A DNA stretch of 64,000 nucleotides, taken from Malacoraja senta. Lineage: Eukaryota. The stretch spans positions 2,358,001 through 2,422,000 of the forward strand of contig CM075992.1 of NCBI GenBank assembly GCA_038087875.1, written 5' to 3'. The notes beneath the pieces are model-generated. The model searched no databases. It was given only the letters and a program-made list of their open reading frames with translations, and was not told the DNA's origin. Positions 1 to 64,000 of this stretch are shown here, piece after piece (positions within the stretch are counted from its first letter, which is position 1; each line of letters starts with the position of its first letter). A program made the translations under genes and the position numbers.

Positions 1-349
1 GCCCTGGGACTTGAAATACAGCCATGGTCAGCAAGGGATCAATGAGGGTGGCAGTGTGGAGTTGTTACCCCACAGAGCAGAGGAGAAAGGCACTGGAACT
101 AAGAGGCGTTGCAGGCGGGGTGGGTTGTATCATTTAAAGTGATACATTGAGTAATTATGGGGCAGTGCTACCATCTGCTGGCAGTCATGTGTAACGCATG
201 CTTAATCCATGACCATTTATTTTTGTTTTGTTTAGACCCATAGAGCTATGGAACTATACAGCACGGAAGCAGGCCCTTCGGCCCACGTTGTCAATACTGA
301 CCAAGTTGCCATATTGGTATAGCCCCATTTGCCTGCATTTGGCTCTCTG

Positions 350-521
350 TGGGTGCGTGTTTGTGTGTACGTATGTGTTGGTGTGTGTGTGTGTGTCTGT
401 GAGTACGTGTGTGTGTGTGTACGTATGTGTTGGTGTGTGTGTGTGTGTGTATGTGAGTACGTGTGTGTGTGTGTGTGTGTATGTGTGTGTGTATGTGAGT
501 ACGTGTGTGTGTGTGTGTATG
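350..521. repeat. (GT)n-based compound microsatellite
   Basis: Imperfect GT runs interrupted by GTAC/GAGT; accounts for the spurious CV/HT-rich ORFs at 228-554. Confidence 0.95.
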
Positions 522-589
522 TTCTAGATCTGTGCAGTAAAGCCTAGTATCCAATTGTCTTCGACTTCCTGTCTATTGGACCAACCTTG

Positions 590-1100
590 AGTTCAGTTCA
601 GTTTAATTTATTGTCACGTGTACCGAGCTACAGTGAAAAGCTTTTGTTGTGTGCTAACCAGTCAGCGGAAAGACAATACATGATTATAATCGAGCCATTT
701 ACAGTGTACAGATACATGATAAGGGAATAACGTTCAGTGCAAGGTAAAGCCAGTAAAATTGGATCAAAGATAGTCCGAGGGTCCCCGATGAGGTTCAGCA
801 CTGCTCTCTGGTTGTGGTAGGATGGTTCAGTGACAGCTGGGAAGAAACTGTCCCTGAATCTGGAGGTGTGTGTTTTCACACTTCTGTACCTTTTGCCCGA
901 TGGGAGAGGGGAGAAGAGGGAGTGACCAGGGTGTGACTTGTCCTTAATTATGCTGCTGGCCTTGCCGAGGCAGCGTGAGGTATAAATGGAGAAGGGAGGT
1001 TGGTTTGTGTGATGGTCTGGGCTGTGTCCACAATTTGCTGCAATTAATGGCAGTCTGGGATGGAGCTGTTCCCAAACCAAGCTGTGATGGTTCCCGATAA
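590..1100 (-). mobile_element. Rex1/Babar-type LINE 3' fragment
   Basis: Minus-strand translation IIKDKSHPGHSLFSPLPSGKRYRSVKTHTSRFRDSFFPAV matches the Rex1/Babar ORF C-terminus; short (AACTG)-type tail near 590. Confidence 0.8.
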
Positions 1101-1269
1101 ATTGGCATCAAGTTCATGGGATGATAGGGTTAATACCGGAAAGCAGCACTGAGGTAAAAGATGAACCAGGTTCTCATTGAGGTGCCTCCACTAATAACCA
1201 TATAACCATATAACCATAACAGCACGATAATGTGCAACTCCACTCCTGGACTGAAACTCCTGGACTAAT

Positions 1270-2258
1270 AAAATATATTAATGATTTGAACGGGGGAATT
1301 GAATGCAACATCTCCAAGTTTGCGGATGACACGAAGCTGGGGGGCAGTGTTAGCTGTGAGGAGGATGCTAGGAGGCTGCAAGATGACTTGGATAGGCTGG
1401 GTGAGTGGGCAAATGCATGGCAGATGCAGTATAATGTGGATAAATGTGAGGTTATCCACTTTGGTGGCAAAAACAGGAAAGTAGACTATTACCTGAATGG
1501 TGGCCGATTAGGAAAAGGGGAGATGCAACGAGACCTGGGTGTCATGATGCACCAGTCATTGAAAGTGGGCATGCAGGTGCAGCAGGCAGTGAAGAAAGCG
1601 AATGGTATGTTAGCATTCATAGCAAAAGGATTTGAGTATAGGAGCAGGGAGGTTCTACTGCAGTTGTACAGGGTCTTGGTAAGACCACACCTGGAGTATT
1701 GCGTACAGTTTTGGTCTCCTAATCTGAGGAAGGACATTCTTGCCATAGAGGGAGTACAGAGAAGGTTCACCAGACTGATTCCTGGGATGTCAGGATGTTC
1801 ATATGAGGAAAGACTGGATAGACTCGGCTTGTACTCGCTGGAATTTAGAAGACTGAGGGGGGATCTTATAGTAACTTACAAAATTCTTAAGGGGTTGGAC
1901 AGGCTAGATGCAGGAAGATTGTTCCCGATGTTGGGAGAGTTCAGAACAAGGGGTCACAGTTTAAGGATAAAGGGGAAATCTTTTAGGACTGAGATGAGAA
2001 AAACATTTTTTACACAGAGAGTGGTGAATCTCTGGAATTCTCTGCCACAGAATGTAGTTGAGGCCAGTTCATTGGCTATATTTAAGAAGGAGTTAGATGT
2101 GGCCCTTGTGGCTAAAGGGATCAGGGGGTATGGAGAGAAAGCAGGTACAGGATACTGAGTTGGATGATCAGCCATGATCATATTGAATGGCGGTGCAGGC
2201 TCGAAGGGCCAAATGGCCTACACCTGCACCTATTTTCTATGTTTCTATGTTTCTATGT
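1270..2258 (+). mobile_element. 5'-truncated CR1 LINE (RT C-terminal half, 3' UTR, tail)
   Basis: YINDL...KFADDTKLGG...RPHLEYCVQFWSP...FFTQRVVNLWNSLP; (TTTCTATG)n tail at ~2235-2258; same family as 51862-53747 and 59662-60280. Confidence 0.95.
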
Positions 2259-2259
2259 C

Positions 2260-2540
2260 TCACGGTGCGAGTCCACCCACGAGTGATCCCGAGTTTAAAA
2301 CAAATCAAACTCGTGGTAATCACGTAGAATTAACGTAGCGGGAATGTCGGAACTCGGAACGCTAACGGCAGGTACTCGGGAAACCTGTTAACTCGTGAAA
2401 ATCATTTAACATGATGAAAGAATTCCACGAGTCAAATTTACTCTTGAAGTAAACATTTTAAACTTTTAAACTCGTTGTAAGAACGTAGTAGCCCGTGAGT
2501 TTACCGTAGTGACTCGTGAGTCTACCGTGGGCACTCTTTA
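2260..2540. mobile_element. Truncated non-autonomous DNA element (MITE) related to the copies at 32764-33003 and ~46305-46538
   Basis: Shares CCCGAGTTTAAAA..ATCAAACTCGTGGTAA..GTAGAAT..ACGTAGCGGG with the 32764 element. Confidence 0.6.
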
Positions 2541-3444
2541 ACTCAGCGGGACAGGCAGTATCTCTGGAGAGAAGGAATGGGTGACGGGATGACGTTTCCA
2601 AAATTCTGCTGCGTCTTTGTGTTACTCCAGCACCGTGTGTTCACTTTTTGTCAACCAGCATCTGCCCTTTCTTGTGTATGACATTAGATTATGTATGACA
2701 TTAGGTCGCAAGATTAACAAGAGAGAGATTAAAAAGCAAAAAGGGATAATTAATTCCCGGAAAGCTGCGACTTTGGAGGAAAGGTTTCCAAGTTTCCATC
2801 AGTACTGTGACATAGCTGTGACACAATCGTTGCTGTCTTTTCCTGAAGTATTATTGTGCTGGATTGTATGCAAAACAGAACCTTTCACTGAATCTAGGTG
2901 CAGTACACGTCACAATAACGTAACAGTTCACTGTGCACTCATTTAAGAAAGGCTCAACATCTTAGAACCAGATGGCACGACTTAGCAATAAAAGAACGTA
3001 CGTTTAGAATGGAGATGAGGAGGAATTCTTTTAGTCAGAGGGTGGTGAATCTGTGGAATTCGTTGCCACAGATGGCGGTGGAAGGTTGCACGGTGACGCA
3101 GCGGTAGAGTTGCTGCCTCACAGCGCTTACAGCACCAGAGACCCGGGTTCCATCCCGACTACTGGTGCTTTCAGTATGGAGTTTGTACGTTCTCCCCGTG
3201 GCCGCGTGGGTCATCCATCTGTGGTACTGGCTCAGTTTCACCCTCTCCATCCACAGGCCCTGACCTGCTGGGTGGGCCAGCACCGCCATTCAATGTGATC
3301 ATGGCTGATCATCCCCAATCAGTACCCCGTTCCTGCCTTCTCCCCATACCCACAGAATTCCACAGACTTGGTTTGGCATCAATGTAAATTGTCCCTAGTT
3401 ATGCCAAACCAAGTCTGTGGAATTCTCTGCCTCAGAGGGCGGTG

Positions 3445-4299
3445 GACAACGAGGCATACAATTAGTAACATTTAATCAGGAGGACAGTAGAACTAGTCGG
3501 AGAACTAGGATGGGGGAGGGCTGGAGAGAGAGGGAATGCAAGGGCCCCTAGCTTATGCACTCCATTGGCAGGGATTACTCCGGCCACCAGAGGGAGCTTG
3601 AGCCCCTGTTCTGCAGCAACCCACAACACAATGAATACATCCTGCATATTTAGCATGAGAACATTCCTAAAGTCTTCACTGAAGTTTTATTAAACAATAT
3701 TTGGAATTTTCTGGGCTGATTGTCCAAACTTGGACAATGAGGTCAGTTTTGAATTGGTTTAAAGGGAGTGCAGTTGTGCAGGGAGTGGTGATCTAAGTTC
3801 AATTCCAACCTCCCATGCTGTCTGTGTGGAGTTTGCACGTTCTTCTGTGTGTGCTTGGGTTACCCTTGATGCTCCAAGTTATTTCCAGGTCCCCAAAGCA
3901 AGCTGGTAGGTAGATTAATTAGCTGCTGTGAATGATCTCTGGTGCAGGTGAACAGTGGGTAAATCAGAGGGTGATAATGGGCATCTAGAGAGGGGAGATT
4001 GCAGGGAAATACATGGAGGAATGGGGTTAATAGGGTGGCTCAGGAGCCTGCACAGACTTGATGGGCTGAATGGCCACATTCTGTGTTGAGGCACAATACG
4101 GGAAGAGGAAAGAAGTAACAAGAGGAAGAGATATTGGGAGGGAAATCCAGAACGTGGGACCTTGCACGCTGAAGGTAGGGATGTTGATGGGACAAGATGG
4201 ATTCAGGCAATGAGTCAGAGAATTGAGGAAGCACAGAGACCCAGGAAAGATGCAGGATGGAGGATTTTACATGGACAAGGAGAGACCAGAGTGCAGGGA
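3445..4299 (+). repeat. Dispersed direct copy of segment ~29272-30088 (partial copy at 23541-24118)
   Basis: Shared sequence from GCTTATGCACTCCATTGGCAGGGATTACTCCGG through GAGACCAGAGTGCAGGGA; homology stops where the Harbinger transposase sequence begins. Confidence 0.9.
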
Positions 4300-5110
4300 A
4301 GATGAAATGATTGACTTCCCTAGTACCCCTGACTAGTGGAGGAGAGTGGCGCACGGCTTTCAAACCAGATGGAACTTCCTGCACACATGTGGGGCAGTTG
4401 ACGAGAAGCATGTGGCCATCCGGTGTCCACCCAGGGCAGGTTCTGTGTACTTTAACTACAAGAAGTTCCATTCCATCGTGCTGTTAGCTGTGGTTGATGC
4501 AATCTACAACTTCCGGTTTGTGGATGTGGGCACACCTGGCAGTGGCGCAGATGGAGGGATCTGGAGAGAGACCTCCCTTGGGCAAGCACTGGAAGAAGGG
4601 AGAGCAGGCCTTCCTGATCCAGTACCTCTGCCGGGAGAAGACAACCCTGACATCCCCTATACACAGGTTGGTGATGATGTCTTCGCACTCAGGCCATGGA
4701 TGATGAAGCCATACCCTCACAGGCGGATGTCAAGGGAGCGGTGGATCTTTAATTACAGGCTGTCCAGGGCTAGGAGGGTCGTGGAAATGCTTTTGGTTTC
4801 CTTGCTAGCAGATTCAGATGCCTGCTGACTACAATGGAGCAGGAGCCCGAGAATGTGCAGACTATTGTCTACGCGGTATGTGTCCTCCACAACCTGATCC
4901 GCACCAGAGGTGCAGCAGCAGCCATGGTGGAGGGTGACACGGTGGACAAACAGGAAACGTCACACCAGGTTCATGGAGAGCTGGAGGACAGGCTGTACCG
5001 ATGGTGGCACTGGGCACATTGCAAGGAAACACCTGCAACAAGAGAGCCAAGGAGCAGAGGGACCATCTCTGTGTTTACTACAACTCCGAGCTGGGCAGTG
5101 TATCTTGGCA
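4300..5110 (+). pseudogene. Harbinger DDE transposase (HARBI1/DDE_Tnp_4-like), N-terminally truncated and disrupted
   Basis: FPSTPD*WRRVAHGFQTRWNFLHTCGAVDEKHVAIRCP...YFNYKKFHSIVLLAVVDA...VGDDVFALRPWMMKPYP...FNYRLSRARRVVE(NAFG); in-frame stop near 4340 and 1-bp frameshift near 4787. Confidence 0.9.
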
Positions 5111-5383
5111 GAACAATATGTGGTGAGGATCAGCAGCTGACATCCCACACCACAAACGGAGGACCACCACTACAAGAACTGATCTAATAAAAGGAGGATC
5201 TATGTATGTTAATGGAAGATTTATCTATGTGAAATTATTAATACTGTGAAAATAATAATAGAAATGCCATAATTTTAAAATGCCTTTGTCTGTTTTTCCT
5301 TATTGACCACTTTATATGACGTATATGACACAGTTTGCATTTCAATGCAGTTCAATGTCTGTGTGTGTTTTATTTATCTAATA

Positions 5384-5491
5384 AATCGAGGTTTCTATAT
5401 GTTCGATTCATTCCATGATTAATCGAGGTTTCTATATGTGCGATTCATTCCATGATTAATCGTGGTTTCTATATGTGAGATTAATTCCATG
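5384..5491. repeat. Three copies of a 37-bp tandem repeat inside the Harbinger element
   Basis: AATCGAGGTTTCTATATGTTCGATTCATTCCATGATT at 5384, 5421 and 5458 (few substitutions). Confidence 0.9.
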
Positions 5492-6223
5492 GTCAACACT
5501 ACTGAAAAATGAGAAGATCATCACACATCAAATTTTCATAGAAATGACAAGAATTTTATTAATAGTCAAACAAACTGCTTTTCCCACGACGCGAAAAGGT
5601 TACACTGAGATATAATAACCACGTTGTAAGTGAACTTATTTGCAATAAATACAAAGACCAATAACTTTTAAAGAATTAAATTGTTTATTTAGTGCAAGCA
5701 AACAAATAACATTGAAAAACAACAAGAAACAAAATTCTAATGTGCAACACAAGTCAACGTGGTTGAATATTGGTGAGAGAACATCATTCTTTTTGGCCAA
5801 TTTGCCCTGGGTGATCATCAATCAAATAGTCCGAGAGATTCAGGCTCAAGTTCACATTTGTGTCCTGACTCTCTAATCACGCTGGGAATGCTGTTGGTGC
5901 GAGCGTATCCATGCCGGATGCCGGATGTGCCTGCTGTGGCGTTGAGCTGGCTGCCCTGACGTTGGGCGTGCTTGCCATCCATGCGTATGCCATGTGTCGT
6001 GGTCCCATCATTGCCTGTGGGTAAAACACATCAGCCTATCAATATGTATTGAGAGGCAAACAAATCATATAAAATAAATCACAACCTTTCACAAGCTGTG
6101 TGTCACAGAAAATCTTGAGTCAGACTCAGACTCAGAAAAGGTTTCACAATGTATCTGGTGAGCATGTTGTGGTGTAATCATCCCCATTTGTTTGTGTCCC
6201 ATGAATGACATGTGCCTCATCAG

Positions 6224-7937
6224 TAGAGCCAGGATTTTGCCATAAATGCTTTTTCATGCCTTTTTTGATGATTTCAGGAAGATAATGCCTTTTTCACGAT
6301 TGAGTGCCTAAATCAGCCTTTTTAAGCCGTTTTAACGTAATTTACAAGAAAATCTACACCACCGGGGCGAAACACGGCTGTAAGTGGGTATGAAGTGGTG
6401 ATTGGAGAGGGGTGCGTGGGAGAGGGTCCAGTCTTTGCAGACTGGAGTCATGCTTAAGTAGTTAAGTGGTGATTGGGGAGGAGTAGGTGGGGAAGAATCT
6501 AGTCTTTTCAAACTGGAGTCAAGCTGTGAGTAGGTGTGAAGTGTTGGTTGGGGATGGGGTGTGGGGAGTACCAGGGTTAAGTTTCTGTTTATCGAACCTG
6601 CAGTAGAACTTGTTCAGGTCATTGGTCAGCTGACGATTGTCCAAGGAGTGGGGGGGGGTTTCCTCTTGTAGCTTGTGATTTCTTGCAAGCCCTTCCACAC
6701 TGAAGAAGAGTCATTTGCTGAGAACTTGCTCCTCAACTTCTCAGAGTACCTTTCCTTGGCAGCTCTGATTCCTCTTCTCAGCTTATACTTGGCCTGCCTG
6801 TAGAGGACTGCATCCCCGCTCCTGTCGGATCTACCCCTGCAAGCGTCAAAATGCCTAAAGTCTAGTCAACGCCTTGTAAAAAACGGAACGATTTGGTGAG
6901 AGTGTACGGGGGTGATATATTCTCTACAGACAACTGTGTGCTGTTTTGCAAAGCATGTGAGAAAGCAGTGAATCATGAGCAGAAATATTTCATCTCCCAG
7001 CATGTACAGACAGCTAAACACAAGTCGACGGCAGAGAAACTGAAGGTAGGAAATACGCAAGCTTGTCTCCTCACAACATTTACTGCTGGCTCCAGTCGCA
7101 AATCTGAGTTTTCGAGTGATCTGGGCAAAGCATTCATTGATACTGGAATTCCACTGTGGAAATTGGAAAACAAATCTCTCTGAGTTTTTTTAGAGAAATA
7201 CACAGAGGAACATATACCGAACGAGTCATCATTTCGGAAAAATTATGTTGACAGAAACTTCAACATTGTTGTGCAGAAAATTAGAGATGAAGTTGCACGC
7301 AACAAAATATGGATCTCAATAGACGAGACAACCGATGCTGTGGGGAGATATGTTGCCAATGTAGTCATCAGTACACTGGAGGCAGGTCAACCATCAAAGG
7401 AGTATTTCTTGACATCAGAAGTATTGGAGAAGTCAAACAGCTCAACTATTGCTCAGTTGTTTACATCTTCATTTGCTGTACTTTGTACTTAAAGTTCCTG
7501 GCGATGTAGGTAAAGACATACAAGGAAAATGTGAGAGAGTGATTTTAGCTAACAATGATCTTGAAGAAATACAAAACATTGCTAAAGTTCTCAAAGGTAG
7601 TTGTAATGCACAAGATATCAACATGAATGTAGAGTTTGTACCTTGTTTCAGGTATGCACCAGTGACTTAAGCTGGGGTAGAAAGAAGTTTTTCACAACTG
7701 AAGCATATTCTGTCTAACAGACGGCAAAGTTTAACACCAGATAATTTGATAAAAAATGCTAGTAGTTATGTGCAACCAGGCAACTTTGGTCATTTAATGT
7801 AATATACCTTTATATTATTATTTTTAACCATATTTTGGTGGTGGAAATAAATGCCTTTTATGCCTTTTTTGTAATTTTATTATGCCGTTTTGCCTGCCTA
7901 TTTCAGAGATTTTTAGCACCTAAACATCCTGGCTCTA
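6224..7937 (+). mobile_element. hAT transposon (CGGBP1-like transposase type), internally deleted, nested in the Harbinger element
   Basis: 12-bp perfect TIR TAGAGCCAGGAT (6224-6235) / ATCCTGGCTCTA (7926-7937); 8-bp TSD CTCATCAG (6216-6223, 7938-7945). Confidence 0.93.
6851..7797 (+). pseudogene. hAT transposase remnants, CGGBP1-like
   Basis: Zn finger LFCKACEKAVNHEQKYFISQHVQTAKH; catalytic-strand motif IWISIDETTDAVGRYVANV; C-terminal dimerisation motif YAPVT*AGVERSFSQLKHILSNRRQSL. Contains stops, frameshifts and a central deletion near 7485. Confidence 0.85.
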
Positions 7938-8034
7938 CTCATCAGACTCAGCAACCAAGGAATTCATAGTGAGTAATTCATGCAAAGTATTAGTCAAACG
8001 TTTTATAAATCCCATCAACTTTGATTAAAAGATT

Positions 8035-9545
8035 TTACTGAGGAAATCTGTGCGCCCTTGCCAAAGCAAAGGCCTCCGAGGAGAAGCTAATCCATTCGGA
8101 TTCTGGGATCTGCAGCATCTCCTCTCTCAAGAACGTTGAGAAGGCATAAACGGTCCTCTTGTGTACCGTCCTTGGGTGTGACAAGGCATTTATAGCGTCT
8201 GCTGTTGTCTTCGCCTGTTGCATGATCTGCAACAAAAGAGTATGATCCTGGTAAGTAATTTTTGGGAGGCGATGGAGAAACATGGACGTTGGGTGGATTA
8301 AATGAGAAATTTGCTGATAATTCACCCAAAAGCATTTACATCTGTGAACATCTCCCGCTGACTTTGTTCTCCAGACTCTTCACATTCAGCCGCAGTTGTG
8401 TGGGCCGGCTTCCGCATGCTGTGCACCTGTTTGTCCGCAGTGCTGGACCCAGAGGGTCCCTCAAGAGGATCTGGCTCATCCTCACACGAGATAACGCACG
8501 GGCGTTTCCCTTTGATAAACTGGAAGAAAGTAAATGTGTATCAGAAATGTTCAAGACCATCAGGACGTAGCAAGCAAGGTGACCAACAAATGATCATTGC
8601 TGAATATTGTTTTAACTATTCACTTTCTTGGTGATATCCTTCCTCTCCACTTGAACTATGTGGTTCTGCACGAACCCCCATTTCTCCACGATCCACCGCT
8701 GTCTCTCAGTCACCGGCTTACTGGCGGAGCCAGACTTATGCAGACTGTGGAACAGCCTCCCGAACCTTGTCGCTGGCTCGAACCATTGGCACAGTTGGTC
8801 ATCTGTGAAAACATGGAATGAACGAAGTAAGTAAGTAAGTTTATTGGCCAAGTATTCACATACAAGGAATTTGCCTTGGTGCTCCGCCCACAAGTAACAA
8901 CATGACATACAGTGACAGTTACGAATGACTCAGAAAACACTAAACATTAATAATAATAAAACATTAATGATAAAACACCATTGATCAAGCATGTGAACCA
9001 ACAAAACACCAGATTAAAGGGAGGCTACAGATTTTTGGCTGTTGAGTAGAGCAACTACTCGTGGATAAAAACTGTTTTTATGCAGACAAACTACAAAGTG
9101 TGTACTTACAAGTGCAGCCAAAGAACTCCTTCGCCTTGCTTTCCAGCAGCGAGTTCCGAAGATCCGTGCTCCTGAAATGCCTGTGGGCTTTGTCATACAA
9201 CTCTGGGTGGGCCTGATACCAATCTACCAGGCCCCCCTCTTCTTCCCTGCTAAAATCGTAAGGCTTCGTTACCATAAGCCTCTTCTTCTTCTTAATTACT
9301 GGCCCAGCTGAGGCATCAGTGTCCTGAGCCAAATCAGAGTCCCATTCTGCAGCAGGAGCTGGGGTAGGAACTGGAGCAGGATCAGGAACTGGGGCAGGAG
9401 CAGGGTCAGGAGCAGGAGCAGCAGCATGGCCAGGAACAGGGGCTGGATCCTCCTGGATCTCTATCTGCTTCACCTGGTTCTGCTCCTGCATGGCTGGCTT
9501 CTTTTGTGCTTTGTTCTTGAGGGCCCTGCTTCTTTTAAGAGCCAT
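8035..9545 (-). pseudogene. Harbinger accessory DNA-binding (Myb/SANT/MADF-like) gene, spliced
   Basis: Exon 9545-9110 (PA-rich linker, KKKKR, FSREEEGGLVDWYQAHPELYDK, GTAAGT donor); exon from 8802 (QLCQWF..TRFGRL..KSGS..TERQRWIVEKWGFVQNHI); further probable exons ~8521-8341 and ~8230-8040. May continue near 6015-5860 beyond the hAT insertion. Confidence 0.75.
8822..9078 (-). mobile_element. Rex1/Babar-type 3' tail fragment inserted in intron 1 of the MADF-like gene
   Basis: KNSFYPRVVALLN plus 3' UTR ending in (TTAC)n; same family as ~44650-44895. Confidence 0.65.
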
Positions 9546-10544
9546 TTGCAATGTCGTTCGTAACTCCGTGGAAAGAAATAAACTCCATGGCCAGAATTGT
9601 ACCGGTGAGTGCGGTGCTCACATGACGCGTAAAAGGCGCGCCGATGGCGTATGGGCGTCGCATGGTTACGGACGTTGATGCACGGTGACGTCATCATGCG
9701 TCACCACGCGCTACACGTATGATGTCAGCGTGCGATCCCAGTAAGTCCGCGTGCGTAAGGGATACGTCACGCAGGTGGTGCGCGAAGATTTCGTGCAGTA
9801 CAAAATCCTGGAGTGCCGCGCGATATCGCGCGCAACTCCATACGCATCCACGCCTCACCATGCGCCCTTCGCGCGTCATCCACGCGCTACCCGTGCATCA
9901 CAACGCGACGAGGTCGCGTAAATGGCACGCAAATGACAGCCAAGTGGGACAGGCCCTTACCACTGCGCCACGGTGCTGCTTAACTTTCACATCAGTTTCT
10001 GTTTACGCACCGGCATCTTGCGTGTGTGAGCTCTGGCGTCCCTGCCGGCCAGGAATGTTACGGGTGTGTGCGGGCACGGTAGTTTGGGAACACCGTTCAA
10101 TCACGGGACTTGTGCGGGACTCGGCTAGGACACCGTTTGTTAGACTGCAGCCATTTTACGTAGGTTAGGGTGATGTACCCTGTTCAAAGTTAGTTAGTAA
10201 ATCACTGTTTCATTACTTCACACAACCACTGTTGTGGTTATTGTTCTGGACAATACATAATAGATAGGAACAGTTGGGAAGGATAGAGGCCTTCTAACTG
10301 GGGTCGGTGGGCTGGGGCATCTTTGTCGGCATGGACAAGATGGGCCAAAGGGCTTGTTTCCGTGCTGTATGACTATACTCTGGCATTGCAGCGCACGGTA
10401 TTGTAGACCTGTCACACACAAGTGGGTGAGAATGTATAGTTGGACAGAATGGTTCGATGGTGACGGGTGGGACAGTGAAGCACGTTTGAAGCCAGGAGTT
10501 GTGAGTGGTGTGGGGGAACGTCTGATCTTTCACTCACTCTTGTT

Positions 10545-10675
10545 GAACCGGTGTTTAGGCTGATTTGCTTTTGGCAGACTTTTAGTTTGTTGGGATGAAG
10601 GTAAGTATTTTAATCAACAGACATCAAGTTTTCAAACTGACCTTTCACTTTGATCTCCACTTTGTTCTCATCAGC
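10545..10675 (-). repeat. Duplicated fragment of ICAM-like exon 4 3' end plus donor (left-arm copy)
   Basis: Reverse complement of 54216-54346; related to ~11200-11328. Confidence 0.9.
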
Positions 10676-10684
10676 TTCACTGCC

Positions 10685-11155
10685 TGGATCCCAGGAATGA
10701 GTGGGACTATGAGTGTTTGACAGCACTGGGCCTGTACTCGCTGGTGTTTAGAAAGATGAGGGGGGACCTCATTGAAACGTACCGAATAGTGAAAGGCCTG
10801 GATAGAGTGGTTGTGGGGAGGATGTTTCCACTAGTGGGAGAGTCTAGGACCAGATGGCACAACCTCAGAATTAAAGGACACACCTTTAGAAAGGAGATGG
10901 GGAGGAATTTCTTTAGTCAGAGGGTGGGGAATCTGGGGAATTCATTGCCACAGAAGTCTGTGGAGACCAAGTCAATGGATATTTTTAAGGCAGAGATAGA
11001 TAGCTTTTTGATTAGTACATGTGTCAGAGGTTATGGGGCGAAGGCAGGAGAATGGGATTAGGAGGGAGAGATAGATCAGTGATGATTGAATTGCGGAGTA
11101 GACTTAATGGGCCGAATGGTCTACTTCTGCTCCGATCACTTATGACCTTATGACC
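10685..11155 (+). mobile_element. Older CR1 3' fragment (mirror at ~53750-54205 on -)
   Basis: LGLYSLVFRKMRGDLIETYRIVKGLDRV...FFSQRV; (TTATGACC)n tail. Confidence 0.9.
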
Positions 11156-11294
11156 GTTGCAGGGTCCCCTCGACAGAAACTAAAACATAAGGAAACTAGG
11201 AACCGGTGTTGCGGCTGATTTCCTTTTGGCATCGGTTTACTTTGTTGGGATGAAGGTAAGTATTTTAATCAACAGCCATCGTTTTCAAACTGAC

Positions 11295-11573
11295 CTTTCA
11301 CTTTGATCTCCACTTTGTTCTCATCAGCTCCATATTTATTACTAGCAGTACATTTGTATATTCCATTATTTTCCGTCGTGGCCTCAGAAATATAGAGGAC
11401 TGCGGAAGTAGTGATTGCAATGTTGGTACTTTCAGGGTATTCCCATTTTAATGTTGGCTCTGGGTTCCCCAGTGTATCACAGACTAAGGTGATGCTGTCC
11501 CCACCAGCCACATGCACTGGAGACTCTGAGGAGCTTTGGTTATTTACTGATATCATTGTGCTTCGAGGTTCAC
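11295..11573 (-). pseudogene. ICAM-like pseudogene, copy of exon 4 (Ig domain 3)
   Basis: 279-nt exon with intact AG/GT sites; differs from the functional copy by V>I and N>T (the latter removes one N-glycosylation sequon). Confidence 0.92.
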
Positions 11574-11619
11574 CTGTGAAAAGAAAGAAAATGCATTAGA
11601 GTTAAGCAAATTAAGCAGA

Positions 11620-11850
11620 GTGGCGCAGGGGTAGAGTTGCTGCCTCACAGCGCCAGAGACCCGGGTTCCATCCCGACTACGGGTGCTGTCTGTACCGAGT
11701 TTGTACGTTCTCCCCGTGACCTGCGTGGGTTTTCTCCGAGATCTTCGGTTTCCTCCCACACACCAAAGACGTACAGGTTTGTATATTAATTGGTTTGGTA
11801 TAAAATGTAAAAAACAAAATTGTCCCTATTGTGTGTCGGTGTGTAGATGC
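11620..11850 (+). mobile_element. HE1-type V-SINE (mirror at ~51165-51390)
   Basis: tRNA-like head GTGGCGCAGGGGTAGAG..GGTTCCATCCC and V-domain GGTGCTGTCTGTAC.GAGTTTGTACGTTCTCCCCGTGAC. Confidence 0.85.
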
Positions 11851-12233
11851 TAGCTCCATGATTCTCACACCATATCAGAGTTGGTCCATAATGCTTCTCT
11901 GTCCTGATGCCAGTTTGAATTGATCATTTTTGCATTGTACCGATTACTAATTACTGGGGTAAACATCATAGTAGCATCCGAGACTTCTGTCATAAGTTCC
12001 ATCACTACTCTGGTATAATAAAGAAAATGAACCAACTAGCATTCATTCAAAGGTAGACAACAATGCTGGAGAAACTCAGCGGGTGAGGCAGCATGTATGG
12101 AGCGAAGGAAATAGGTGACGTTTCGGGTCGAGACCTGAAACGTCATCCATTCCTTCGCTCCATAGATGCTGCCTCACCAGCTGAGTTTCTCCAGCATTTT
12201 TGTCTACCTAACATTTATTCAAAGGTAACTTAC

Positions 12234-12548
12234 GGTAAGTTTGCAAGGTCACGGAGGAGTTTGTGATTTGCAAAGTGGTGTTGGAGCCTAGGTCTACTTC
12301 TGCCACGCAGGTATAAACCTGTCCATCGTCCGTAGTCCTTGCAGTAAATTGTAAGTCATTCCTTAATCGTTTATCCTCATTCAGGATACCTTTTTCTTCT
12401 GTGGAATTGGTCTGGATGATCTCGTTTCATCTTTGCCATTTGAGTATGAGCTTATTGTTAGGATAGACCCTGGGGCCAGTGCATTCCAGGCTATATGTTG
12501 TATTAATTTCCAACACTTCAGGAGGGGAAGTAATGTTCAACTCTCGAT
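12234..12548 (-). pseudogene. ICAM-like pseudogene, copy of exon 3 (Ig domain 2) with a nonsense codon
   Basis: 315-nt exon with splice sites intact; GGA>TGA at 12429-12427 (WQR*). Confidence 0.93.
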
Positions 12549-13469
12549 CTGTTGAAATACAATCGCAATGGACAGTAATCATCGAGGCATTACGATGTGT
12601 TAATGGACTGTTGACAGTAATCATCGAACCTGTCTGTATTTGAACATGTTTCGCTGAAGATTCAAAATAGAGTCAACGTGCAACAGAACTTCCATTCACT
12701 AAAACCTATTGTCAAATATGCCCTCTTAATTTTCTATTCCAGTTTATAGGTTTAAGGTGAGGGGGGGAAAGATTTAATAGGAAGCCAAGTGTAACCAGTG
12801 ATCAGTGCTGAACTACGATCTACAACATTGATGACCCTCAGACTATCATTGATCAGACTTTGCTGGCTTTACCTTGCACTAAATGTTATTCCCTTTTCAT
12901 ATATTTGTACACTGTAAAAGGCTTGATTGTAATCATGTATTGTCTTTCCACTGGCTGGTTAGCACGCAACAAAAGCTATTCCCTGTAGCTCGAGACACAT
13001 GACAATGAACTAAACTGAACTGAACTAGAGGTGTATTTTTTTCCACAAATGGGTATTATAGATTGAAACTGATCTCATCTGCCTGTACATGATCCATATC
13101 CCTCTATTCCCTGCACTTTCGTATGCCAGTCCAAAAGCCTCCTAAATGTTTTTATCGCATCTGCCTCCACCACCACCCCGGCAATGTGTTCTGGGCCCCC
13201 AGCACTCTCTGTGTAAAATGTAACTTTCCCCACATATCTCTATTAAACTTCCCACCTCTCACCTTATAGTTACGCCCTCTAGTGTAAGACATTTCCACCC
13301 TGGGAGAAAGGTTCTGACTGTATGGCCTCTCATAATTGTGTATACATCTATCAAGTCACCCCTCAACCTCCTACGTTCCAAAGAAAGAAGTCCAAGTCTA
13401 TCCAACCTCTCCCTATAGCTAAAAACCTCCAATCCAGGCAGCATTCTGCTAAACCTACTCCAAAGGGCA

Positions 13470-13840
13470 GCGCGATGGCACAGCGGTAGAGTTGCTAACT
13501 TACAGCACCAGAGTCCCGGGTTCGAACCCGACTACGGGTGCTGTCTGTACAGAGTTTGTACGTTCTTCCCGTGACCACGTGGGTTTTCTCCGAGATCTTC
13601 GATTGCCTCCAAAGGTGTACAGATATGTGGGTTAATTGGCTCCGTACGAATGTAAACTGTCCCTAGTGTGTGGAATAGTGTTAATGTGCGGGGATCGCTG
13701 GTGGATGTGGATGGCTTGGTATAAATGTAAATTGTCCTTAGTGTGTGTAGATAGAGTTAGTTTGCAGACATCACTGGTTGGTGCGGACCCAGTGGGCCAA
13801 AGTGCCTGATTCCGTGCTGTATCTCTAAACTAAACTAAGC
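13470..13840 (+). mobile_element. HE1-type V-SINE inserted in an older CR1 fragment (mirror at ~49030-49405)
   Basis: tRNA head, V-domain and CR1/HER1-like tail ending TCTCTAAACTAAACTAA. Confidence 0.85.
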
Positions 13841-14438
13841 CTCTGCATCTTTCTGTAAAGGGGCGACCAGAACTGCAAGCAATACTCCAAATAAACACTC
13901 CAATAATCCAAACATTATGGAATTATAATGGTCACAATTTTATAATCAGGAAATAAATTAAAAGTTAGAATGGTTGCGGTATCATTTACGTGAAAAATAT
14001 GAACTATATTATGAAATAATAATGGTCAGGATATTGTAATCAGGGAAGGAATTATGTGAGGGATGGAAGGATGAGGAGGCAGCACTGATTTAACTTTCAA
14101 CAATCTTGTTTTAAAAGAGCTCTAACAGCAAAAATGTGTTCCTCTGGCACCCCATTTCCTCTGGATAAATAAACTAAACACTTTATGTCATCTGAGCTGT
14201 AGATAAGCGAAAACGAGATCCTGTGTCAGTATTTTTAGACACAATCGACTCCATTAACGTGGGGCTGCTGGAACAGGCTTATCTGAAATAGTTGTCTAAA
14301 TAGTTATACCACAACCAGTGTGTTGAAGCAGGAGAGGTCACTACTGCATCACTTAAGAATTGTTCATGCTCTGGTTTTTTTTGGACTGAGGAGATCGGAG
14401 GTTTTTTTGGTAGCTAAAAGGTGTTTGGTAGCTAAAAC

Positions 14439-14755
14439 ATGTTCCCGATGTTGGGGGAGTCCAGAACTAGGGACCACAGTTTAAGAATAAGGGGTAAGCC
14501 ATTTAGAACGGAGATGAGGAAACACTTTTTCACACAGAGAGTTGTGAGTCTGTGGAATTCTCTGCCTCAGAGGGCGGTGGAGGCCGGTTCTCTGGATACT
14601 TTCAAGAGAGAGCTAGATAGGGCTCTTAAAGATAGCGGTGTCAGGGGGTATGGGGAGAATGCAGGAACGGGGTACTGATTAGGGATGATCAGCCATGATC
14701 ACATTGAATGGTGGTGCTGGCTCGAAGGGCCGAATGGCCTACTGCACCTATTGTT
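14439..14755 (+). mobile_element. CR1 3' fragment (mirror at ~48100-48411)
   Basis: MFPMLGESRTRDHSLRIRG...FFTQRVVSLWNSLP plus CR1 3' UTR. Confidence 0.9.
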
Positions 14756-15974
14756 GTTGGTGCTGGTACACATATCGTGCCTTGTTGTTGGTGATGGGAG
14801 CTTCTGGTTCAGCTTTGGGAGGGGAGTGAGTGAGGAGCATGAAGACAGAGTGAGTACTGGACACGTCCCCAGCTCTCTGCATGAGGGGCCGGGGTCTCTG
14901 CGGCTCCCTGCCCCGTGAATTCCTGCTTGTTTAACCCCCTCTGCAACGCCGCATTTCTTCCCTCTCGACCCTGGGTTAAACTTTACCCCCCCTCCCCTCA
15001 CCCGGTTATAGCAGACAATCGGCAATAACGGGCACCATCCCCCCACCCCCGAAACGTGGTCCGTTATTGTGAGCGTTTACTATACTGAGGGAAGATGCAC
15101 AGATCTCTTGCCCAAAGTAGGGGAATCAAGGGCCAGAGGACACACTGTAGGTTCAAGGTGAAGGGGAAAAGGTTTAATAGGAATCTGAGAGGTAACTTTT
15201 TCACACAAAGGGTGGTGGGTGTAGAGGAGGTAGTTGAGGCTGGGACTATCCCAACGTTTAAGAAACAGTTAAACAGGTACATGGATAGGACAGGTTTGGA
15301 GGGTTATGGACCAAAGGCAGGCAGGTGGGACTAGTGTAGCTGGGACATGTTGGTCGGTGTGGGCAAGTTGGGGTGAAGGGCCTGTTTCCTCACTGTATCA
15401 CTCTCTGACTCTATAACTCCACACAGGCTGCATTTTCTTCCTGGGAATGCATGGGTGCTGCGAGGTTGGGAGCTGTCATGCAGCTGCGTTAACCCCTGTG
15501 CTGCCATGCAGCTTGAAAGGGTGACCCAGCCGTCACTGGGACTTCTTGACTGACCGACCAATACACCATGGATGGTTCAGTCACATCTGTTGTGGGAAAC
15601 ACATCTGGATTGTATTTTTATTCTACGATAAGTAATTACAGTAAGTGCCATCCCCGTGCGTTACAATAAAACTGCTCTGTTTTTACACATTGAGCTCTCT
15701 TCAGCAAATATATTTATAGGCAATGCTAATTGATGTCACAAAGCATTGAGATCAACGAGGCACAGGGATTGTAACGTGGATAGTCAAACTCAGGACCTAC
15801 CCTATATCGACAATCCTTCCTCACAAGGAAGTCATGATGCAGCTCTTTGGTTGGGCCACGCTTGTGTGCAGTTTAGTTTTGGTTTTGTTTAGATACAAAT
15901 GTGCAGGGATCGCACGTCGATGTGGATGGCTTGGTGTAAATGTAAATTATCCTTAATGTGTGCAGATAGAGTTT

Positions 15975-16440
15975 GTATAACAGTTTGATAACAGTTTGGT
16001 ACAGCAGTTTAGACACTCACTCCCGTAATAAACTACAGCGCATTGTCAACAAAGCATCCAAAATCATCAGCACTCCCCTCCTGTCAATAGAATCACTCAA
16101 TCTCAAACGGTCCGTGTCATGGGTGAAGAAAATCATTTCTGATCCCTCCCACCCAGCTCACCACATCTTCCACCTGCTGCCGTCAGGAAGGCGCTACAGC
16201 TCACTGCCCGCCAAAACATCACGATTTAAAAACAGTTTCTACCCATATGCAATTCGAACTCTGAACACTCTATGACAACATCACATAGCCACCTCGTGCA
16301 TGTACTGTATACTGTATGTTGTTGTGTTTTATGTTATGTTTGACGGGAATCAGCCTATTGTGTAACATCCTGTACTGAACATGAATTCCACCAGCTTGAC
16401 TGTGTGGTCATTAAATAATCTGAATCTGAATCTGAATCTG
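15975..16440 (+). mobile_element. Rex1/Babar LINE 3' fragment, present only in the left arm
   Basis: ITVWYSS..KLQRIVNKASKII..DPSHPAHHIFHLLPSGRRY..RFKNSFYP; (AATCTG)n tail; interrupts a SINE tail. Confidence 0.85.
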
Positions 16441-17279
16441 AGTATGCAGGGATTGATGGTCGGCATGGACTCGGTGGGCCGAAGGGCCTGTTTCCATGCT
16501 GTATCTCTAAACTAATCTAAGCTAAGCTGTGCTGTTCCGTTCAGTGTTCTCAGGAAATCCTCTGTATCTGATGCAGAGAAGATCTACAGCCAGTCCACAA
16601 ACACAATATGTGACCCAGATTCACTTATTGCAAAGCCACATGACAGGCACACACTTCCTGCCTCACTTTGTCACACCAGGTCTATGACGGCACACTAAAA
16701 ATGGATATAAAGTTAAAGTTCCCAGAGGCCATCTGCAGGGAACAAACAAGATGGCCCATCGTTTAATGCTTTGAAATTACTAACACATTTAATAGACAAT
16801 AGAAATAGGTGCAGGAGTAGGCCATTCGGCCCTTCGAGCCATCACCGCCATTCAATGTGATCATCCCCAATCAGTACCCCGTTCCTGCCTTCTTCCCATA
16901 TCCCCTTACTCTGCTATCTTTAAGAGCCCTATCTAGATCTCCCTTGAAAGTATCCAGAGAACCCGCCTCTGAGGTAGAGAATTCCACAGACTCACAACTC
17001 TCTGTGAAAAAGTGTTTCCTTGGCTCCGTTCTAAATGGCTTACCCCTTATTCTTTGGTTTCTGTTTCATTGCTGTAAAAAAACTCGTGGGTCTGTAACCT
17101 TTGCCTCTCCTTTAGTTGTTGACATTGTGTAATGTTATCTGGAATCGGGGTTAATTTGAGTGGTTCCTTCTACCACACTGCGGCAGATCATCAACGCAAG
17201 CTTATATCAGATTTAAAACAAGCATTGTCCATAAGACCATTACACAGGAAGAGTTAGGCTATTCAGCCCATTGGTCGGC

Positions 17280-17596
17280 ATGGTGGTGCAGCGGTAGAGT
17301 TGCTGCCATACAGCGCTTACAGCGCCGGAGACCCAGGTTCGATCCTGTCCACGGGTGCTGGCTGTACGGAGTTTGTACCTTCTCCCCGTGACCTGCGTGC
17401 GTTTTCTCCGGGAGCTCCGGTTTCCTTCCACACTCCAAAGATGTACAGGTTTGTAGGTTAATTGGCTTGGTCAAATTGTAAATTGCCCATAGTGTGTGTA
17501 GGATAGTGTTAGTGTGCGGGGATCACTGGTCGGTGCGGACTCGGTGGGGCTGAAGGACCTGTTTCTGCCTGTATCTCTACACTAAACTAGACTAAA
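17280..17596 (+). mobile_element. Chimeric HE1-type SINE marking a deletion junction
   Basis: 5' part and flank match the SINE at ~45195-45505; 3' part and flank match the SINE at ~41640-41916; switch within GAGACCC at 17328-17334. Confidence 0.85.
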
Positions 17597-19239
17597 TCGG
17601 ATAATACTATACATGAATTCAATCAGGCCAAACTCAAGTACAATAGGAAGAGCAAGAGAAAGGTGCAGAGTGCAGAATATGGTTCTCAGCATTGTAGCGT
17701 AAGTTCCAGAATAAAAGTCCTATGTCCAGAAGCATGACTTCTGCATGTGAAAGGCGACAATATCAGAATTAATGTGTAGGTAGGAACTGCAGATGCTGAT
17801 TTACACCGAAGATAGACTATACATGCTTACAATCGAGCCATTTACAGTGTCTAGGTACTGGATAAGGGCAATAACATTTAGTGCAAGATAAAGTCCAGTG
17901 AAGGAAGGATCTCGACCCAAACTGTCGCCTATCCGTGTTCTCCATGTGATAAGGAATAGGAGCAGAATTAGGCCATTCGGCCCATCAAGTCCTTTCAGTG
18001 ATGACTGTCTTGCTGAGTTACTCCAGCGTTTTGTACCTTTCCTTGGTAAACCAGCATCTGCAGTTCCTTATTTCTACTTATCCAGCCTGGATTTGCTTTG
18101 CCAATCAAAGCAGCCAAACAACTTTAGCCAACAGAGCTTGGCTATGAAGAGAATGTTATTTATGATAAGATATTGATGATGATTAGCTGGAAATTCATTT
18201 CTTGTGGGACGAGGCGCTACTGTCAAAACAAATCAATATTTCTTCCTGTGCATCTGTGCTTTATGTCAGGAAAAAGGAAAATGACATATTTTATTTGCAT
18301 CCATTGAGAATATTGTGTTATGCAAGCCCCTTTGATGCTAAATTTCTTTCCTGTTGTAATGACTTTGATGCCAAGAATCAGAGGAGTTTTCTAGTGTCAT
18401 GACAGCGAATTCCCAACACAAAGTTCCTACATGGAACATACACATTAGTTCCTTTCACATAAGATAGACACAAAAAGCTGGAGTAACTCAGCGGGACAGG
18501 CAGGCAGCATTTCTGGAGAGGAGGAATGGGTCGAGACCCTTCTTCAGACCCTCGACCCGAAACGTCACCCATTCCTTCTCTCCAGAGATGCTGCCTGTCG
18601 CACTGAGTTACTCAGTCTGAAGAAGGGTTTTGGCCCAAAACGTTGCCTATTTCCTTCACTCCATAGATGCTGCCGCACCCGCTGAGTTTCTCCAGCACTT
18701 TTGTCTACCTTCGATTTTCCAGCATCTGCAGTTCCTTCTTAAGCACTGAGTTACTCCATTATTTTGTGTTTATCTTCGCTGTCAACCAACATCTGCAGTT
18801 CCTTCCTCCACAGTTCCTTTCACATGCCCAGCACAGTAATTTAATTACTTTTTTATGACTAGTTACAGTTATTTTGTAAGCAGAGACTGATGGTAGATCA
18901 CATGTTTGCTCGTTAATAGGAAGAAAAGCCAACAACTGTGTGGACATTCCTAATTATAGGAACAATTTACTGAGATCTTGGCTACTCTTATAGTCAGTGC
19001 CACTTTCCTGCCTGACCCCATAACGTTGCTGTGAAGACCAAGTTCAGGCCAAGGTTTCCAATTTCCTGAGCTGTCATTGTCATCAAAACTGGCTTCCATT
19101 TCCCAAAGATAGACACAAAAAGCTGGAGAATAGTTCTCATTCCGCTAACATGCAGAATATGGTGGTAGCGCAACAGCTCCAGGATAAAAGTCTAATGTCC
19201 GCATCACTTCTGCATGTGAAAGACAACATTAACAGAATT

Positions 19240-19875
19240 AAAGGTAGACAAAAATGCTGGAGAAACTCAGTGGGTGAGGCAGCATCTATGGAGTGAAGGA
19301 AATAGGCAACGTTTCGGGTCGAGGCCCTTCTTCAGACTGATGTGAGGATGGGGGGGGGGGGAGGCGGGAAGAAGAAAGGAAGTGGCGGAGCCAGTGGGCT
19401 GAGGGAGAGCTGAGAAGGGGAGGAGAAAGCAGGGACTACCTGAAATTAGAGAAGTCAATGTACATACCGCTGGGGTGCAAACTGCCCAAGCGAAATATGA
19501 GGTGCTGCTCCTCCAATTTATGGTGGTCCTCAGTCTGGCCATGGTGGAGTCCCAGGACAGAAAGGTCGGATTCGGAATGGGAGGGGGAGTTGAAGTGCTG
19601 GGCCACCGGGAGATCAGGTAGGTTAATGCGAACCGAGCGGAGGTGTTGGGCGAAGAGATCGCCAAGCCCACGCTTGGTCTCACCGATGTAGAGCAGCTGA
19701 CATCGAGAGTAGCGGATGCAATAGATGAGGTTGGAGGAGGTGCAGGTGAACCTCTGTCACACCTGGAAAGACTGCTTGGGTCGTTGAATGGAGTCAAGGG
19801 GGGAGGTAAAGAGAGAAGTGTAGCATTTCCTACGGTTGCAAGGGAAAGTGCCGGGAGAGGGGGTGGACGAATTGA
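19240..19875 (-). mobile_element. Penelope-like element 3' part: GIY-YIG endonuclease remnant plus pseudo-LTR (duplicate at ~24977-25610)
   Basis: Minus strand reads PGTFPCNRRKCYT...FTCTSSNLIYCI...YIGETKR...HFNSPSH..DLSVLGL...LEEQHLIFRLGSLHPSG, followed by CTGAAGAAGGGCCTCGACCCGAAACGTT. Confidence 0.88.
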
Positions 19876-22800
19876 CCAGGGAAGGGACGAATTGATCCCT
19901 GGTCATTTTGTCCCTTCCCACTCAAACCACCCACTCTCCTGGCACTTTCCCTTGCAACCACAGGAAATGCTACACTTGTCGATCCCCACCTCTAATCTTG
20001 TTTTCAAGCGTCATTCTATTGAGCAATTACAAGTGGCTTGGGCCAGGGCCCTGCTGAGCTACTGTTCTTTAGCTCAGGCGATTGAGTCATACATGGCACC
20101 ATGCAGATAAACTGCTCAGAGTTGCTGCCGTCAGCAGTTAAGGGAAGTTAAAAGTTCAGTCATATTTATTCATCAGATCGCTTGTCCTCAGAGCAGTGGG
20201 CTCAACTTTCCTGGTTTAGCGAGCCGTACGTGAGCTAGTCTTCCAGTCCTGATCTCTGTTGACAATGTCTATGTTTAGTTTAGTTTCATTTAGAGATACA
20301 GCACGGAAATGGGCCCTGCGACCCATCGGGTCAGTGCAGACCATCGAGCACCCCTTCACACTAGTTCTATGTTGTGCCCCGTTCCCATCCACTCCTTACA
20401 CACCAGGCTTGGAACAATTTACAGCGGACAGTCAACCTACAAAGCTGCAAGCCTTTTGGATGTGGGAGGAAACAAGAACATCCAGAGGAAACCCATGCAG
20501 TCCAATGGAGAACGTGCAAACTCCACACAGACAACATTCGAGGTCAGGATTGAACCTGAGTCTGTGAAGCTGCAGCTCTATGGCTGTAGTGCTGTGAATG
20601 TTTGGACAGATACATAGATACGAAATTTGGAGGGATAAGGGCCAAACGTGGGCAGGTGGGACTGGTGTAGATGGGGCACCTTGGTTGGGGTTGGCAAGTG
20701 GAGCTGAAGGCCCTGTTTCCATGCTGTCTGATTCTATGATTCACTGACTACCTGCATTGATGTCAAATAATAAACAGTAGTTTGTTTCAGTGTGAGAGTT
20801 TCTGCCATGGAATAACCTGCTGATATACAATAAACCCTTTCATATGAAGAACTGCAGAGTTTTAATGTTGGATTCATCAACATCTAGAACACCAGGGAGT
20901 AAGGCCATAAGCTCATAAGTGATAAGAGTAGAATTAGGCCATTCGACCCATCAAGTCTACTCCTCTATTCAATCATGGCTGATCTATCTCTCCCTCCTAA
21001 CCCCATTCTCCTGCCTTCTCCCCATAACCTCTGACACCCGTACTAATCAAGTATCTACCTATCTCTGACTTTAAAATATCCATTGACGTGGCTCCATGGC
21101 TGTTAACAGAATGTTATTGTTTAGTGGTGGGGGAATTTAATGCAGAACTAGGGAGGTAGCACTTCAGATATAGAGAGCATTGGTGAGACCACATCTGGAG
21201 AACCGTGCAAAGTATCGGTCTCCTACTTCATTGGAAGTGGTTTAAAGAAAGTTTATTACAGCCTTCTGAGACAAAGGTGTTGGGTGAAAAGGAAATTCCT
21301 TTTATTCAAGTAAACAATTCAGTCTGCAGTCATCAGATTTTTAGCACTAATGACTGCTTATTATTAGAATATACCAAGGATGTTTAAAGATCAAGGATGT
21401 GTCGGAAACACAACACACTCAGCCTCATTCGATTGATCAAACCGATAACATACAGAATGAAGAAGGGTCTCGACCCAAAACGTCACCCATTCCTTCTCTC
21501 CAGAGATGCTGCCTGTCCCGTTGAGTTACTCCAGCATTTTGTGTCTATCTTCAGTTTAAACCAGTATCTGCAGTTCCTTCCAAAAATACAGAATACATCA
21601 GGATTACCCTTTTGTTAATACAGGAAAATAAAGTTGTTTTGATCAGAAACATTTATTTCAGATATTCCTGTGGGGAGTGAAATCTGAAAACTTGTAAACA
21701 TTCAGAGAATTAGCGAATCTTACAGCCTCAGAGATGGTCATGCTCGTTCTGTTTGGGTTCAATGGCTCAGTGGTCGTATGTACCTAGGTTCAGTGAAATT
21801 CCTTTCGTGCATATCCTTCAGTAAATATCTTATTCTACATAGGCACAATCATATATAGGTCCAAGAGTAGAAACAGGAAACAAGGAACTGCAAATGCTAG
21901 TTTACAAAAAAAAAAAGACACAGTGCTGGAGTAACTCAGCATCTCTGGAGAACATGGACAGGTGACGTTTCGGGTCTGGACCCTTCTTCAGACTTATTGA
22001 AAGGGGGGGGGGCAGTAGTGGTGCAGAAAGAAAGCTGTAAGAGAGGAGGAGGCAGGGACAAAACCGGACATGTAATAAGTTGAAGATAGACACAAAAAGC
22101 TGGAGGAGCTCAGCAGGTCAGGCAGCATCTTTGGGGAAAAGGAATAGGTACATCACATTATCCTTTTCTCCATAGATGCTGCCTGACCTGTCGAGACCCT
22201 TCTTCACACTCGACCTGAAACGTCACCAATTCCTTTTCTCCAGAGATGCTGCCTGACCCTCTGAGTTACTCCAGCTTTCTGTGTCTATCTTCGGTTTAAA
22301 CCAGGATCTGCAGTTCCTTCCTACACATGTAATAATCTGTTGATACAGGTGAGGGGGGTTATTTGATAGGCAATGGTTGGACAAGGCTAAAAATGAAAAG
22401 AGAGACGGTGTGAGACAAAAGGATTTCAGAGTTGCGAAATGTGAAGCTGGAGGAAGGAATGTAGGTGTGAGGGAGGGGGAGGGGAGAAGTGGGTGTAAGT
22501 CCAGGCGGGGGACAGGAAGTGGGGAGAAGGGGGTTGGAAAGAAGAGGATTACATGGGGGAAGAAGAGAGAGGTGAAGACTATTCTGAGGACTCGCAGAAT
22601 GATAGAGTTATAGAGTCATAGAGTGATACAGTGTGGAAACAGGCCCTTCGGCCCAACTTGCCCACACCGGCCAACACATCCCAGCTACACTAGTCCCACC
22701 TGCCCGTGCTTGGTCCATATCCCTCCAAACCTATCCTATCCATGTATTTACGATTTAATGAGAACAGAGGGAACAATAATAAATCTTCTGGCCCTCTCCT

Positions 22801-24118
22801 TTTCCCAGGAGCAGCTGCCAGATCACCTATCCTACATTTCCAATCAGTCACCTCCATGTTGATAGATATTTGGTGCAGGCAGCTTGACATTTTACATTGT
22901 TGACAGCCATCCTTTGAACTGACTCAGCACCAGATTCTTGTTCTTAACCTTTTAATCTTCAGTTTTCATTAATTGAAACAATATGTACTATTTAATAACT
23001 GGTGGAGAGCTTCAGTTGGCAGAGTTCCTGGTTGGCAATGAAGTAGAGATTCTCCGGGGCTTTAAAATGGGTGTCAACATGGAAGATAGAACATTACAGC
23101 ACGGGAATGGGCCCTGCAGCCCACAATTTTCATGCTGAAAAATTATGCCAAGTTAAAACTGGTCTCTTCTGCCTGTACGTGATCCATATCCCTCTATTCC
23201 CTGCAGTCACATGTGCTTCATAAAATACCAATATTGTATCTGCCTGCACCACCACCCCTGGCAATGCGTTCCTAGACCCCACCACTCTCTGCGTGAAAAA
23301 TCTTGCCCCGCACATCTCCATGGCACTCTTGATAGACACAACATGCTGGAGTAACTCAGCGGGACAGGCAGCATCTCTGGAGAGAAGGAATGGGTGACGT
23401 TTCAGGTCGAGACCCTTCTTCAGACTGAGTCAGGGGAGAGGGAGACCAGAGATATGGAAGGGTAAGGTGTGAAATTGACAGATCAAAGCAGATGCTGATA
23501 AGGAAATGTAGAATGGTTTATTGATAGCTGAGGGGAAGGTGACAACGAGGCATACAAACAGTAGAACTAGTCGGAGAACTAGGATGGGGGAGGGATGGAG
23601 AGAGAGGGAACGCAAGGGCCCCTAGCTTATGCACTCCATTGGCAGGGATTACTCCGGCCACTAGAGGGAGCTTGAACCCCTGTTCTGCAGCAACCCACAA
23701 CACAATGAATACATCCTGCATATTTAGCATGAGAACATTCCTAAAGTCTTCACTGAAGTTTTATTAAACAATATTTGGAAATTTCTGGGCTGATTGTCCA
23801 AACTTGGACAACGAGGTCAGTTTTAAATTGGTTTAAAGGGAGTGCAGTTGTGCAGGGAGTGGTGATCTAAGTTCAATTCCAACCTCCCATGCTGTCTGTG
23901 TGGAGTTTGCACGTTCTTCTGTGTGTGCTTGGGTTACCCTCGATGCTCCAAGTTCTTTCCAGGTCCCCAAAGCAAGATGGTCGGTAGATTAATTAGCTGC
24001 TGTGAATGATCTCTGGTGCAGGTGAACAGTGGGTAAATCAGAGGGTGACAATGGGCATCTAGAGAGGGCAGATTGCAGGGAAATACATGGAGGAATGGGG
24101 TTAATAGGGTGGCTCAGG

Positions 24119-24318
24119 NNNNNNNNNNNNNNNNNNNNNNNNNNNNNNNNNNNNNNNNNNNNNNNNNNNNNNNNNNNNNNNNNNNNNNNNNNNNNNNNNN
24201 NNNNNNNNNNNNNNNNNNNNNNNNNNNNNNNNNNNNNNNNNNNNNNNNNNNNNNNNNNNNNNNNNNNNNNNNNNNNNNNNNNNNNNNNNNNNNNNNNNNN
24301 NNNNNNNNNNNNNNNNNN
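24119..24318. other. Assembly gap (exactly 200 N)
   Basis: Run of N; the round length suggests an unsized scaffold join. Confidence 0.99.
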
Positions 24319-27300
24319 CTGCCTGTCGCACTGAGGTGACGTTCGGGAGGGTCTGAAGAAGGGTTTTTGGCCCAAAACGTTGCCTATTTCCTTCACTCCA
24401 TAGATGCTGCCGCACCCGCTGAGTTTCTCCAGCACTTTTGTCTACCTTCGATTTTCCAGCATCTGCAGTTCCTTCTTAAGCACTGAGTTACTCCATTATT
24501 TTGTGTTTATCTTCGCTGTCAACCAACATCTGCAGTTCCTTCCTCCACAGTTCCTTTCACATGCCCAGCACAGTAATTTAATTACTTTTTTATGACTAGT
24601 TACAGTTATTTTGTAAGCAGAGACTGATGGTAGATCACATGTTTGCTCGTTAATAGGAAGAAAAGCCAACAACTGTGTGGACATTCCTAATTATAGGAAC
24701 AATTTACTGAGATCTTGGCTACTCTTATAGTCAGTGCCACTTTCCTGCCTGACCCATAACGTTGCTGTGAAGACCAAGTTCAGGCCAAGGTTTCCAATTT
24801 CCTGAGCTGTCATTGTCATCAAAACTGGCTTCCATTTCCCAAAGATAGACACAAAAAGCTGGAGAATAGTTCTCATTCCGCTAACATGCAGAATATGGTG
24901 GTAGCGCAACAGCTCCAGGATAAAAGTCTAATGTCCGCATCACTTCTGCATGTGAAAGACAACATTAACAGAATTAAAGGTAGACAAAAATGCTGGAGAA
25001 ACTCAGTGGGTGAGGCAGCATCTATGGAGTGAAGGAAATAGGCAACGTTTCGGGTCGAGGCCCTTCTTCAGACTGATGTGAGGATGGGGGGGGGGGGAGG
25101 CGGGAAGAAGAAAGGAAGTGGCGGAGCCAGTGGGCTGAGGGAGAGCTGAGAAGGGGAGGAGAAAGCAGGGACTACCTGAAATTAGAGAAGTCAATGTACA
25201 TACCGCTGGGGTGCAAACTGCCCAAGCGAATATGAGGTGCTGCTCCTCCAATTTATGGTGGTCCTCAGTCTGGCCATGGTGGAGTCCCAGGACAGAAAGG
25301 TCGGATTCGGAATGGGAGGGGGAGTTGAAGTGCTGGGCCACCGGGAGATCAGGTAGGTTAATGCGAACCGAGCGGAGGTGTTGGGCGAAGAGATCGCCAA
25401 GCCCACGCTTGGTCTCACCGATGTAGAGCAGCTGACATCGAGAGTAGCGGATGCAATAGATGAGGTTGGAGGAGGTGCAGGTGAACCTCTGTCACACCTG
25501 GAAAGACTGCTTGGGTCGTTGAATGGAGTCAAGGGGGGAGGTAAAGAGAGAAGTGTAGCATTTCCTACGGTTGCAAGGGAAAGTGCCGGGAGAGGGGGTG
25601 GACGAATTGACCAGGGAAGGGACGAATTGATCCCTGGTCATTTTTGTCCCTTCCCACTCAAACCACCCACTCTCCTGGCACTTTCCCTTGCAACCACAGG
25701 AAATGCTACACTTGTCGATCCCCACCTCTAATCTTGTTTTCAAGCGTCATTCTATTGAGCAATTACAAGTGGCTTGGGCCAGGGCCCTGCTGAGCTACTG
25801 TTCTTTAGCTCAGGCGATTGAGTCATACATGGCACCATGCAGATAAACTGCTCAGAGTTGCTGCCGTCAGCAGTTAAGTTAAAAGTTCAGTCATATTTAT
25901 TCATCAGATCGCTTGTCCTCAGAGCAGTGGGCTCAACTTTCCTGGTTTAGCGAGCCGTACGTGAGCTAGTCTTCCAGTCCTGATCTCTGTTGACAATGTC
26001 TATGTTTAGTTTAGTTTCATTTAGAGATACAGCACGGAAATGGGCCCTGCGACCCATCGGGTCAGTGCAGACCATCGAGCACCCCTTCACACTAGTTCTA
26101 TGTTGTGCCCCGTTCCCATCCACTCCTTACACACCAGGCTTGGAACAATTTACAGCGGACAGTCAACCTACAAAGCTGCAAGCCTTTTGGATGTGGGAGG
26201 AAACAAGAACATCCAGAGGAAACCCATGCAGTCCAATGGAGAACGTGCAAACTCCACACAGACAACATTCGAGGTCAGGATTGAACCTGAGTCTGTGAAG
26301 CTGCAGCTCTATGGCTGTAGTGCTGTGAATGTTTGGACAGATACATAGATACGAAATTTGGAGGGATAAGGGCCAAACGTGGGCAGGTGGGACTGGTGTA
26401 GATGGGGCACCTTGGTTGGGGTTGGCAAGTGGAGCTGAAGGCCCTGTTTCCATGCTGTCTGATTCTATGATTCACTGACTACCTGCATTGATGTCAAATA
26501 ATAAACAGTAGTTTGTTTCAGTGTGAGAGTTTCTGCCATGGAATAACCTGCTGATATACAATAAACCCTTTCATATGAAGAACTGCAGAGTTTTAATGTT
26601 GGATTCATCAACATCTAGAACACCAGGGAGTAAGGCCATAAGCTCATAAGTGATAAGAGTAGAATTAGGCCATTCGACCCATCAAGTCTACTCCTCTATT
26701 CAATCATGGCTGATCTATCTCTCCCTCCTAACCCCATTCTCCTGCCTTCTCCCCATAACCTCTGACACCCGTACTAATCAAGTATCTACCTATCTCTGAC
26801 TTTAAAATATCCATTGACGTGGCTCCATGGCTGTTAACAGAATGTTATTGTTTAGTGGTGGGGGAATTTAATGCAGAACTAGGGAGGTAGCACTTCAGAT
26901 ATAGAGAGCATTGGTGAGACCACATCTGGAGAACCGTGCAAAGTATCGGTCTCCTACTTCATTGGAAGTGGTTTAAAGAAAGTTTATTACAGCCTTCTGA
27001 GACAAAGGTGTTGGGTGAAAAGGAAATTCCTTTTATTCAAGTAAACAATTCAGTCTGCAGTCATCAGATTTTTAGCACTGATGACTGCTTATTATTAGAA
27101 TATACCAAGGATGTTTAAAGATCAAGGATGTGTCGGAAACACAACACACTCAGCCTCATTCGATTGATCAAACCGATAACATACAGAATGAAGAAGGGTC
27201 TCGACCCAAAACGTCACCCGTTCCTTCTCTCCAGAGATGCTGCCTGTCCCGTTGAGTTACTCCAGCATTTTGTGTCTATCTTCAGTTTAAACCAGTATCT

Positions 27301-29849
27301 GCAGTTCCTTCCAAAAATACAGAATACATCAGGATTACCCTTTTGTTAATACAGGAAAATAAAGTTGTTTTGATCAGAAACATTTATTTCAGATATTCCT
27401 GTGGGGAGTGAAATCTGAAAACTTGTAAACATTCAGAGAATTAGCGAATCTTACAGCCTCAGAGATGGTCATGCTCGTTCTGTTTGGGTTCAATGGCTCA
27501 GTGGTCGTATGTACCTAGGTTCAGTGAAATTCCTTTCGTGCATATCCTTCAGTAAATATCTTATTCTACATAGGCACAATCATATATAGGTCCAAGAGTA
27601 GAAACAGGAAACAAGGAACTGCAAATGCTAGTTTACAAAAAAAAAAAGACACAGTGCTGGAGTAACTCAGCATCTCTGGAGAACATGGACAGGTGACGTT
27701 TCGGGTCTGGACCCTTCTTCAGACTTATTGAAAGGGGGGGGGGCAGTAGTGGTGCAGAAAGAAAGCTGTAAGAGAGGAGGAGGCAGGGACAAAACCGGAC
27801 ATGTAATAAGTTGAAGATAGACACAAAAAGCTGGAGGAGCTCAGCAGGTCAGGCAGCATCTTTGGGGAAAAGGAATAGGTACATCACATTATCCTTTTCT
27901 CCATAGATGCTGCCTGACCTGCCGAGACCCTTCTTCACACTCGACCTGAAACGTCACCAATTCCTTTTCTCCAGAGATGCTGCCTGACCCTCTGAGTTAC
28001 TCCAGCTTTCTGTGTCTATCTTCGGTTTAAACCAGGATCTGCAGTTCCTTCCTACACATGTAATAATCTGTTGATACAGGTGAGGGGGGTTATTTGATAG
28101 GCAATGGTTGGACAAGGCTAAAAATGAAAAGAGAGACGGTGTGAGACAAAAGGATTTCAGAGTTGCGAAATGTGAAGCTGGAGGAAGGAATGTAGGTGTG
28201 AGGGAGGGGGAGGGGAGAAGTGGGTGTAAGTCCAGGCGGGGGACAGGAAGTGGGGAGAAGGGGGTTGGAAAGAAGAGGATTACATGGGGGAAGAAGAGAG
28301 AGGTGAAGACTATTCTGAGGACTCGCAGAATGATAGAGTTATAGAGTCATAGAGTGATACAGTGTGGAAACAGGCCCTTCGGCCCAACTTGCCCACACCG
28401 GCCAACACATCCCAGCTACACTAGTCCCACCTGCCCGTGCTTGGTCCATATCCCTCCAAACCTATCCTATCCATGTATTTACGATTTAATGAGAACAGAG
28501 GGAACAATAATAAATCTTCTGGCCCTCTCCTTTTCCCAGGAGCAGCTGCCAGATCACCTATCCTACATTTCCAATCAGTCACCTCCATGTTGATAGATAT
28601 TTGGTGCAGGCAGCTTGACATTTTACATTGTTGACAGCCATCCTTTGAACTGACTCAGCACCAGATTCTTGTTCTTAACCTTTTAATCTTCAGTTTTCAT
28701 TAATTGAAACAATATGTACTATTTAATAACTGGTGGAGAGCTTCAGTTGGCAGAGTTCCTGGTTGGCAATGAAGTAGAGATTCTCCGGGGCTTTAAAATG
28801 GGTGTCAACATGGAAGATAGAACATTACAGCACGGGAATGGGCCCTGCAGCCCACAATTTTCATGCTGAAAAATTATGCCAAGTTAAAACTGGTCTCTTC
28901 TGCCTGTACGTGATCCATATCCCTCTATTCCCTGCAGTCACATGTGCTTCATAAAATACCAATATTGTATCTGCCTGCACCACCACCCCTGGCAATGCGT
29001 TCCTAGACCCCACCACTCTCTGCGTGAAAAATCTTGCCCCGCACATCTCCATGGCACTCTTGATAGACACAACATGCTGGAGTAACTCAGCGGGACAGGC
29101 AGCATCTCTGGAGAGAAGGAATGGGTGACGTTTCAGGTCGAGACCCTTCTTCAGACTGAGTCAGGGGAGAGGGAGACCAGAGATATGGAAGGGTAAGGTG
29201 TGAAATTGACAGATCAAAGCAGATGCTGATAAGGAAATGTAGAATGGTTTATTGATAGCTGAGGGGAAGGTGACAACGAGGCATACAAACAGTAGAACTA
29301 GTCGGAGAACTAGGATGGGGGAGGGATGGAGAGAGAGGGAACGCAAGGGCCCCTAGCTTATGCACTCCATTGGCAGGGATTACTCCGGCCACCAGAGGGA
29401 GCTTGAACCCCTGTTCTGCAGCAACCCACAACACAATGAATACATCCTGCATATTTAGCATGAGAACATTCCTAAAGTCTTCACTGAAGTTTTATTAAAC
29501 AATATTTGGAAATTTCTGGGCTGATTGTCCAAACTTGGACAACGAGGTCAGTTTTAAATTGGTTTAAAGGGAGTGCAGTTGTGCAGGGAGTGGTGATCTA
29601 AGTTCAATTCCAACCTCCCATGCTGTCTGTGTGGAGTTTGCACGTTCTTCTGTGTGTGCTTGGGTTACCCTCGATGCTCCAAGTTCTTTCCAGGTCCCCA
29701 AAGCAAGATGGTCGGTAGATTAATTAGCTGCTGTGAATGATCTCTGGTGCAGGTGAACAGTGGGTAAATCAGAGGGTGACAATGGGCATCTAGAGAGGGC
29801 AGATTGCAGGGAAATACATGGAGGAATGGGGTTAATAGGGTGGCTCAGG
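24319..29849 (+). repeat. Near-identical tandem copy of ~18590-24118 (probable false duplication)
   Basis: Offset 5731-5737; identical ORF series; both copies end at the gap. Confidence 0.9.
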
Positions 29850-30150
29850 AGCCTGCACAGACTTGATGGGCTGAATGGCCACATGCTGTGTTGAGACACA
29901 ATACGGGAAGAGGAAAGAAGTAACAAGATGAAGAGATATTGGGAGGGAAATCCAGAACTTGGGACCTTGCACGCTGAAGGTAGGGATGTTGATGGGACAA
30001 GATGGATTCAGGCAATGAGTCAGAGAATTGAGGAAGCACAGAGACCCAGGAAAGATACATGGACAAGGAGAGACCAGAGTGCAGGGAGGAATTTCTTCAC
30101 AAAGACCTGGAATTTCCAAGGAGGTTTGGCCTAATCAGCTGGGAGAAGTT

Positions 30151-30165
30151 CTCTGTCTGTCTGTC

Positions 30166-30219
<54 letters not shown>

Positions 30220-30358
30220 CCTCCCTCCCTCCCTCTCTCCCCCTCTCTCTCTCTTTCTCTCTCTCCCTCCCTCCCTCCCTCTCTCCCCCTCTCTCTCTCT
30301 ATCTCTCACTCTCTCACTCCTCTCCACCTCCTCTCCTCTCCCTTTCTCTCTGTCTCTC
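30151..30358. repeat. (TCTG)n followed by a CT-rich polypyrimidine tract
   Basis: Direct inspection. Confidence 0.95.
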
Positions 30359-32546
30359 AAACATTCCCCACTTCCCTCCATGCCACCATAACTGGTGCCT
30401 AGAATTGAGTACGTTATGTATGCAAGGGTGTCTGAAATAGCACTAAACTACGAGTCCTTTTTTACTGCAAAGTTCTGGGTGGAAACTAGAATAGTTTATA
30501 TTTAATTTATATATTAATTTTATATAGTACATTAATGTACCTATTATCTTTAATAATTCCTCAAACATGTTATGTTTAACTGAAAGAGTGTGACTTGAAT
30601 AATTTCCAAACTTGGCTAGTTCGATCATGTTTTGTTGGTAGATTTGTTCGATCATTAGCATTATTAACAACACATGTGTTGTTTGGGAATCATTGTGGGA
30701 TCAACCGCAGCAGTAACTGCAGCATTAATTACTTTCAATGCAATGGACTCAAAGGATAAGATAAACAACATGTGCAGGAAGGAACTACAGATGCTGGTTT
30801 ACACCAAAGACAGGCACAAAATGCTGGAGTAACTTAGCAGAACAGGCAGCTTCTCTGGTGAGAAGGAATGGGTGACATTTCGGGTCTGAAGAAGGGTCCC
30901 GACCCGAAAAGGACACCCATTCCTTCTCTCCAGAGATTCTGCCTGGCCCGCTGAGTTACTCCAGCATTTTGTGTCTATCTTCAAGATAAATAACATGATG
31001 AGTTGTTGCTTGGGGAGTGTTTGAGTTAACTCCTGTTAAACATCAGAGGCCGGCGGCTGAGGAAACCAATGCTGAGCCTGGTCTCATTCTAATCTGACTT
31101 TCTGGAACATGTACATTCCACAAGGCGTCAATGCTGAGAGATCAGGCACAGAAATCTGCTTGAATATTACCATCTGGATCACAACTTCCTCCAGCCGAGG
31201 GCCGTTTCTGTAACACAGAACCAGGGAGGAGGACGTGACCCCATTTTTAAAGGAAAAGTGGAGTGTGTGCGTGAAACACAAACCCAAGCGTAACTACAGT
31301 GTAGCTTTCTTGTTCTGCAACCATTCTTGTAAATGACAGAAATTAGATTGGCGCTCACTTCCCATTTTTAAATGTCAAATACGTGAGCTGCTGAGTATCT
31401 CGAGTGATGTTTAGTGGAGGTTGTTCTTGGGGGAGAGGGGTAGAGAGAGAGGGTGGGGAGTTGAGAGATGAAGATTGTGAAGTGGAGCCACTATTGACCA
31501 GACCAAGCGCGGGCTCGGCGATCATTTCGCTGAAACACCTCCCCGCTCAGTCCGCCTAAACCTACGCGAGTACACAAAAATGCCGGAGAAACTCAGCGGG
31601 TGCAGCAGCATCTATGGAGCGAAGGAAATAGGCAACGTTTCGGGCCGATCCCTTCTTCAGACTTAAACCTACGTGATCTCCCGGTTACTAAACACTCAAA
31701 TTCCCACACAGACCCTTGTCCTCCATTGTCAGAGTGAGGCTCAGCACAAATTGGAGGAACAGCACCTCATATTTGGTTTGGGCAGCGGTATAAATATTGA
31801 CTTCTCTAGTTTAGTTTAGAGATCCAGCGCGGAAACAGGCCCTTCGGCCCACTGAGTCCACACCGACCAGCGATCCCCACACACTAACACTATCCTACAC
31901 ACACTAGGGACAATTTATACTTATACCATGCCAATTAACCTACAAACCTGTACATCTTTGGACAGGCAGCATCTCTGGGGGTGAAGGAACGGGTGATGTT
32001 TCGAGTCAGACCTGAGTCATGGATTATTTCTAGTTAATAGGATAATAGCAGAATATGACTCCCCCCATTACAATATAATGAATTTAAAGTTACTGCCAAA
32101 CAACACAGAATGTAACGTAATTGGAATGTTTGTTATGTGAAAGCATTGTTGTTCACAAGGGGAAATTTTGGCTAAGTACAAGCACCCTGCTTGAAATATT
32201 GTTCACAGGAAGACTGCAGGACTGTACAAAGTGAAATGGTCAAATCAAGGTTAAAAAAAAAATTTAGGCGCATTGCCAGAGTCTGTTTACTCATCCAACA
32301 TGAGCTGGTTGCACAATCTGGAAAATTACCGTGTGGAATTTCCCAACTCACAAATAAATGCCTCGTGATAACTCTGCAATAAAGCACACCATATCCTTCT
32401 GCTAGACCGGCAGGTTTATTCCATCATCAGGGGAAACGGGATTATTCTTTTCATTAAGTGTGTTTCAAGGGAAGCCAGTTTCTGAGCACTAACATTACTT
32501 GCAGCACCTTGTGAATGAGTAAGAAAATCTTCAGCTGCAAATCAAC

Positions 32547-33101
32547 ATGGTGGCGCAGCGGTAGAGTTGCTGCCTTACAACGCCAGACACCCGGGTTCTA
32601 TCCAGGGTGGTACCTGTACGGAGTTTGTACGTTCTCCCCGTGACTGCGTGGGTTTACTCCGGGTGCTCCGGGTTCCTTCCACACTCCATAAGACCTACAG
32701 GTTTGTAGGTTAATTGGCTTGGTATAAATGTAAACGGTCCCTCGTGTGTGTGGGGTGGTGTAAAGGGCCGGTCCCACTGTACGAGGTAATTCAAGAGCTC
32801 TCCCGAGTTTAAAAAAAAAATCAAACTCGTGGTAAGTATGTAGAATGTACGTAGCGGGTACGGCGGAGCTCGGGGACGTCTCTTAGCGACTCGCAACGCT
32901 AAAATGTCCACGAGAGCCCCGAGTACCTACGTGCGGCCATCTCCGAGTTCGAATCAGGGGAATTCGGGAGAATTGAATTACCTCATAGAGCGGGACAGGC
33001 CCTCTAATGTGCGGGAATAGCTGGTCGGTGCGGACTCCGTGGGCAGGGGCCTGTTTCCGCGCTGTATCTCTAAACTAAATTAATAAAAAACTAAACTAAA
33101 C
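32547..33101 (+). mobile_element. HE1-type SINE interrupted by a Harbinger-like MITE (32764-33003)
   Basis: SINE head at 32547 and tail at ~33070-33100; insert bounded by AGGGCCGGTCCCAC ... CGGGACAGGCCCT. Confidence 0.85.
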
Positions 33102-33239
33102 TGGTGAAAATACTCATACGCTCACTGTGACTCATTGCTTTCACAGGCCCGGGGGAGGGGGAATTCCAACATTACTCAAGGTCCACTTTCAACCATTTGT
33201 ACTTTTGCTTGCTAATAATGGCACTTCACTCACAATGAG

Positions 33240-33533
33240 AGTTTAGTTTAGTTTACTTTCGAGCTACAGCATGGAAACAGGCCCTTCAGCCCACAGAGTC
33301 CGTACAGACTGGCGATCCCCGCACACTAACACGAGAGACAATTTACATTTACACCAAGCCAATTAACCTACAAACCTGCGCGTCTTTGGAGTGTGGGAGG
33401 AAACCGAAGATCTCGGAGAAAACCCTGGCAGGTCACGGGGAGAACGTACAAACTCCGTACAGGCAGCACCCGTAGTCGGGATGGAACTCGGGTCTCTGGC
33501 GCTGTGAGGCAGCAACTCTACCGCTGCGCCACC
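33240..33533 (-). mobile_element. HE1-type V-SINE
   Basis: Near full length: tRNA head, V-domain, (TAAAC)n tail. Confidence 0.88.
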
Positions 33534-34480
33534 TTTTAATTTGGAAGTGTCTCTGATGGTAATTAAAATCAATTGTACGTGACCTTCCCTATCCCCAGCT
33601 TTGCCAGTTATTAAAGAGTGGTTTAGTGGAAAAGTTGGTTAGTGAAACGCGCAAAGAGTTACTGAGAGCAATCTTCTGGGCCTCTGGATATTGAAGAGGT
33701 GGAGAATAGCTGATGTGAGTGTGGATAAGGGTGAGTGGAAGTGAACGCCCTGCAACAATTCCAGGAAAAAAGAGGTGTCGGCGTCATCAGGCCATCAAAT
33801 CCTTACATAATTCCTGGATAACCAGATCAATCACTGGATGAGATTAACATGCCTCGCTGATTGTTCTGTTGTAAACATTTGGTGGTGATTTCTGGTGAAT
33901 GGAGTGTGGCACGCCAGGGCAGACTAAGAAAAAACACCCTGGTCCCCAGTGTAATTCAGGATTTCCATTTCTGAGCAGCAAGGTGATCAATATTCTCTGA
34001 GGAGAAGGAAAGGGTGATGTTTCGGGTCGAGAGCCTTCTGAAGAAGGGTCTCGTTTTGGGTTTCTTCAGTCTGAAGAAGGGTCTCGACCCGAAACGTCAC
34101 CCATTCCTTCTCCCCAGAGATGCTGCCTGTCCCGCTGAGTTACTCCAGCATTTTGTGTCTATCTTCGATTTAAACCAGCATCTGCAGTTTTTTCCTGCAC
34201 ATATATTTGACAAATATTTTTTCTTAATTCATAATTCTTCAGATGTGTAGAAGTCCAACAAGACATCTCATAATGTTATAAAAAGGAACTGCAAATGCTC
34301 GTTTATACCAAAAGTAGACACAAAATTATAAAGTTGCTCAGCGGGTCAGGCAGCATCTCTGGAGAAAATTATGAGAGGCAGTAGACAATCAGAACCTTTT
34401 TCCCGGGATGGAAATGTCCAACACTAGAGGGCACAGAGGGTACAGCTATAAGGTGAGAGGGGAAGAGTTTAATGGATAAA

Positions 34481-34516
34481 GGGTCTGAAGAAGGGTATTG
34501 ACCTGAAACGTCACCC
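34481..34516 (+). ncRNA. Minimal type-I hammerhead ribozyme-like motif in a Penelope-derived repeat (representative copy)
   Basis: GGGT-CTGAAGA-A-GGGT(ATTG)ACCT-GAAAC-GTC-ACCC: core boxes, stem II, palindromic ACGT stem III, 4-bp stem I. Similar copies at 34071, 39909, 40687 and (minus) ~19308-19336. Activity untested. Confidence 0.6.
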
Positions 34517-37500
34517 ATTCCTTCTCTCCAGAGATGCTGCCTGTCCCGCTGAGTTACTCCAGCATTTTGTGTCTATCAAGAGTGCCATGGAGATGTGCGG
34601 GGCAAGATTTTTCACACAGAGAGTGGTGGGATCCAGGAACGCATTGCCAGGGGTGGTGGTGCAGGCAGATACAATAGTGGCATTTTATGAAGCACATGTG
34701 AGTGCAGGGAATAGAGGGATATGGATCACATACAGGCAGATGAGACCAGTTTTAACTTGGCATAATTTTTCAGCATGAAAATTGTGGGCTGCAGGGCCCA
34801 TTCCCGTGCTGTAATGTTCTATGTTCCATGTTGACACCCATTTTAAAGCCCCGGAGAATCTCTACTTCATTGCCAACCAGGAACTCTGCCAACTGAAGCT
34901 CTCCACCAGTTATTAAATAGTACATATTGTTTTAATTAATGAAAACTGAAGATTAAAAGGTTAAGAACAAGAATCTGGTGCTGAGTCAGTTCAAAGGATT
35001 GCTGTCAACAATGTAAAATGTCAAGCTGCCTGCACCAAATATCTATCAACATGGAGGTGACTGATTGGAAATGTAGGATAGGTGATCTGGCAGCTGCTCC
35101 TGGGAAAAGGAGAGGGCCAGAAGATATATTATTGTTCCCTCTGTTCTCATTAAATCATAAATACATGGATAGGATAGGTTTGGAGGGATATGGACCAAGC
35201 ACAGGCAGGTGGGACTAGTGTAGCTGGGATGTGTTGGCCGGTGTGGGCAAGTTGGGCCGAAGGGCCTGTTTCCACACTGTATCACTCTATGACTCTATAA
35301 CTCTATCATTCTGCGAGTCCTCAGAATAGTCTTCCCATCTCTCTTCTTCCCCCATGTAATCCTCTTCTTTCCAACCCCCTTCCCCCCACTTCCTGTCCCC
35401 CGCCTGGACTTACACCCACTTCTCCCCTCCCCCTCCCTCACACCTACATTCCTTCCTCCAGCTTCACATTTCGCAACTCTTAAATCCTTTTGTCTCACAC
35501 CGTCTCTCTTTTCATTTTTAGCCTTGTCCAACCATTGCCTATCAAATAACCCCCCTCACCTGTATCAACAGATTATTACATGTGTAGGAAGGAACTGCAG
35601 ATCCTGGTTTAAACCGAAGATAGACACAAAAAGCTGGAGTAACTCAGAGGGTCAGGCAGCATCTCTGGAGAAAAGGAATTGGTGACGTTTCGGGTCGAGT
35701 GTGAAGAAGGGTTTCGGCAGGTCAGGCAGCATCTCTGGAGAAAAGGATAATGTGATGTACCTATTACTTTTCTCCAGAGATGCTGCCTGACCTGCTGAGT
35801 TCCTCCAGCTTTTTGTGTCTATCTTCAACTTATTACATGTCCGGTTTTGTCCCTGCCTCCTCCTCTCTTCCAGCTTTCTTTCTGCACCACTAACACCCCC
35901 CCCCCAACCCTTTCAATAAGTCTGAAGGGTCCAGACCCGAAACGTCACCTGTCCATGTTCTCCAGAGATGCTGAGTTACTCCAGCACTGTGTCTTTTTTT
36001 TTGTAAACTAGCATTTGCAGTTCCTTGTTTCCTGTTTCTACTCTTGAACCTATATATGATTGTGCCTATATAGAATAAGATATTTACTGGAGGGAATGCA
36101 TGAAAGGAATTTCACTGAACCTAGGTACATATGACCACTGAGCCATTGAAACCAAACAGAACGAGCATGACCATCTCTGAGGCTGTAAGATTCGCTAATT
36201 CTCTGAATGTTTACAAGTTTTCAGATTTCACTCCCCACAGGAGTATCTGAAATAAATGTTTCTGATCAAAACAACTTTATTTTCCTCTATTAGCAAAAGG
36301 GTAATCCTGATGTATTCTGTATTTTTGGAAGGAACTGCAGATACTGGTTTAAACTGAAGATAGACACAAAATGCTGGAGTAACTCAACGGGACAGGCAGC
36401 ATCTCTGGAGAGAAGGAATGGGTGACGTTTTGGGTCGAGACCTTTCTTCATTCTGTATGTTATCGGTTTGATCAATCGAATGAGGCTGAGTGTGTTGTGT
36501 TTCCGAGCAAATGTTGGATGCAAGGAAACGGTCAATGTTCGGGGAAGCAACCAACAAAACTGTTCAATGCATGCCTTGACCTGAATTGTCTCTTCATTTC
36601 TGCTAACTGAGATAAATGCATCCTCTACGCACCTCTTTATAGCATCCAGATGGTCAAACCATTAGGAACTGAATATTCCTATCCTTGATCTTTAAACATC
36701 CTTGGTATATTCTAATAATAAGCAGTCATTAGTGCTAAAAATCTGATGACTGCAGACTGAATTGTTTACTTGAATAAAAGGAATTTCCTTTTCACCCAAC
36801 ACCTTTGTCTCAGAAGGCTGTGATAAACTTTCTTTAAACCACTTCCAATGAAGTAGGAGACCGATACTTTGCACGGTTCTCCAGATGTGGTCTCACCAAT
36901 GCTCTCTATATCTGATGTGCTACCTCCCTAGTTCTGCAATAAATTCCCCCACCACTAAACAATAACATTCTGTTAACAGCCATGGAGCCACGTCAATGGA
37001 TATTTTAAAGTCAGAGATAGGTAGATACTTGATTAGTTTGGGTGTCAGAGGTTATGGGGAGAAGGCAGGAGAATGGGGTTAGCAGGGAGAGATAGATCAG
37101 CCATGATTGAATAGAGGAGTAGACTTGATGGGTCGAATGGCCTAATTCTACTCTTATCACTTATGAGCTTATGGCCTTGCTCCCTGGTGTTCTAGATGTT
37201 GATGAATCCAACATTAAAACTCTGCAGTTCTTCATATGAAAGTCTTTATTGTATATCAGCAGGTTATTCCATGGCAGAAACTATCACACTGAAACAAACT
37301 ACATCAATGCAGGTGGTCAGAGAATCATAGAATCAGACAGCATGGAAACAGGGCCTTCTGCTCCACTTGTCAACCCCAACCAAGGTGACCCATCTACACC
37401 AGTCCCACCTGCCCACGTTTGGCCCTTATCCCTCCAAATCTCGTATCTATGTATCTGTCCAAACATTTACAGCACTACAGCCATAGAGCTGCAGCCTCAC

Positions 37501-40500
37501 AGACTCAGGTTCAATCCTGACCTCGAATGTTGTCTATGTGGAGTTTGCATGTTCTCCCTTGGACTGCATGGGTTTCCTCTGGATGTTCTGGTTCCCTCCC
37601 ACATCCCAAAGGCTTGCAGCTTTGTAGGTTGACTGTCCTCTGTAAATTGTTCCAAGCCTGGTGTGTAAGGAGTGGATGGGAACGGGGCACAACATAGAAC
37701 TAGTGTGAAGGGGTGCTCGATGGTCTGCACTGACCCGATGGGTCGCAGGGCCCATTTCCGTGCTGTATCTCTAAATGAAACTAAACTAAACATAGACATT
37801 GTCAACAGGGATCAGGACTGGAAGACTATCTCACGTACGGCTCGCTAAACCAGGAAAGTTGAGCCCACTGCTCTGAGGACAAGCGATCTGATGAATAAAT
37901 ATGACTGAACTTTTAACTTCCCTTAACTGCTGACGGCAGCAACTCTGAGCAGTTTATCTGTATGGTGCCATGTATGACTCAATCGCCTGAGCTAAAGAAC
38001 AGTAGCTCAGCAGGGCCCTGGCCCAAGCCACTTGTAATTGCTCAATAGAATGACTTGAAAATATGATTTGAGGTGGGGATCGACACAAAAAGCTGAGGTA
38101 ACTTAGCGGATCAGGCAGTATCTGTGGTGAAATGGACTGGGTGGCATTTCAGCTCAAGACCCATCTTCAGACAGTCAGGGGGAAGGGAAACGAGATATAG
38201 ACGGTGATATAGAACAAATAATGAAAGAGATGCAAAAATGTAACGATGATCAAGGAACCGTGGAGTCCACAATGGTCCATTGTTGTCTGTGGGCTAGATG
38301 ATAATGAGTTATACAGACAATGAAACTCAGCAGGACGACAGTGAAACTAGTACAATGACTAGGGTGGGGGAGGGACGGAGAGAGAGGGGATGCAAGGGTC
38401 ACTTGCACAGGCCAGACACCTGTACTAATCAAGAATCTATCTATTTCTGCCTGAAAAATACCCATTGACGGCCTCCACAGCCATCAATGGCAACGAATTC
38501 CCCAGATTCACCACCCTCTGATTTAAGACCTCGTGCATATATTGACTGCTGCATTTCCTATTTCACAACACCAATTTAAAATAAGATTTATTGCCGAAAG
38601 TTGCGAAATACTCGATAGAAATGCAGGTAGACACAAAACGCTGGAGGAACTCAGCGGGACAGGCAGCATCTCTGGAGAGAAGGAATGGGTGACGTTTCAG
38701 GTCGAGACCCTTCTTCGGACTGATGTCAGGGGAGTTGGTGGGACAGAGTTAGAATGTAGTTGGAGACAGTAGGACTGGTGGGAGGGCTGGGAAGGGGGAG
38801 GGGATGGAGAGAGAGGGAAAGCAAGGGCTATTTGAAGTTAGAGAAGTCAATGTTCATACTGCTGGGGTGTAAGCTGCCCAAGCAAAGTATGAGGTTAAAG
38901 GGTGACTATATAGAAAGCTATAAAATAGATAACTCATTTTACAAACTTGTTGTGCTGTTGCAAGTAAGAATGTAATTGTTCTGTTTCAATACATGTGGCA
39001 ATTAAACACTCTAGATAAATACATTTAGAAAAAAATGGCAGGTTATGGTGAACATAAAAAGCATTTCTTAAAATAGTTTCTAAATACTTCTTCCAGCTCA
39101 TAACACAGACAAACGCAGACATTACTTGAGACCGAATGCAAAGGCCAAGCACTCAGTTAAAAATGTGAAACTGACACTGATTGGTGTAATATCCCAATTC
39201 TTTCTCAGAGAATAAAAAAGACACACGTGTTTTGGAAATGGAACGTGTAGGAAGGAACTGCAGATGCTGGTTTTGACCGAAGATACGCACAAAATGCTGG
39301 AGTAACTCAGCGGATCTGGCTGCATCTCTGGAGAGAAGGAATGGGTAAAGTTTTGGGTCGAGACCCTTATTCAGACTGATAGGGTCTCACTCTCAGTGTG
39401 AAGAAGGGTCTCGACCCGAAACATCACCCATCCCTTCTCTTCAGAGATGCTGCCTGTCCCGTTGAGTCGCATTTCGTGTCTACCTTTGGTGTAAACCAGC
39501 ATCTGCAGTTCCTTCGTACACGTTTTAATTCTGTTAATGTGTAGGAAAGAACTGCAGATGCTGGTTTAAACTGAAGAAGGGTCACGACCCGAAATGTCAC
39601 CCATTCCTTCTCTCCAGAGATGCTGCCTGACCCGCTGAGTTACTCCAGTATTTTGTGTCTACCTTTAATTCTGTTAAAGAATGAACTGCAGATGCTGGAA
39701 AATCGAAGGTAGACAAAAATGCTGGAGAAACTTAGCGGGTGAGGCAGCATCTATGGAGCGAAGGCAGTTTGCACCCCAGCGGTATGAACATTGACTTCTC
39801 TAATTTCAGGTAGTCCCTGCTTTCTCCTCCCCTTCTCAGCTCTTCCTCAGCCCACTGTCTCCGCCTCTTCCTTTCTTCTTCCCGCCCCCCCCACCACCCT
39901 CACATCAGTCTGAAGAAGGGCCTCGACCCGAAACGTTGCCTATTTCCTTCACTCCATAGATGCTGCCTCACCCACTGAGTTTCTTCAGCAATTTTGTCTA
40001 CCTTTAATTCTGTTAATGTTGTCTTTCACATGCAGAAGTGATGCGGACATTAGACTTTTATTCTGGAACTGTTGCGCTACCACCATATTCGGCATGTTAG
40101 CGGAATGAGAACAATTTTGTGTCTATCTTTGGGAAATGGAAGCCAGTTTTGATGACAATGACAGCTCAGGAAATTGGAAACCTTGGCCTGAACTTGGTCT
40201 TCACAGCAACGTTATGGGGTCAGGCAGGAAAGTGGCACTGACTATAAGAGTAGCCAAGATCTCAGTAAATTGTTCCTATAATTAGGAATGTCCACACAGT
40301 TGTTGGCTTTTCTTCTTATTAACGAGCAAACATGTGATCTACCATCAGCCTCTGCTTACAAAATAACTGTAACTAGTCATAAAAAAGTAATTAAATTACT
40401 GTGCTGGGCATGTGAAAGGAACTGTGCAGGAAGGAACTGCAGATGTTGGTTGACACCGAAGATAAACACAAAATAATGGAGTAACTCAGTGCTTAAGAAG

Positions 40501-42264
40501 GAACTGCAGATGCTGGAAAATCGAAGGTAGACAAAAGTGTTGGAGAAACTCAGTGGGTGCGGCAGCATCTATGGAGTGAAGGAAATAGGCAACGTTTTGG
40601 GCCAAAACCCTTCTTCAGACTGAGTAACTCAGTGCGACAGGCAGCATCTCTGGAGAGAAGGAATGGGTGACGTTTCGGGTCGAGGGTCTGAAGAAGGGTC
40701 TCGACCCATTCCTCCTCTCCAGAAATGCTGCCTGCCTGTCCCGCTGAGTTACTCCAGCTTTTTGTGTCTATCTTATGTGAAAGGAACTAATGTGTATGTT
40801 CCATGTAGGAACTTTGTGTTGGGAATTCGCTGTCATGACACTAGAAAACTCCTCTGATTCTTGGCATCCAAGTCATTACAACGGGAAAGAAATTTAGCAT
40901 CAAAGGGGCTTGCATAACACAATATTCTCAATGGAGGCAAATAAAAGATGAGTCATTTTCCTTTTTCCTGACATAAAGCACAGATGCACAGGAAGAAATA
41001 TTGATTTGTTTTGACAGTAGCACCTCGTCCCACAAGAAATGAATTCCCAGCTAATCATCATCAATATCTTATCATAAATAACATTCTTTTATTGCCAAGC
41101 TCTGTTGGCTAAAGTTGTTTGGCTGCTTTGATTGGCAAAGCAAATCCAGGCTGGATAAGTAGAAATAAGGAACTGCAGATGCTGGTTTACCAAGGAAAGA
41201 TACAAAACGCTGGAGTAACTCAGCAAGACAGTCAGCACTGAAAGGACTTGATGGGCCGAATGGCCTAATTCTGCTCCTATTCCTTATCACATGGAGAACA
41301 CGGATAGGCGACTGTTTGGGTCGAGATCCTTCCTTCACTGGACTTTATCTTGCACTAAATGTTATTGCCCTTATCCAGTACCTAGACACTGTAAATGGCT
41401 CGATTGTATGCATGTATAGTCTATCTTCGGTGTAAACCAGCATCTGCAGTTCCTTCCCACACATTAATTCTGATAATGTCGCCTTTCACATGCAGAAGTC
41501 ATGCTTCTGGACATAGGACTTTTATTCTGGAACTTACGCTACAATGCTGAGAACCATATTCTGCACTCTGCATCTTTCTCTTGCTCTTCCTATTGTACTT
41601 GAGTTTGGCCTGATTGAATTCATGTATAGTATTATCCGATTTAGTTTAGTTTAGTTTAGGTTAGAGATACAGGCAGAAACAGGTCCTTCAGCCCCACCGA
41701 GTCCACACTGACCAGTGATCCCCGCACACTAACACTATCCTACACACACTATGGGCAATTTACAATTTGACCAAGCCAATTAACCTACAAACCTGTACAT
41801 CTTTGGAATGTGGGAGGAACCCGGAGCTCCCGGAGAAAACGCACGCAGGTCACGGGGAGAAGATACAAACTCCGTACAGACAGCACCCGTGGACAGGATC
41901 GAACCTGGGTCTCTGGTAACTCAGCGGGACAGGCAGCACCTCTGCGTAGAAGCAATGGGTGACGTTTCGGGTTGAGATCCTTCTCCAGTCTGAAGCATCA
42001 GACCCATTCCTTCTCTCCAGAGATGCTGCTGTATTGTGTGTCTGTCTAGAATAGATCATTGTTAGCTAGGAGACAACGAAGCATACAGAGATAAAATGGA
42101 ATCAAGGGGACTTCAAAATGTCCCGTTGAACTGGACATAAGTATCATTTTGTGTAGCAAGGAACTGCTGACGCTGATTTACATCGAAGATAAGCACAAAA
42201 TGCTGGAGGAACATAATCAGGAATGGGTGACGTTTCCGGTCGAGACCCTTGGTGAGATATGACA

Positions 42265-42478
42265 GGCGGGGGACGGGGAAGTAAACACTTGGTGTTGAAA
42301 CACAAATGTCGATGAGACATCTCAGGCAGTTGTGGAAAGGAGGGCGGTGTTGAAGTTTCCTTCCACTACAACTCAAGCCCTGACACTGCGCTCATCTCAG
42401 AGCGCTGGGGAACGCGAGGGAACTTGCAGAGGAAGCCTTTAGTCTCAGGATTGAGCGCTTGAAAGCAACCATTCAACT
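42265..42478 (+). promoter_or_regulatory. Putative proximal promoter / 5' UTR of the ICAM-like gene
   Basis: Non-repetitive, relatively CpG-rich region directly upstream of the signal-peptide exon; GGGCGG box near 42342, GGAAGT/CTTCC ETS-like cores. TSS not determinable. Confidence 0.45.
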
Positions 42479-42545
42479 ATGGATGCGGGACTCACGCCGT
42501 GGGCTGGATACGTTTACATTTTGTCCTCGTTGTTCACTGTGGCAG
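42479..42545 (+). CDS. ICAM/VCAM-family gene exon 1 (signal peptide MDAGLTPWAGYVYILSSLFTVA)
   Basis: ACTATGG Kozak context, hydrophobic leader, phase-1 donor CAG|GTACCT that joins exon 2 in frame. Not in the ORF track. Confidence 0.75.
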
Positions 42546-44382
42546 GTACCTGTGGCGAGGCTGCGCTGTTTTTCAGGTTGTGATCTGACCGCGGTTACCG
42601 GTAACACAGAGGGGGCTGTGGTCATTTGTGCTCAGATGCTGGGGGTTTGGGTTGGCTGGAGCTGGTTCTTGGTGGGAGAAAACTTGTCCATGGCGTCGCC
42701 GACCCCCACCCCCCTCTCCCCCTCTCCCACCCCAGTTCCCCTTCATCTCTGGCAGAACCGACACCCTGAACTGGCCACTGATTTATCGTCGCTTCTAACA
42801 GGGAGATTCTCGGGTCCGGACCGCAGTTGGAGTTTAGAAACATGGAAAACAGGTGCAGGAGGAGGCTATTTGTCCCTTCGAGCCAGCACCGCCATTCATT
42901 GTGATCATGGCTGATCATCCACAATCAGTAACCCATGCCTGCCTTCTCCCCATATCCCTTGATTCCACTAGCCCCTAGAGCTCTATCTAACTCTCTCTTA
43001 AATTCATCCAGTGATTCTCTTTTAAATTAATCCAGTGAATTGGCCTCTGCTGCCTTCCGTGGCAGAGAATTCCACAAATTCACAACTCTCTGGGTGGAAA
43101 AGTTTCGTTTATAGACACACAAAATGCTGGAGTAACTCAGCGGGGTTAGGCATCATCTCTGGAGAACATAGAGAGTGACTTTATTGGTCAGGACCCGTCT
43201 TCATATTGAATGGCGGTGCTGGCTCGAAGGGCCGAATGGCCTATTACTGCACCTATTTTTTATATTTCAGACTGAGAGTTTAGTTTAGTTTATTATCAAA
43301 GGTTTAATGTCGAGGTCCAGTGGAAAGCTTCCACGTCCTGATTCATATTCAGGTCCAGTGAAAGGTGAAATATTTACAGGGATGGAGTTACAGGGACGGG
43401 GTGGCTGTTCTAATGTAAAACACAAAGTGCTGGAGGAACTCGGCGGGTCAGGCTGCGTCTATGGAGGGAAATGGTCGGGCAACGTTTCGGGTCGGGACCC
43501 TTCAGACTGACGGAGAAGGATGATGGGGTGGGGTGAGGAAGCTGGAAAAACGACCTCATGCTTCATCAGAAAGGTCCCGATCTGAAGCGTCGTGTGTCCG
43601 CTCCCTCCACAGACGCTGCCTGAGCCGCTGAGTTCCTCCAGCAACTGCGTTTAGCGCAAGGAGCACCTTGAGCGGTCACGGTGGCGCTGCGGTAGAGTTA
43701 TAGTTGCTGCCTATACAGCGCTTGCAGCGCCGGAGACCCGGGTTCCATCCCCACTACGGGTGCTGCCTGGACGGAGTTTGTACGTTCTCCCCGTGACCTG
43801 CGTGGGTTTTCTCCGAGATCTTCGGTTTCCTCCCACACTCCAAAGACGTGCAGGTTTGTAGATTAATTGGCTTGATTAATTTGCCTGATAAAATGTAAAA
43901 TTGTCCAGAGCTGAGTCTCTGTAGCGTTCTACATCCAGATAGACACAAAATGCTGGAGGAACTCAGCGGGACAGGCAGCATCTCTGGAGAGAGAAGGAAT
44001 GGGTGACGTTTTGGGTCGAGACCCTTCTTCAGTACAACTTCTCACCAGAGATGCTGCCTGTCCCGCTGAGTTACTCCGGCTTTTTGTGTCTATCTTCGGT
44101 TTAAACCGGCATCTGCTGTTCCTTCCTACACACCCTTCAGCAACAGACTGGTTCCACCAAGATGCAGCACAGAATGCCACAGGAGATCCTTTTTCCTTGT
44201 GGCTATCAAACTGTACGACTCAGGGAGAATCTTACAGACAGCACCTGTAGTCAGGATCGTCTCTGGCGCTGTGAGGCAGCAACTCTACCGCTGCGCCAAT
44301 GTGCTGCCCTTGGATTTTCATTATCTATTATCTGTACTACATTTAACGTGATTTGTTCTCTTGTCCAACATTGTGACTACAG

Positions 44383-44631
44383 ATACAGTATTGATCAAAG
44401 CAGAACCGTCTGCTGTGGAATTTGGACGTCCTTTGGTGGTGAACTGCAGTTCATCTTGTGTAGCAACAAATATATTAATGGAAGGAAGGAGAGGATCTAA
44501 TGAAACCAAACAGCCTGAGTGGTTGGCATATTCTTTCTCGACAGTTACGTCGTGGTATCTTCGAATGTATTGCTCTGTGACCTGCTCATCTGGGAAAAGG
44601 GATTCCCTGGACACAATAATTCCTGTCTACA
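44383..44631 (+). CDS. ICAM/VCAM-family gene exon 2 (N-terminal four-cysteine Ig domain)
   Basis: TACAG| acceptor and |GTAAGT donor; DTVLIKAEPSAVEFGRPLVVNCSSSC..ILMEG..W......MYCSVTC..IPVY; paired CxxxC motifs typical of ICAM/VCAM/MAdCAM domain 1. Confidence 0.92.
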
Positions 44632-46304
44632 GTAAGTACAAGAATTTCTCTTCAGCTTTTTTTTCCACAAGGAATAGCTCCACTCAATAACCAAAAATCT
44701 GTAGCCTCCTTTTGCTCTGGTATTATATTCAATTCACATGTTTAATCAATAATGTTTTATTATTAATGTTTAATGTTTTATGTATCATTCCTAACTGTCA
44801 CTGTATGTCATGTTGTCACTTGTGGGTGGAGCACCAAGGCAAATTCCTTGTATGTGAATACTTGGCAAATAATCTTATTCATTCATTCATTCATTCACAC
44901 AAAGGTGGAATTGCCAATGTCTCTCACGGTTTCCAGTAATGAGAGGCTATAGAACCCAAGGGCACAGCCTCAGAATTAAAGGAGGTATCTTCAGATGAGG
45001 AAGAATTTTTTCAGCCGGGGAGGTGCAATGGTGGAATTCACTGCCACTGATGGCGGTGGAGGCCAAGTCATTGGGTATTTTTAAAGCAGAGGTTGACAGG
45101 TTCTTGATTATTAAGGGCGTCAAAACTCACAGGGGGAGAAGGCAGATGAGATTGAATGGGAAAAATAGATCAGACTGAATGGCGGAATAGACTTTAGTTT
45201 AATTCAGAGATACAGCTCAGAAACAGGCCCTTCGACCCACCGAGTCCGCACTGACCAGCGATCCCAGCACACTAACACTATCCGACACACACTAGGGACA
45301 ATTTACATTTATACCAACCCAATTAACCTACAAACCTGTACGTCTTTGGAGTGTGGGAGGAAACCCGAGGATCTCTGAGAAAACCCACGCAGGTCACGGG
45401 GAGAACGTACAAACTCCGTACAGACAGCACCCGTAGCCAGGATCGAACCCGGGTCTCCGGCGCTGTAAGCGCTGTGTGGCAGTAACTCGACCGCTGCACC
45501 ACCATGCCGACCAATGGGCTGAATGGCCTAACTCTTCCTGTGTAATGGTCTTATGGACAATGCTTGTTTTAAATCTGATATAAGCTTGCGTTGATGATCT
45601 GCCGCAGTGTGGTAGAAGGAACCACTCAAATTAACCCCGATTCCAGATAACAATACACAATGTCAACAACTAAAGGAGAGGCAAAGGTTACAGACCCACT
45701 TGAGTTTTTTTACAGCAATGAAACAGAAACCAAAGAATAAGGGGTAAGCCATTTAGAACTGAGATGAGGAAACACTTTTTCTCACAGAGAGTGGTGAGTC
45801 TGTGGAATTCTCTGCCTCAGAGGGCAGTGGAGGCGGGTTCTCTGGATGCTTTCAAGAGAGAGCTAGATAGGGCTCTTAAAAATAGCAGTCAGGGGATATG
45901 GGGAGAAGGCAGGAACGGAGTACTGATTGGGGATGATCAGCTTTGATCACATTGAATGGTGGTGCTGGCTCGAAGGGCCGAATGGCCTACTCCAGCACCT
46001 ATTGTCTACTGTCTATTATCTATTAAGTGTGTTGGTAATTTCAAAGCATTTAATGATGGGCCATCTTGTTTGTTCCCTGCAGATGCCTCTGGGAACTTTA
46101 ACTTTATATCCGTTTTTAGTGTGCTGTCATAAACCTGGTGTGACAAAGTGAGGCAGGAAGTGTGTGCCTGTCATGTGCCTTTGCAATAAGTGAATCTGGG
46201 TCACATATTGTGTTTGTGGACTGGCTGTAGATCTTCTCTGCATCAGATACAGAGGATTTCCTGAGAACACTGAACGGAACAGCACAGTTTAGCTTAGTTT
46301 AGTT

Positions 46305-46538
46305 ACGGTACTAATTACGGTAATAGCCGCTCGTAGGTACTCGGGGCTCTCGGGGACATTTTTCAACATGTTGTAAAATCTTCACGAGTCTTCACGAGCT
46401 TACCGAGTACCTGCCGTTAGCGTTACAAGCCGCTAAGAGGCGTCCCGATCTCCGACGTACCCGCTACATTCTACATGCTTACCACGAGTTAGATTTTTTA
46501 AATAAACTCGGGAGAGCTCTTGAATTGGGACAGGCCCT
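46305..46538. mobile_element. One-ended Harbinger-like MITE, present only in the right arm
   Basis: Ends GGGACAGGCCCT|TA; internal sequence is the reverse complement of the 32764 element's 5' part. Confidence 0.75.
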
Positions 46539-47221
46539 TAAGGATAATTTACATTTATACCAAGCCATCCACATCGACGTGCGATCCCCGCACATTTGTA
46601 TCTCTAAATGAAACCAAAACTAAACTACACACAAGCATGGCCCAACCAAAGGGCTGCATCATGACTTCCTTGTGAGGAAGGATTGTCGATATAGGGTTGG
46701 TCCTGAGTTTGACTATCCACGTTACAACCCCTGTGCCTCGTTGATCTCAATGCTTTGTGACATCAATTAGCATTGCCTATAAATATATTTGCTGAAGAGA
46801 GCTCAATGTGTAAAAATAGAAGTTTTATTGTAACGCACGGGGATGGCACTTACTGTAATTACTTATCATAGAATAAAAATACAATCCAGATGTGTTTCCC
46901 ACAACAGATGTGACTGAACCATCCATGGTGTATTGGTCGGTCAGTCAAGCAGTCCCAGTGACGGCTGGGTCACCCTTTCAAGCTGCATGGCAGCACAGGG
47001 GTTAACGCAGCTGCATGACAGCTCCCAACCTCGCAGCATCCATGCATTCCCAGGAACATGTGCTGCCTGTGTGGAGTTATAGAGTCAGAGAGTTTAACAG
47101 TGAGGAAACAGGCCCTTCACCCCAACTTGCCCACACCGACCAACATGTCCCAGCTACACTAATCCCACCTGCCTGCCTTTGGTCCATATCCCTCCAAACC
47201 TGTCCCATCCATGTACCTGTC

Positions 47222-47574
47222 CCATCCAGGGACGACAGATGGCGCAATGGGCTAAGTGTTCGGCTGGCAACCGGAAGGTAGCCGGTTCGAATCCCGCTTG
47301 GAGTGCATACTGTCGTTGTGTCCTTGGGCAAGACACTTCACCCACTTTTGCCTGCGTGTGAATGTGTGTGAATGTGTGTGAGTGATTGGTGGTGGTCGGA
47401 GGGGCCGTAGGCGCAGATTAGCAGCCACGCCTCCGTCAGTCTGCCCCAGGGCAGCTGTGGCTACAGAAGTAGCTCACCACCACCGAGTGTGACTGAGAAT
47501 GAATAATGCGATGTAAAGCGCCTTGAGTATTAGAAAGGCGCTATATAAATCCCATCCATTATTATTATTATTAT
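47222..47574 (+). mobile_element. tRNA-derived SINE with CORE-like middle and L2-type tail, present only in the right arm
   Basis: A box TGGCGCAATGG, B box GGTTCGAATCC, GTGTCCTTGGGCAAGACACTT, tail TGTAAAGCGCCTTGAGTATTAGAAAGGCGCTATATAAAT..(ATT)n; TSD TACCTGTC (47214-47221, 47575-47582). Confidence 0.85.
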
Positions 47575-50460
47575 TACCTGTCTAACTGTTTCTTAAACGT
47601 TGGGATAGTCCCAGCCTCAACTACCTCCTCTACACCCACCACCCTTTGTGTGAAAAAGTTACCTCTCAGATTCCTATTAAACCTTTTCCCCTTCACCTTG
47701 AACCTACAGTGTGTCCTCTGGTCCTTGATTCCCCTACTTTGGGCAAGAGATCTGTGCATCTTCCCTCAGTATAGTAAACGCTCATAATAACGGACCACGT
47801 TTCGGGGGTGGGGGGATGGTGCCCGTTATTGCCGATTGTCTGCTATAACCGGGTGAGGGGGGGGGGGGGGTAAAGTTTAACCCAGGGGTGTGAGGGAAGA
47901 AATGCGGCGTTGCAGAGGGGGTTAAACAAGCAGGAATTCACGGGGCAGGGAGCCGCAGAGACCCCGGCCCCTCATGCAGAGAGCTGGGGACGTGTCCAGT
48001 ACTCACTCTGTCTTCATGCTGCTCACTCACTCCCCTCCCAAAGCTGAACCAGATGCTCCCATCACCAACAACAAGGTACAATATGTGTACCAGCACCAAT
48101 AGACAGTAGACAATAGGTGCAGGAGTAGGCCATTCGGCCCATTCAATGTGATCATGGCTGATCATCCCCAATCAGTACCCCGTTCCTGCCTTCTCCCCAT
48201 ACCCCCTGACTCCGCTATCTTTAAGAGCCCTATCTAGTTCTCTCTTGAAAGTATCCAGAGAACCGGCCTCCACCGCCTTCTGAGGCAGAGAATTCCACAG
48301 ACTCACAACTCTCTGTGTGAAAAAGTGTTTCCTCATCTCCGTTCTAAATGGCTTACCCCTTATTCTTAAACTGTGGTCCCTGGTTCTGGACTCCCCCAAC
48401 ATCGGGAACATGTTTTAGCTACCAAACACATTTTAGCTACCGAAAAAAGCTCCGATCTCCTCAGTCCAATAAAAACCCAGAGCATGTTAAACTAGTGGCC
48501 ATGAACAATTCTTAAGTGATGCAGTAGTGACCTCTCCTGCTTCAACACACTGGTTGTGGTATAACTATTTAGACAACTATTTCAGATAAGCCTGTTCCAG
48601 CAGCCCCACGTTAATGGAGTCGATTGTGTCTAAAAATACTGACACAGGATCTCGTTTTCTCTTATCTGCAGCTCAGATGACATAAAGTGTTTAGTTTATT
48701 TATCCAGAGGAAATGGGTTGCCAGAGGAACACATTTTTGCTGTTAGAGCTCTTTTTAAACAAGATTGTTGAAAGTTAAATCAGTGCTGCCTCCTCACCCT
48801 TCCATCCCTCACATAATTCCTTCCCTGATTACAATATCCTGACCATTATTATTTCATAATATAGTTCATATTTTTCATGTAAATGATACCGCAATCATTC
48901 TAACTTTTAATTTATTTCCTGATTATAAAATTGTGACCATTATAATTCCATAATGTTTGGATTATTGGAGTGTTTATTTGGAGTATTGCTTGCAGTTCTG
49001 GTTGCCCCTTTACAGAAAGATGCAGAGGCTTAGTTTAGTTTAGAGATACAGCACGGAATCAGGCACTTTGGCCCACTGGGTCCGCACCAACCAGTGATGT
49101 CTGCAAACTAACTCTATCTACACACACTAAGGACAATTTACATTTATACCAAGCCATCCACATCCACCAGCGATCCCCGCACATTAACACTATTCCACAC
49201 ACTAGGGACAGTTTACATTCGTACGGAGCCAATTAACCCACATATCTGTACACCTTTGGAGTGAGGGAGGCAATCGAAGATCTCGGAGAAAACCCACGTG
49301 GTCACGGGAAGAACGTACAAACTCTGTACAGACAGCACCCGTAGTCGGGTTCGAACCCGGGACTCTGGTGCTGTAAGTTAGCAACTCTACCGCTGTGCCA
49401 TCGCGCTGCCCTTTGGAGTAGGTTTAGCAGAATGCTGCCTGGATTGGAGGTTTTTAGCTATAGGGAGAGGTTGGATAGACTTGGACTTCTTTCTTTGGAA
49501 CGTAGGAGGTTGAGGGGTGACTTGATAGATGTATACACAATTATGAGAGGCCATACAGTCAGAACCTTTCTCCCAGGGTGGAAATGTCTTATACTAGGGG
49601 GCGTAACTATAAGGTGAGAGGTGGGAAGTTTAATAGAGATGTGTGGGGCAAGTTACATTTTACACAGAGAGTGCTGGGGGCCCAGAACACATTGCCGAGG
49701 GTGGTGGTGGAGGTAGATGCGATAAAAACATTTAGGAGGCTTTTGGATAGGCATAAGAAAGTGCAGGGAATAGAGGGATATGGATCATGTACAGGCAGAT
49801 GAGATCAGTTTCAATTTGGAATCATGTTGGGCACAGACATCGTGGGCTGAAGGGCCCGTTCCTGTAATGTTCTATGTTCTATAATATAGTTAATATTTTC
49901 ATCTAATAGATACCTCAACCATTCTAACTTTGGTCTTACTAAATAATCTATAATACCCATTTGTGGAAAAACATACACCTCTAGTTCAGTTCAGTTTAGT
50001 TCATTGTCACGTGTCTCGAGCTACAGGGAATAGCTTTTGTTACGTGCTAACTAGCCAGTGGAAAGACAATACATGATTACAATCGAGCCTTTTACAGTGT
50101 ACAAATATATGAAAAGGGAATAACATTTAGTGCAAGGTAAAGCCAGCAAAGTCTGATCAATGATAGTCTGAGGGTCATCAATGTTGTAGATCGTAGTTCA
50201 GCACTGATCACTGGTTACACTTGGCTTCCTATTAAATCTTTCCCCCCCTCACCTTAAACCTATAAACTGGAATAGAAAATTAAGAGGGCATATTTGACAA
50301 TGGGTTTTAGTGAATGGAAGTTCTGTTGCACGTTGACTCTATTTTGAATCTTCAGTGAAACATGTTCAAATACAGGCAGGTTCGATGATTACTGTCAACA
50401 GTCCTTTAACACATCGTAATGCCTCGATGATTACTGTCCATTGCGATTGTATTTCAACAG

Positions 50461-50775
50461 ATCGAGAGTTGAACATTACTTCCCCTCCTGAAGTGTTGGA
50501 AATTAATACAACATATAGCCTGGAATGCACTGGCCCCAGGGTCTATCCTAACAATAAGCTCATACTCAAATGGCAAAGAGGAAACGAGATCATCCAGACC
50601 AATTCCACAGAAGAAAAAGGTATCCTGAATGAGGATAAACGATTAAGGAATGTCTTACAATTTACTGCAAGGACTACGGACGATGGACAGGTTTATACCT
50701 GCGTGGCAGAAGTAGACCTAGGCTCCAACACCACTTTGCAAATCACAAACTCCTCCGTGACCTTGCAAACTTACC
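50461..50775 (+). CDS. ICAM/VCAM-family gene exon 3 (Ig domain 2)
   Basis: CAACAG| acceptor, |GTAAGT donor, phase 1/1; YSLECTGPRVYPNNKLILKWQRGNE...FTARTTDDGQVYTCVAEVDL resembles ICAM/VCAM domain 2. Confidence 0.93.
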
Positions 50776-51434
50776 GTAAGTTACCTTTGAATAAATGTTA
50801 GGTAGACATAAATGCTGGAGAAACTCAGCTGGTGAGGCAGCATCTATGGAGCGAAGGATGGGTGACGTTTCAGGCCTCGACCCGAAACGTCACCTATTTC
50901 CTTCGCTCCATACATGCTGCCTCACCCGCTGAGTTTCCCCAGCATTGTTGTCTACCTTTGAATAAATGCTAGTTGGTTCATTTTCTTTATTATACCAGAG
51001 TAGTGATGGAACTTATGACAGAAGTCTCGGATGCTACTATGATGTTTACCCCAGCAATTAGTAATCGGTACAATGTAAAGATGATCAATTCAAACTGGCA
51101 TCAGGACAGAGAAGCATTATGGACCAACTCTGATATGGTGTGAGAATCATGGAGCTAGCATCTACACACCTACACACAATAGGGACAATTTTGTTTTTTA
51201 CATTTTATACCAAACCAATTTATATACAAACCTGTACGTCTTTGGTGTGTGGGAGGAAACCGAAGATCTCGGAGAAAACCCACGCAGGTCATGGCGAGAA
51301 CGTACAAACTCGGTACAGACAGCACCCCTAGTCGGGATCGAACCCGGGTCTCTGGCGCTGTGAGGCAGCAACTCTACCCCTGCGCCACCCTGCTTAATTT
51401 GCTTAACTTTAATGCATTTTCTTTCTTTTCACAG

Positions 51435-51713
51435 GTGAACCTCGAAGCACAATGATATCAGTAAATAACCAAAGCTCATCAGAGTCTCCAGTGCATGTGG
51501 CTGGTGGGGACAGCGTCACCTTAGTCTGTGATACACTGGGGAACCCAGAGCCAACATTAAAATGGGAATACCCTGAAAGTACCAACATTGCAATCAATAC
51601 TTCCGCAGTCCTCTATATTTCTGAAGCCACGACGGAAAATAATGGAATATACAAATGTACTGCTAGCAATAAATATGGAGCTGATGAGAACAAAGTGGAG
51701 ATCAAAGTGAAAG
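51435..51713 (+). CDS. ICAM/VCAM-family gene exon 4 (I-set-like Ig domain 3)
   Basis: Polypyrimidine tract + ACAG| acceptor, G|GTCAGT donor; GDSVTLVCDTLGNPEPTLKW...LYISEATTENNGIYKCTASNKYG. Confidence 0.94.
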
Positions 51714-51861
51714 GTCAGTTTAAAAACGATGGCTGTTGATTAAAATACTTACCTTCATCCCTACAAATTAAACTGATGCCAAAAGGAAATCAGCCGCAAC
51801 ACCGGTTCCTAGTTTTCTTTTGTTTTAGTTTCTGTCGAGGGGACCCTGCAACGGTCATAAG

Positions 51862-53747
51862 AGTAGGGAAAATAGATTATGAAAGAAAACTGGCAGGGAA
51901 CATAAAAACTGACTGCAAAAGTTTTTATAGATATGTGAAGAGAAAAAGATTAGTTAAAACAAATGTAGGTCCCTTGCATTCAGAAACTGGTGAATTGATC
52001 ATGGGGAACAAGGATATGGCAGACCAATTGAATAACTACTTTGGTTCTGTCTTCACTAAGGATGACATAAATAATCTGCCGGAAATAGCAGGGGACCGGG
52101 GGTCAAATGAGATGGTGGAACTGAGTGAAATCCCGGTTAGCCGGGAAGTGGTGTTAGGTAAATTGAATGGATTAAAGGCCGATAAATCCCCAGGGCCAGA
52201 CAGGCTGCATCCCAGAGTACTTAAGGAAGTAGCCCCAGAAATAGTGGATGCATTAGTGATAATTTTTCAGAACTCTTTAGATTCTGGTGTAGTTCCTGAG
52301 GATTGGAGGGTAGCTAATGTAACCCCACTTTTTAAAAAGGGAGGGAGAGAGAAAACGGGGAATTACAGACCAGTTAGTCTAACATCGGTAGTGGGGAAAA
52401 TGCTAGAGTCAGTTATTAAAGATGGGATAGCAGCACATTTGGAAAGTGGTGAAATCATTGGACAAAGTCATCATGGATTTATGAAAGGTAAATCATGTCT
52501 GACGAATCTTATAGAATTTTTCGAGGATGTAACTAGTAGAGTGGATAAGGGAGAACCAGTGGATGTGTTATATCTGGACTTTCAAAAGGCTTTCGACAAG
52601 GTCTCACATAAGAGATTAGTATGCAAAATTAAAGCACACGGTATTGGGGGTTCAGTATTGATGTGGATAGAGAACTGGCTGGCAGACAGGAAGCAAAGAG
52701 TAGGAGTAAACGGGTCCTTTTCAGAATGGCAGGCAGTGACTAGTGGGGTACCGCAAGGCTCAGTGCTGGGACCCCAGCTATTTACAATATATATTAATGA
52801 CCTGGATGAGGGAATTGAATGCAACATCTCTAAGTTTGCGGATGACACGAAGCTGGGGGGCAGTGTTAGCTATGAGGAGGATGCTAGGAGGCTGCAAGGT
52901 GACTTGGATAGGTTGGGTGAGTGGGCAAATGCATGGCAGATGCAGTATAATGTGGATAAATGTGAGGTTATCCACTTTTGTGGCAAAAACAGGAAAGTAG
53001 ACTATTATCTGAATGGTGGCCGATTAGGAAAAGGGGAGATGCAACGAGATCTGGGTGTCATGGTACACCAGTCATTGAAAGTAGGCATGCAGGTGCAGCA
53101 GGCAGTGAAGAAAGCGAATGGTATGTTAGCATTCATAGCAAAAGGATTTCAGTATAAGAGCAGGGAGGTTCTACTGCAGTTGTACAGGGTCTTGGTGAGG
53201 CCACACCTGGAGTATTGCGTACAGTTTTGGTCACCGAATCTGAGGAAAGACATTCTTGCCATAGAGGGAGTACAGAGAAGGTTCACCAGACTGATTCCTG
53301 GGATGGCAGGACTTTCATACGAAGAAAGACTGGATAGACTCGGCTTGTACTCGCTAGAATTTAGAAGATTGAGGGGGGATCTTATAGAAACTTACAAGAT
53401 TCTTAAGGGGTTGAACAGGCTAGATGCAGGAAGATTGTTCCCGATGTTGGGGAAGTCCAGAACAAGGGTAAGGGGGAAGTCTTTTAGGACCGAGATGAGA
53501 AAATCATTTTTCACGCAGGGAGTGGTGAATCTGTGGAATTCTCTGCCACAGAAGGTAGTTGATGCCAGTTCATTGGCTATATTTAAGAGGGAGTTAGATG
53601 TGGCTCTTGTGGCTAAAGGGATCAGGGGGTGTGGAGAGAAGGCAGGTACAGGATTCTGAGTTGGATGATCAGCCATGATCATATTGAATGGCGGTGCAGG
53701 CTCGAAGGGCCGAATGGCCTACTACTGCACCTATTTTCTATGTTTCT
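51862..53747 (+). mobile_element. Young 5'-truncated CR1 LINE with uninterrupted RT reading frame, in intron 4, present only in the right arm
   Basis: About 600 open codons (KSPGPD, NYRPVSLTS, YLDFQKAFDKV, GVPQGSVLGP, KFADDTKL); flanked by ATAAG direct repeat (51857-51861, 53748-53752); empty site at ~11140-11150. Confidence 0.96.
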
Positions 53748-54215
53748 ATAAGTGATCGGAGCAGAAGTAGACCATTCGGCCCATCAAGTCTACTCCGCAA
53801 TTCAATCATGGCTGATCTATCTCTCCCTCCTAACCCCATTCTCATGCGTTCGCCCCATAACCTCTGACACATGTACTAATCAAAAAGCTATCTATCTCTG
53901 CCTTAAAAATATCCATTGACTTGGTCTCCACAGACTTCTGTGGCAATTAATTCCCCAGATTCACCACCCTCTGATTAAAGAAATTCCTCCCCATCTCCTT
54001 TCTAAAGGTGTGTCCTTTAATTCTGAGGTTTTGCCATCTGGTCCTAGACTCTCCCACTAGTGGAAACATCCTCCCCACAACCACTCTATCCAGGCCTTTC
54101 ACTATTCGGTACGTTTCAATGAGGTCCCCCCTCATCTTTCTAAACACCAGCGAGTACAGGCCCAGTGCTGTCAAACACTCATAGTCCCACTCATTCCTGG
54201 GATCCAGGCTGTGAA

Positions 54216-54346
54216 GCTGATGAGAACAAAGTGGAGATCAAAGTGAAAGGTCAGTTTGAAAACTTGATGTCTGTTGATTAAAATACTTACCTTCATCCCA
54301 ACAAACTAAAAGTCTGCCAAAAGCAAATCAGCCTAAACACCGGTTC
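54216..54346 (+). repeat. Diverged intronic duplicate of exon 4 3' end, donor and intron start (source 51680-51808)
   Basis: GCTGATGAGAACAAAGTGGAGATCAAAGTGAAAG|GTCAGT...CACCGGTTC repeated. Confidence 0.9.
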
Positions 54347-54933
54347 AACAAGAGTGAGTGAAAGATCAGACGTTCCCCCACACCACTCACAACTCCTGGC
54401 TTCAAACGTGCTTCACTGTCCCACCCGTCACCATCGAACCATTCTGTCCAACTATACATTCTCACCCACTTGTGTGTGACAGGTCTACAATACCGTGCGC
54501 TGCAATGCCAGAGTATAGTCATACAGCACGGAAACAAGCCCTTTGGCCCATCTTGTCCATGCCGACAAAGATGCCCCAGCCCACCGACCCCAGTTAGAAG
54601 GCCTCTATCCTTCCCAACTGTTCCTATCTATTATGTATTGTCCAGAACAATAACCACAACAGTGGTTGTGTGAAGTAATGAAACAGTGATTTACTAACTA
54701 ACTTTGAACAGGGTACATCACCCTAACCTACGTAAAATGGCTGCAGTCTAACAAACGGTGTCCTAGCCGAGTCCCGCACAAGTCCCGTGATTGAACGGTG
54801 TTCCCAAACTACCGTGCCCGCACACACCCGTAACATTCCTGGCCGGCAGGGACGCCAGAGCTCACACACGCAAGATGCCGGTGCGTAAACAGAAACTGAT
54901 GTGAAAGTTAAGCAGCACCGTGGCGCAGTGGTA

Positions 54934-55066
54934 AGGGCCTGTCCCACTTGGCTGTCATTTGCGTGCCATTTACGCGACCTCGTCGCGTTGTGATGCACGG
55001 GTAGCGCGTGGATGACGCGCGAAGGGCGCATGGTGAGGCGTGGATGCGTATGGAGTTGCGCGCGAT
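54934..55066 (+). mobile_element. 133-bp Harbinger terminal fragment between two 80-bp direct repeats (54854-54933, 55067-55146)
   Basis: Reverse complement of 9825-9957. Confidence 0.92.
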
Positions 55067-55130
55067 GCCAGAGCTCACACATGCAAGATGCCGGTGCGTA
55101 AACAGAAACTGATGTGAAAGTTAAGCAGCA

Positions 55131-55418
55131 CCGTGGCGCAGTGGTAGAGTTGCTGCCTTACAGCACCAGAGACCTGGGTTCGATCCTCACTACGGGTGCT
55201 GTCTGTACGGAGTTTACACTTTCTCCCGGTGACCACGTGGGTTTTCTCTGGGTGCTTCGGTTTCCTCCCACACTCCAAACGCGCGCACACTTGTAGGTAA
55301 TTGGCATCGGTAAGAATTGTAAATTATCTCTCGTGTGTAGGATAGTGTTAGTGTGTGGGGATTGCTGGTCAGCACGGACTCGGTGGGCCCATTTACATGC
55401 TGTATCTCTAAACTAAAC
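55131..55418 (+). mobile_element. HE1-type V-SINE (its left-arm counterpart is the Harbinger insertion site)
   Basis: CCGTGGCGCAGTGGTA|GAGTTGCTGCC head, V-domain, TAAACTAAAC tail. Confidence 0.88.
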
Positions 55419-55537
55419 TGCAAAGAACAAATATCTGCCTTACATAAGATTAACATTTGTCTTCAAATTAATTATTGTTGAAATAGATTATACTGTAGTT
55501 AGCTTTACAAATCATTTTGTTCTGATTATCTCTACAG

Positions 55538-55701
55538 ATAAATCCGCGATCATCATAGGAGTAAGTGTAACGGCACTGGCCACAGCAACCCTTGCAAGTG
55601 GGGCGGTTATTTATTACTTGTACCAAAAGGCTCAGAAATCACAAGAATACAAATTACGGAATGCAAAGCCTCGCAACAATCCACAGGTGCTCAGCGGATA
55701 G
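55538..55701 (+). CDS. ICAM/VCAM-family gene exon 5 (TM and cytoplasmic tail, stop)
   Basis: TCTACAG| phase-1 acceptor; DKSAIIIGVSVTALATATLASGAVIYYLYQKAQKSQEYKLRNAKPRNNPQVLSG*; tail resembles ICAM-1 YLYNRQRKIKKYRL. Too short for the ORF track. Confidence 0.9.
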
Positions 55702-55966
55702 TAAAACCAGACAATATCACTCAGAAGGAATATGAAATAGAAACTACCTAGAACAAAATAGGAAAGCAGTTTGTGTTGATTGGAAAATATCACTTGCCGA
55801 TCACTCCGGACATTATTTTGATGGGAATTTGCACAATTATTCTTCCATCTGTCTGCTTTAAAAGCCATCGAGGTAAATTATAAGAAGGATGTATTCAGAT
55901 GTTTTAAAACTGATATCTTGGCTGCCTCTCCTCAATCATCATTGCTGTATGTTGTGAAATGGTTAG

Positions 55967-55972
55967 AATAAA
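55967..55972 (+). terminator. Candidate polyadenylation signal
   Basis: First AATAAA noticed after the stop codon (~265 nt downstream). Confidence 0.4.
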
Positions 55973-57214
55973 TCATTGTTTATCGGGATCAGCTGCATCT
56001 CTGGAGAGAAGGAATGGGTGACGTTTCGGGTCGAGACTCTTCTTCAGAAGTGTCACCCATTCCTTCCCTCCAGAGATGCTGCCTGTCCCACTGAGTTACT
56101 CCAGCATTTTGTGTCTGTCTTTGGTGTAGACCAGCATCTAAACTTCCTTCCAACATAAATAATTGTTTAATCTGTTTTGTTATTGCCACAAGTTTGTACA
56201 AGATGCAGCTGTGGCATTTAATTCTGGAATGTAATATTTTAGGAGCTCTCTCATAACTGGAATGGGAAAGTGTTGTTAACATTCCCTAGAAGTATTTTTC
56301 AAAACTGTACTCTACTTTTGAAGACTGCCTTCTTCATAGACACTCACTTGGGGTGAGGGTTGGGGGATGGAGAATTATTTCCTACCATTGTAGATTTGAA
56401 ACTTACAGAATAATGAAAGGCATAGATAGAGTGGATGTGGAAAGGATGCTTCCACTGGCGGGAGAGTCTTGATCCAGAGGTCACAGCCTCAGAATTAAAG
56501 GGTGCTCTTTTAGAAAGGAGGTGAGGAGAAACTTCATTAGTCAGAGGGTGGTGAATCTGTGGAACTCATTGCCAGAGGGCTGTGGCGGCCAAGTCAGTGG
56601 ATATTTTTAAGGCAGAGCTAGACAATTGTTTTTATTAGAACAAGTTTCCACACAGCCTGTGCTTTCATACGACATCTGTATTGATGAATCATGACCTTGG
56701 CGTTTCAACGCCATCCCAAATGCATCTTAGAACTTAGGACATTGCAGCATAGAATCAGGCCCTTTAGTCCACAATATTTGTGCCAAACATGATGCCCAGG
56801 TAAACTGATCTCATTTGCCTGCACATGGTCCATATCGCTGTATTCCTTCCTCTTCCATGTGTCTATCTCAAAGCCTCTTAAACGCCACTGTCATATCTGC
56901 TTCCACCACCACCCCTGACAAATACGTTCCAGGCCCCCACCACTCTTTGTGTAAAAAATGTGCCCGCACATCTCCATTAGACTTCTCCCCCTCTCACTTT
57001 ATAGCGACGCCCTCTAGTGTTGGATATTTCCACCCTGGGAAAAAGGTTCTGACTGTCCTCTGGGCCAGAGAATCCATGGAGTCAGTTGGGAAGTTGCATC
57101 AAGGAGGTTTAGAATCTGTTTCCCTGTCCATCTGGTAATCTTTGCCTCTAACAGAGGCATAAAGTGACCCTTCCAGGGCGTTGGCCAAGCAGGTGACATG
57201 AAGAATCACTCAAT

Positions 57215-58390
57215 CAAAGACTTTATTGTCATTCAGAAATACACCAACAAATGCAAGTCTGAACGAAATTTCGTTGCATCTGGCTCCCCGTGCAACATAA
57301 AATAACAAAAGGATAAAATAGATAAAAAGATAAAATGGATAAAAAGATAAAATAGATAATAGTGGCAGCACATTATATGGAATTCAAGAGTCTGATGGCT
57401 CGGGGGAAGAAGCTGTTGCAGAACCTGGCCGTTCTGCTCCTTATGCTACAATACCTTTTGCCCGAGGGCAGCAGAGTGAACAGTCCATGATGGAGATGTG
57501 TGGGGTCCTTTATAATGCTGTTGGCCTTAGACAAGCAACGTTTGCACTCAATGTCCCCGGATTGAAGGAAGAGAAGTCCCGATGATTTTTTCAGCCGTCC
57601 TCACCACTCTCTGCACGGACTTCCAGTCGGAGGCTTTGCAGTTCCCAAACCATACAGAGATGCAGCTGGTCAAAATGCTCTCCATGGTGCCCCTGTAGAA
57701 AGTGGTGAGGACGGGATGGGGGAGGTCAGCTCTTCTCATCCGGCTGCTGCGCTCTCTTAACTAGTGATGTGATGTTTTGTGACCAGGTCAGACTGTTCGT
57801 GATCTGCACCCCCAGGAACTTAGTGCTACTGACCAACTCCACATCGATGTCATTAATGTGTAGTGGTGTCTGACTGTGCCGTTTTTTCCTGAAGTCAACG
57901 ATGACCTCCTTTGTTTTGTCAACATTCAGGATCAGATTGTTCGTGTTGCACCAGTCCACCAGTTGTTTCACCTCCTCCCTGTAAGCCAGTTCGTTGTCGT
58001 CCCGGATAAGGCCCACCACTGTTGTGTCATCTGCGTACTTCATGATGTGGTTTGTACTAAACCTGGCACAACAGTCGTGGGTCATCAGGGTAAACAGCAG
58101 TGGACTCAGGACGCAGCCCTGAGGGGAGCCGGTGCTCAGAGAGATGATGTTGGAGGTGTTGTTTCCAACCCGCACTGACAGGGGTCTGTCCGTGAAGAAG
58201 TCCAGTAGCCAGTTACACAAGGGGGTGCTGAGGCCCAATGGACCCAGTTTGCTTACCAAGTGCTGAGGGATGATTGTATTGAACGCTGAACTAAAGTCCA
58301 CAAACGGCATTCGCACCTGTGTGTTCTTCTCCTCTAGATGTTCCAGGCTCAGATGGAGTACGGAGGATATAGCGTCCTCTGTGGAGCGAA
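57215..58390 (-). mobile_element. Rex1/Babar LINE, RT to 3' end, internally deleted
   Basis: [55 protein letters not shown]; downstream FYRGTMESILTSCISVWFG. Confidence 0.92.
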
Positions 58391-59300
58391 GGGGCTCGAC
58401 CTGAAACGTCACCCATTCCTTCCCTCCAGAGACGCTGCCTGTCCCGCTGAGTTACTCCAGCATTTTGTGTCTATCTTTGGTTTAGTTAGTTCAGTTTAGT
58501 TTATTGTCACGTGTACCAAGGTACAGTGAAAAGCTTTTGTTGTGTGTTAGCGGAAATACAATACATGATTACAATCAAGCCATTTACAGTGTATAGATAC
58601 ATGATAAGAGAATAACGTTTAGTGCAAGGTATAGACGGTAAAGTCCAATCAAAGATAGTCCGAGGGTCACCAATGAGCAGTGCTGAACTACTATCTACCT
58701 CATTTGTGACCCTCGGACTATCCTTGATTGGACTTTACTGGCTTTGCCTTGCACTAAACGTTATTCTCTTATCATGTATCTGCACACTGTAAATCGCTCG
58801 AATGTAATCATGTATTGCCTTTGCCAATTGAATAGACAAATGAATGTACACAGGGCCACGACACTGGAGATACTGGCCTGGAAGAGGACACTGATCTTAG
58901 ATCGCCTTGAAAACTCACGCCAAAACAAGCAGTTGCAAATGACAATATTAGAAAATGCTTCTAGATCAACATCAGGTGCAAATTGTTCTTATTTGCCAGT
59001 AAACTAAGAGTTTTGATGAGGGCTTCCAGCAAGCATTCAGGGGAAGCAGTGCATCAATTTACAATCAGTGTTCTGGATGACGTTTCCTAACTCTGTAAAT
59101 TTCCCCACAAACCAGAAGAATGCCCTCGGCCCTTCTCTCTGTAGCTCTTTGACCTTCCTTTATTTTAACGTATTATTTCCTTTCCTTTGACGTTTCAAAC
59201 CGTAATCTTACTTAAATCTATCGACTTCTCCTTCCTCCTTTAGTATGTTTCTTTAAAATTATTCTGTGTCCTTGACCGAAACATAACAGTGAAATTCTTA

Positions 59301-59519
59301 AGGCCCTGTCCCACTTGCCGATTTTTTTCGGCGACTGCCGGCGTCATATCAGTGTCGCCAAAAGATTTTGAACATTTCAAAATCCCCCAAAAATGTTGCG
59401 ACACTTGAAAAAACACTGTGTGTCACCGCCGCGTCCTGCCGTTAATTTTTCGGTGACCTGATACGTCAGTCAATGATGTCGGCAGTCGCCAAAAAAAATC
59501 GCCAAGTGGGACAGGCCCT
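59301..59519. mobile_element. Complete 219-bp Harbinger-related MITE
   Basis: ~47-bp imperfect TIRs starting AGG(C/G)CCTGTCCCACTTG; flanks TTA| and |TAA. Confidence 0.92.
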
Positions 59520-59661
59520 TAAAACTCATTAATAAAGTCAGGATATGAGGCTTTGCAATCACTTGCATGAGTGCTGATGAATAGCTGCCGTTTATAACAA
59601 TAACAAGATTCAAATTGAGCCCTTGTGTTACTCACTGTCTGTTCTCTGGTTTAGTTGATTG

Positions 59662-60280
59662 AAACATAGAAACATAGAAACATAGAAAATAGGCGCAGGA
59701 GTAGGCCATTCGGCCCTTCGAGCCTGCACCGCCATTCAATATGATCATGGCTGATCATCCAACTCAGTATCCTGTACCTGCTTTCTCTCCATACCCCCTG
59801 ATCCCTTTAGCCACAAGGGCCACATCTAACCCTCTTAAATATAGTCAATGAACTGGCCTCAACTACCTTCTGTGGCAGAGAATTCCAGAGATTCATCACT
59901 CTCTGTGTGAAAAATGTTTTCCTCATCTCGGTCCTAAAAGATTTCCCCCTTATCCTTAAACTGTGACCCCTTGTTCTGGACTCTCCCAACATCGGGAACA
60001 ATCTTCCTGCATCTAGCCTGTCCAACCCCTTAAGAATTTTGTACGTTTCTATAAGATCCCCCCTCAATGTTCTAAATTCTAGCGTGTACAAGCCAAGTCT
60101 ATCCAGTCTTTCTTCATATGAAAGTCCTGACATCCCAGGAATCAGCCTGGTGAACCTTCTCTGTACTCCCTCTATGGCAAGAATGTCTTTCCTCAGATTA
60201 GGGAGACCAAAACTGTACGCACTATTCCAGGTGTGGTCTCACCAAGACCCTGTACAACTGCAGTAGAACCTCCCTGCTAT
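59662..60280 (-). mobile_element. CR1 3' fragment of the young family
   Basis: GLSYEERLDRLGLYTLEFR...; (TTTCTATG)n tail on the minus strand at 59662-59690. Confidence 0.93.
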
Positions 60281-60453
60281 ACTCAATGAATCAATAGCAA
60301 TTGAGTCATTTGTGGATCTTTGAACGAACAGATTGTACAAAGTAAACAGAGAAATGTATCATTTGTATGTACTGTTCAACATAAAATAAACGTTTCCAAA
60401 AGAAAATCAGAGCAATGGTAAAAAAAATTGTATACTGGTTAAGTTTTGTCATC

Positions 60454-60725
60454 AGGTAGACAGAAATGCTGGAGAAACTCAGCGGGTGCAGCAGCATCTA
60501 TGGAGCGAAGGAAATAGGCAACGTTTCGGCCCGAAACCCTTCGGGTTTCGAGCCAAAACGTTACCTATTTCCTTTGGGATTCGACCCGAAACGTTGCCTA
60601 TTTCCTTTGGGATTCGACCCGAAACGTTGCCTATTTCCTTCGCTCCATAGATGCTGCTGCAACACGCTGAGTTTCTCCAGCATTTTCGTCTACCTTCGAT
60701 TTTCCAGCATCTGCAGTTCCTTCTT
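60454..60725. repeat. Penelope-derived fold-back element with three internal 33-bp tandem units
   Basis: Inverted arms AGGTAGAC..ATGCTGGAGAAACTCAGCG.. / ..CGCTGAGTTTCTCCAGCAT..GTCTACCT around GGGATTCGACCCGAAACGTTGCCTATTTCCTTT units. Confidence 0.85.
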
Positions 60726-61099
60726 GAACAAAAAGTTTTGTCATTAGTTTAGTTTACAGATACAGCAGGGAAACAGGCCTTTCGGCCCACCGATTCCACA
60801 CCGACCAGCGATCCACGCACATTAACACTCTCTACCTACACTAGCGATAATCTACATTTATACCAAGCTGATTAACCTACAAACCTGTACATCTTTGGAG
60901 TGTGGGAGGAAACCTGAGATCTTGGGGAAAAAAACCCACGCGAACAAGAGGAGGACGAATGGGTGACTTTTCGAGTGGAGACCCTTCTTCTTCTGAAGTA
61001 GAAGGATCTCGACCTAAAACATCACCTCCTATTCCTTCTCTCGGGAGATGCTGCCTGTCCCACTGAGTTACTCCAACATTTTGTGTCTAAGCCAGTAAG

Positions 61100-62415
61100 A
61101 CTAATGGCTAACACGTTGTAGCTCTGATGTCCACCATCGTGAAGTGCTTTATGAGGCTGCTCATGCACACATATTAACTCTAGAGTTCCAGACAGCCTCA
61201 ATCCACTGCAATTCACCCACAGTTGCAACAGGTCCGCAGCAGATAGCATCTCCCTGGCCCTAACATTCATCCCTGAAACATTTGAATACTGACGGCACCG
61301 AAATCTCCCCCCCTATTTATAGACTATAGCTCCAACAACCAATCTTCTGGACCTATATCTCAGCAACCTCCTCTGCAATTAAATGCTTGATTCCAACCTT
61401 GCAATCACCACCTCTCGTAAAGACCCTTCCCCAGACTCTCGGAGGGATCTTGGGGTCAGTTTCTACAAAACCTTGCAGATTCTCCTTATAAATTCACATC
61501 AAGAGTGAGTAAGTCCTACCAACGACTCCACTTATGAACAGAGATTTTCCTACACAACATGCTCGAAACTGGTGTCCCACAAGGTTGTGGTCTCAGCCGC
61601 TTTCTATACTCCCTTTGCACTCGTGACTGTGTGGCCACATTCTGCTCTGACACCACAGTGGGCCAGGTTGCAAACGACTCTAGGAACTAGAGGATGCCAA
61701 CAGCCTCTCCCTCAAGGAAGCTGGTTATCGACTTCAGGGAATGGGGTGGAGCACACATCCCAGTCTGTGCCATCAATGCTGAGGAGGAGGTGGCCAAGAG
61801 CAATTGGTTTCTCGAGGTAAATATCACCAACCACTTGTCCTGGTCTGACCACATTGATGCAACAGCCAACAAAGCACACAGACGCCTCTACTTCCTGAGA
61901 AGGCCAAGGAATTTTGGCATATCTCCAATGACTCTTACAAATTTCTATAGCACACAAAGTATCCTAATCAGATGCATGGCATCTGCTCTGCCCAAGTTTG
62001 CAAGAAACTGCCAAGATGTGAATACAGCTCTGTGCCTCTCACAAACCGGCCCCCCCCCCACCCACCCACCAACGACTCCACTTATGAACACACTGCCTTG
62101 GGAAAGCAGCCAATATAATCTAAGACCAGCGGGACAGGCAGCATCTCTGCGTTAAATAAATAGCTGATCACCTATTCCTTTACTCCAGAGTTGCTGCCTG
62201 TCCCGCTGAGTTACTCCAGCATTTTGTGTCCATCTTCAGTGTAAACCAGCCATCTGCAGTTCCTTCCTATACATAATCTAAGACCACTTACACCCTGGCT
62301 ATTCTTTCCTATCACCTCTTTTGTCGGGCAGAAGGTAGAAAAGCTTGAATGCACATGCCACCAGATTCAAAAACAGCTTCTTCCCTGCTGTAATCAGACC
62401 CTTAAACATACCTCT
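61100..62415 (+). mobile_element. Old, degenerate Rex1/Babar LINE
   Basis: Remnants KLVIDFR, FLEVNITNHLSWSDHI..KAHRRLYFLRR and RFKNSFFPAVIR; many disablements. Confidence 0.75.
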
Positions 62416-63469
62416 CATATGCTAGGGGCAATCTACCATGCTATTTCATCGCAGTCTCACTTTATTTGTACCTTCTCTGTACCTGTGACAGTATTTTCTA
62501 CACTGTTTATTTGTTTTCTTCTGTTAGAGTCATAGAGCGGTAGAGTGATACAGCGTGGAAACAGGCTCTTCGGCCCAACTTGCCAACATGTCCCACCGGC
62601 CCATGTTTGGCCCGTATCCCTCCAAACATGTCCTACCCATTGTACCCATGTATGGTATATTTTGCTTGGATAACGCTTCACTTTCTGTTATATAGAACTA
62701 GATGGTATGTTTGTGTGAATATTGAAATATCTCCAGATAACTAATCAATGTAATGTTTTTTTTATTTGGTAAGTGAACAACAGGGTCTTATTCCAATTTT
62801 TAATTTATTTACTTCTTTTTTTCCCCTATCTATTTAATTTTTTATTTTGATTGCTTTTCTTATTTTGTTTTATTTATGGTGATAGTGTTGCACTGTTTTG
62901 TATATATCTCTGTGAAAAAGCAATAATAATTTAAGTGGAAAAAAAAGGATAACGCTTCACTTTCTACCCTCACCTCTTACACTTTCTCCTGCTGCTTAAA
63001 GTAGTTCCATTAACTATTTATCTTCTCATTGTATTTAAAACTATCATCGATGCTGCCTTTTTCTCGACCTCACCACACAACCCATTGACAACTTTAAGCT
63101 TCTTGAGACCATCCTATTTCCTCATCCCCGCTCAGTTCGGGTGGAGCCACTCTCAATGATAGTTTTCCTTCCTACATATGATTTATTAATTTGCGAATTA
63201 GGTCTTGCTTTTTAATTTAGCTCCACTTGGAGGCCTGGGTTGACAAACAGAGCCCTTCCTGTTTTTTTCCTGTCCTTTCTCCAACATGGATCACAACAAC
63301 TAAATTTGTCACAATTTCCTTTCAATATTCTAACAACTTCAGCAACAAAGAGCACAGAAACGGGCCCATCAGCCCATCATGTCCATCTACTGAGTACTGT
63401 GTTTACAAACCAGATATGCTGCTGGTGCAAGTAAGAATTTCATTGTTCAATTATGGTACATATAACAAT

Positions 63470-63925
63470 AAACACTGACCTTTCTGTCCTAGGCCTCCTC
63501 CATTGTCAGAGTGAGGCTAAACACAAATTGGAGGAACAGCATCTCATATTTCGCTTGGCGAGCTTACATCCCAGTGGTATGAATATTGATTTCTCTAACT
63601 TCAGGTAACCTCTGTATTCTCTCTCTCTCTCTCTCCATTCTCTCTCTCTCTCTCCATTCCTCCCCCACCCAAATCACACCAGCTTTTCTTTCTCACCTAG
63701 CAAACAGCTAACTATGGCCTGTTTCCTTTATCATTGTTACTTTTTTGCATATTTTTTATTAATGTGTTCTATATCTCTCCACTTCATCGTCTATATCTCT
63801 CATTTCCCTTTCCCGTGACTTTCAGTCTGACAAAGGGTCTTGGCCTGAAACGTCACCCATTCCTTCTCTCCAGAGATGCTGCCTGTCCCGCTGAGTTACT
63901 CCAGCATTTTGTGTCTATTTTCTGA
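63470..63925 (+). mobile_element. Penelope-like 3' end plus pseudo-LTR
   Basis: DLSVLGLLHCQSEAKHKLEEQHLIFRL..LHPSGMNIDFSNF, then a degenerate hammerhead-like box at ~63827-63855. Confidence 0.8.
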
Positions 63926-64000
63926 CACTAAAACACTCTTGGCTCTTGCTTCCACCACTCTCTCAGGTAATACATTCCAGGTACTCGCCACTCCCTGGAT

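What the first reader, a model, noticed from the sequence alone, without database searches (positions are those of the whole stretch)
42479..55701. Complete three-Ig-domain ICAM-like adhesion gene in a probable cartilaginous fish
Seen: five exons with canonical phase-1 splice sites join into a 1074-nt frame (357 aa), and two of them are absent from the ORF track. Known: CxxxC/CxxxC in domain 1 marks the ICAM/VCAM/MAdCAM family. ICAMs bind integrin I-domains through a Glu (ICAM-1 LGIETP), whereas VCAM-1 and MAdCAM-1 use an Asp (IDSP/LDTS). Here the equivalent position reads ILMEGRR, and the tail YYLYQKAQKSQEYKL parallels ICAM-1 YLYNRQRKIKKYRL. Inference: an ICAM-type beta2-integrin ligand with a 3-domain layout and a non-canonical motif after the Glu, relevant to the early evolution of leukocyte adhesion.
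Basis: partly seen in the sequence, partly recalled or inferred. Interest (0 to 1): 0.7.

Follow-up and report, generated by a model that had tools for sequence, protein, structure and literature searches.

The report
Skate three-domain ICAM-family adhesion gene
This is an intact skate gene for a cell-surface adhesion protein of the ICAM family, one of many similar genes already annotated in sharks and rays; it probably helps white blood cells stick to other cells, and it has a broken inverted copy nearby.

Summary
The gene model is right. Five AG/GT phase-1 exons give 1074 nt and 357 aa. One contig from a related species, in a run only guessed to be RNA, spans all five exons with no extra Ig exon. 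RefSeq orthologues have the same layout: Amblyraja and Leucoraja (87%) and Pristis.

Domain 1 is Pfam ICAM_N. Glu56 aligns with the integrin-binding Glu of ICAM-3 and ICAM-5, but 1-2 positions off in ICAM-2. It is present in 88 of 88 shark and ray domain-1 copies. The family falls on the ICAM side of a tree; sharks have a separate VCAM1, and grouping with it is rejected (AU p=0.0005).

What is not special: the family is expanded in cartilaginous fish (254-1424 aa). Teleost ICAM-like proteins also lack ETSL after the Glu, and the exact motif is not kept among skates. The three-domain form equals domains 1, 2 and the last domain of longer paralogues.

Integrin binding is inferred, not shown. Ordinary; modest interest.

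The parts
42479..42545 (+). Exon 1 coding part: start codon and 22-aa putative signal peptide; transcribed 5' region reaches at least 42355 in a relative
   Evidence: 19-20 of 22 residues identical in skate orthologues; signal peptide inferred from hydropathy and position, no predictor run
44383..44631 (+). Exon 2: Ig domain 1 (ICAM_N type, two disulfide pairs), the fastest-diverging exon
   Evidence: Pfam ICAM_N 30.4 bits; best PDB sequence hits ICAM-3 D1 and ICAM-2; AF2 pLDDT 86.7; 57-58 of 83 identical to skate orthologues
44481..44483 (+). Codon of Glu56, the predicted integrin-MIDAS-binding residue at the end of strand C
   Evidence: aligned to ICAM-3 E37 and, by family profile, to the ICAM-5 Glu; 88 of 88 family domain-1 copies; second-to-last residue of strand 27-34 in the model
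50461..50775 (+). Exon 3: Ig domain 2 (ICAM D2-like), highly conserved in the family
   Evidence: 97-98 of 105 identical to skate orthologues
51435..51713 (+). Exon 4: Ig domain 3, an I-set domain equivalent to the membrane-proximal domain of longer paralogues
   Evidence: Pfam I-set 52 bits; 126-147 bits to the last domain of three longer paralogues
55538..55701 (+). Exon 5 coding part: transmembrane helix, basic juxtamembrane tail with a Glu-Tyr-x-Leu motif, stop codon; AATAAA at 55967
51862..53747 (+). Reverse-transcriptase (CR1-type LINE, family name inferred) fragment in intron 4, absent from the inverted copy
   Evidence: RVT_1 112.7 bits; gap between the two arms
54208..54249 (+). Partial duplicate of the 3' end of exon 4 with its donor site; could act as a 42-nt in-frame cassette with a free Cys; no evidence of use
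   Evidence: skipped in X2 and X6 contigs of relatives
9825..23425 (-). Inverted segmental duplicate of 34483-55066: a truncated pseudogene lacking exons 1, 2 and 5
   Evidence: 254 substitutions in 12142 aligned columns (2.1%), against 10 in 5521 for the overlap across the N gap
12234..12548 (-). Pseudo-exon 3 in the inverted copy, with one premature stop
11295..11573 (-). Exon 4 copy in the inverted duplicate, frame open

Best explanation
An intact, spliced skate gene for a 357-aa type I membrane glycoprotein of the ICAM family: signal peptide, ICAM-type domain 1, ICAM-type domain 2, one I-set stalk domain, transmembrane helix and a short basic tail. It is one member (the short-loop, Glu-Gly-x-Lys/Arg type) of a multigene family expanded in cartilaginous fish. 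Most likely mechanism: Glu56 at the end of strand C completes the Mg2+ coordination of the MIDAS site in the inserted I domain of a leukocyte (beta2-class) integrin, as ICAM-1 E34 and ICAM-3/5 E37 do; domains 2-3 act as a glycosylated stalk; the tail ties the protein to cortical actin through ERM proteins. Shown: gene structure, splicing in relatives, family placement, conservation of the Glu. Inferred: integrin binding, which integrin, ERM binding, cell type.
For: Gene structure. Family: Pfam ICAM_N above cut-off. A family domain 1-2 profile scores ICAM-2 72.5 bits, ICAM-5 45.5, VCAM-1 35, ICAM-1 29.8, and lists no MAdCAM-1 among 25 sequences at E<=10. Foldseek ranks ICAM-3 D1 and ICAM-1 D1 first and second for the domain-1 model (E 5e-3, 1e-2) and ICAM-5 D1-D4 first for the full orthologue model. 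Tree of 47 domain 1-2 units: all 11 VCAM1 rows, including two shark VCAM1, are split from the family plus bony-vertebrate ICAMs at 100/99; the 17 family rows form one side of a branch at 99/99. Joining the family to shark VCAM1 is rejected, p-AU 0.0005. Glu: 88 of 88 family copies, 53 of 82 other domain-1-like copies, while the residues around it vary freely. Shark VCAM1 has an Asp motif instead. ICAM Glu-MIDAS binding: PMC4237329 and PMC7796194 (passages). ERM binding through a basic juxtamembrane cluster: PMC10886500 (passages). Nurse shark spleen myeloid cells express genes labelled Cd11b, Cd11c and Icam3 (PMC10529500, one passage).
Against: No binding data, and no skate integrin sequence was on hand to model a complex. 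The Glu register is exact against ICAM-3 and ICAM-5 but 1-2 residues off against ICAM-2 in both automatic alignments. The basic residue five after the Glu in ICAM-2, -3 and -5 is Ser here; the short-loop type has Lys/Arg three after the Glu instead (16 of 17 distinct loops), and Amblyraja lacks even that. VCAM-1 outscores ICAM-1 in the profile search. The VIA-align second look did not separate ICAMs from other beta-sandwiches (all Z<=7.5). Domain 3 scores 25-54 bits on the VCAM1 I-set domains of its own type too. The tree root is set, not inferred; MAdCAM-1 and mammalian ICAM-1 to -4 were not in it. In 2014 only alphaE was found among leukocyte alpha subunits in Callorhinchus (PMC4237329). No run of the window's own species is on record as RNA.
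Confidence: 0.7

Rival explanations
1. An ICAM-family protein whose main partner is not an LFA-1-like beta2 integrin: it binds another I-domain integrin (alphaE-like, or an alphaM/X-like subunit), or a non-integrin ligand, and its fast-changing domain 1 reflects a changed partner or pathogen pressure.
For: The loop after the Glu differs from tetrapod ICAMs and comes in two types in the family (17 short and 33 long distinct loops). alphaL was not found in Callorhinchus in 2014 (PMC4237329, passages). Exon 2 differs from relatives' contigs at 12-15% of bases, against 2-4% for exons 3-4 and 6-7% for the UTR-bearing exons (Fisher p 0.02 to 5e-7 in 7 of 7 comparisons).
Against: The Glu is invariant while its neighbours vary, as expected for MIDAS binding. 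Of the 14 listed exon-2 differences (of 22) for run X1, 9 change the residue and 5 do not, about 0.6 per site, which is not above 1. Domain 1 is also the most divergent domain between human ICAM-1 and ICAM-3 (38% vs 77%, PMC10886500, passage). In bamboo sharks the excess is small (76-83 of 86).
Confidence: 0.18
2. A separate branch of the ICAM/VCAM/MAdCAM group, as old as the ICAM-VCAM split or allied to MAdCAM-1, rather than co-orthologous to bony-vertebrate ICAMs.
For: The family sits on a long stem (1.17 changes per column), the root was placed by hand, and MAdCAM-1 was not sampled. Domain 1-2-I-set is also how VCAM1 begins.
Against: Rooted on VCAM1, the topology (cartilaginous fish, then teleosts and lobe-finned fish) follows the species tree. 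The Glu and the tail Glu-Tyr are shared with coelacanth and tetrapod ICAMs. No MAdCAM-1 hit at E<=10 in the profile search.
Confidence: 0.07
3. The skate VCAM1 (as RefSeq names the Pristis orthologue), an alpha4-integrin ligand.
For: Automatic names 'vascular cell adhesion protein 1' on P0058/P0016 and on many paralogues; VCAM-1 structures score 33-35 bits.
Against: Sharks have a distinct VCAM1 (P0236, P0240) with an Asp motif that groups with bony-vertebrate VCAM1 at 100/99. AU test p 0.0005. None of the family's proteins was among the 110 hits of gar VCAM1b (a word-limited search). No Asp lies in the loop after strand C of the window protein.
Confidence: 0.03
4. A non-functional copy or an assembly artefact in a duplicated region.
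For: The window holds a duplicated, broken copy and an unmerged 5.5-kb overlap across an N gap; no RNA run of this species was laid.
Against: Open frame, canonical splice sites, strong conservation of domains 2-3 and tail, spliced contigs in three relatives, and DNA run X19 covers exon 1, part of exon 2 and exon 5 with 0-1 differences.
Confidence: 0.02

Closest known systems
RefSeq predicted orthologues: Amblyraja radiata XP_032906787/XP_032906788 ('ICAM 2-like' / 'hemicentin-1-like'), Leucoraja erinacea XP_055519990 ('myelin-associated glycoprotein-like'), Pristis pectinata XP_051897885 ('VCAM 1')
   Same: 357-359 aa, same five-part layout, same eight Cys, same Glu; 87% identity for the skates, 66% for Pristis.
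   Different: Domain 1 differs at 25-26 of 83 residues from each skate; names are automatic and inconsistent; none is functionally studied as far as my searches show.
Human ICAM-2, ICAM-3 and ICAM-5 (PDB 1zxq, 1t0p, 3bn3, 4oi9)
   Same: Two-disulfide domain 1, ICAM-type domain 2, Glu at the end of strand C, an N-glycan sequon six residues after the Glu as in ICAM-5.
   Different: No ETSL after the Glu, no basic residue at Glu+5, three domains instead of 2, 5 or more; not a one-to-one orthologue of any of them.
ICAM-1
   Same: Domain 1 fold (Foldseek rank 2); basic tail with Tyr-x-Leu as in bird and turtle ICAM-1-like proteins.
   Different: Lacks the middle D3/D4-type domains, so no counterpart of the Mac-1 site that PMC8417878 (passage) places on ICAM-1 D3; domain 3 here best matches D5.
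Teleost and coelacanth ICAM-like proteins (for example Astyanax 'ICAM 5', Latimeria XP_006009121)
   Same: Glu mostly kept without ETSL; repeated domain-1 modules; variable domain number. A 365-aa trout ICAM-1 is published (PMC8417878, passages).
   Different: Separate lineage-specific expansion; many teleost domain-1 copies have a different Cys pattern.
VCAM1, including shark VCAM1 (P0236, P0240)
   Same: Two-disulfide domain 1, domain 2, I-set domains next, Tyr-bearing basic tail.
   Different: Asp motif further along the loop, Gly-Ser-Tyr tail, separate clade.

Membership tests
ICAM family | Type I membrane protein with N-terminal ICAM_N domain carrying two disulfide pairs | tested here: met
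   Pfam ICAM_N 30.4 bits vs cut-off 21; Cys 44/48 and 86/90; model pLDDT 86.7. VCAM1 also matches this model, so it is necessary, not sufficient.
ICAM family | Glu at the end of strand C of domain 1 | tested here: met
   Aligned to ICAM-3 E37 and the ICAM-5 Glu, 1-2 off for ICAM-2; in strand 27-34 of the model; 88 of 88 family copies. No residue-level structural superposition was available.
ICAM family | Groups with ICAMs, apart from VCAM1, in a domain 1-2 tree | tested here: met
   Split 100/99, AU p 0.0005 against joining shark VCAM1. Unrooted; no MAdCAM-1, no mammalian ICAM-1 to -4; 28 of 75 extracted units were dropped first (16 non-domain-1 units, 12 repeats or near-duplicates).
ICAM family | ETSL-type motif and basic residue five after the Glu (tetrapod ICAMs) | tested here: not met
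   Glu-Gly-Arg-Arg-Gly-Ser; also absent from teleost and coelacanth ICAM-like proteins, so it is a tetrapod feature, not a family-wide one.
ICAM family | Basic juxtamembrane tail that binds ERM proteins | tested here: inconclusive
   Basic stretch and Glu-Tyr-x-Leu present; VCAM1 tails look similar; binding not testable.
ICAM family | Binds the I domain of a beta2 integrin | not testable with these tools
   No cartilaginous-fish integrin sequence was obtainable as a partner; no complex job was run.
ICAM family | Synteny with the ICAM cluster | not testable with these tools
   No genome held; no neighbouring host gene recognised in the window.
VCAM1 | Asp-bearing IDSP-type loop and membership of the VCAM1 clade | tested here: not met
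   No Asp in the loop; separate shark VCAM1 exists.
MAdCAM-1 | Asp-bearing loop and mucin-like stalk (features recalled, not from a call) | tested here: inconclusive
   No Asp in the loop, no mucin stalk in the 357 aa; no MAdCAM-1 hit; weak Foldseek rows only; no MAdCAM-1 sequence in the tree.

The most novel reading that the evidence does not exclude
Cartilaginous fish carry their own, so far undescribed expansion of ICAMs: one chromosome per species, two loop chemistries around an invariant Glu, modular lengths from two domains to more than ten, and continuing birth and death (the inverted pseudogene here). In skates domain 1 changes about twice as fast as the UTRs, as if driven by a pathogen that uses it as a receptor or by a changing integrin partner. 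If alphaL is truly missing in this lineage, these proteins would be ligands of an older leukocyte I-domain integrin and would show what the ICAM-integrin contact looked like before LFA-1.
Probability: 0.25. Interest if true: 0.55.

Novelty: new member of a known kind. Interest (0 to 1): 0.27.

Why it matters
As a single gene, little: predicted orthologues are in RefSeq for three batoids. The useful points are comparative. The family is often mislabelled (VCAM1, hemicentin, MAG), and two papers I read in part place ICAM1 at bony fish (PMC7916592) or ICAM1-3 at amniotes (PMC13262535), whereas ICAM-type genes with the integrin-binding Glu, and a separate VCAM1, are both present in cartilaginous fish. 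That puts the Glu-type and Asp-type ligands apart before sharks and bony fish diverged, if the root lies between them. The short skate protein is a convenient reagent for finding the shark or skate integrin partner.

Tried and rejected
Whole-genome and synteny check: no genome held; no neighbouring host gene found in the window by reading ORFs or by tblastn with stored proteins; nine long ORFs scanned gave transposon or RT domains (6), the exon-4 copy (1) or nothing (2).

Expression in the window's own species: no RNA holder listed; depth is dominated by repeats and was not used.

Microexon for the 6 extra nt: none in intron 1 under strict or relaxed patterns; an upstream acceptor in relatives is possible but unchecked.

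Hidden Ig exons: none.

Positive selection on domain 1: only a partial list of differences was available (14 of 22 for one run); ratio about 0.6, so not shown.

VIA-align second look: not discriminating. Foldseek on domain 1 alone gave no E<=0.001. The full-profile PDB search was swamped by generic I-set hits.

The inverted copy as a misjoined allele: rejected, since part of it lies on the same side of the N gap as the gene and it is about ten times more diverged than the gap overlap.

Complex prediction: not run, for want of an integrin partner.

Literature: eight searches listed no paper devoted to ICAM genes of cartilaginous fish; the library lacks most subscription papers, the ICAM-3/alphaL structure paper was not held, and no supplements were read, so genome-paper tables may list this family. 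Earlier findings of the scan: none returned.

Full report
Observation. The five exons are at 42479-42545, 44383-44631, 50461-50775, 51435-51713 and 55538-55701. Every intron has GT/AG ends and phase 1. The joined frame is 1074 nt and 357 aa, with eight Cys, nine N-glycan sequons, an N-terminal hydrophobic stretch and a transmembrane segment at about 305-331. Exon 2 matches Pfam ICAM_N at 30.4 bits (cut-off 21); exon 3 passes Ig_2 and exon 4 passes I-set.

Splicing. No listed run is on record as RNA, but I laid three runs guessed to be RNA and one other on 42300-56100. One 1536-nt contig of X2 covers all five exons in order, with exon 3-4 and 4-5 directly joined and only the diverged last 28 nt of exon 2 unaligned. 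X1 has a contig over exons 1-3 and X6 one over exons 3-5. These come from related species, not the window's. X1 and X2 carry 6 extra nt at the first joint; Amblyraja isoform X1 has the matching two extra Ala, while Amblyraja X2, Leucoraja and three Logan proteins have the window's form. No microexon for them exists in the window's intron 1. No further Ig exon hides in the introns.

Host and relatives. A search with exon 3 among longer proteins returned 53 proteins, 52 of them named and all from cartilaginous fish, 254-1424 aa long, with 0-4 domain-1 copies each. Within a species the entries nearly always share one contig length, consistent with one chromosome; many entries may be isoforms. The closest are 357-aa proteins of Leucoraja and Amblyraja (87%) and Pristis (66%), so the host is most likely a skate. 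Their automatic names range over ICAM-2-like, hemicentin-like, MAG-like and VCAM1.

ICAM or VCAM. A gar VCAM1b query found two shark VCAM1 proteins and none of this family among 110 hits; their domain 1 has an Asp motif. For a tree I extracted 75 domain 1-2 units from 48 proteins and dropped 28 (16 that did not begin with a domain 1, 12 repeats or near-duplicates). In the 47-row tree, all 11 VCAM1 rows split from the rest at 100/99, and the 17 family rows, 8 teleost rows and 11 lobe-finned rows each form one side of a branch. Joining the family to shark VCAM1 is rejected (p-AU 0.0005). The root was set by hand, and MAdCAM-1 and mammalian ICAM-1 to -4 were not sampled. A family domain 1-2 profile scores ICAM-2 72.5 bits, ICAM-5 45.5, VCAM-1 35 and ICAM-1 29.8: ICAM first, but not cleanly. 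Foldseek ranks ICAM-3 and ICAM-1 domain 1 on top for the domain-1 model, at weak E-values, and ICAM-5 on top for the full orthologue model; VIA-align did not discriminate.

The Glu. Glu56 aligns with ICAM-3 E37 and, by profile, with the ICAM-5 Glu; against ICAM-2 it is 1-2 positions off in both. It is the second-to-last residue of a strand in the model, and ICAM-1 Glu34 is described on strand C (PMC7796194, passage). It is present in 88 of 88 family domain-1 copies and 53 of 82 other domain-1-like copies, mostly teleost. What follows it is variable. The family has a short-loop type (mostly Glu-Gly-x-Lys/Arg; 17 distinct loops, basic at +3 in 16) and a long-loop type (mostly Glu-Tyr-Lys; 33 loops). 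Teleosts mostly have WEA and coelacanth WETQM; ETSL appears in tetrapods. So the 'non-canonical motif' is the general non-tetrapod state, and the window's exact letters are not kept in other skates. The basic residue at +5 of ICAM-2, -3 and -5 is Ser here. A sequon at +6 is shared with ICAM-5, whose complex with the alphaL I domain is solved.

Three domains. Domain 3 matches the last, membrane-proximal domain of longer paralogues at 126-147 bits, and best matches the last domain of ICAM-5, coelacanth and five-domain ICAM-1-like proteins; it also matches VCAM1 I-set domains at 25-54 bits. The protein is thus domain 1, domain 2 and a stalk domain, without the ICAM-1 D3/D4-type middle. The same layout occurs in several sharks. 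Whether it is ancestral or reduced cannot be told from this.

Tail. The basic stretch and Tyr are shared by ICAM and VCAM1 tails; Glu-Tyr resembles coelacanth, bird and ICAM-5 tails, against Gly-Ser-Tyr in 5 of 5 VCAM1 shown. ERM binding through a basic juxtamembrane cluster is established for ICAM-1 to -3 (PMC10886500, passages) and inferred here.

Mechanism. Most likely Glu56 completes the metal site of a leukocyte integrin I domain, as for ICAM-1, -3 and -5 (PMC4237329, passages), supporting leukocyte adhesion. The partner is open: that 2014 paper found only alphaE among leukocyte alpha subunits in Callorhinchus, while nurse shark myeloid cells express genes labelled Cd11b, Cd11c and Icam3 (PMC10529500, one passage). 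Nothing here tests binding.

Fast domain 1. Against skate orthologues, domain 1 is 57-58 of 83 identical, domain 2 97-98 of 105, and domain 3 88 of 93 or 84 of 92. In contigs of relatives, exon 2 differs at 12-15% of aligned bases, against 2-4% for exons 3-4 and 6-7% for UTR-bearing exons. A partial list gives 9 residue-changing and 5 silent differences, about 0.6 per site, so positive selection is not shown; relaxed constraint or exchange with a paralogue fit too. The excess is small in bamboo sharks, and domain 1 is also the most divergent between human ICAM-1 and -3 (PMC10886500).

Positions 9825-23425 on the minus strand are an inverted duplicate of 34483-55066, 2.1% diverged. It keeps exon 3, with a premature stop, and exon 4. 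Exons 1-2 are deleted between two SINE-like repeats, leaving a chimeric one; exon 5 is absent; the 1.9-kb RT fragment of intron 4 is absent. Its left end lies in the end of a DNA transposon whose other parts (DDE_Tnp_4, MADF) lie at 4-9.6 kb. Positions 18591-24118 and 24319-29849 are nearly identical across the N gap and look like an unmerged overlap.

Verdict. Real, intact and correctly read: an ICAM-family gene, not VCAM1, and an ordinary member of an annotated family. Eight literature searches listed no study of this family, within a library that lacks most subscription papers; papers were read as passages only, and no supplements. Two papers date ICAMs later than cartilaginous fish (PMC7916592, PMC13262535, passages), which gives the family some comparative value. 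Novelty: new member of a known kind. Interest 0.27.

Noticed in passing
window 9825-23425 (minus) vs 34483-55066: Large inverted segmental duplication, 2.1% diverged, holding a truncated pseudogene of this gene; exons 1-2 lost between two SINE-like repeats that left a chimeric copy at about 17240-17620.
   Followed up: yes
window 18591-24118 and 24319-29849, N gap 24119-24318: Two 5.5-kb stretches with 10 substitutions in 5521 columns flank the gap: probably an unmerged contig overlap, so an assembly artefact.
   Followed up: partly
window 54935-55066 and about 4300-9956: Intron 4 holds only about 130 bp of a DNA transposon end (after TAA), followed by a repeat of about 75 bp of upstream sequence; in the inverted copy the same end runs on towards MADF and DDE_Tnp_4 ORFs (Harbinger-like, name inferred). 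The duplication breakpoint falls in this end, hinting at transposon-mediated rearrangement.
   Followed up: partly
window 54208-54249 (duplicate 54212-54346 of 51676-51808): A copy of the end of exon 4 with its donor, preceded by an AG: a possible 42-nt in-frame cassette adding a free Cys near the membrane. Skipped in relatives' contigs; use in this species unknown.
   Followed up: partly
window 51862-53747: RT fragment with a 639-codon open frame in intron 4, present in the gene and absent from the inverted copy.
   Followed up: partly
window 44497 and 44517 (run X19): A DNA run nearly identical to the window shows a second, lower-depth contig with two other letters in exon 2, the same letters as in the three relatives' contigs: a second allele, a further paralogue or an assembly by-product.
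   Followed up: no
P0221 (Solea senegalensis): A teleost ICAM-like protein is fused in one gene model with angiopoietin-related protein 6; that gene lies near the human ICAM cluster (recalled, not checked), a possible synteny lead.
   Followed up: no
P0001-P0013, P0062: Shark paralogues with two to four tandem domain-1 modules, some mixing short-loop and long-loop types in one chain; they may be real multivalent ICAMs or gene models fused across a tandem array.
   Followed up: no
window 6866-7667: Broken DUF659-bearing transposase-like ORFs inside the 4-10 kb transposon region.
   Followed up: no

Follow-up and report, generated by a model that had tools for sequence, protein, structure and literature searches.

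Several described systems come close to the locus reported here. In mouse cells, conversion tracts were found to be ended by microhomology joining (PMC5104497); in C. elegans helq-1 and brc-1 mutants, tandem duplications arise by polymerase-theta joining of failed SDSA intermediates (PMC8654963). Pseudogene donors are described for interlocus gene conversion, and hairpin-forming sequence is enriched in or near the converted tracts (PMC3966225). Human translocation breakpoints have been located at the centre of palindromes with minimal homology (PMC4255720); short inverted repeats fold back in single-stranded ends, and hairpins are opened by MRX-Sae2 or Artemis (PMC7999016).

The DNA analysed (64,000 nucleotides of Malacoraja senta, contig CM075992.1; hereafter the window) displays in intron 4 of an intact gene a gain of 213 bases, made up of an 80-bp duplication and a 133-bp end of a Harbinger transposon. 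Judged by its sequence, the event resembles a known repair outcome, namely aborted HR with end joining, and departs from plain conversion and canonical SDSA at its right end; the sequence features expected of aborted HR with TMEJ were found (one homologous end, a short microhomology and duplication of the copied stretch). As in PMC5104497, one end would copy the donor and then be linked to the second through microhomology-mediated end joining; that study relied on a reporter cut by a nuclease, with the sister chromatid as donor, whereas the present event is heritable and involves a paralog diverged by 2%. As in PMC8654963, an extended end would fail in annealing and be end-joined at very short microhomology, the copied stretch being duplicated. 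Different from C. elegans are the non-allelic donor, the splitting of the 80-bp duplication by 133 bp of transposon DNA exclusive to the donor, the visible conversion tract preceding the duplication and the lack of a known repair mutation. A one-way transfer between close paralogs, probable at this locus, is also known from interlocus conversion (PMC3966225); plain conversion has two homologous ends, whereas here one homologous and one non-homologous end were found and no exon is altered.

The junction at a symmetry centre, the minimal homology and the predicted fold-back of a short inverted repeat have their likeness in PMC4255720 and PMC7999016. The events described there are translocations at AT-rich palindromes or fold-backs giving large palindromic duplications; in contrast, the palindrome found here is a GC-rich one of 32 bp in a transposon end, half of which is retained in a local insertion. 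In the main text of PMC5104497 there are 0 occurrences of 'palindrom' and 'hairpin', and a literature search that covered few subscription journals yielded the general mechanisms but no description of a conversion tract that stops at the apex of a palindrome.

Self-comparison of the window revealed an inverted segmental duplication: blocks within 9825–23425 and 34483–55066 lie on opposite strands with 91–99% identity. The right arm is predicted to carry an intact five-exon ICAM/VCAM-like gene of the Ig superfamily (plus strand): coding part of exon 1, likely a signal peptide, approximately 42479–42550 (tblastn with P0014/P0015); exon 2, ICAM_N domain (PF03921, E=1e-7), 44383–44631; exon 3, Ig domain, 50461–50775, and exon 4, I-set domain, 51435–51713 (both by domain search and tblastn); exon 5, with a tail up to the stop codon following a predicted transmembrane segment, 55538–55701. 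Exons 2–5 are separated by GT-AG introns and contain 0 internal stops; an ICAM_N domain, further Ig domains, a transmembrane exon and an open frame, i.e., the features of an ICAM/VCAM-like gene, are thus all present at the sequence level. In comparison with an Amblyraja radiata protein, 289/334 residues of exons 2–5 are identical (exon 3, 92%). A protein search with exon 3 gave 53 matches, the named ones being cartilaginous-fish proteins, mostly ICAM/VCAM-like. Exon 2 (44383–44631) is ca. 65% identical to the skate-type proteins P0014 and P0015; for exons 3–5 the values are 88–94%. ICAM_N would be a fast-evolving N-terminal domain, as pressure from a ligand or pathogen might lead one to expect.

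The left copy (11290–12549, minus strand) comprises remnants of exons 3 and 4 and is devoid of exons 1, 2 and 5, the right-arm exons 2 and 5 having no counterpart there; since it keeps just two exons and has a TGA in exon 3 at ca. 12429, it is a pseudogene. The exon identity is like that of other elasmobranch ICAM/VCAM-like genes; the additional feature of the present gene is an inverted, partly deleted pseudogene twin ca. 40 kb off.

In the right arm only, and in the same intron upstream of the tract described below, there is a LINE-like insertion (51862–53747, plus strand) with a long open frame (51740–53659), the designation 'LINE' being a reading of the translation without a repeat-library match. 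The frame has 639 codons with putative reverse-transcriptase-like motifs, and related copies are located at 1270–2248 and 59660–60286. Farther downstream, 54212–54346 (plus strand) is an old partial duplicate of the end of exon 4 and the start of the intron (90% identity to 51676–51808). It is found in both arms (54212–54346 and 10545–10679), and its upstream joint is spanned by a contig of a related organism (organism B, run X3). An intact-looking splice donor is retained in this duplicate at ca. 54249, within intron 4.

The pseudogene arm bears a decayed and truncated Harbinger (4303–9957, minus strand), the second end of which is missing; the element interrupts a SINE. A DDE_Tnp_4 transposase in two frames (4337–5187, plus strand; PF13359, E=1e-17) and an MADF/Myb-SANT ORF (9078–9617, minus strand; PF10545, E=2e-4 and 21.9 bits, the cut-off being 22) assign it to PIF/Harbinger, as judged by the combination of DDE_Tnp_4 and Myb/SANT. 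A nested insertion at ca. 6200–7900 with a DUF659 match (ca. 7184–7492; E=7e-7, below the cut-off) may derive from a different DNA transposon. At 4302/4303 the Harbinger is cut and joined to 3484–4302, a direct copy of 29289–30090 (95.8%) and 23558–24118 (97.7%), which suggests that 3484–4302 is a remnant of a third duplication unit. A short non-autonomous element at ca. 59300–59520 has termini near-identical to those of the Harbinger and TTAA on both sides; these flanks and the left-arm site would fit a target duplication of TA or TTAA rather than one of 3 bp.

In the comparison of the arms, 54211–55066 (plus strand) was the reverse complement of 9825–10680 (minus strand) at 856/856 positions (ungapped, coordinate sum 64891), and directly upstream, in 53748–54210, 11 mismatches per 463 bp were counted. 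The mismatch-free match at a constant coordinate sum that the initial annotation had described, next to differing arm sequence, is hereby corroborated. The divergence of the arms amounts to 324 difference events in 12,797 columns of eight non-redundant blocks (three blocks matching the duplicate beside the N gap were left out), or 2.7% excluding the tract and 2.1% locally, so 18–23 differences would be expected in 856 bases. The second-longest identical run between the arms is 326 bp; a run of 856 was reached in 0/20,000 permutations, the maximum being 583, or 732 with the six least-diverged blocks. The arm alignment that had been proposed as a check accordingly gave 0/856 mismatches against a background of 2.1–2.7%, i.e., the identity above the paralog background that interlocus gene conversion demands. 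The stretch 9825–10680 is the likely donor, or one among several identical donors. Divergence since the transfer is below 0.35% (95% bound).

The left edge of the tract needs a qualification. The mismatch at 54210, from which the arms had been said to differ, is real; as the true left boundary it is doubtful, since 178 identical bases precede it. At this position the left-arm-type A is present in the contigs of all four sequencing runs examined, so the tract may begin at 54032 instead of 54211, with a length of 1,035 bp and one later change. A tie between the start of the tract and the 135-bp duplicate from exon 4 was not retained as an explanation: the letter at 54210 looks later or private, and the joint of the duplicate is also present in organism B. 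In organism B, 13 differences from the tract per ca. 246 bases and 20 per 398 were counted, compared with 14/320 and 9/152 around exon 5; the tract is thus ca. 5% diverged from this organism and resembles the exon 5 region. Selective constraint as the source of the tract identity is ruled out by this divergence inside the tract.

The insert has the following structure (plus strand): first copy of the 80-bp unit with donor-type letters, ending in the 5' tip of a SINE, 54854–54933; Harbinger terminus of 133 bp, comprising the terminal repeat and GC-rich subterminal DNA and cut at the centre of a palindrome, 54934–55066; the 80-bp unit for the second time, here likely representing the second DNA end as it originally stood, 55067–55146. 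The stretch 55125–55419, which we take to be a SINE (no repeat-library match), is unbroken across 55146/55147 and ca. 77–83% identical to other copies in the window. The two 80-bp units have one certain difference, C at 54869 against T at 55082, and the first is preceded by C at 54853. Several particulars of the initial annotation were therefore reproduced: the 133-bp run into the Harbinger followed by a jump back of 80 bp, CACACG in the first copy against CACATG in the second, and an uninterrupted SINE after the latter. Taken as paralogs, the 80-bp units have a likelihood ratio of ca. 4 (one difference) or ca. 75 (two differences) relative to an allele-level rate of 0.11%, figures weakened by the fact that both sites are CpG and that the allele rate was derived from the gap-flanking duplicate described below, assumed to be allelic.

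The 10-nt microhomology GA(C/T)GCCAGAG claimed for the jump was not found. The donor reads GAT followed by ATCGCGCG and the acceptor GA(C/T) followed by GCCAGAG, just GA, or GAT with an ancestral T, being common to both sides; GCCAGAG is the beginning of the duplicated unit and not microhomology. The junction microhomology is accordingly GAT at 55064–55066 (plus strand), 2 nt of which are certain and 3 with the ancestral T. The right end of the tract is a non-homologous joint, so that resolution of both ends in homologous register did not occur, and the annealing over extended homology that defines canonical SDSA is replaced by 2–3 nt in common. A microhomology of this length points to microhomology end joining or a template switch and not to the out-of-register re-annealing by SDSA that had been invoked.

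The donor junction (9825/9824) coincides with the symmetry axis of CGCGCGAT/ATCGCGCG, a feature that the initial annotation does not mention. Around it lies a spacerless quasi-palindrome of 32 bp (9809–9840; 14/16 pairs) with a perfect 16-bp core (9817–9832), and the junction thus falls at the symmetry centre, as in palindrome-directed breakpoints. The core is the only perfect palindrome of at least 12 bp in the 5.6-kb Harbinger; in a scan for palindromes of 16+16 bases, 14/16 at the axis was the best value in the 64-kb window, two others reaching 13. For the 32-mer as single-stranded DNA a folding energy of −13.2 kcal/mol was predicted, with a 4-base loop ATAT at the axis; the predicted fold of the 201-base region around the palindrome surpassed all 200 shuffles (z = −3.5). 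Given four equivalent positions, the junction would meet the axis by chance with a probability of roughly 2% if 200 bases are considered and 0.07% for the entire element; these values belong to a post hoc test of one event, made after the junction was seen. According to the predicted fold, a junction at the tip would fit better with a fold-back strand opened at its loop, or with priming on the loop, than with stalling of synthesis, because a hairpin in the template would stall synthesis ca. 16 bases earlier, at its base.

Sequences of other organisms were compared in a repeat-crowded sample, namely the contigs of four runs (X1, X2, X3 and X6) among 24 listed. A 406-nt contig of organism B (X3) aligns with 54537–54933, its last 8 letters being unaligned, and shows no entry into the Harbinger; its depth, 53, compares with 49–55 around exon 5. 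By these contigs, organism B is a carrier of one copy with no Harbinger at the insert site, and the insert would for this reason be derived. A full Harbinger at 54933 in an outgroup, which the initial annotation had regarded as an argument for excision, is absent from the contig of organism B. At 54853, the whole of the depth that covers the site in organisms B and C has T, and the tract and the left arm have C, so that C is the derived donor letter and GAT likely the ancestral microhomology.

Depths in organism A (X1) are 99.8 and 63.6 in the tract compared with 24.7 at exon 5 (2.6–4×), and in organism C (X6) 153 compared with 70 (ca. 2×); contig depth is, by the warning of the tool, not equal to copy number. 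These depths hint at further near-identical copies beyond the window, and the donor need therefore not be the left arm itself. X1, which contains 80% of the sampled window words, and X2 carry a contig with T at 54853 (depth 30.3 in X1) that is perhaps an unconverted copy. An X2 contig runs 28 nt into the Harbinger, possibly originating from the left arm; nothing can be concluded from the low depth that X2 has around exon 5. Neither the 55066/55067 junction nor a skip of the 213 bases was seen among the contigs listed for the four runs.

The best-supported direction of transfer appears to be from a paralog of pseudogene type to the live gene, in view of the letters found in the outgroups, the decay of the donor element and a difference between the 80-base units that resembles one between paralogs. 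The Harbinger insertion is likely to be older than the copying into the live gene, because the element is long and decayed and the tract is less than 0.35% diverged. Pseudogene-to-gene repair, as proposed in the initial annotation, is favoured as to its direction (T at 54853, no Harbinger in organism B); the left arm is the likely donor or one of several. We consider the locus to be best explained, with a probability of about 55%, by repair of a break through copying of a Harbinger-bearing paralog, the overlong copy having been end-joined at the tip of the predicted hairpin. A break or gap in intron 4 would leave the second end at ca. 55064–55067; the other end would invade the paralog at or before 54211 and copy at least 856 bases, synthesis passing the 80 bases where re-annealing was due and entering the transposon. 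Past the palindrome, the displaced single strand would fold back and be cut at the tip, and the new end would be joined via GAT by polymerase-theta-type end joining. Against this explanation, 80 nearly perfect bases were available for annealing and yet unused, and a quasi-palindrome of 32 bp is short for a fragile site.

The unused 80-bp homology would be accounted for by FoSTeS/MMBIR, in which a leftward fork stalls at ca. 55067, is primed via GAT on the loop of the donor hairpin, copies out of the Harbinger through the homologous intron and returns by homology near 54032–54211; GAT moreover overlaps the unpaired ATAT loop at the axis. A primer of 3 nt must, however, find a site ca. 45 kb off, and longer microhomologies lie nearby (36 with a length of 6 nt or more, the longest having 8 nt), so this course is regarded as unlikely; its donor, direction and product are those of break repair with end joining, and the two are inseparable on the window sequence. 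Slightly less probable still is the opposite transfer, from gene to pseudogene: a Harbinger resident in an allele of the live gene would have been copied into the left arm and broken at the palindrome centre, the distal end being rebuilt from a Harbinger-free allele with an overshoot of 80 bases and end joining. Palindrome-mediated rearrangements typically break at the symmetry centre and show minimal homology (PMC4255720), and the left arm ending inside the Harbinger would be explained. Two or three events are required, however, and the 80-bp units differ beyond the expectation for alleles; the element here is moreover GC-rich and 32 bp long, whereas the human breakpoints lie in palindromic AT-rich repeats. 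Such human repeats are far longer than 32 bp.

An artefact, either mixing of paralogs in the assembly or a chimeric long read, was judged improbable. The region assembles badly, as seen from a gap of 200 N with a flanking 5.5-kb duplicate of 99.6% identity, the junction and the T at 54210 were not seen among the contigs listed, and just 80% of the sampled words are contained in X1; on the other hand, a join that rests on 3 nt of homology is not to be expected from an assembler, letters proper to the right arm (2% divergent) persist upstream, and the X2 contig enters the Harbinger by 28 nt, though the left arm could be its source. A hybrid gene, formed by unequal exchange with a third paralog, duplicated recently and lying outside the window, in which the Harbinger was already truncated, would agree with the depths of 2.6–4 copies in X1 and ca. 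2 in organism C and with 3484–4302 being a further direct copy of 29289–30090; it merely relocates the origin of the same junction, no such paralog is present in the window, and its probability is very low. Hardly credible is the alternative named in the initial annotation, in which a Harbinger left the live gene by excision and the gap was abortively repaired. Products of abortive gap repair retain one transposon end, as does the insert; the second end would, however, begin at the insertion site, and the actual one carries 80 bases upstream of it, so that the 80-bp duplication needs a further template switch. Excision furthermore leaves 643 identical upstream bases unexplained and is at variance with organism B, in which the element is missing from the site.

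For the gene itself the event has little consequence: only an intron is changed, the reading frame remains open and the pseudogene is without the ICAM_N exon. The tract begins 2,498 bp after exon 4 and stops 471 bp before exon 5, and the intron change is likely neutral, with no exon altered. Two donor-like GT motifs, at 54931 and 55033, are added by the insert; a simple pattern scan gave no acceptor-like motif in it, and hence no new exon is predicted. The suggestion that the pseudogene serves as a sequence donor close to the Ig exons has fared poorly: the arm copies still differ at 2/315 bases in exon 3 and 5/279 in exon 4, and exons 1, 2 and 5 are missing from the pseudogene, which is unable to donate to the fastest-evolving domain because exon 2 is absent there.

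The locus offers a clear-cut natural case of a repair outcome studied mostly in reporters and repair mutants; thanks to the 2% divergence of the donor and to its transposon, which serves as marker, it can be read at the level of single bases. The junction at the palindrome axis provides a testable lead on what halts runaway conversion tracts. It is a speculative proposal, with the odds clearly against it, that a subterminal palindrome of the Harbinger family ends ectopic homologous repair by fold-back, opening at the tip and end joining; if true, Harbinger copies would be recurrent sites of base-exact rearrangement in skate genomes, and the locus would preserve a natural trace, in the germline, of gene conversion terminated by a hairpin.

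Two further similarities were noted in the window. The direct duplicate that flanks the 200-N gap (18591–24118 and 24319–29849; 5.5 kb, 99.6%, 6 substitutions) has its differences clustered at one end and is probably an unmerged contig overlap or a retained haplotype. In intron 2, 48896–49591 differs from ca. 13972–13285 by 1 substitution and one 8-bp indel in ca. 690 bases; a span as similar as this arose in 37/20,000 permutations, and it is possibly an older conversion tract.
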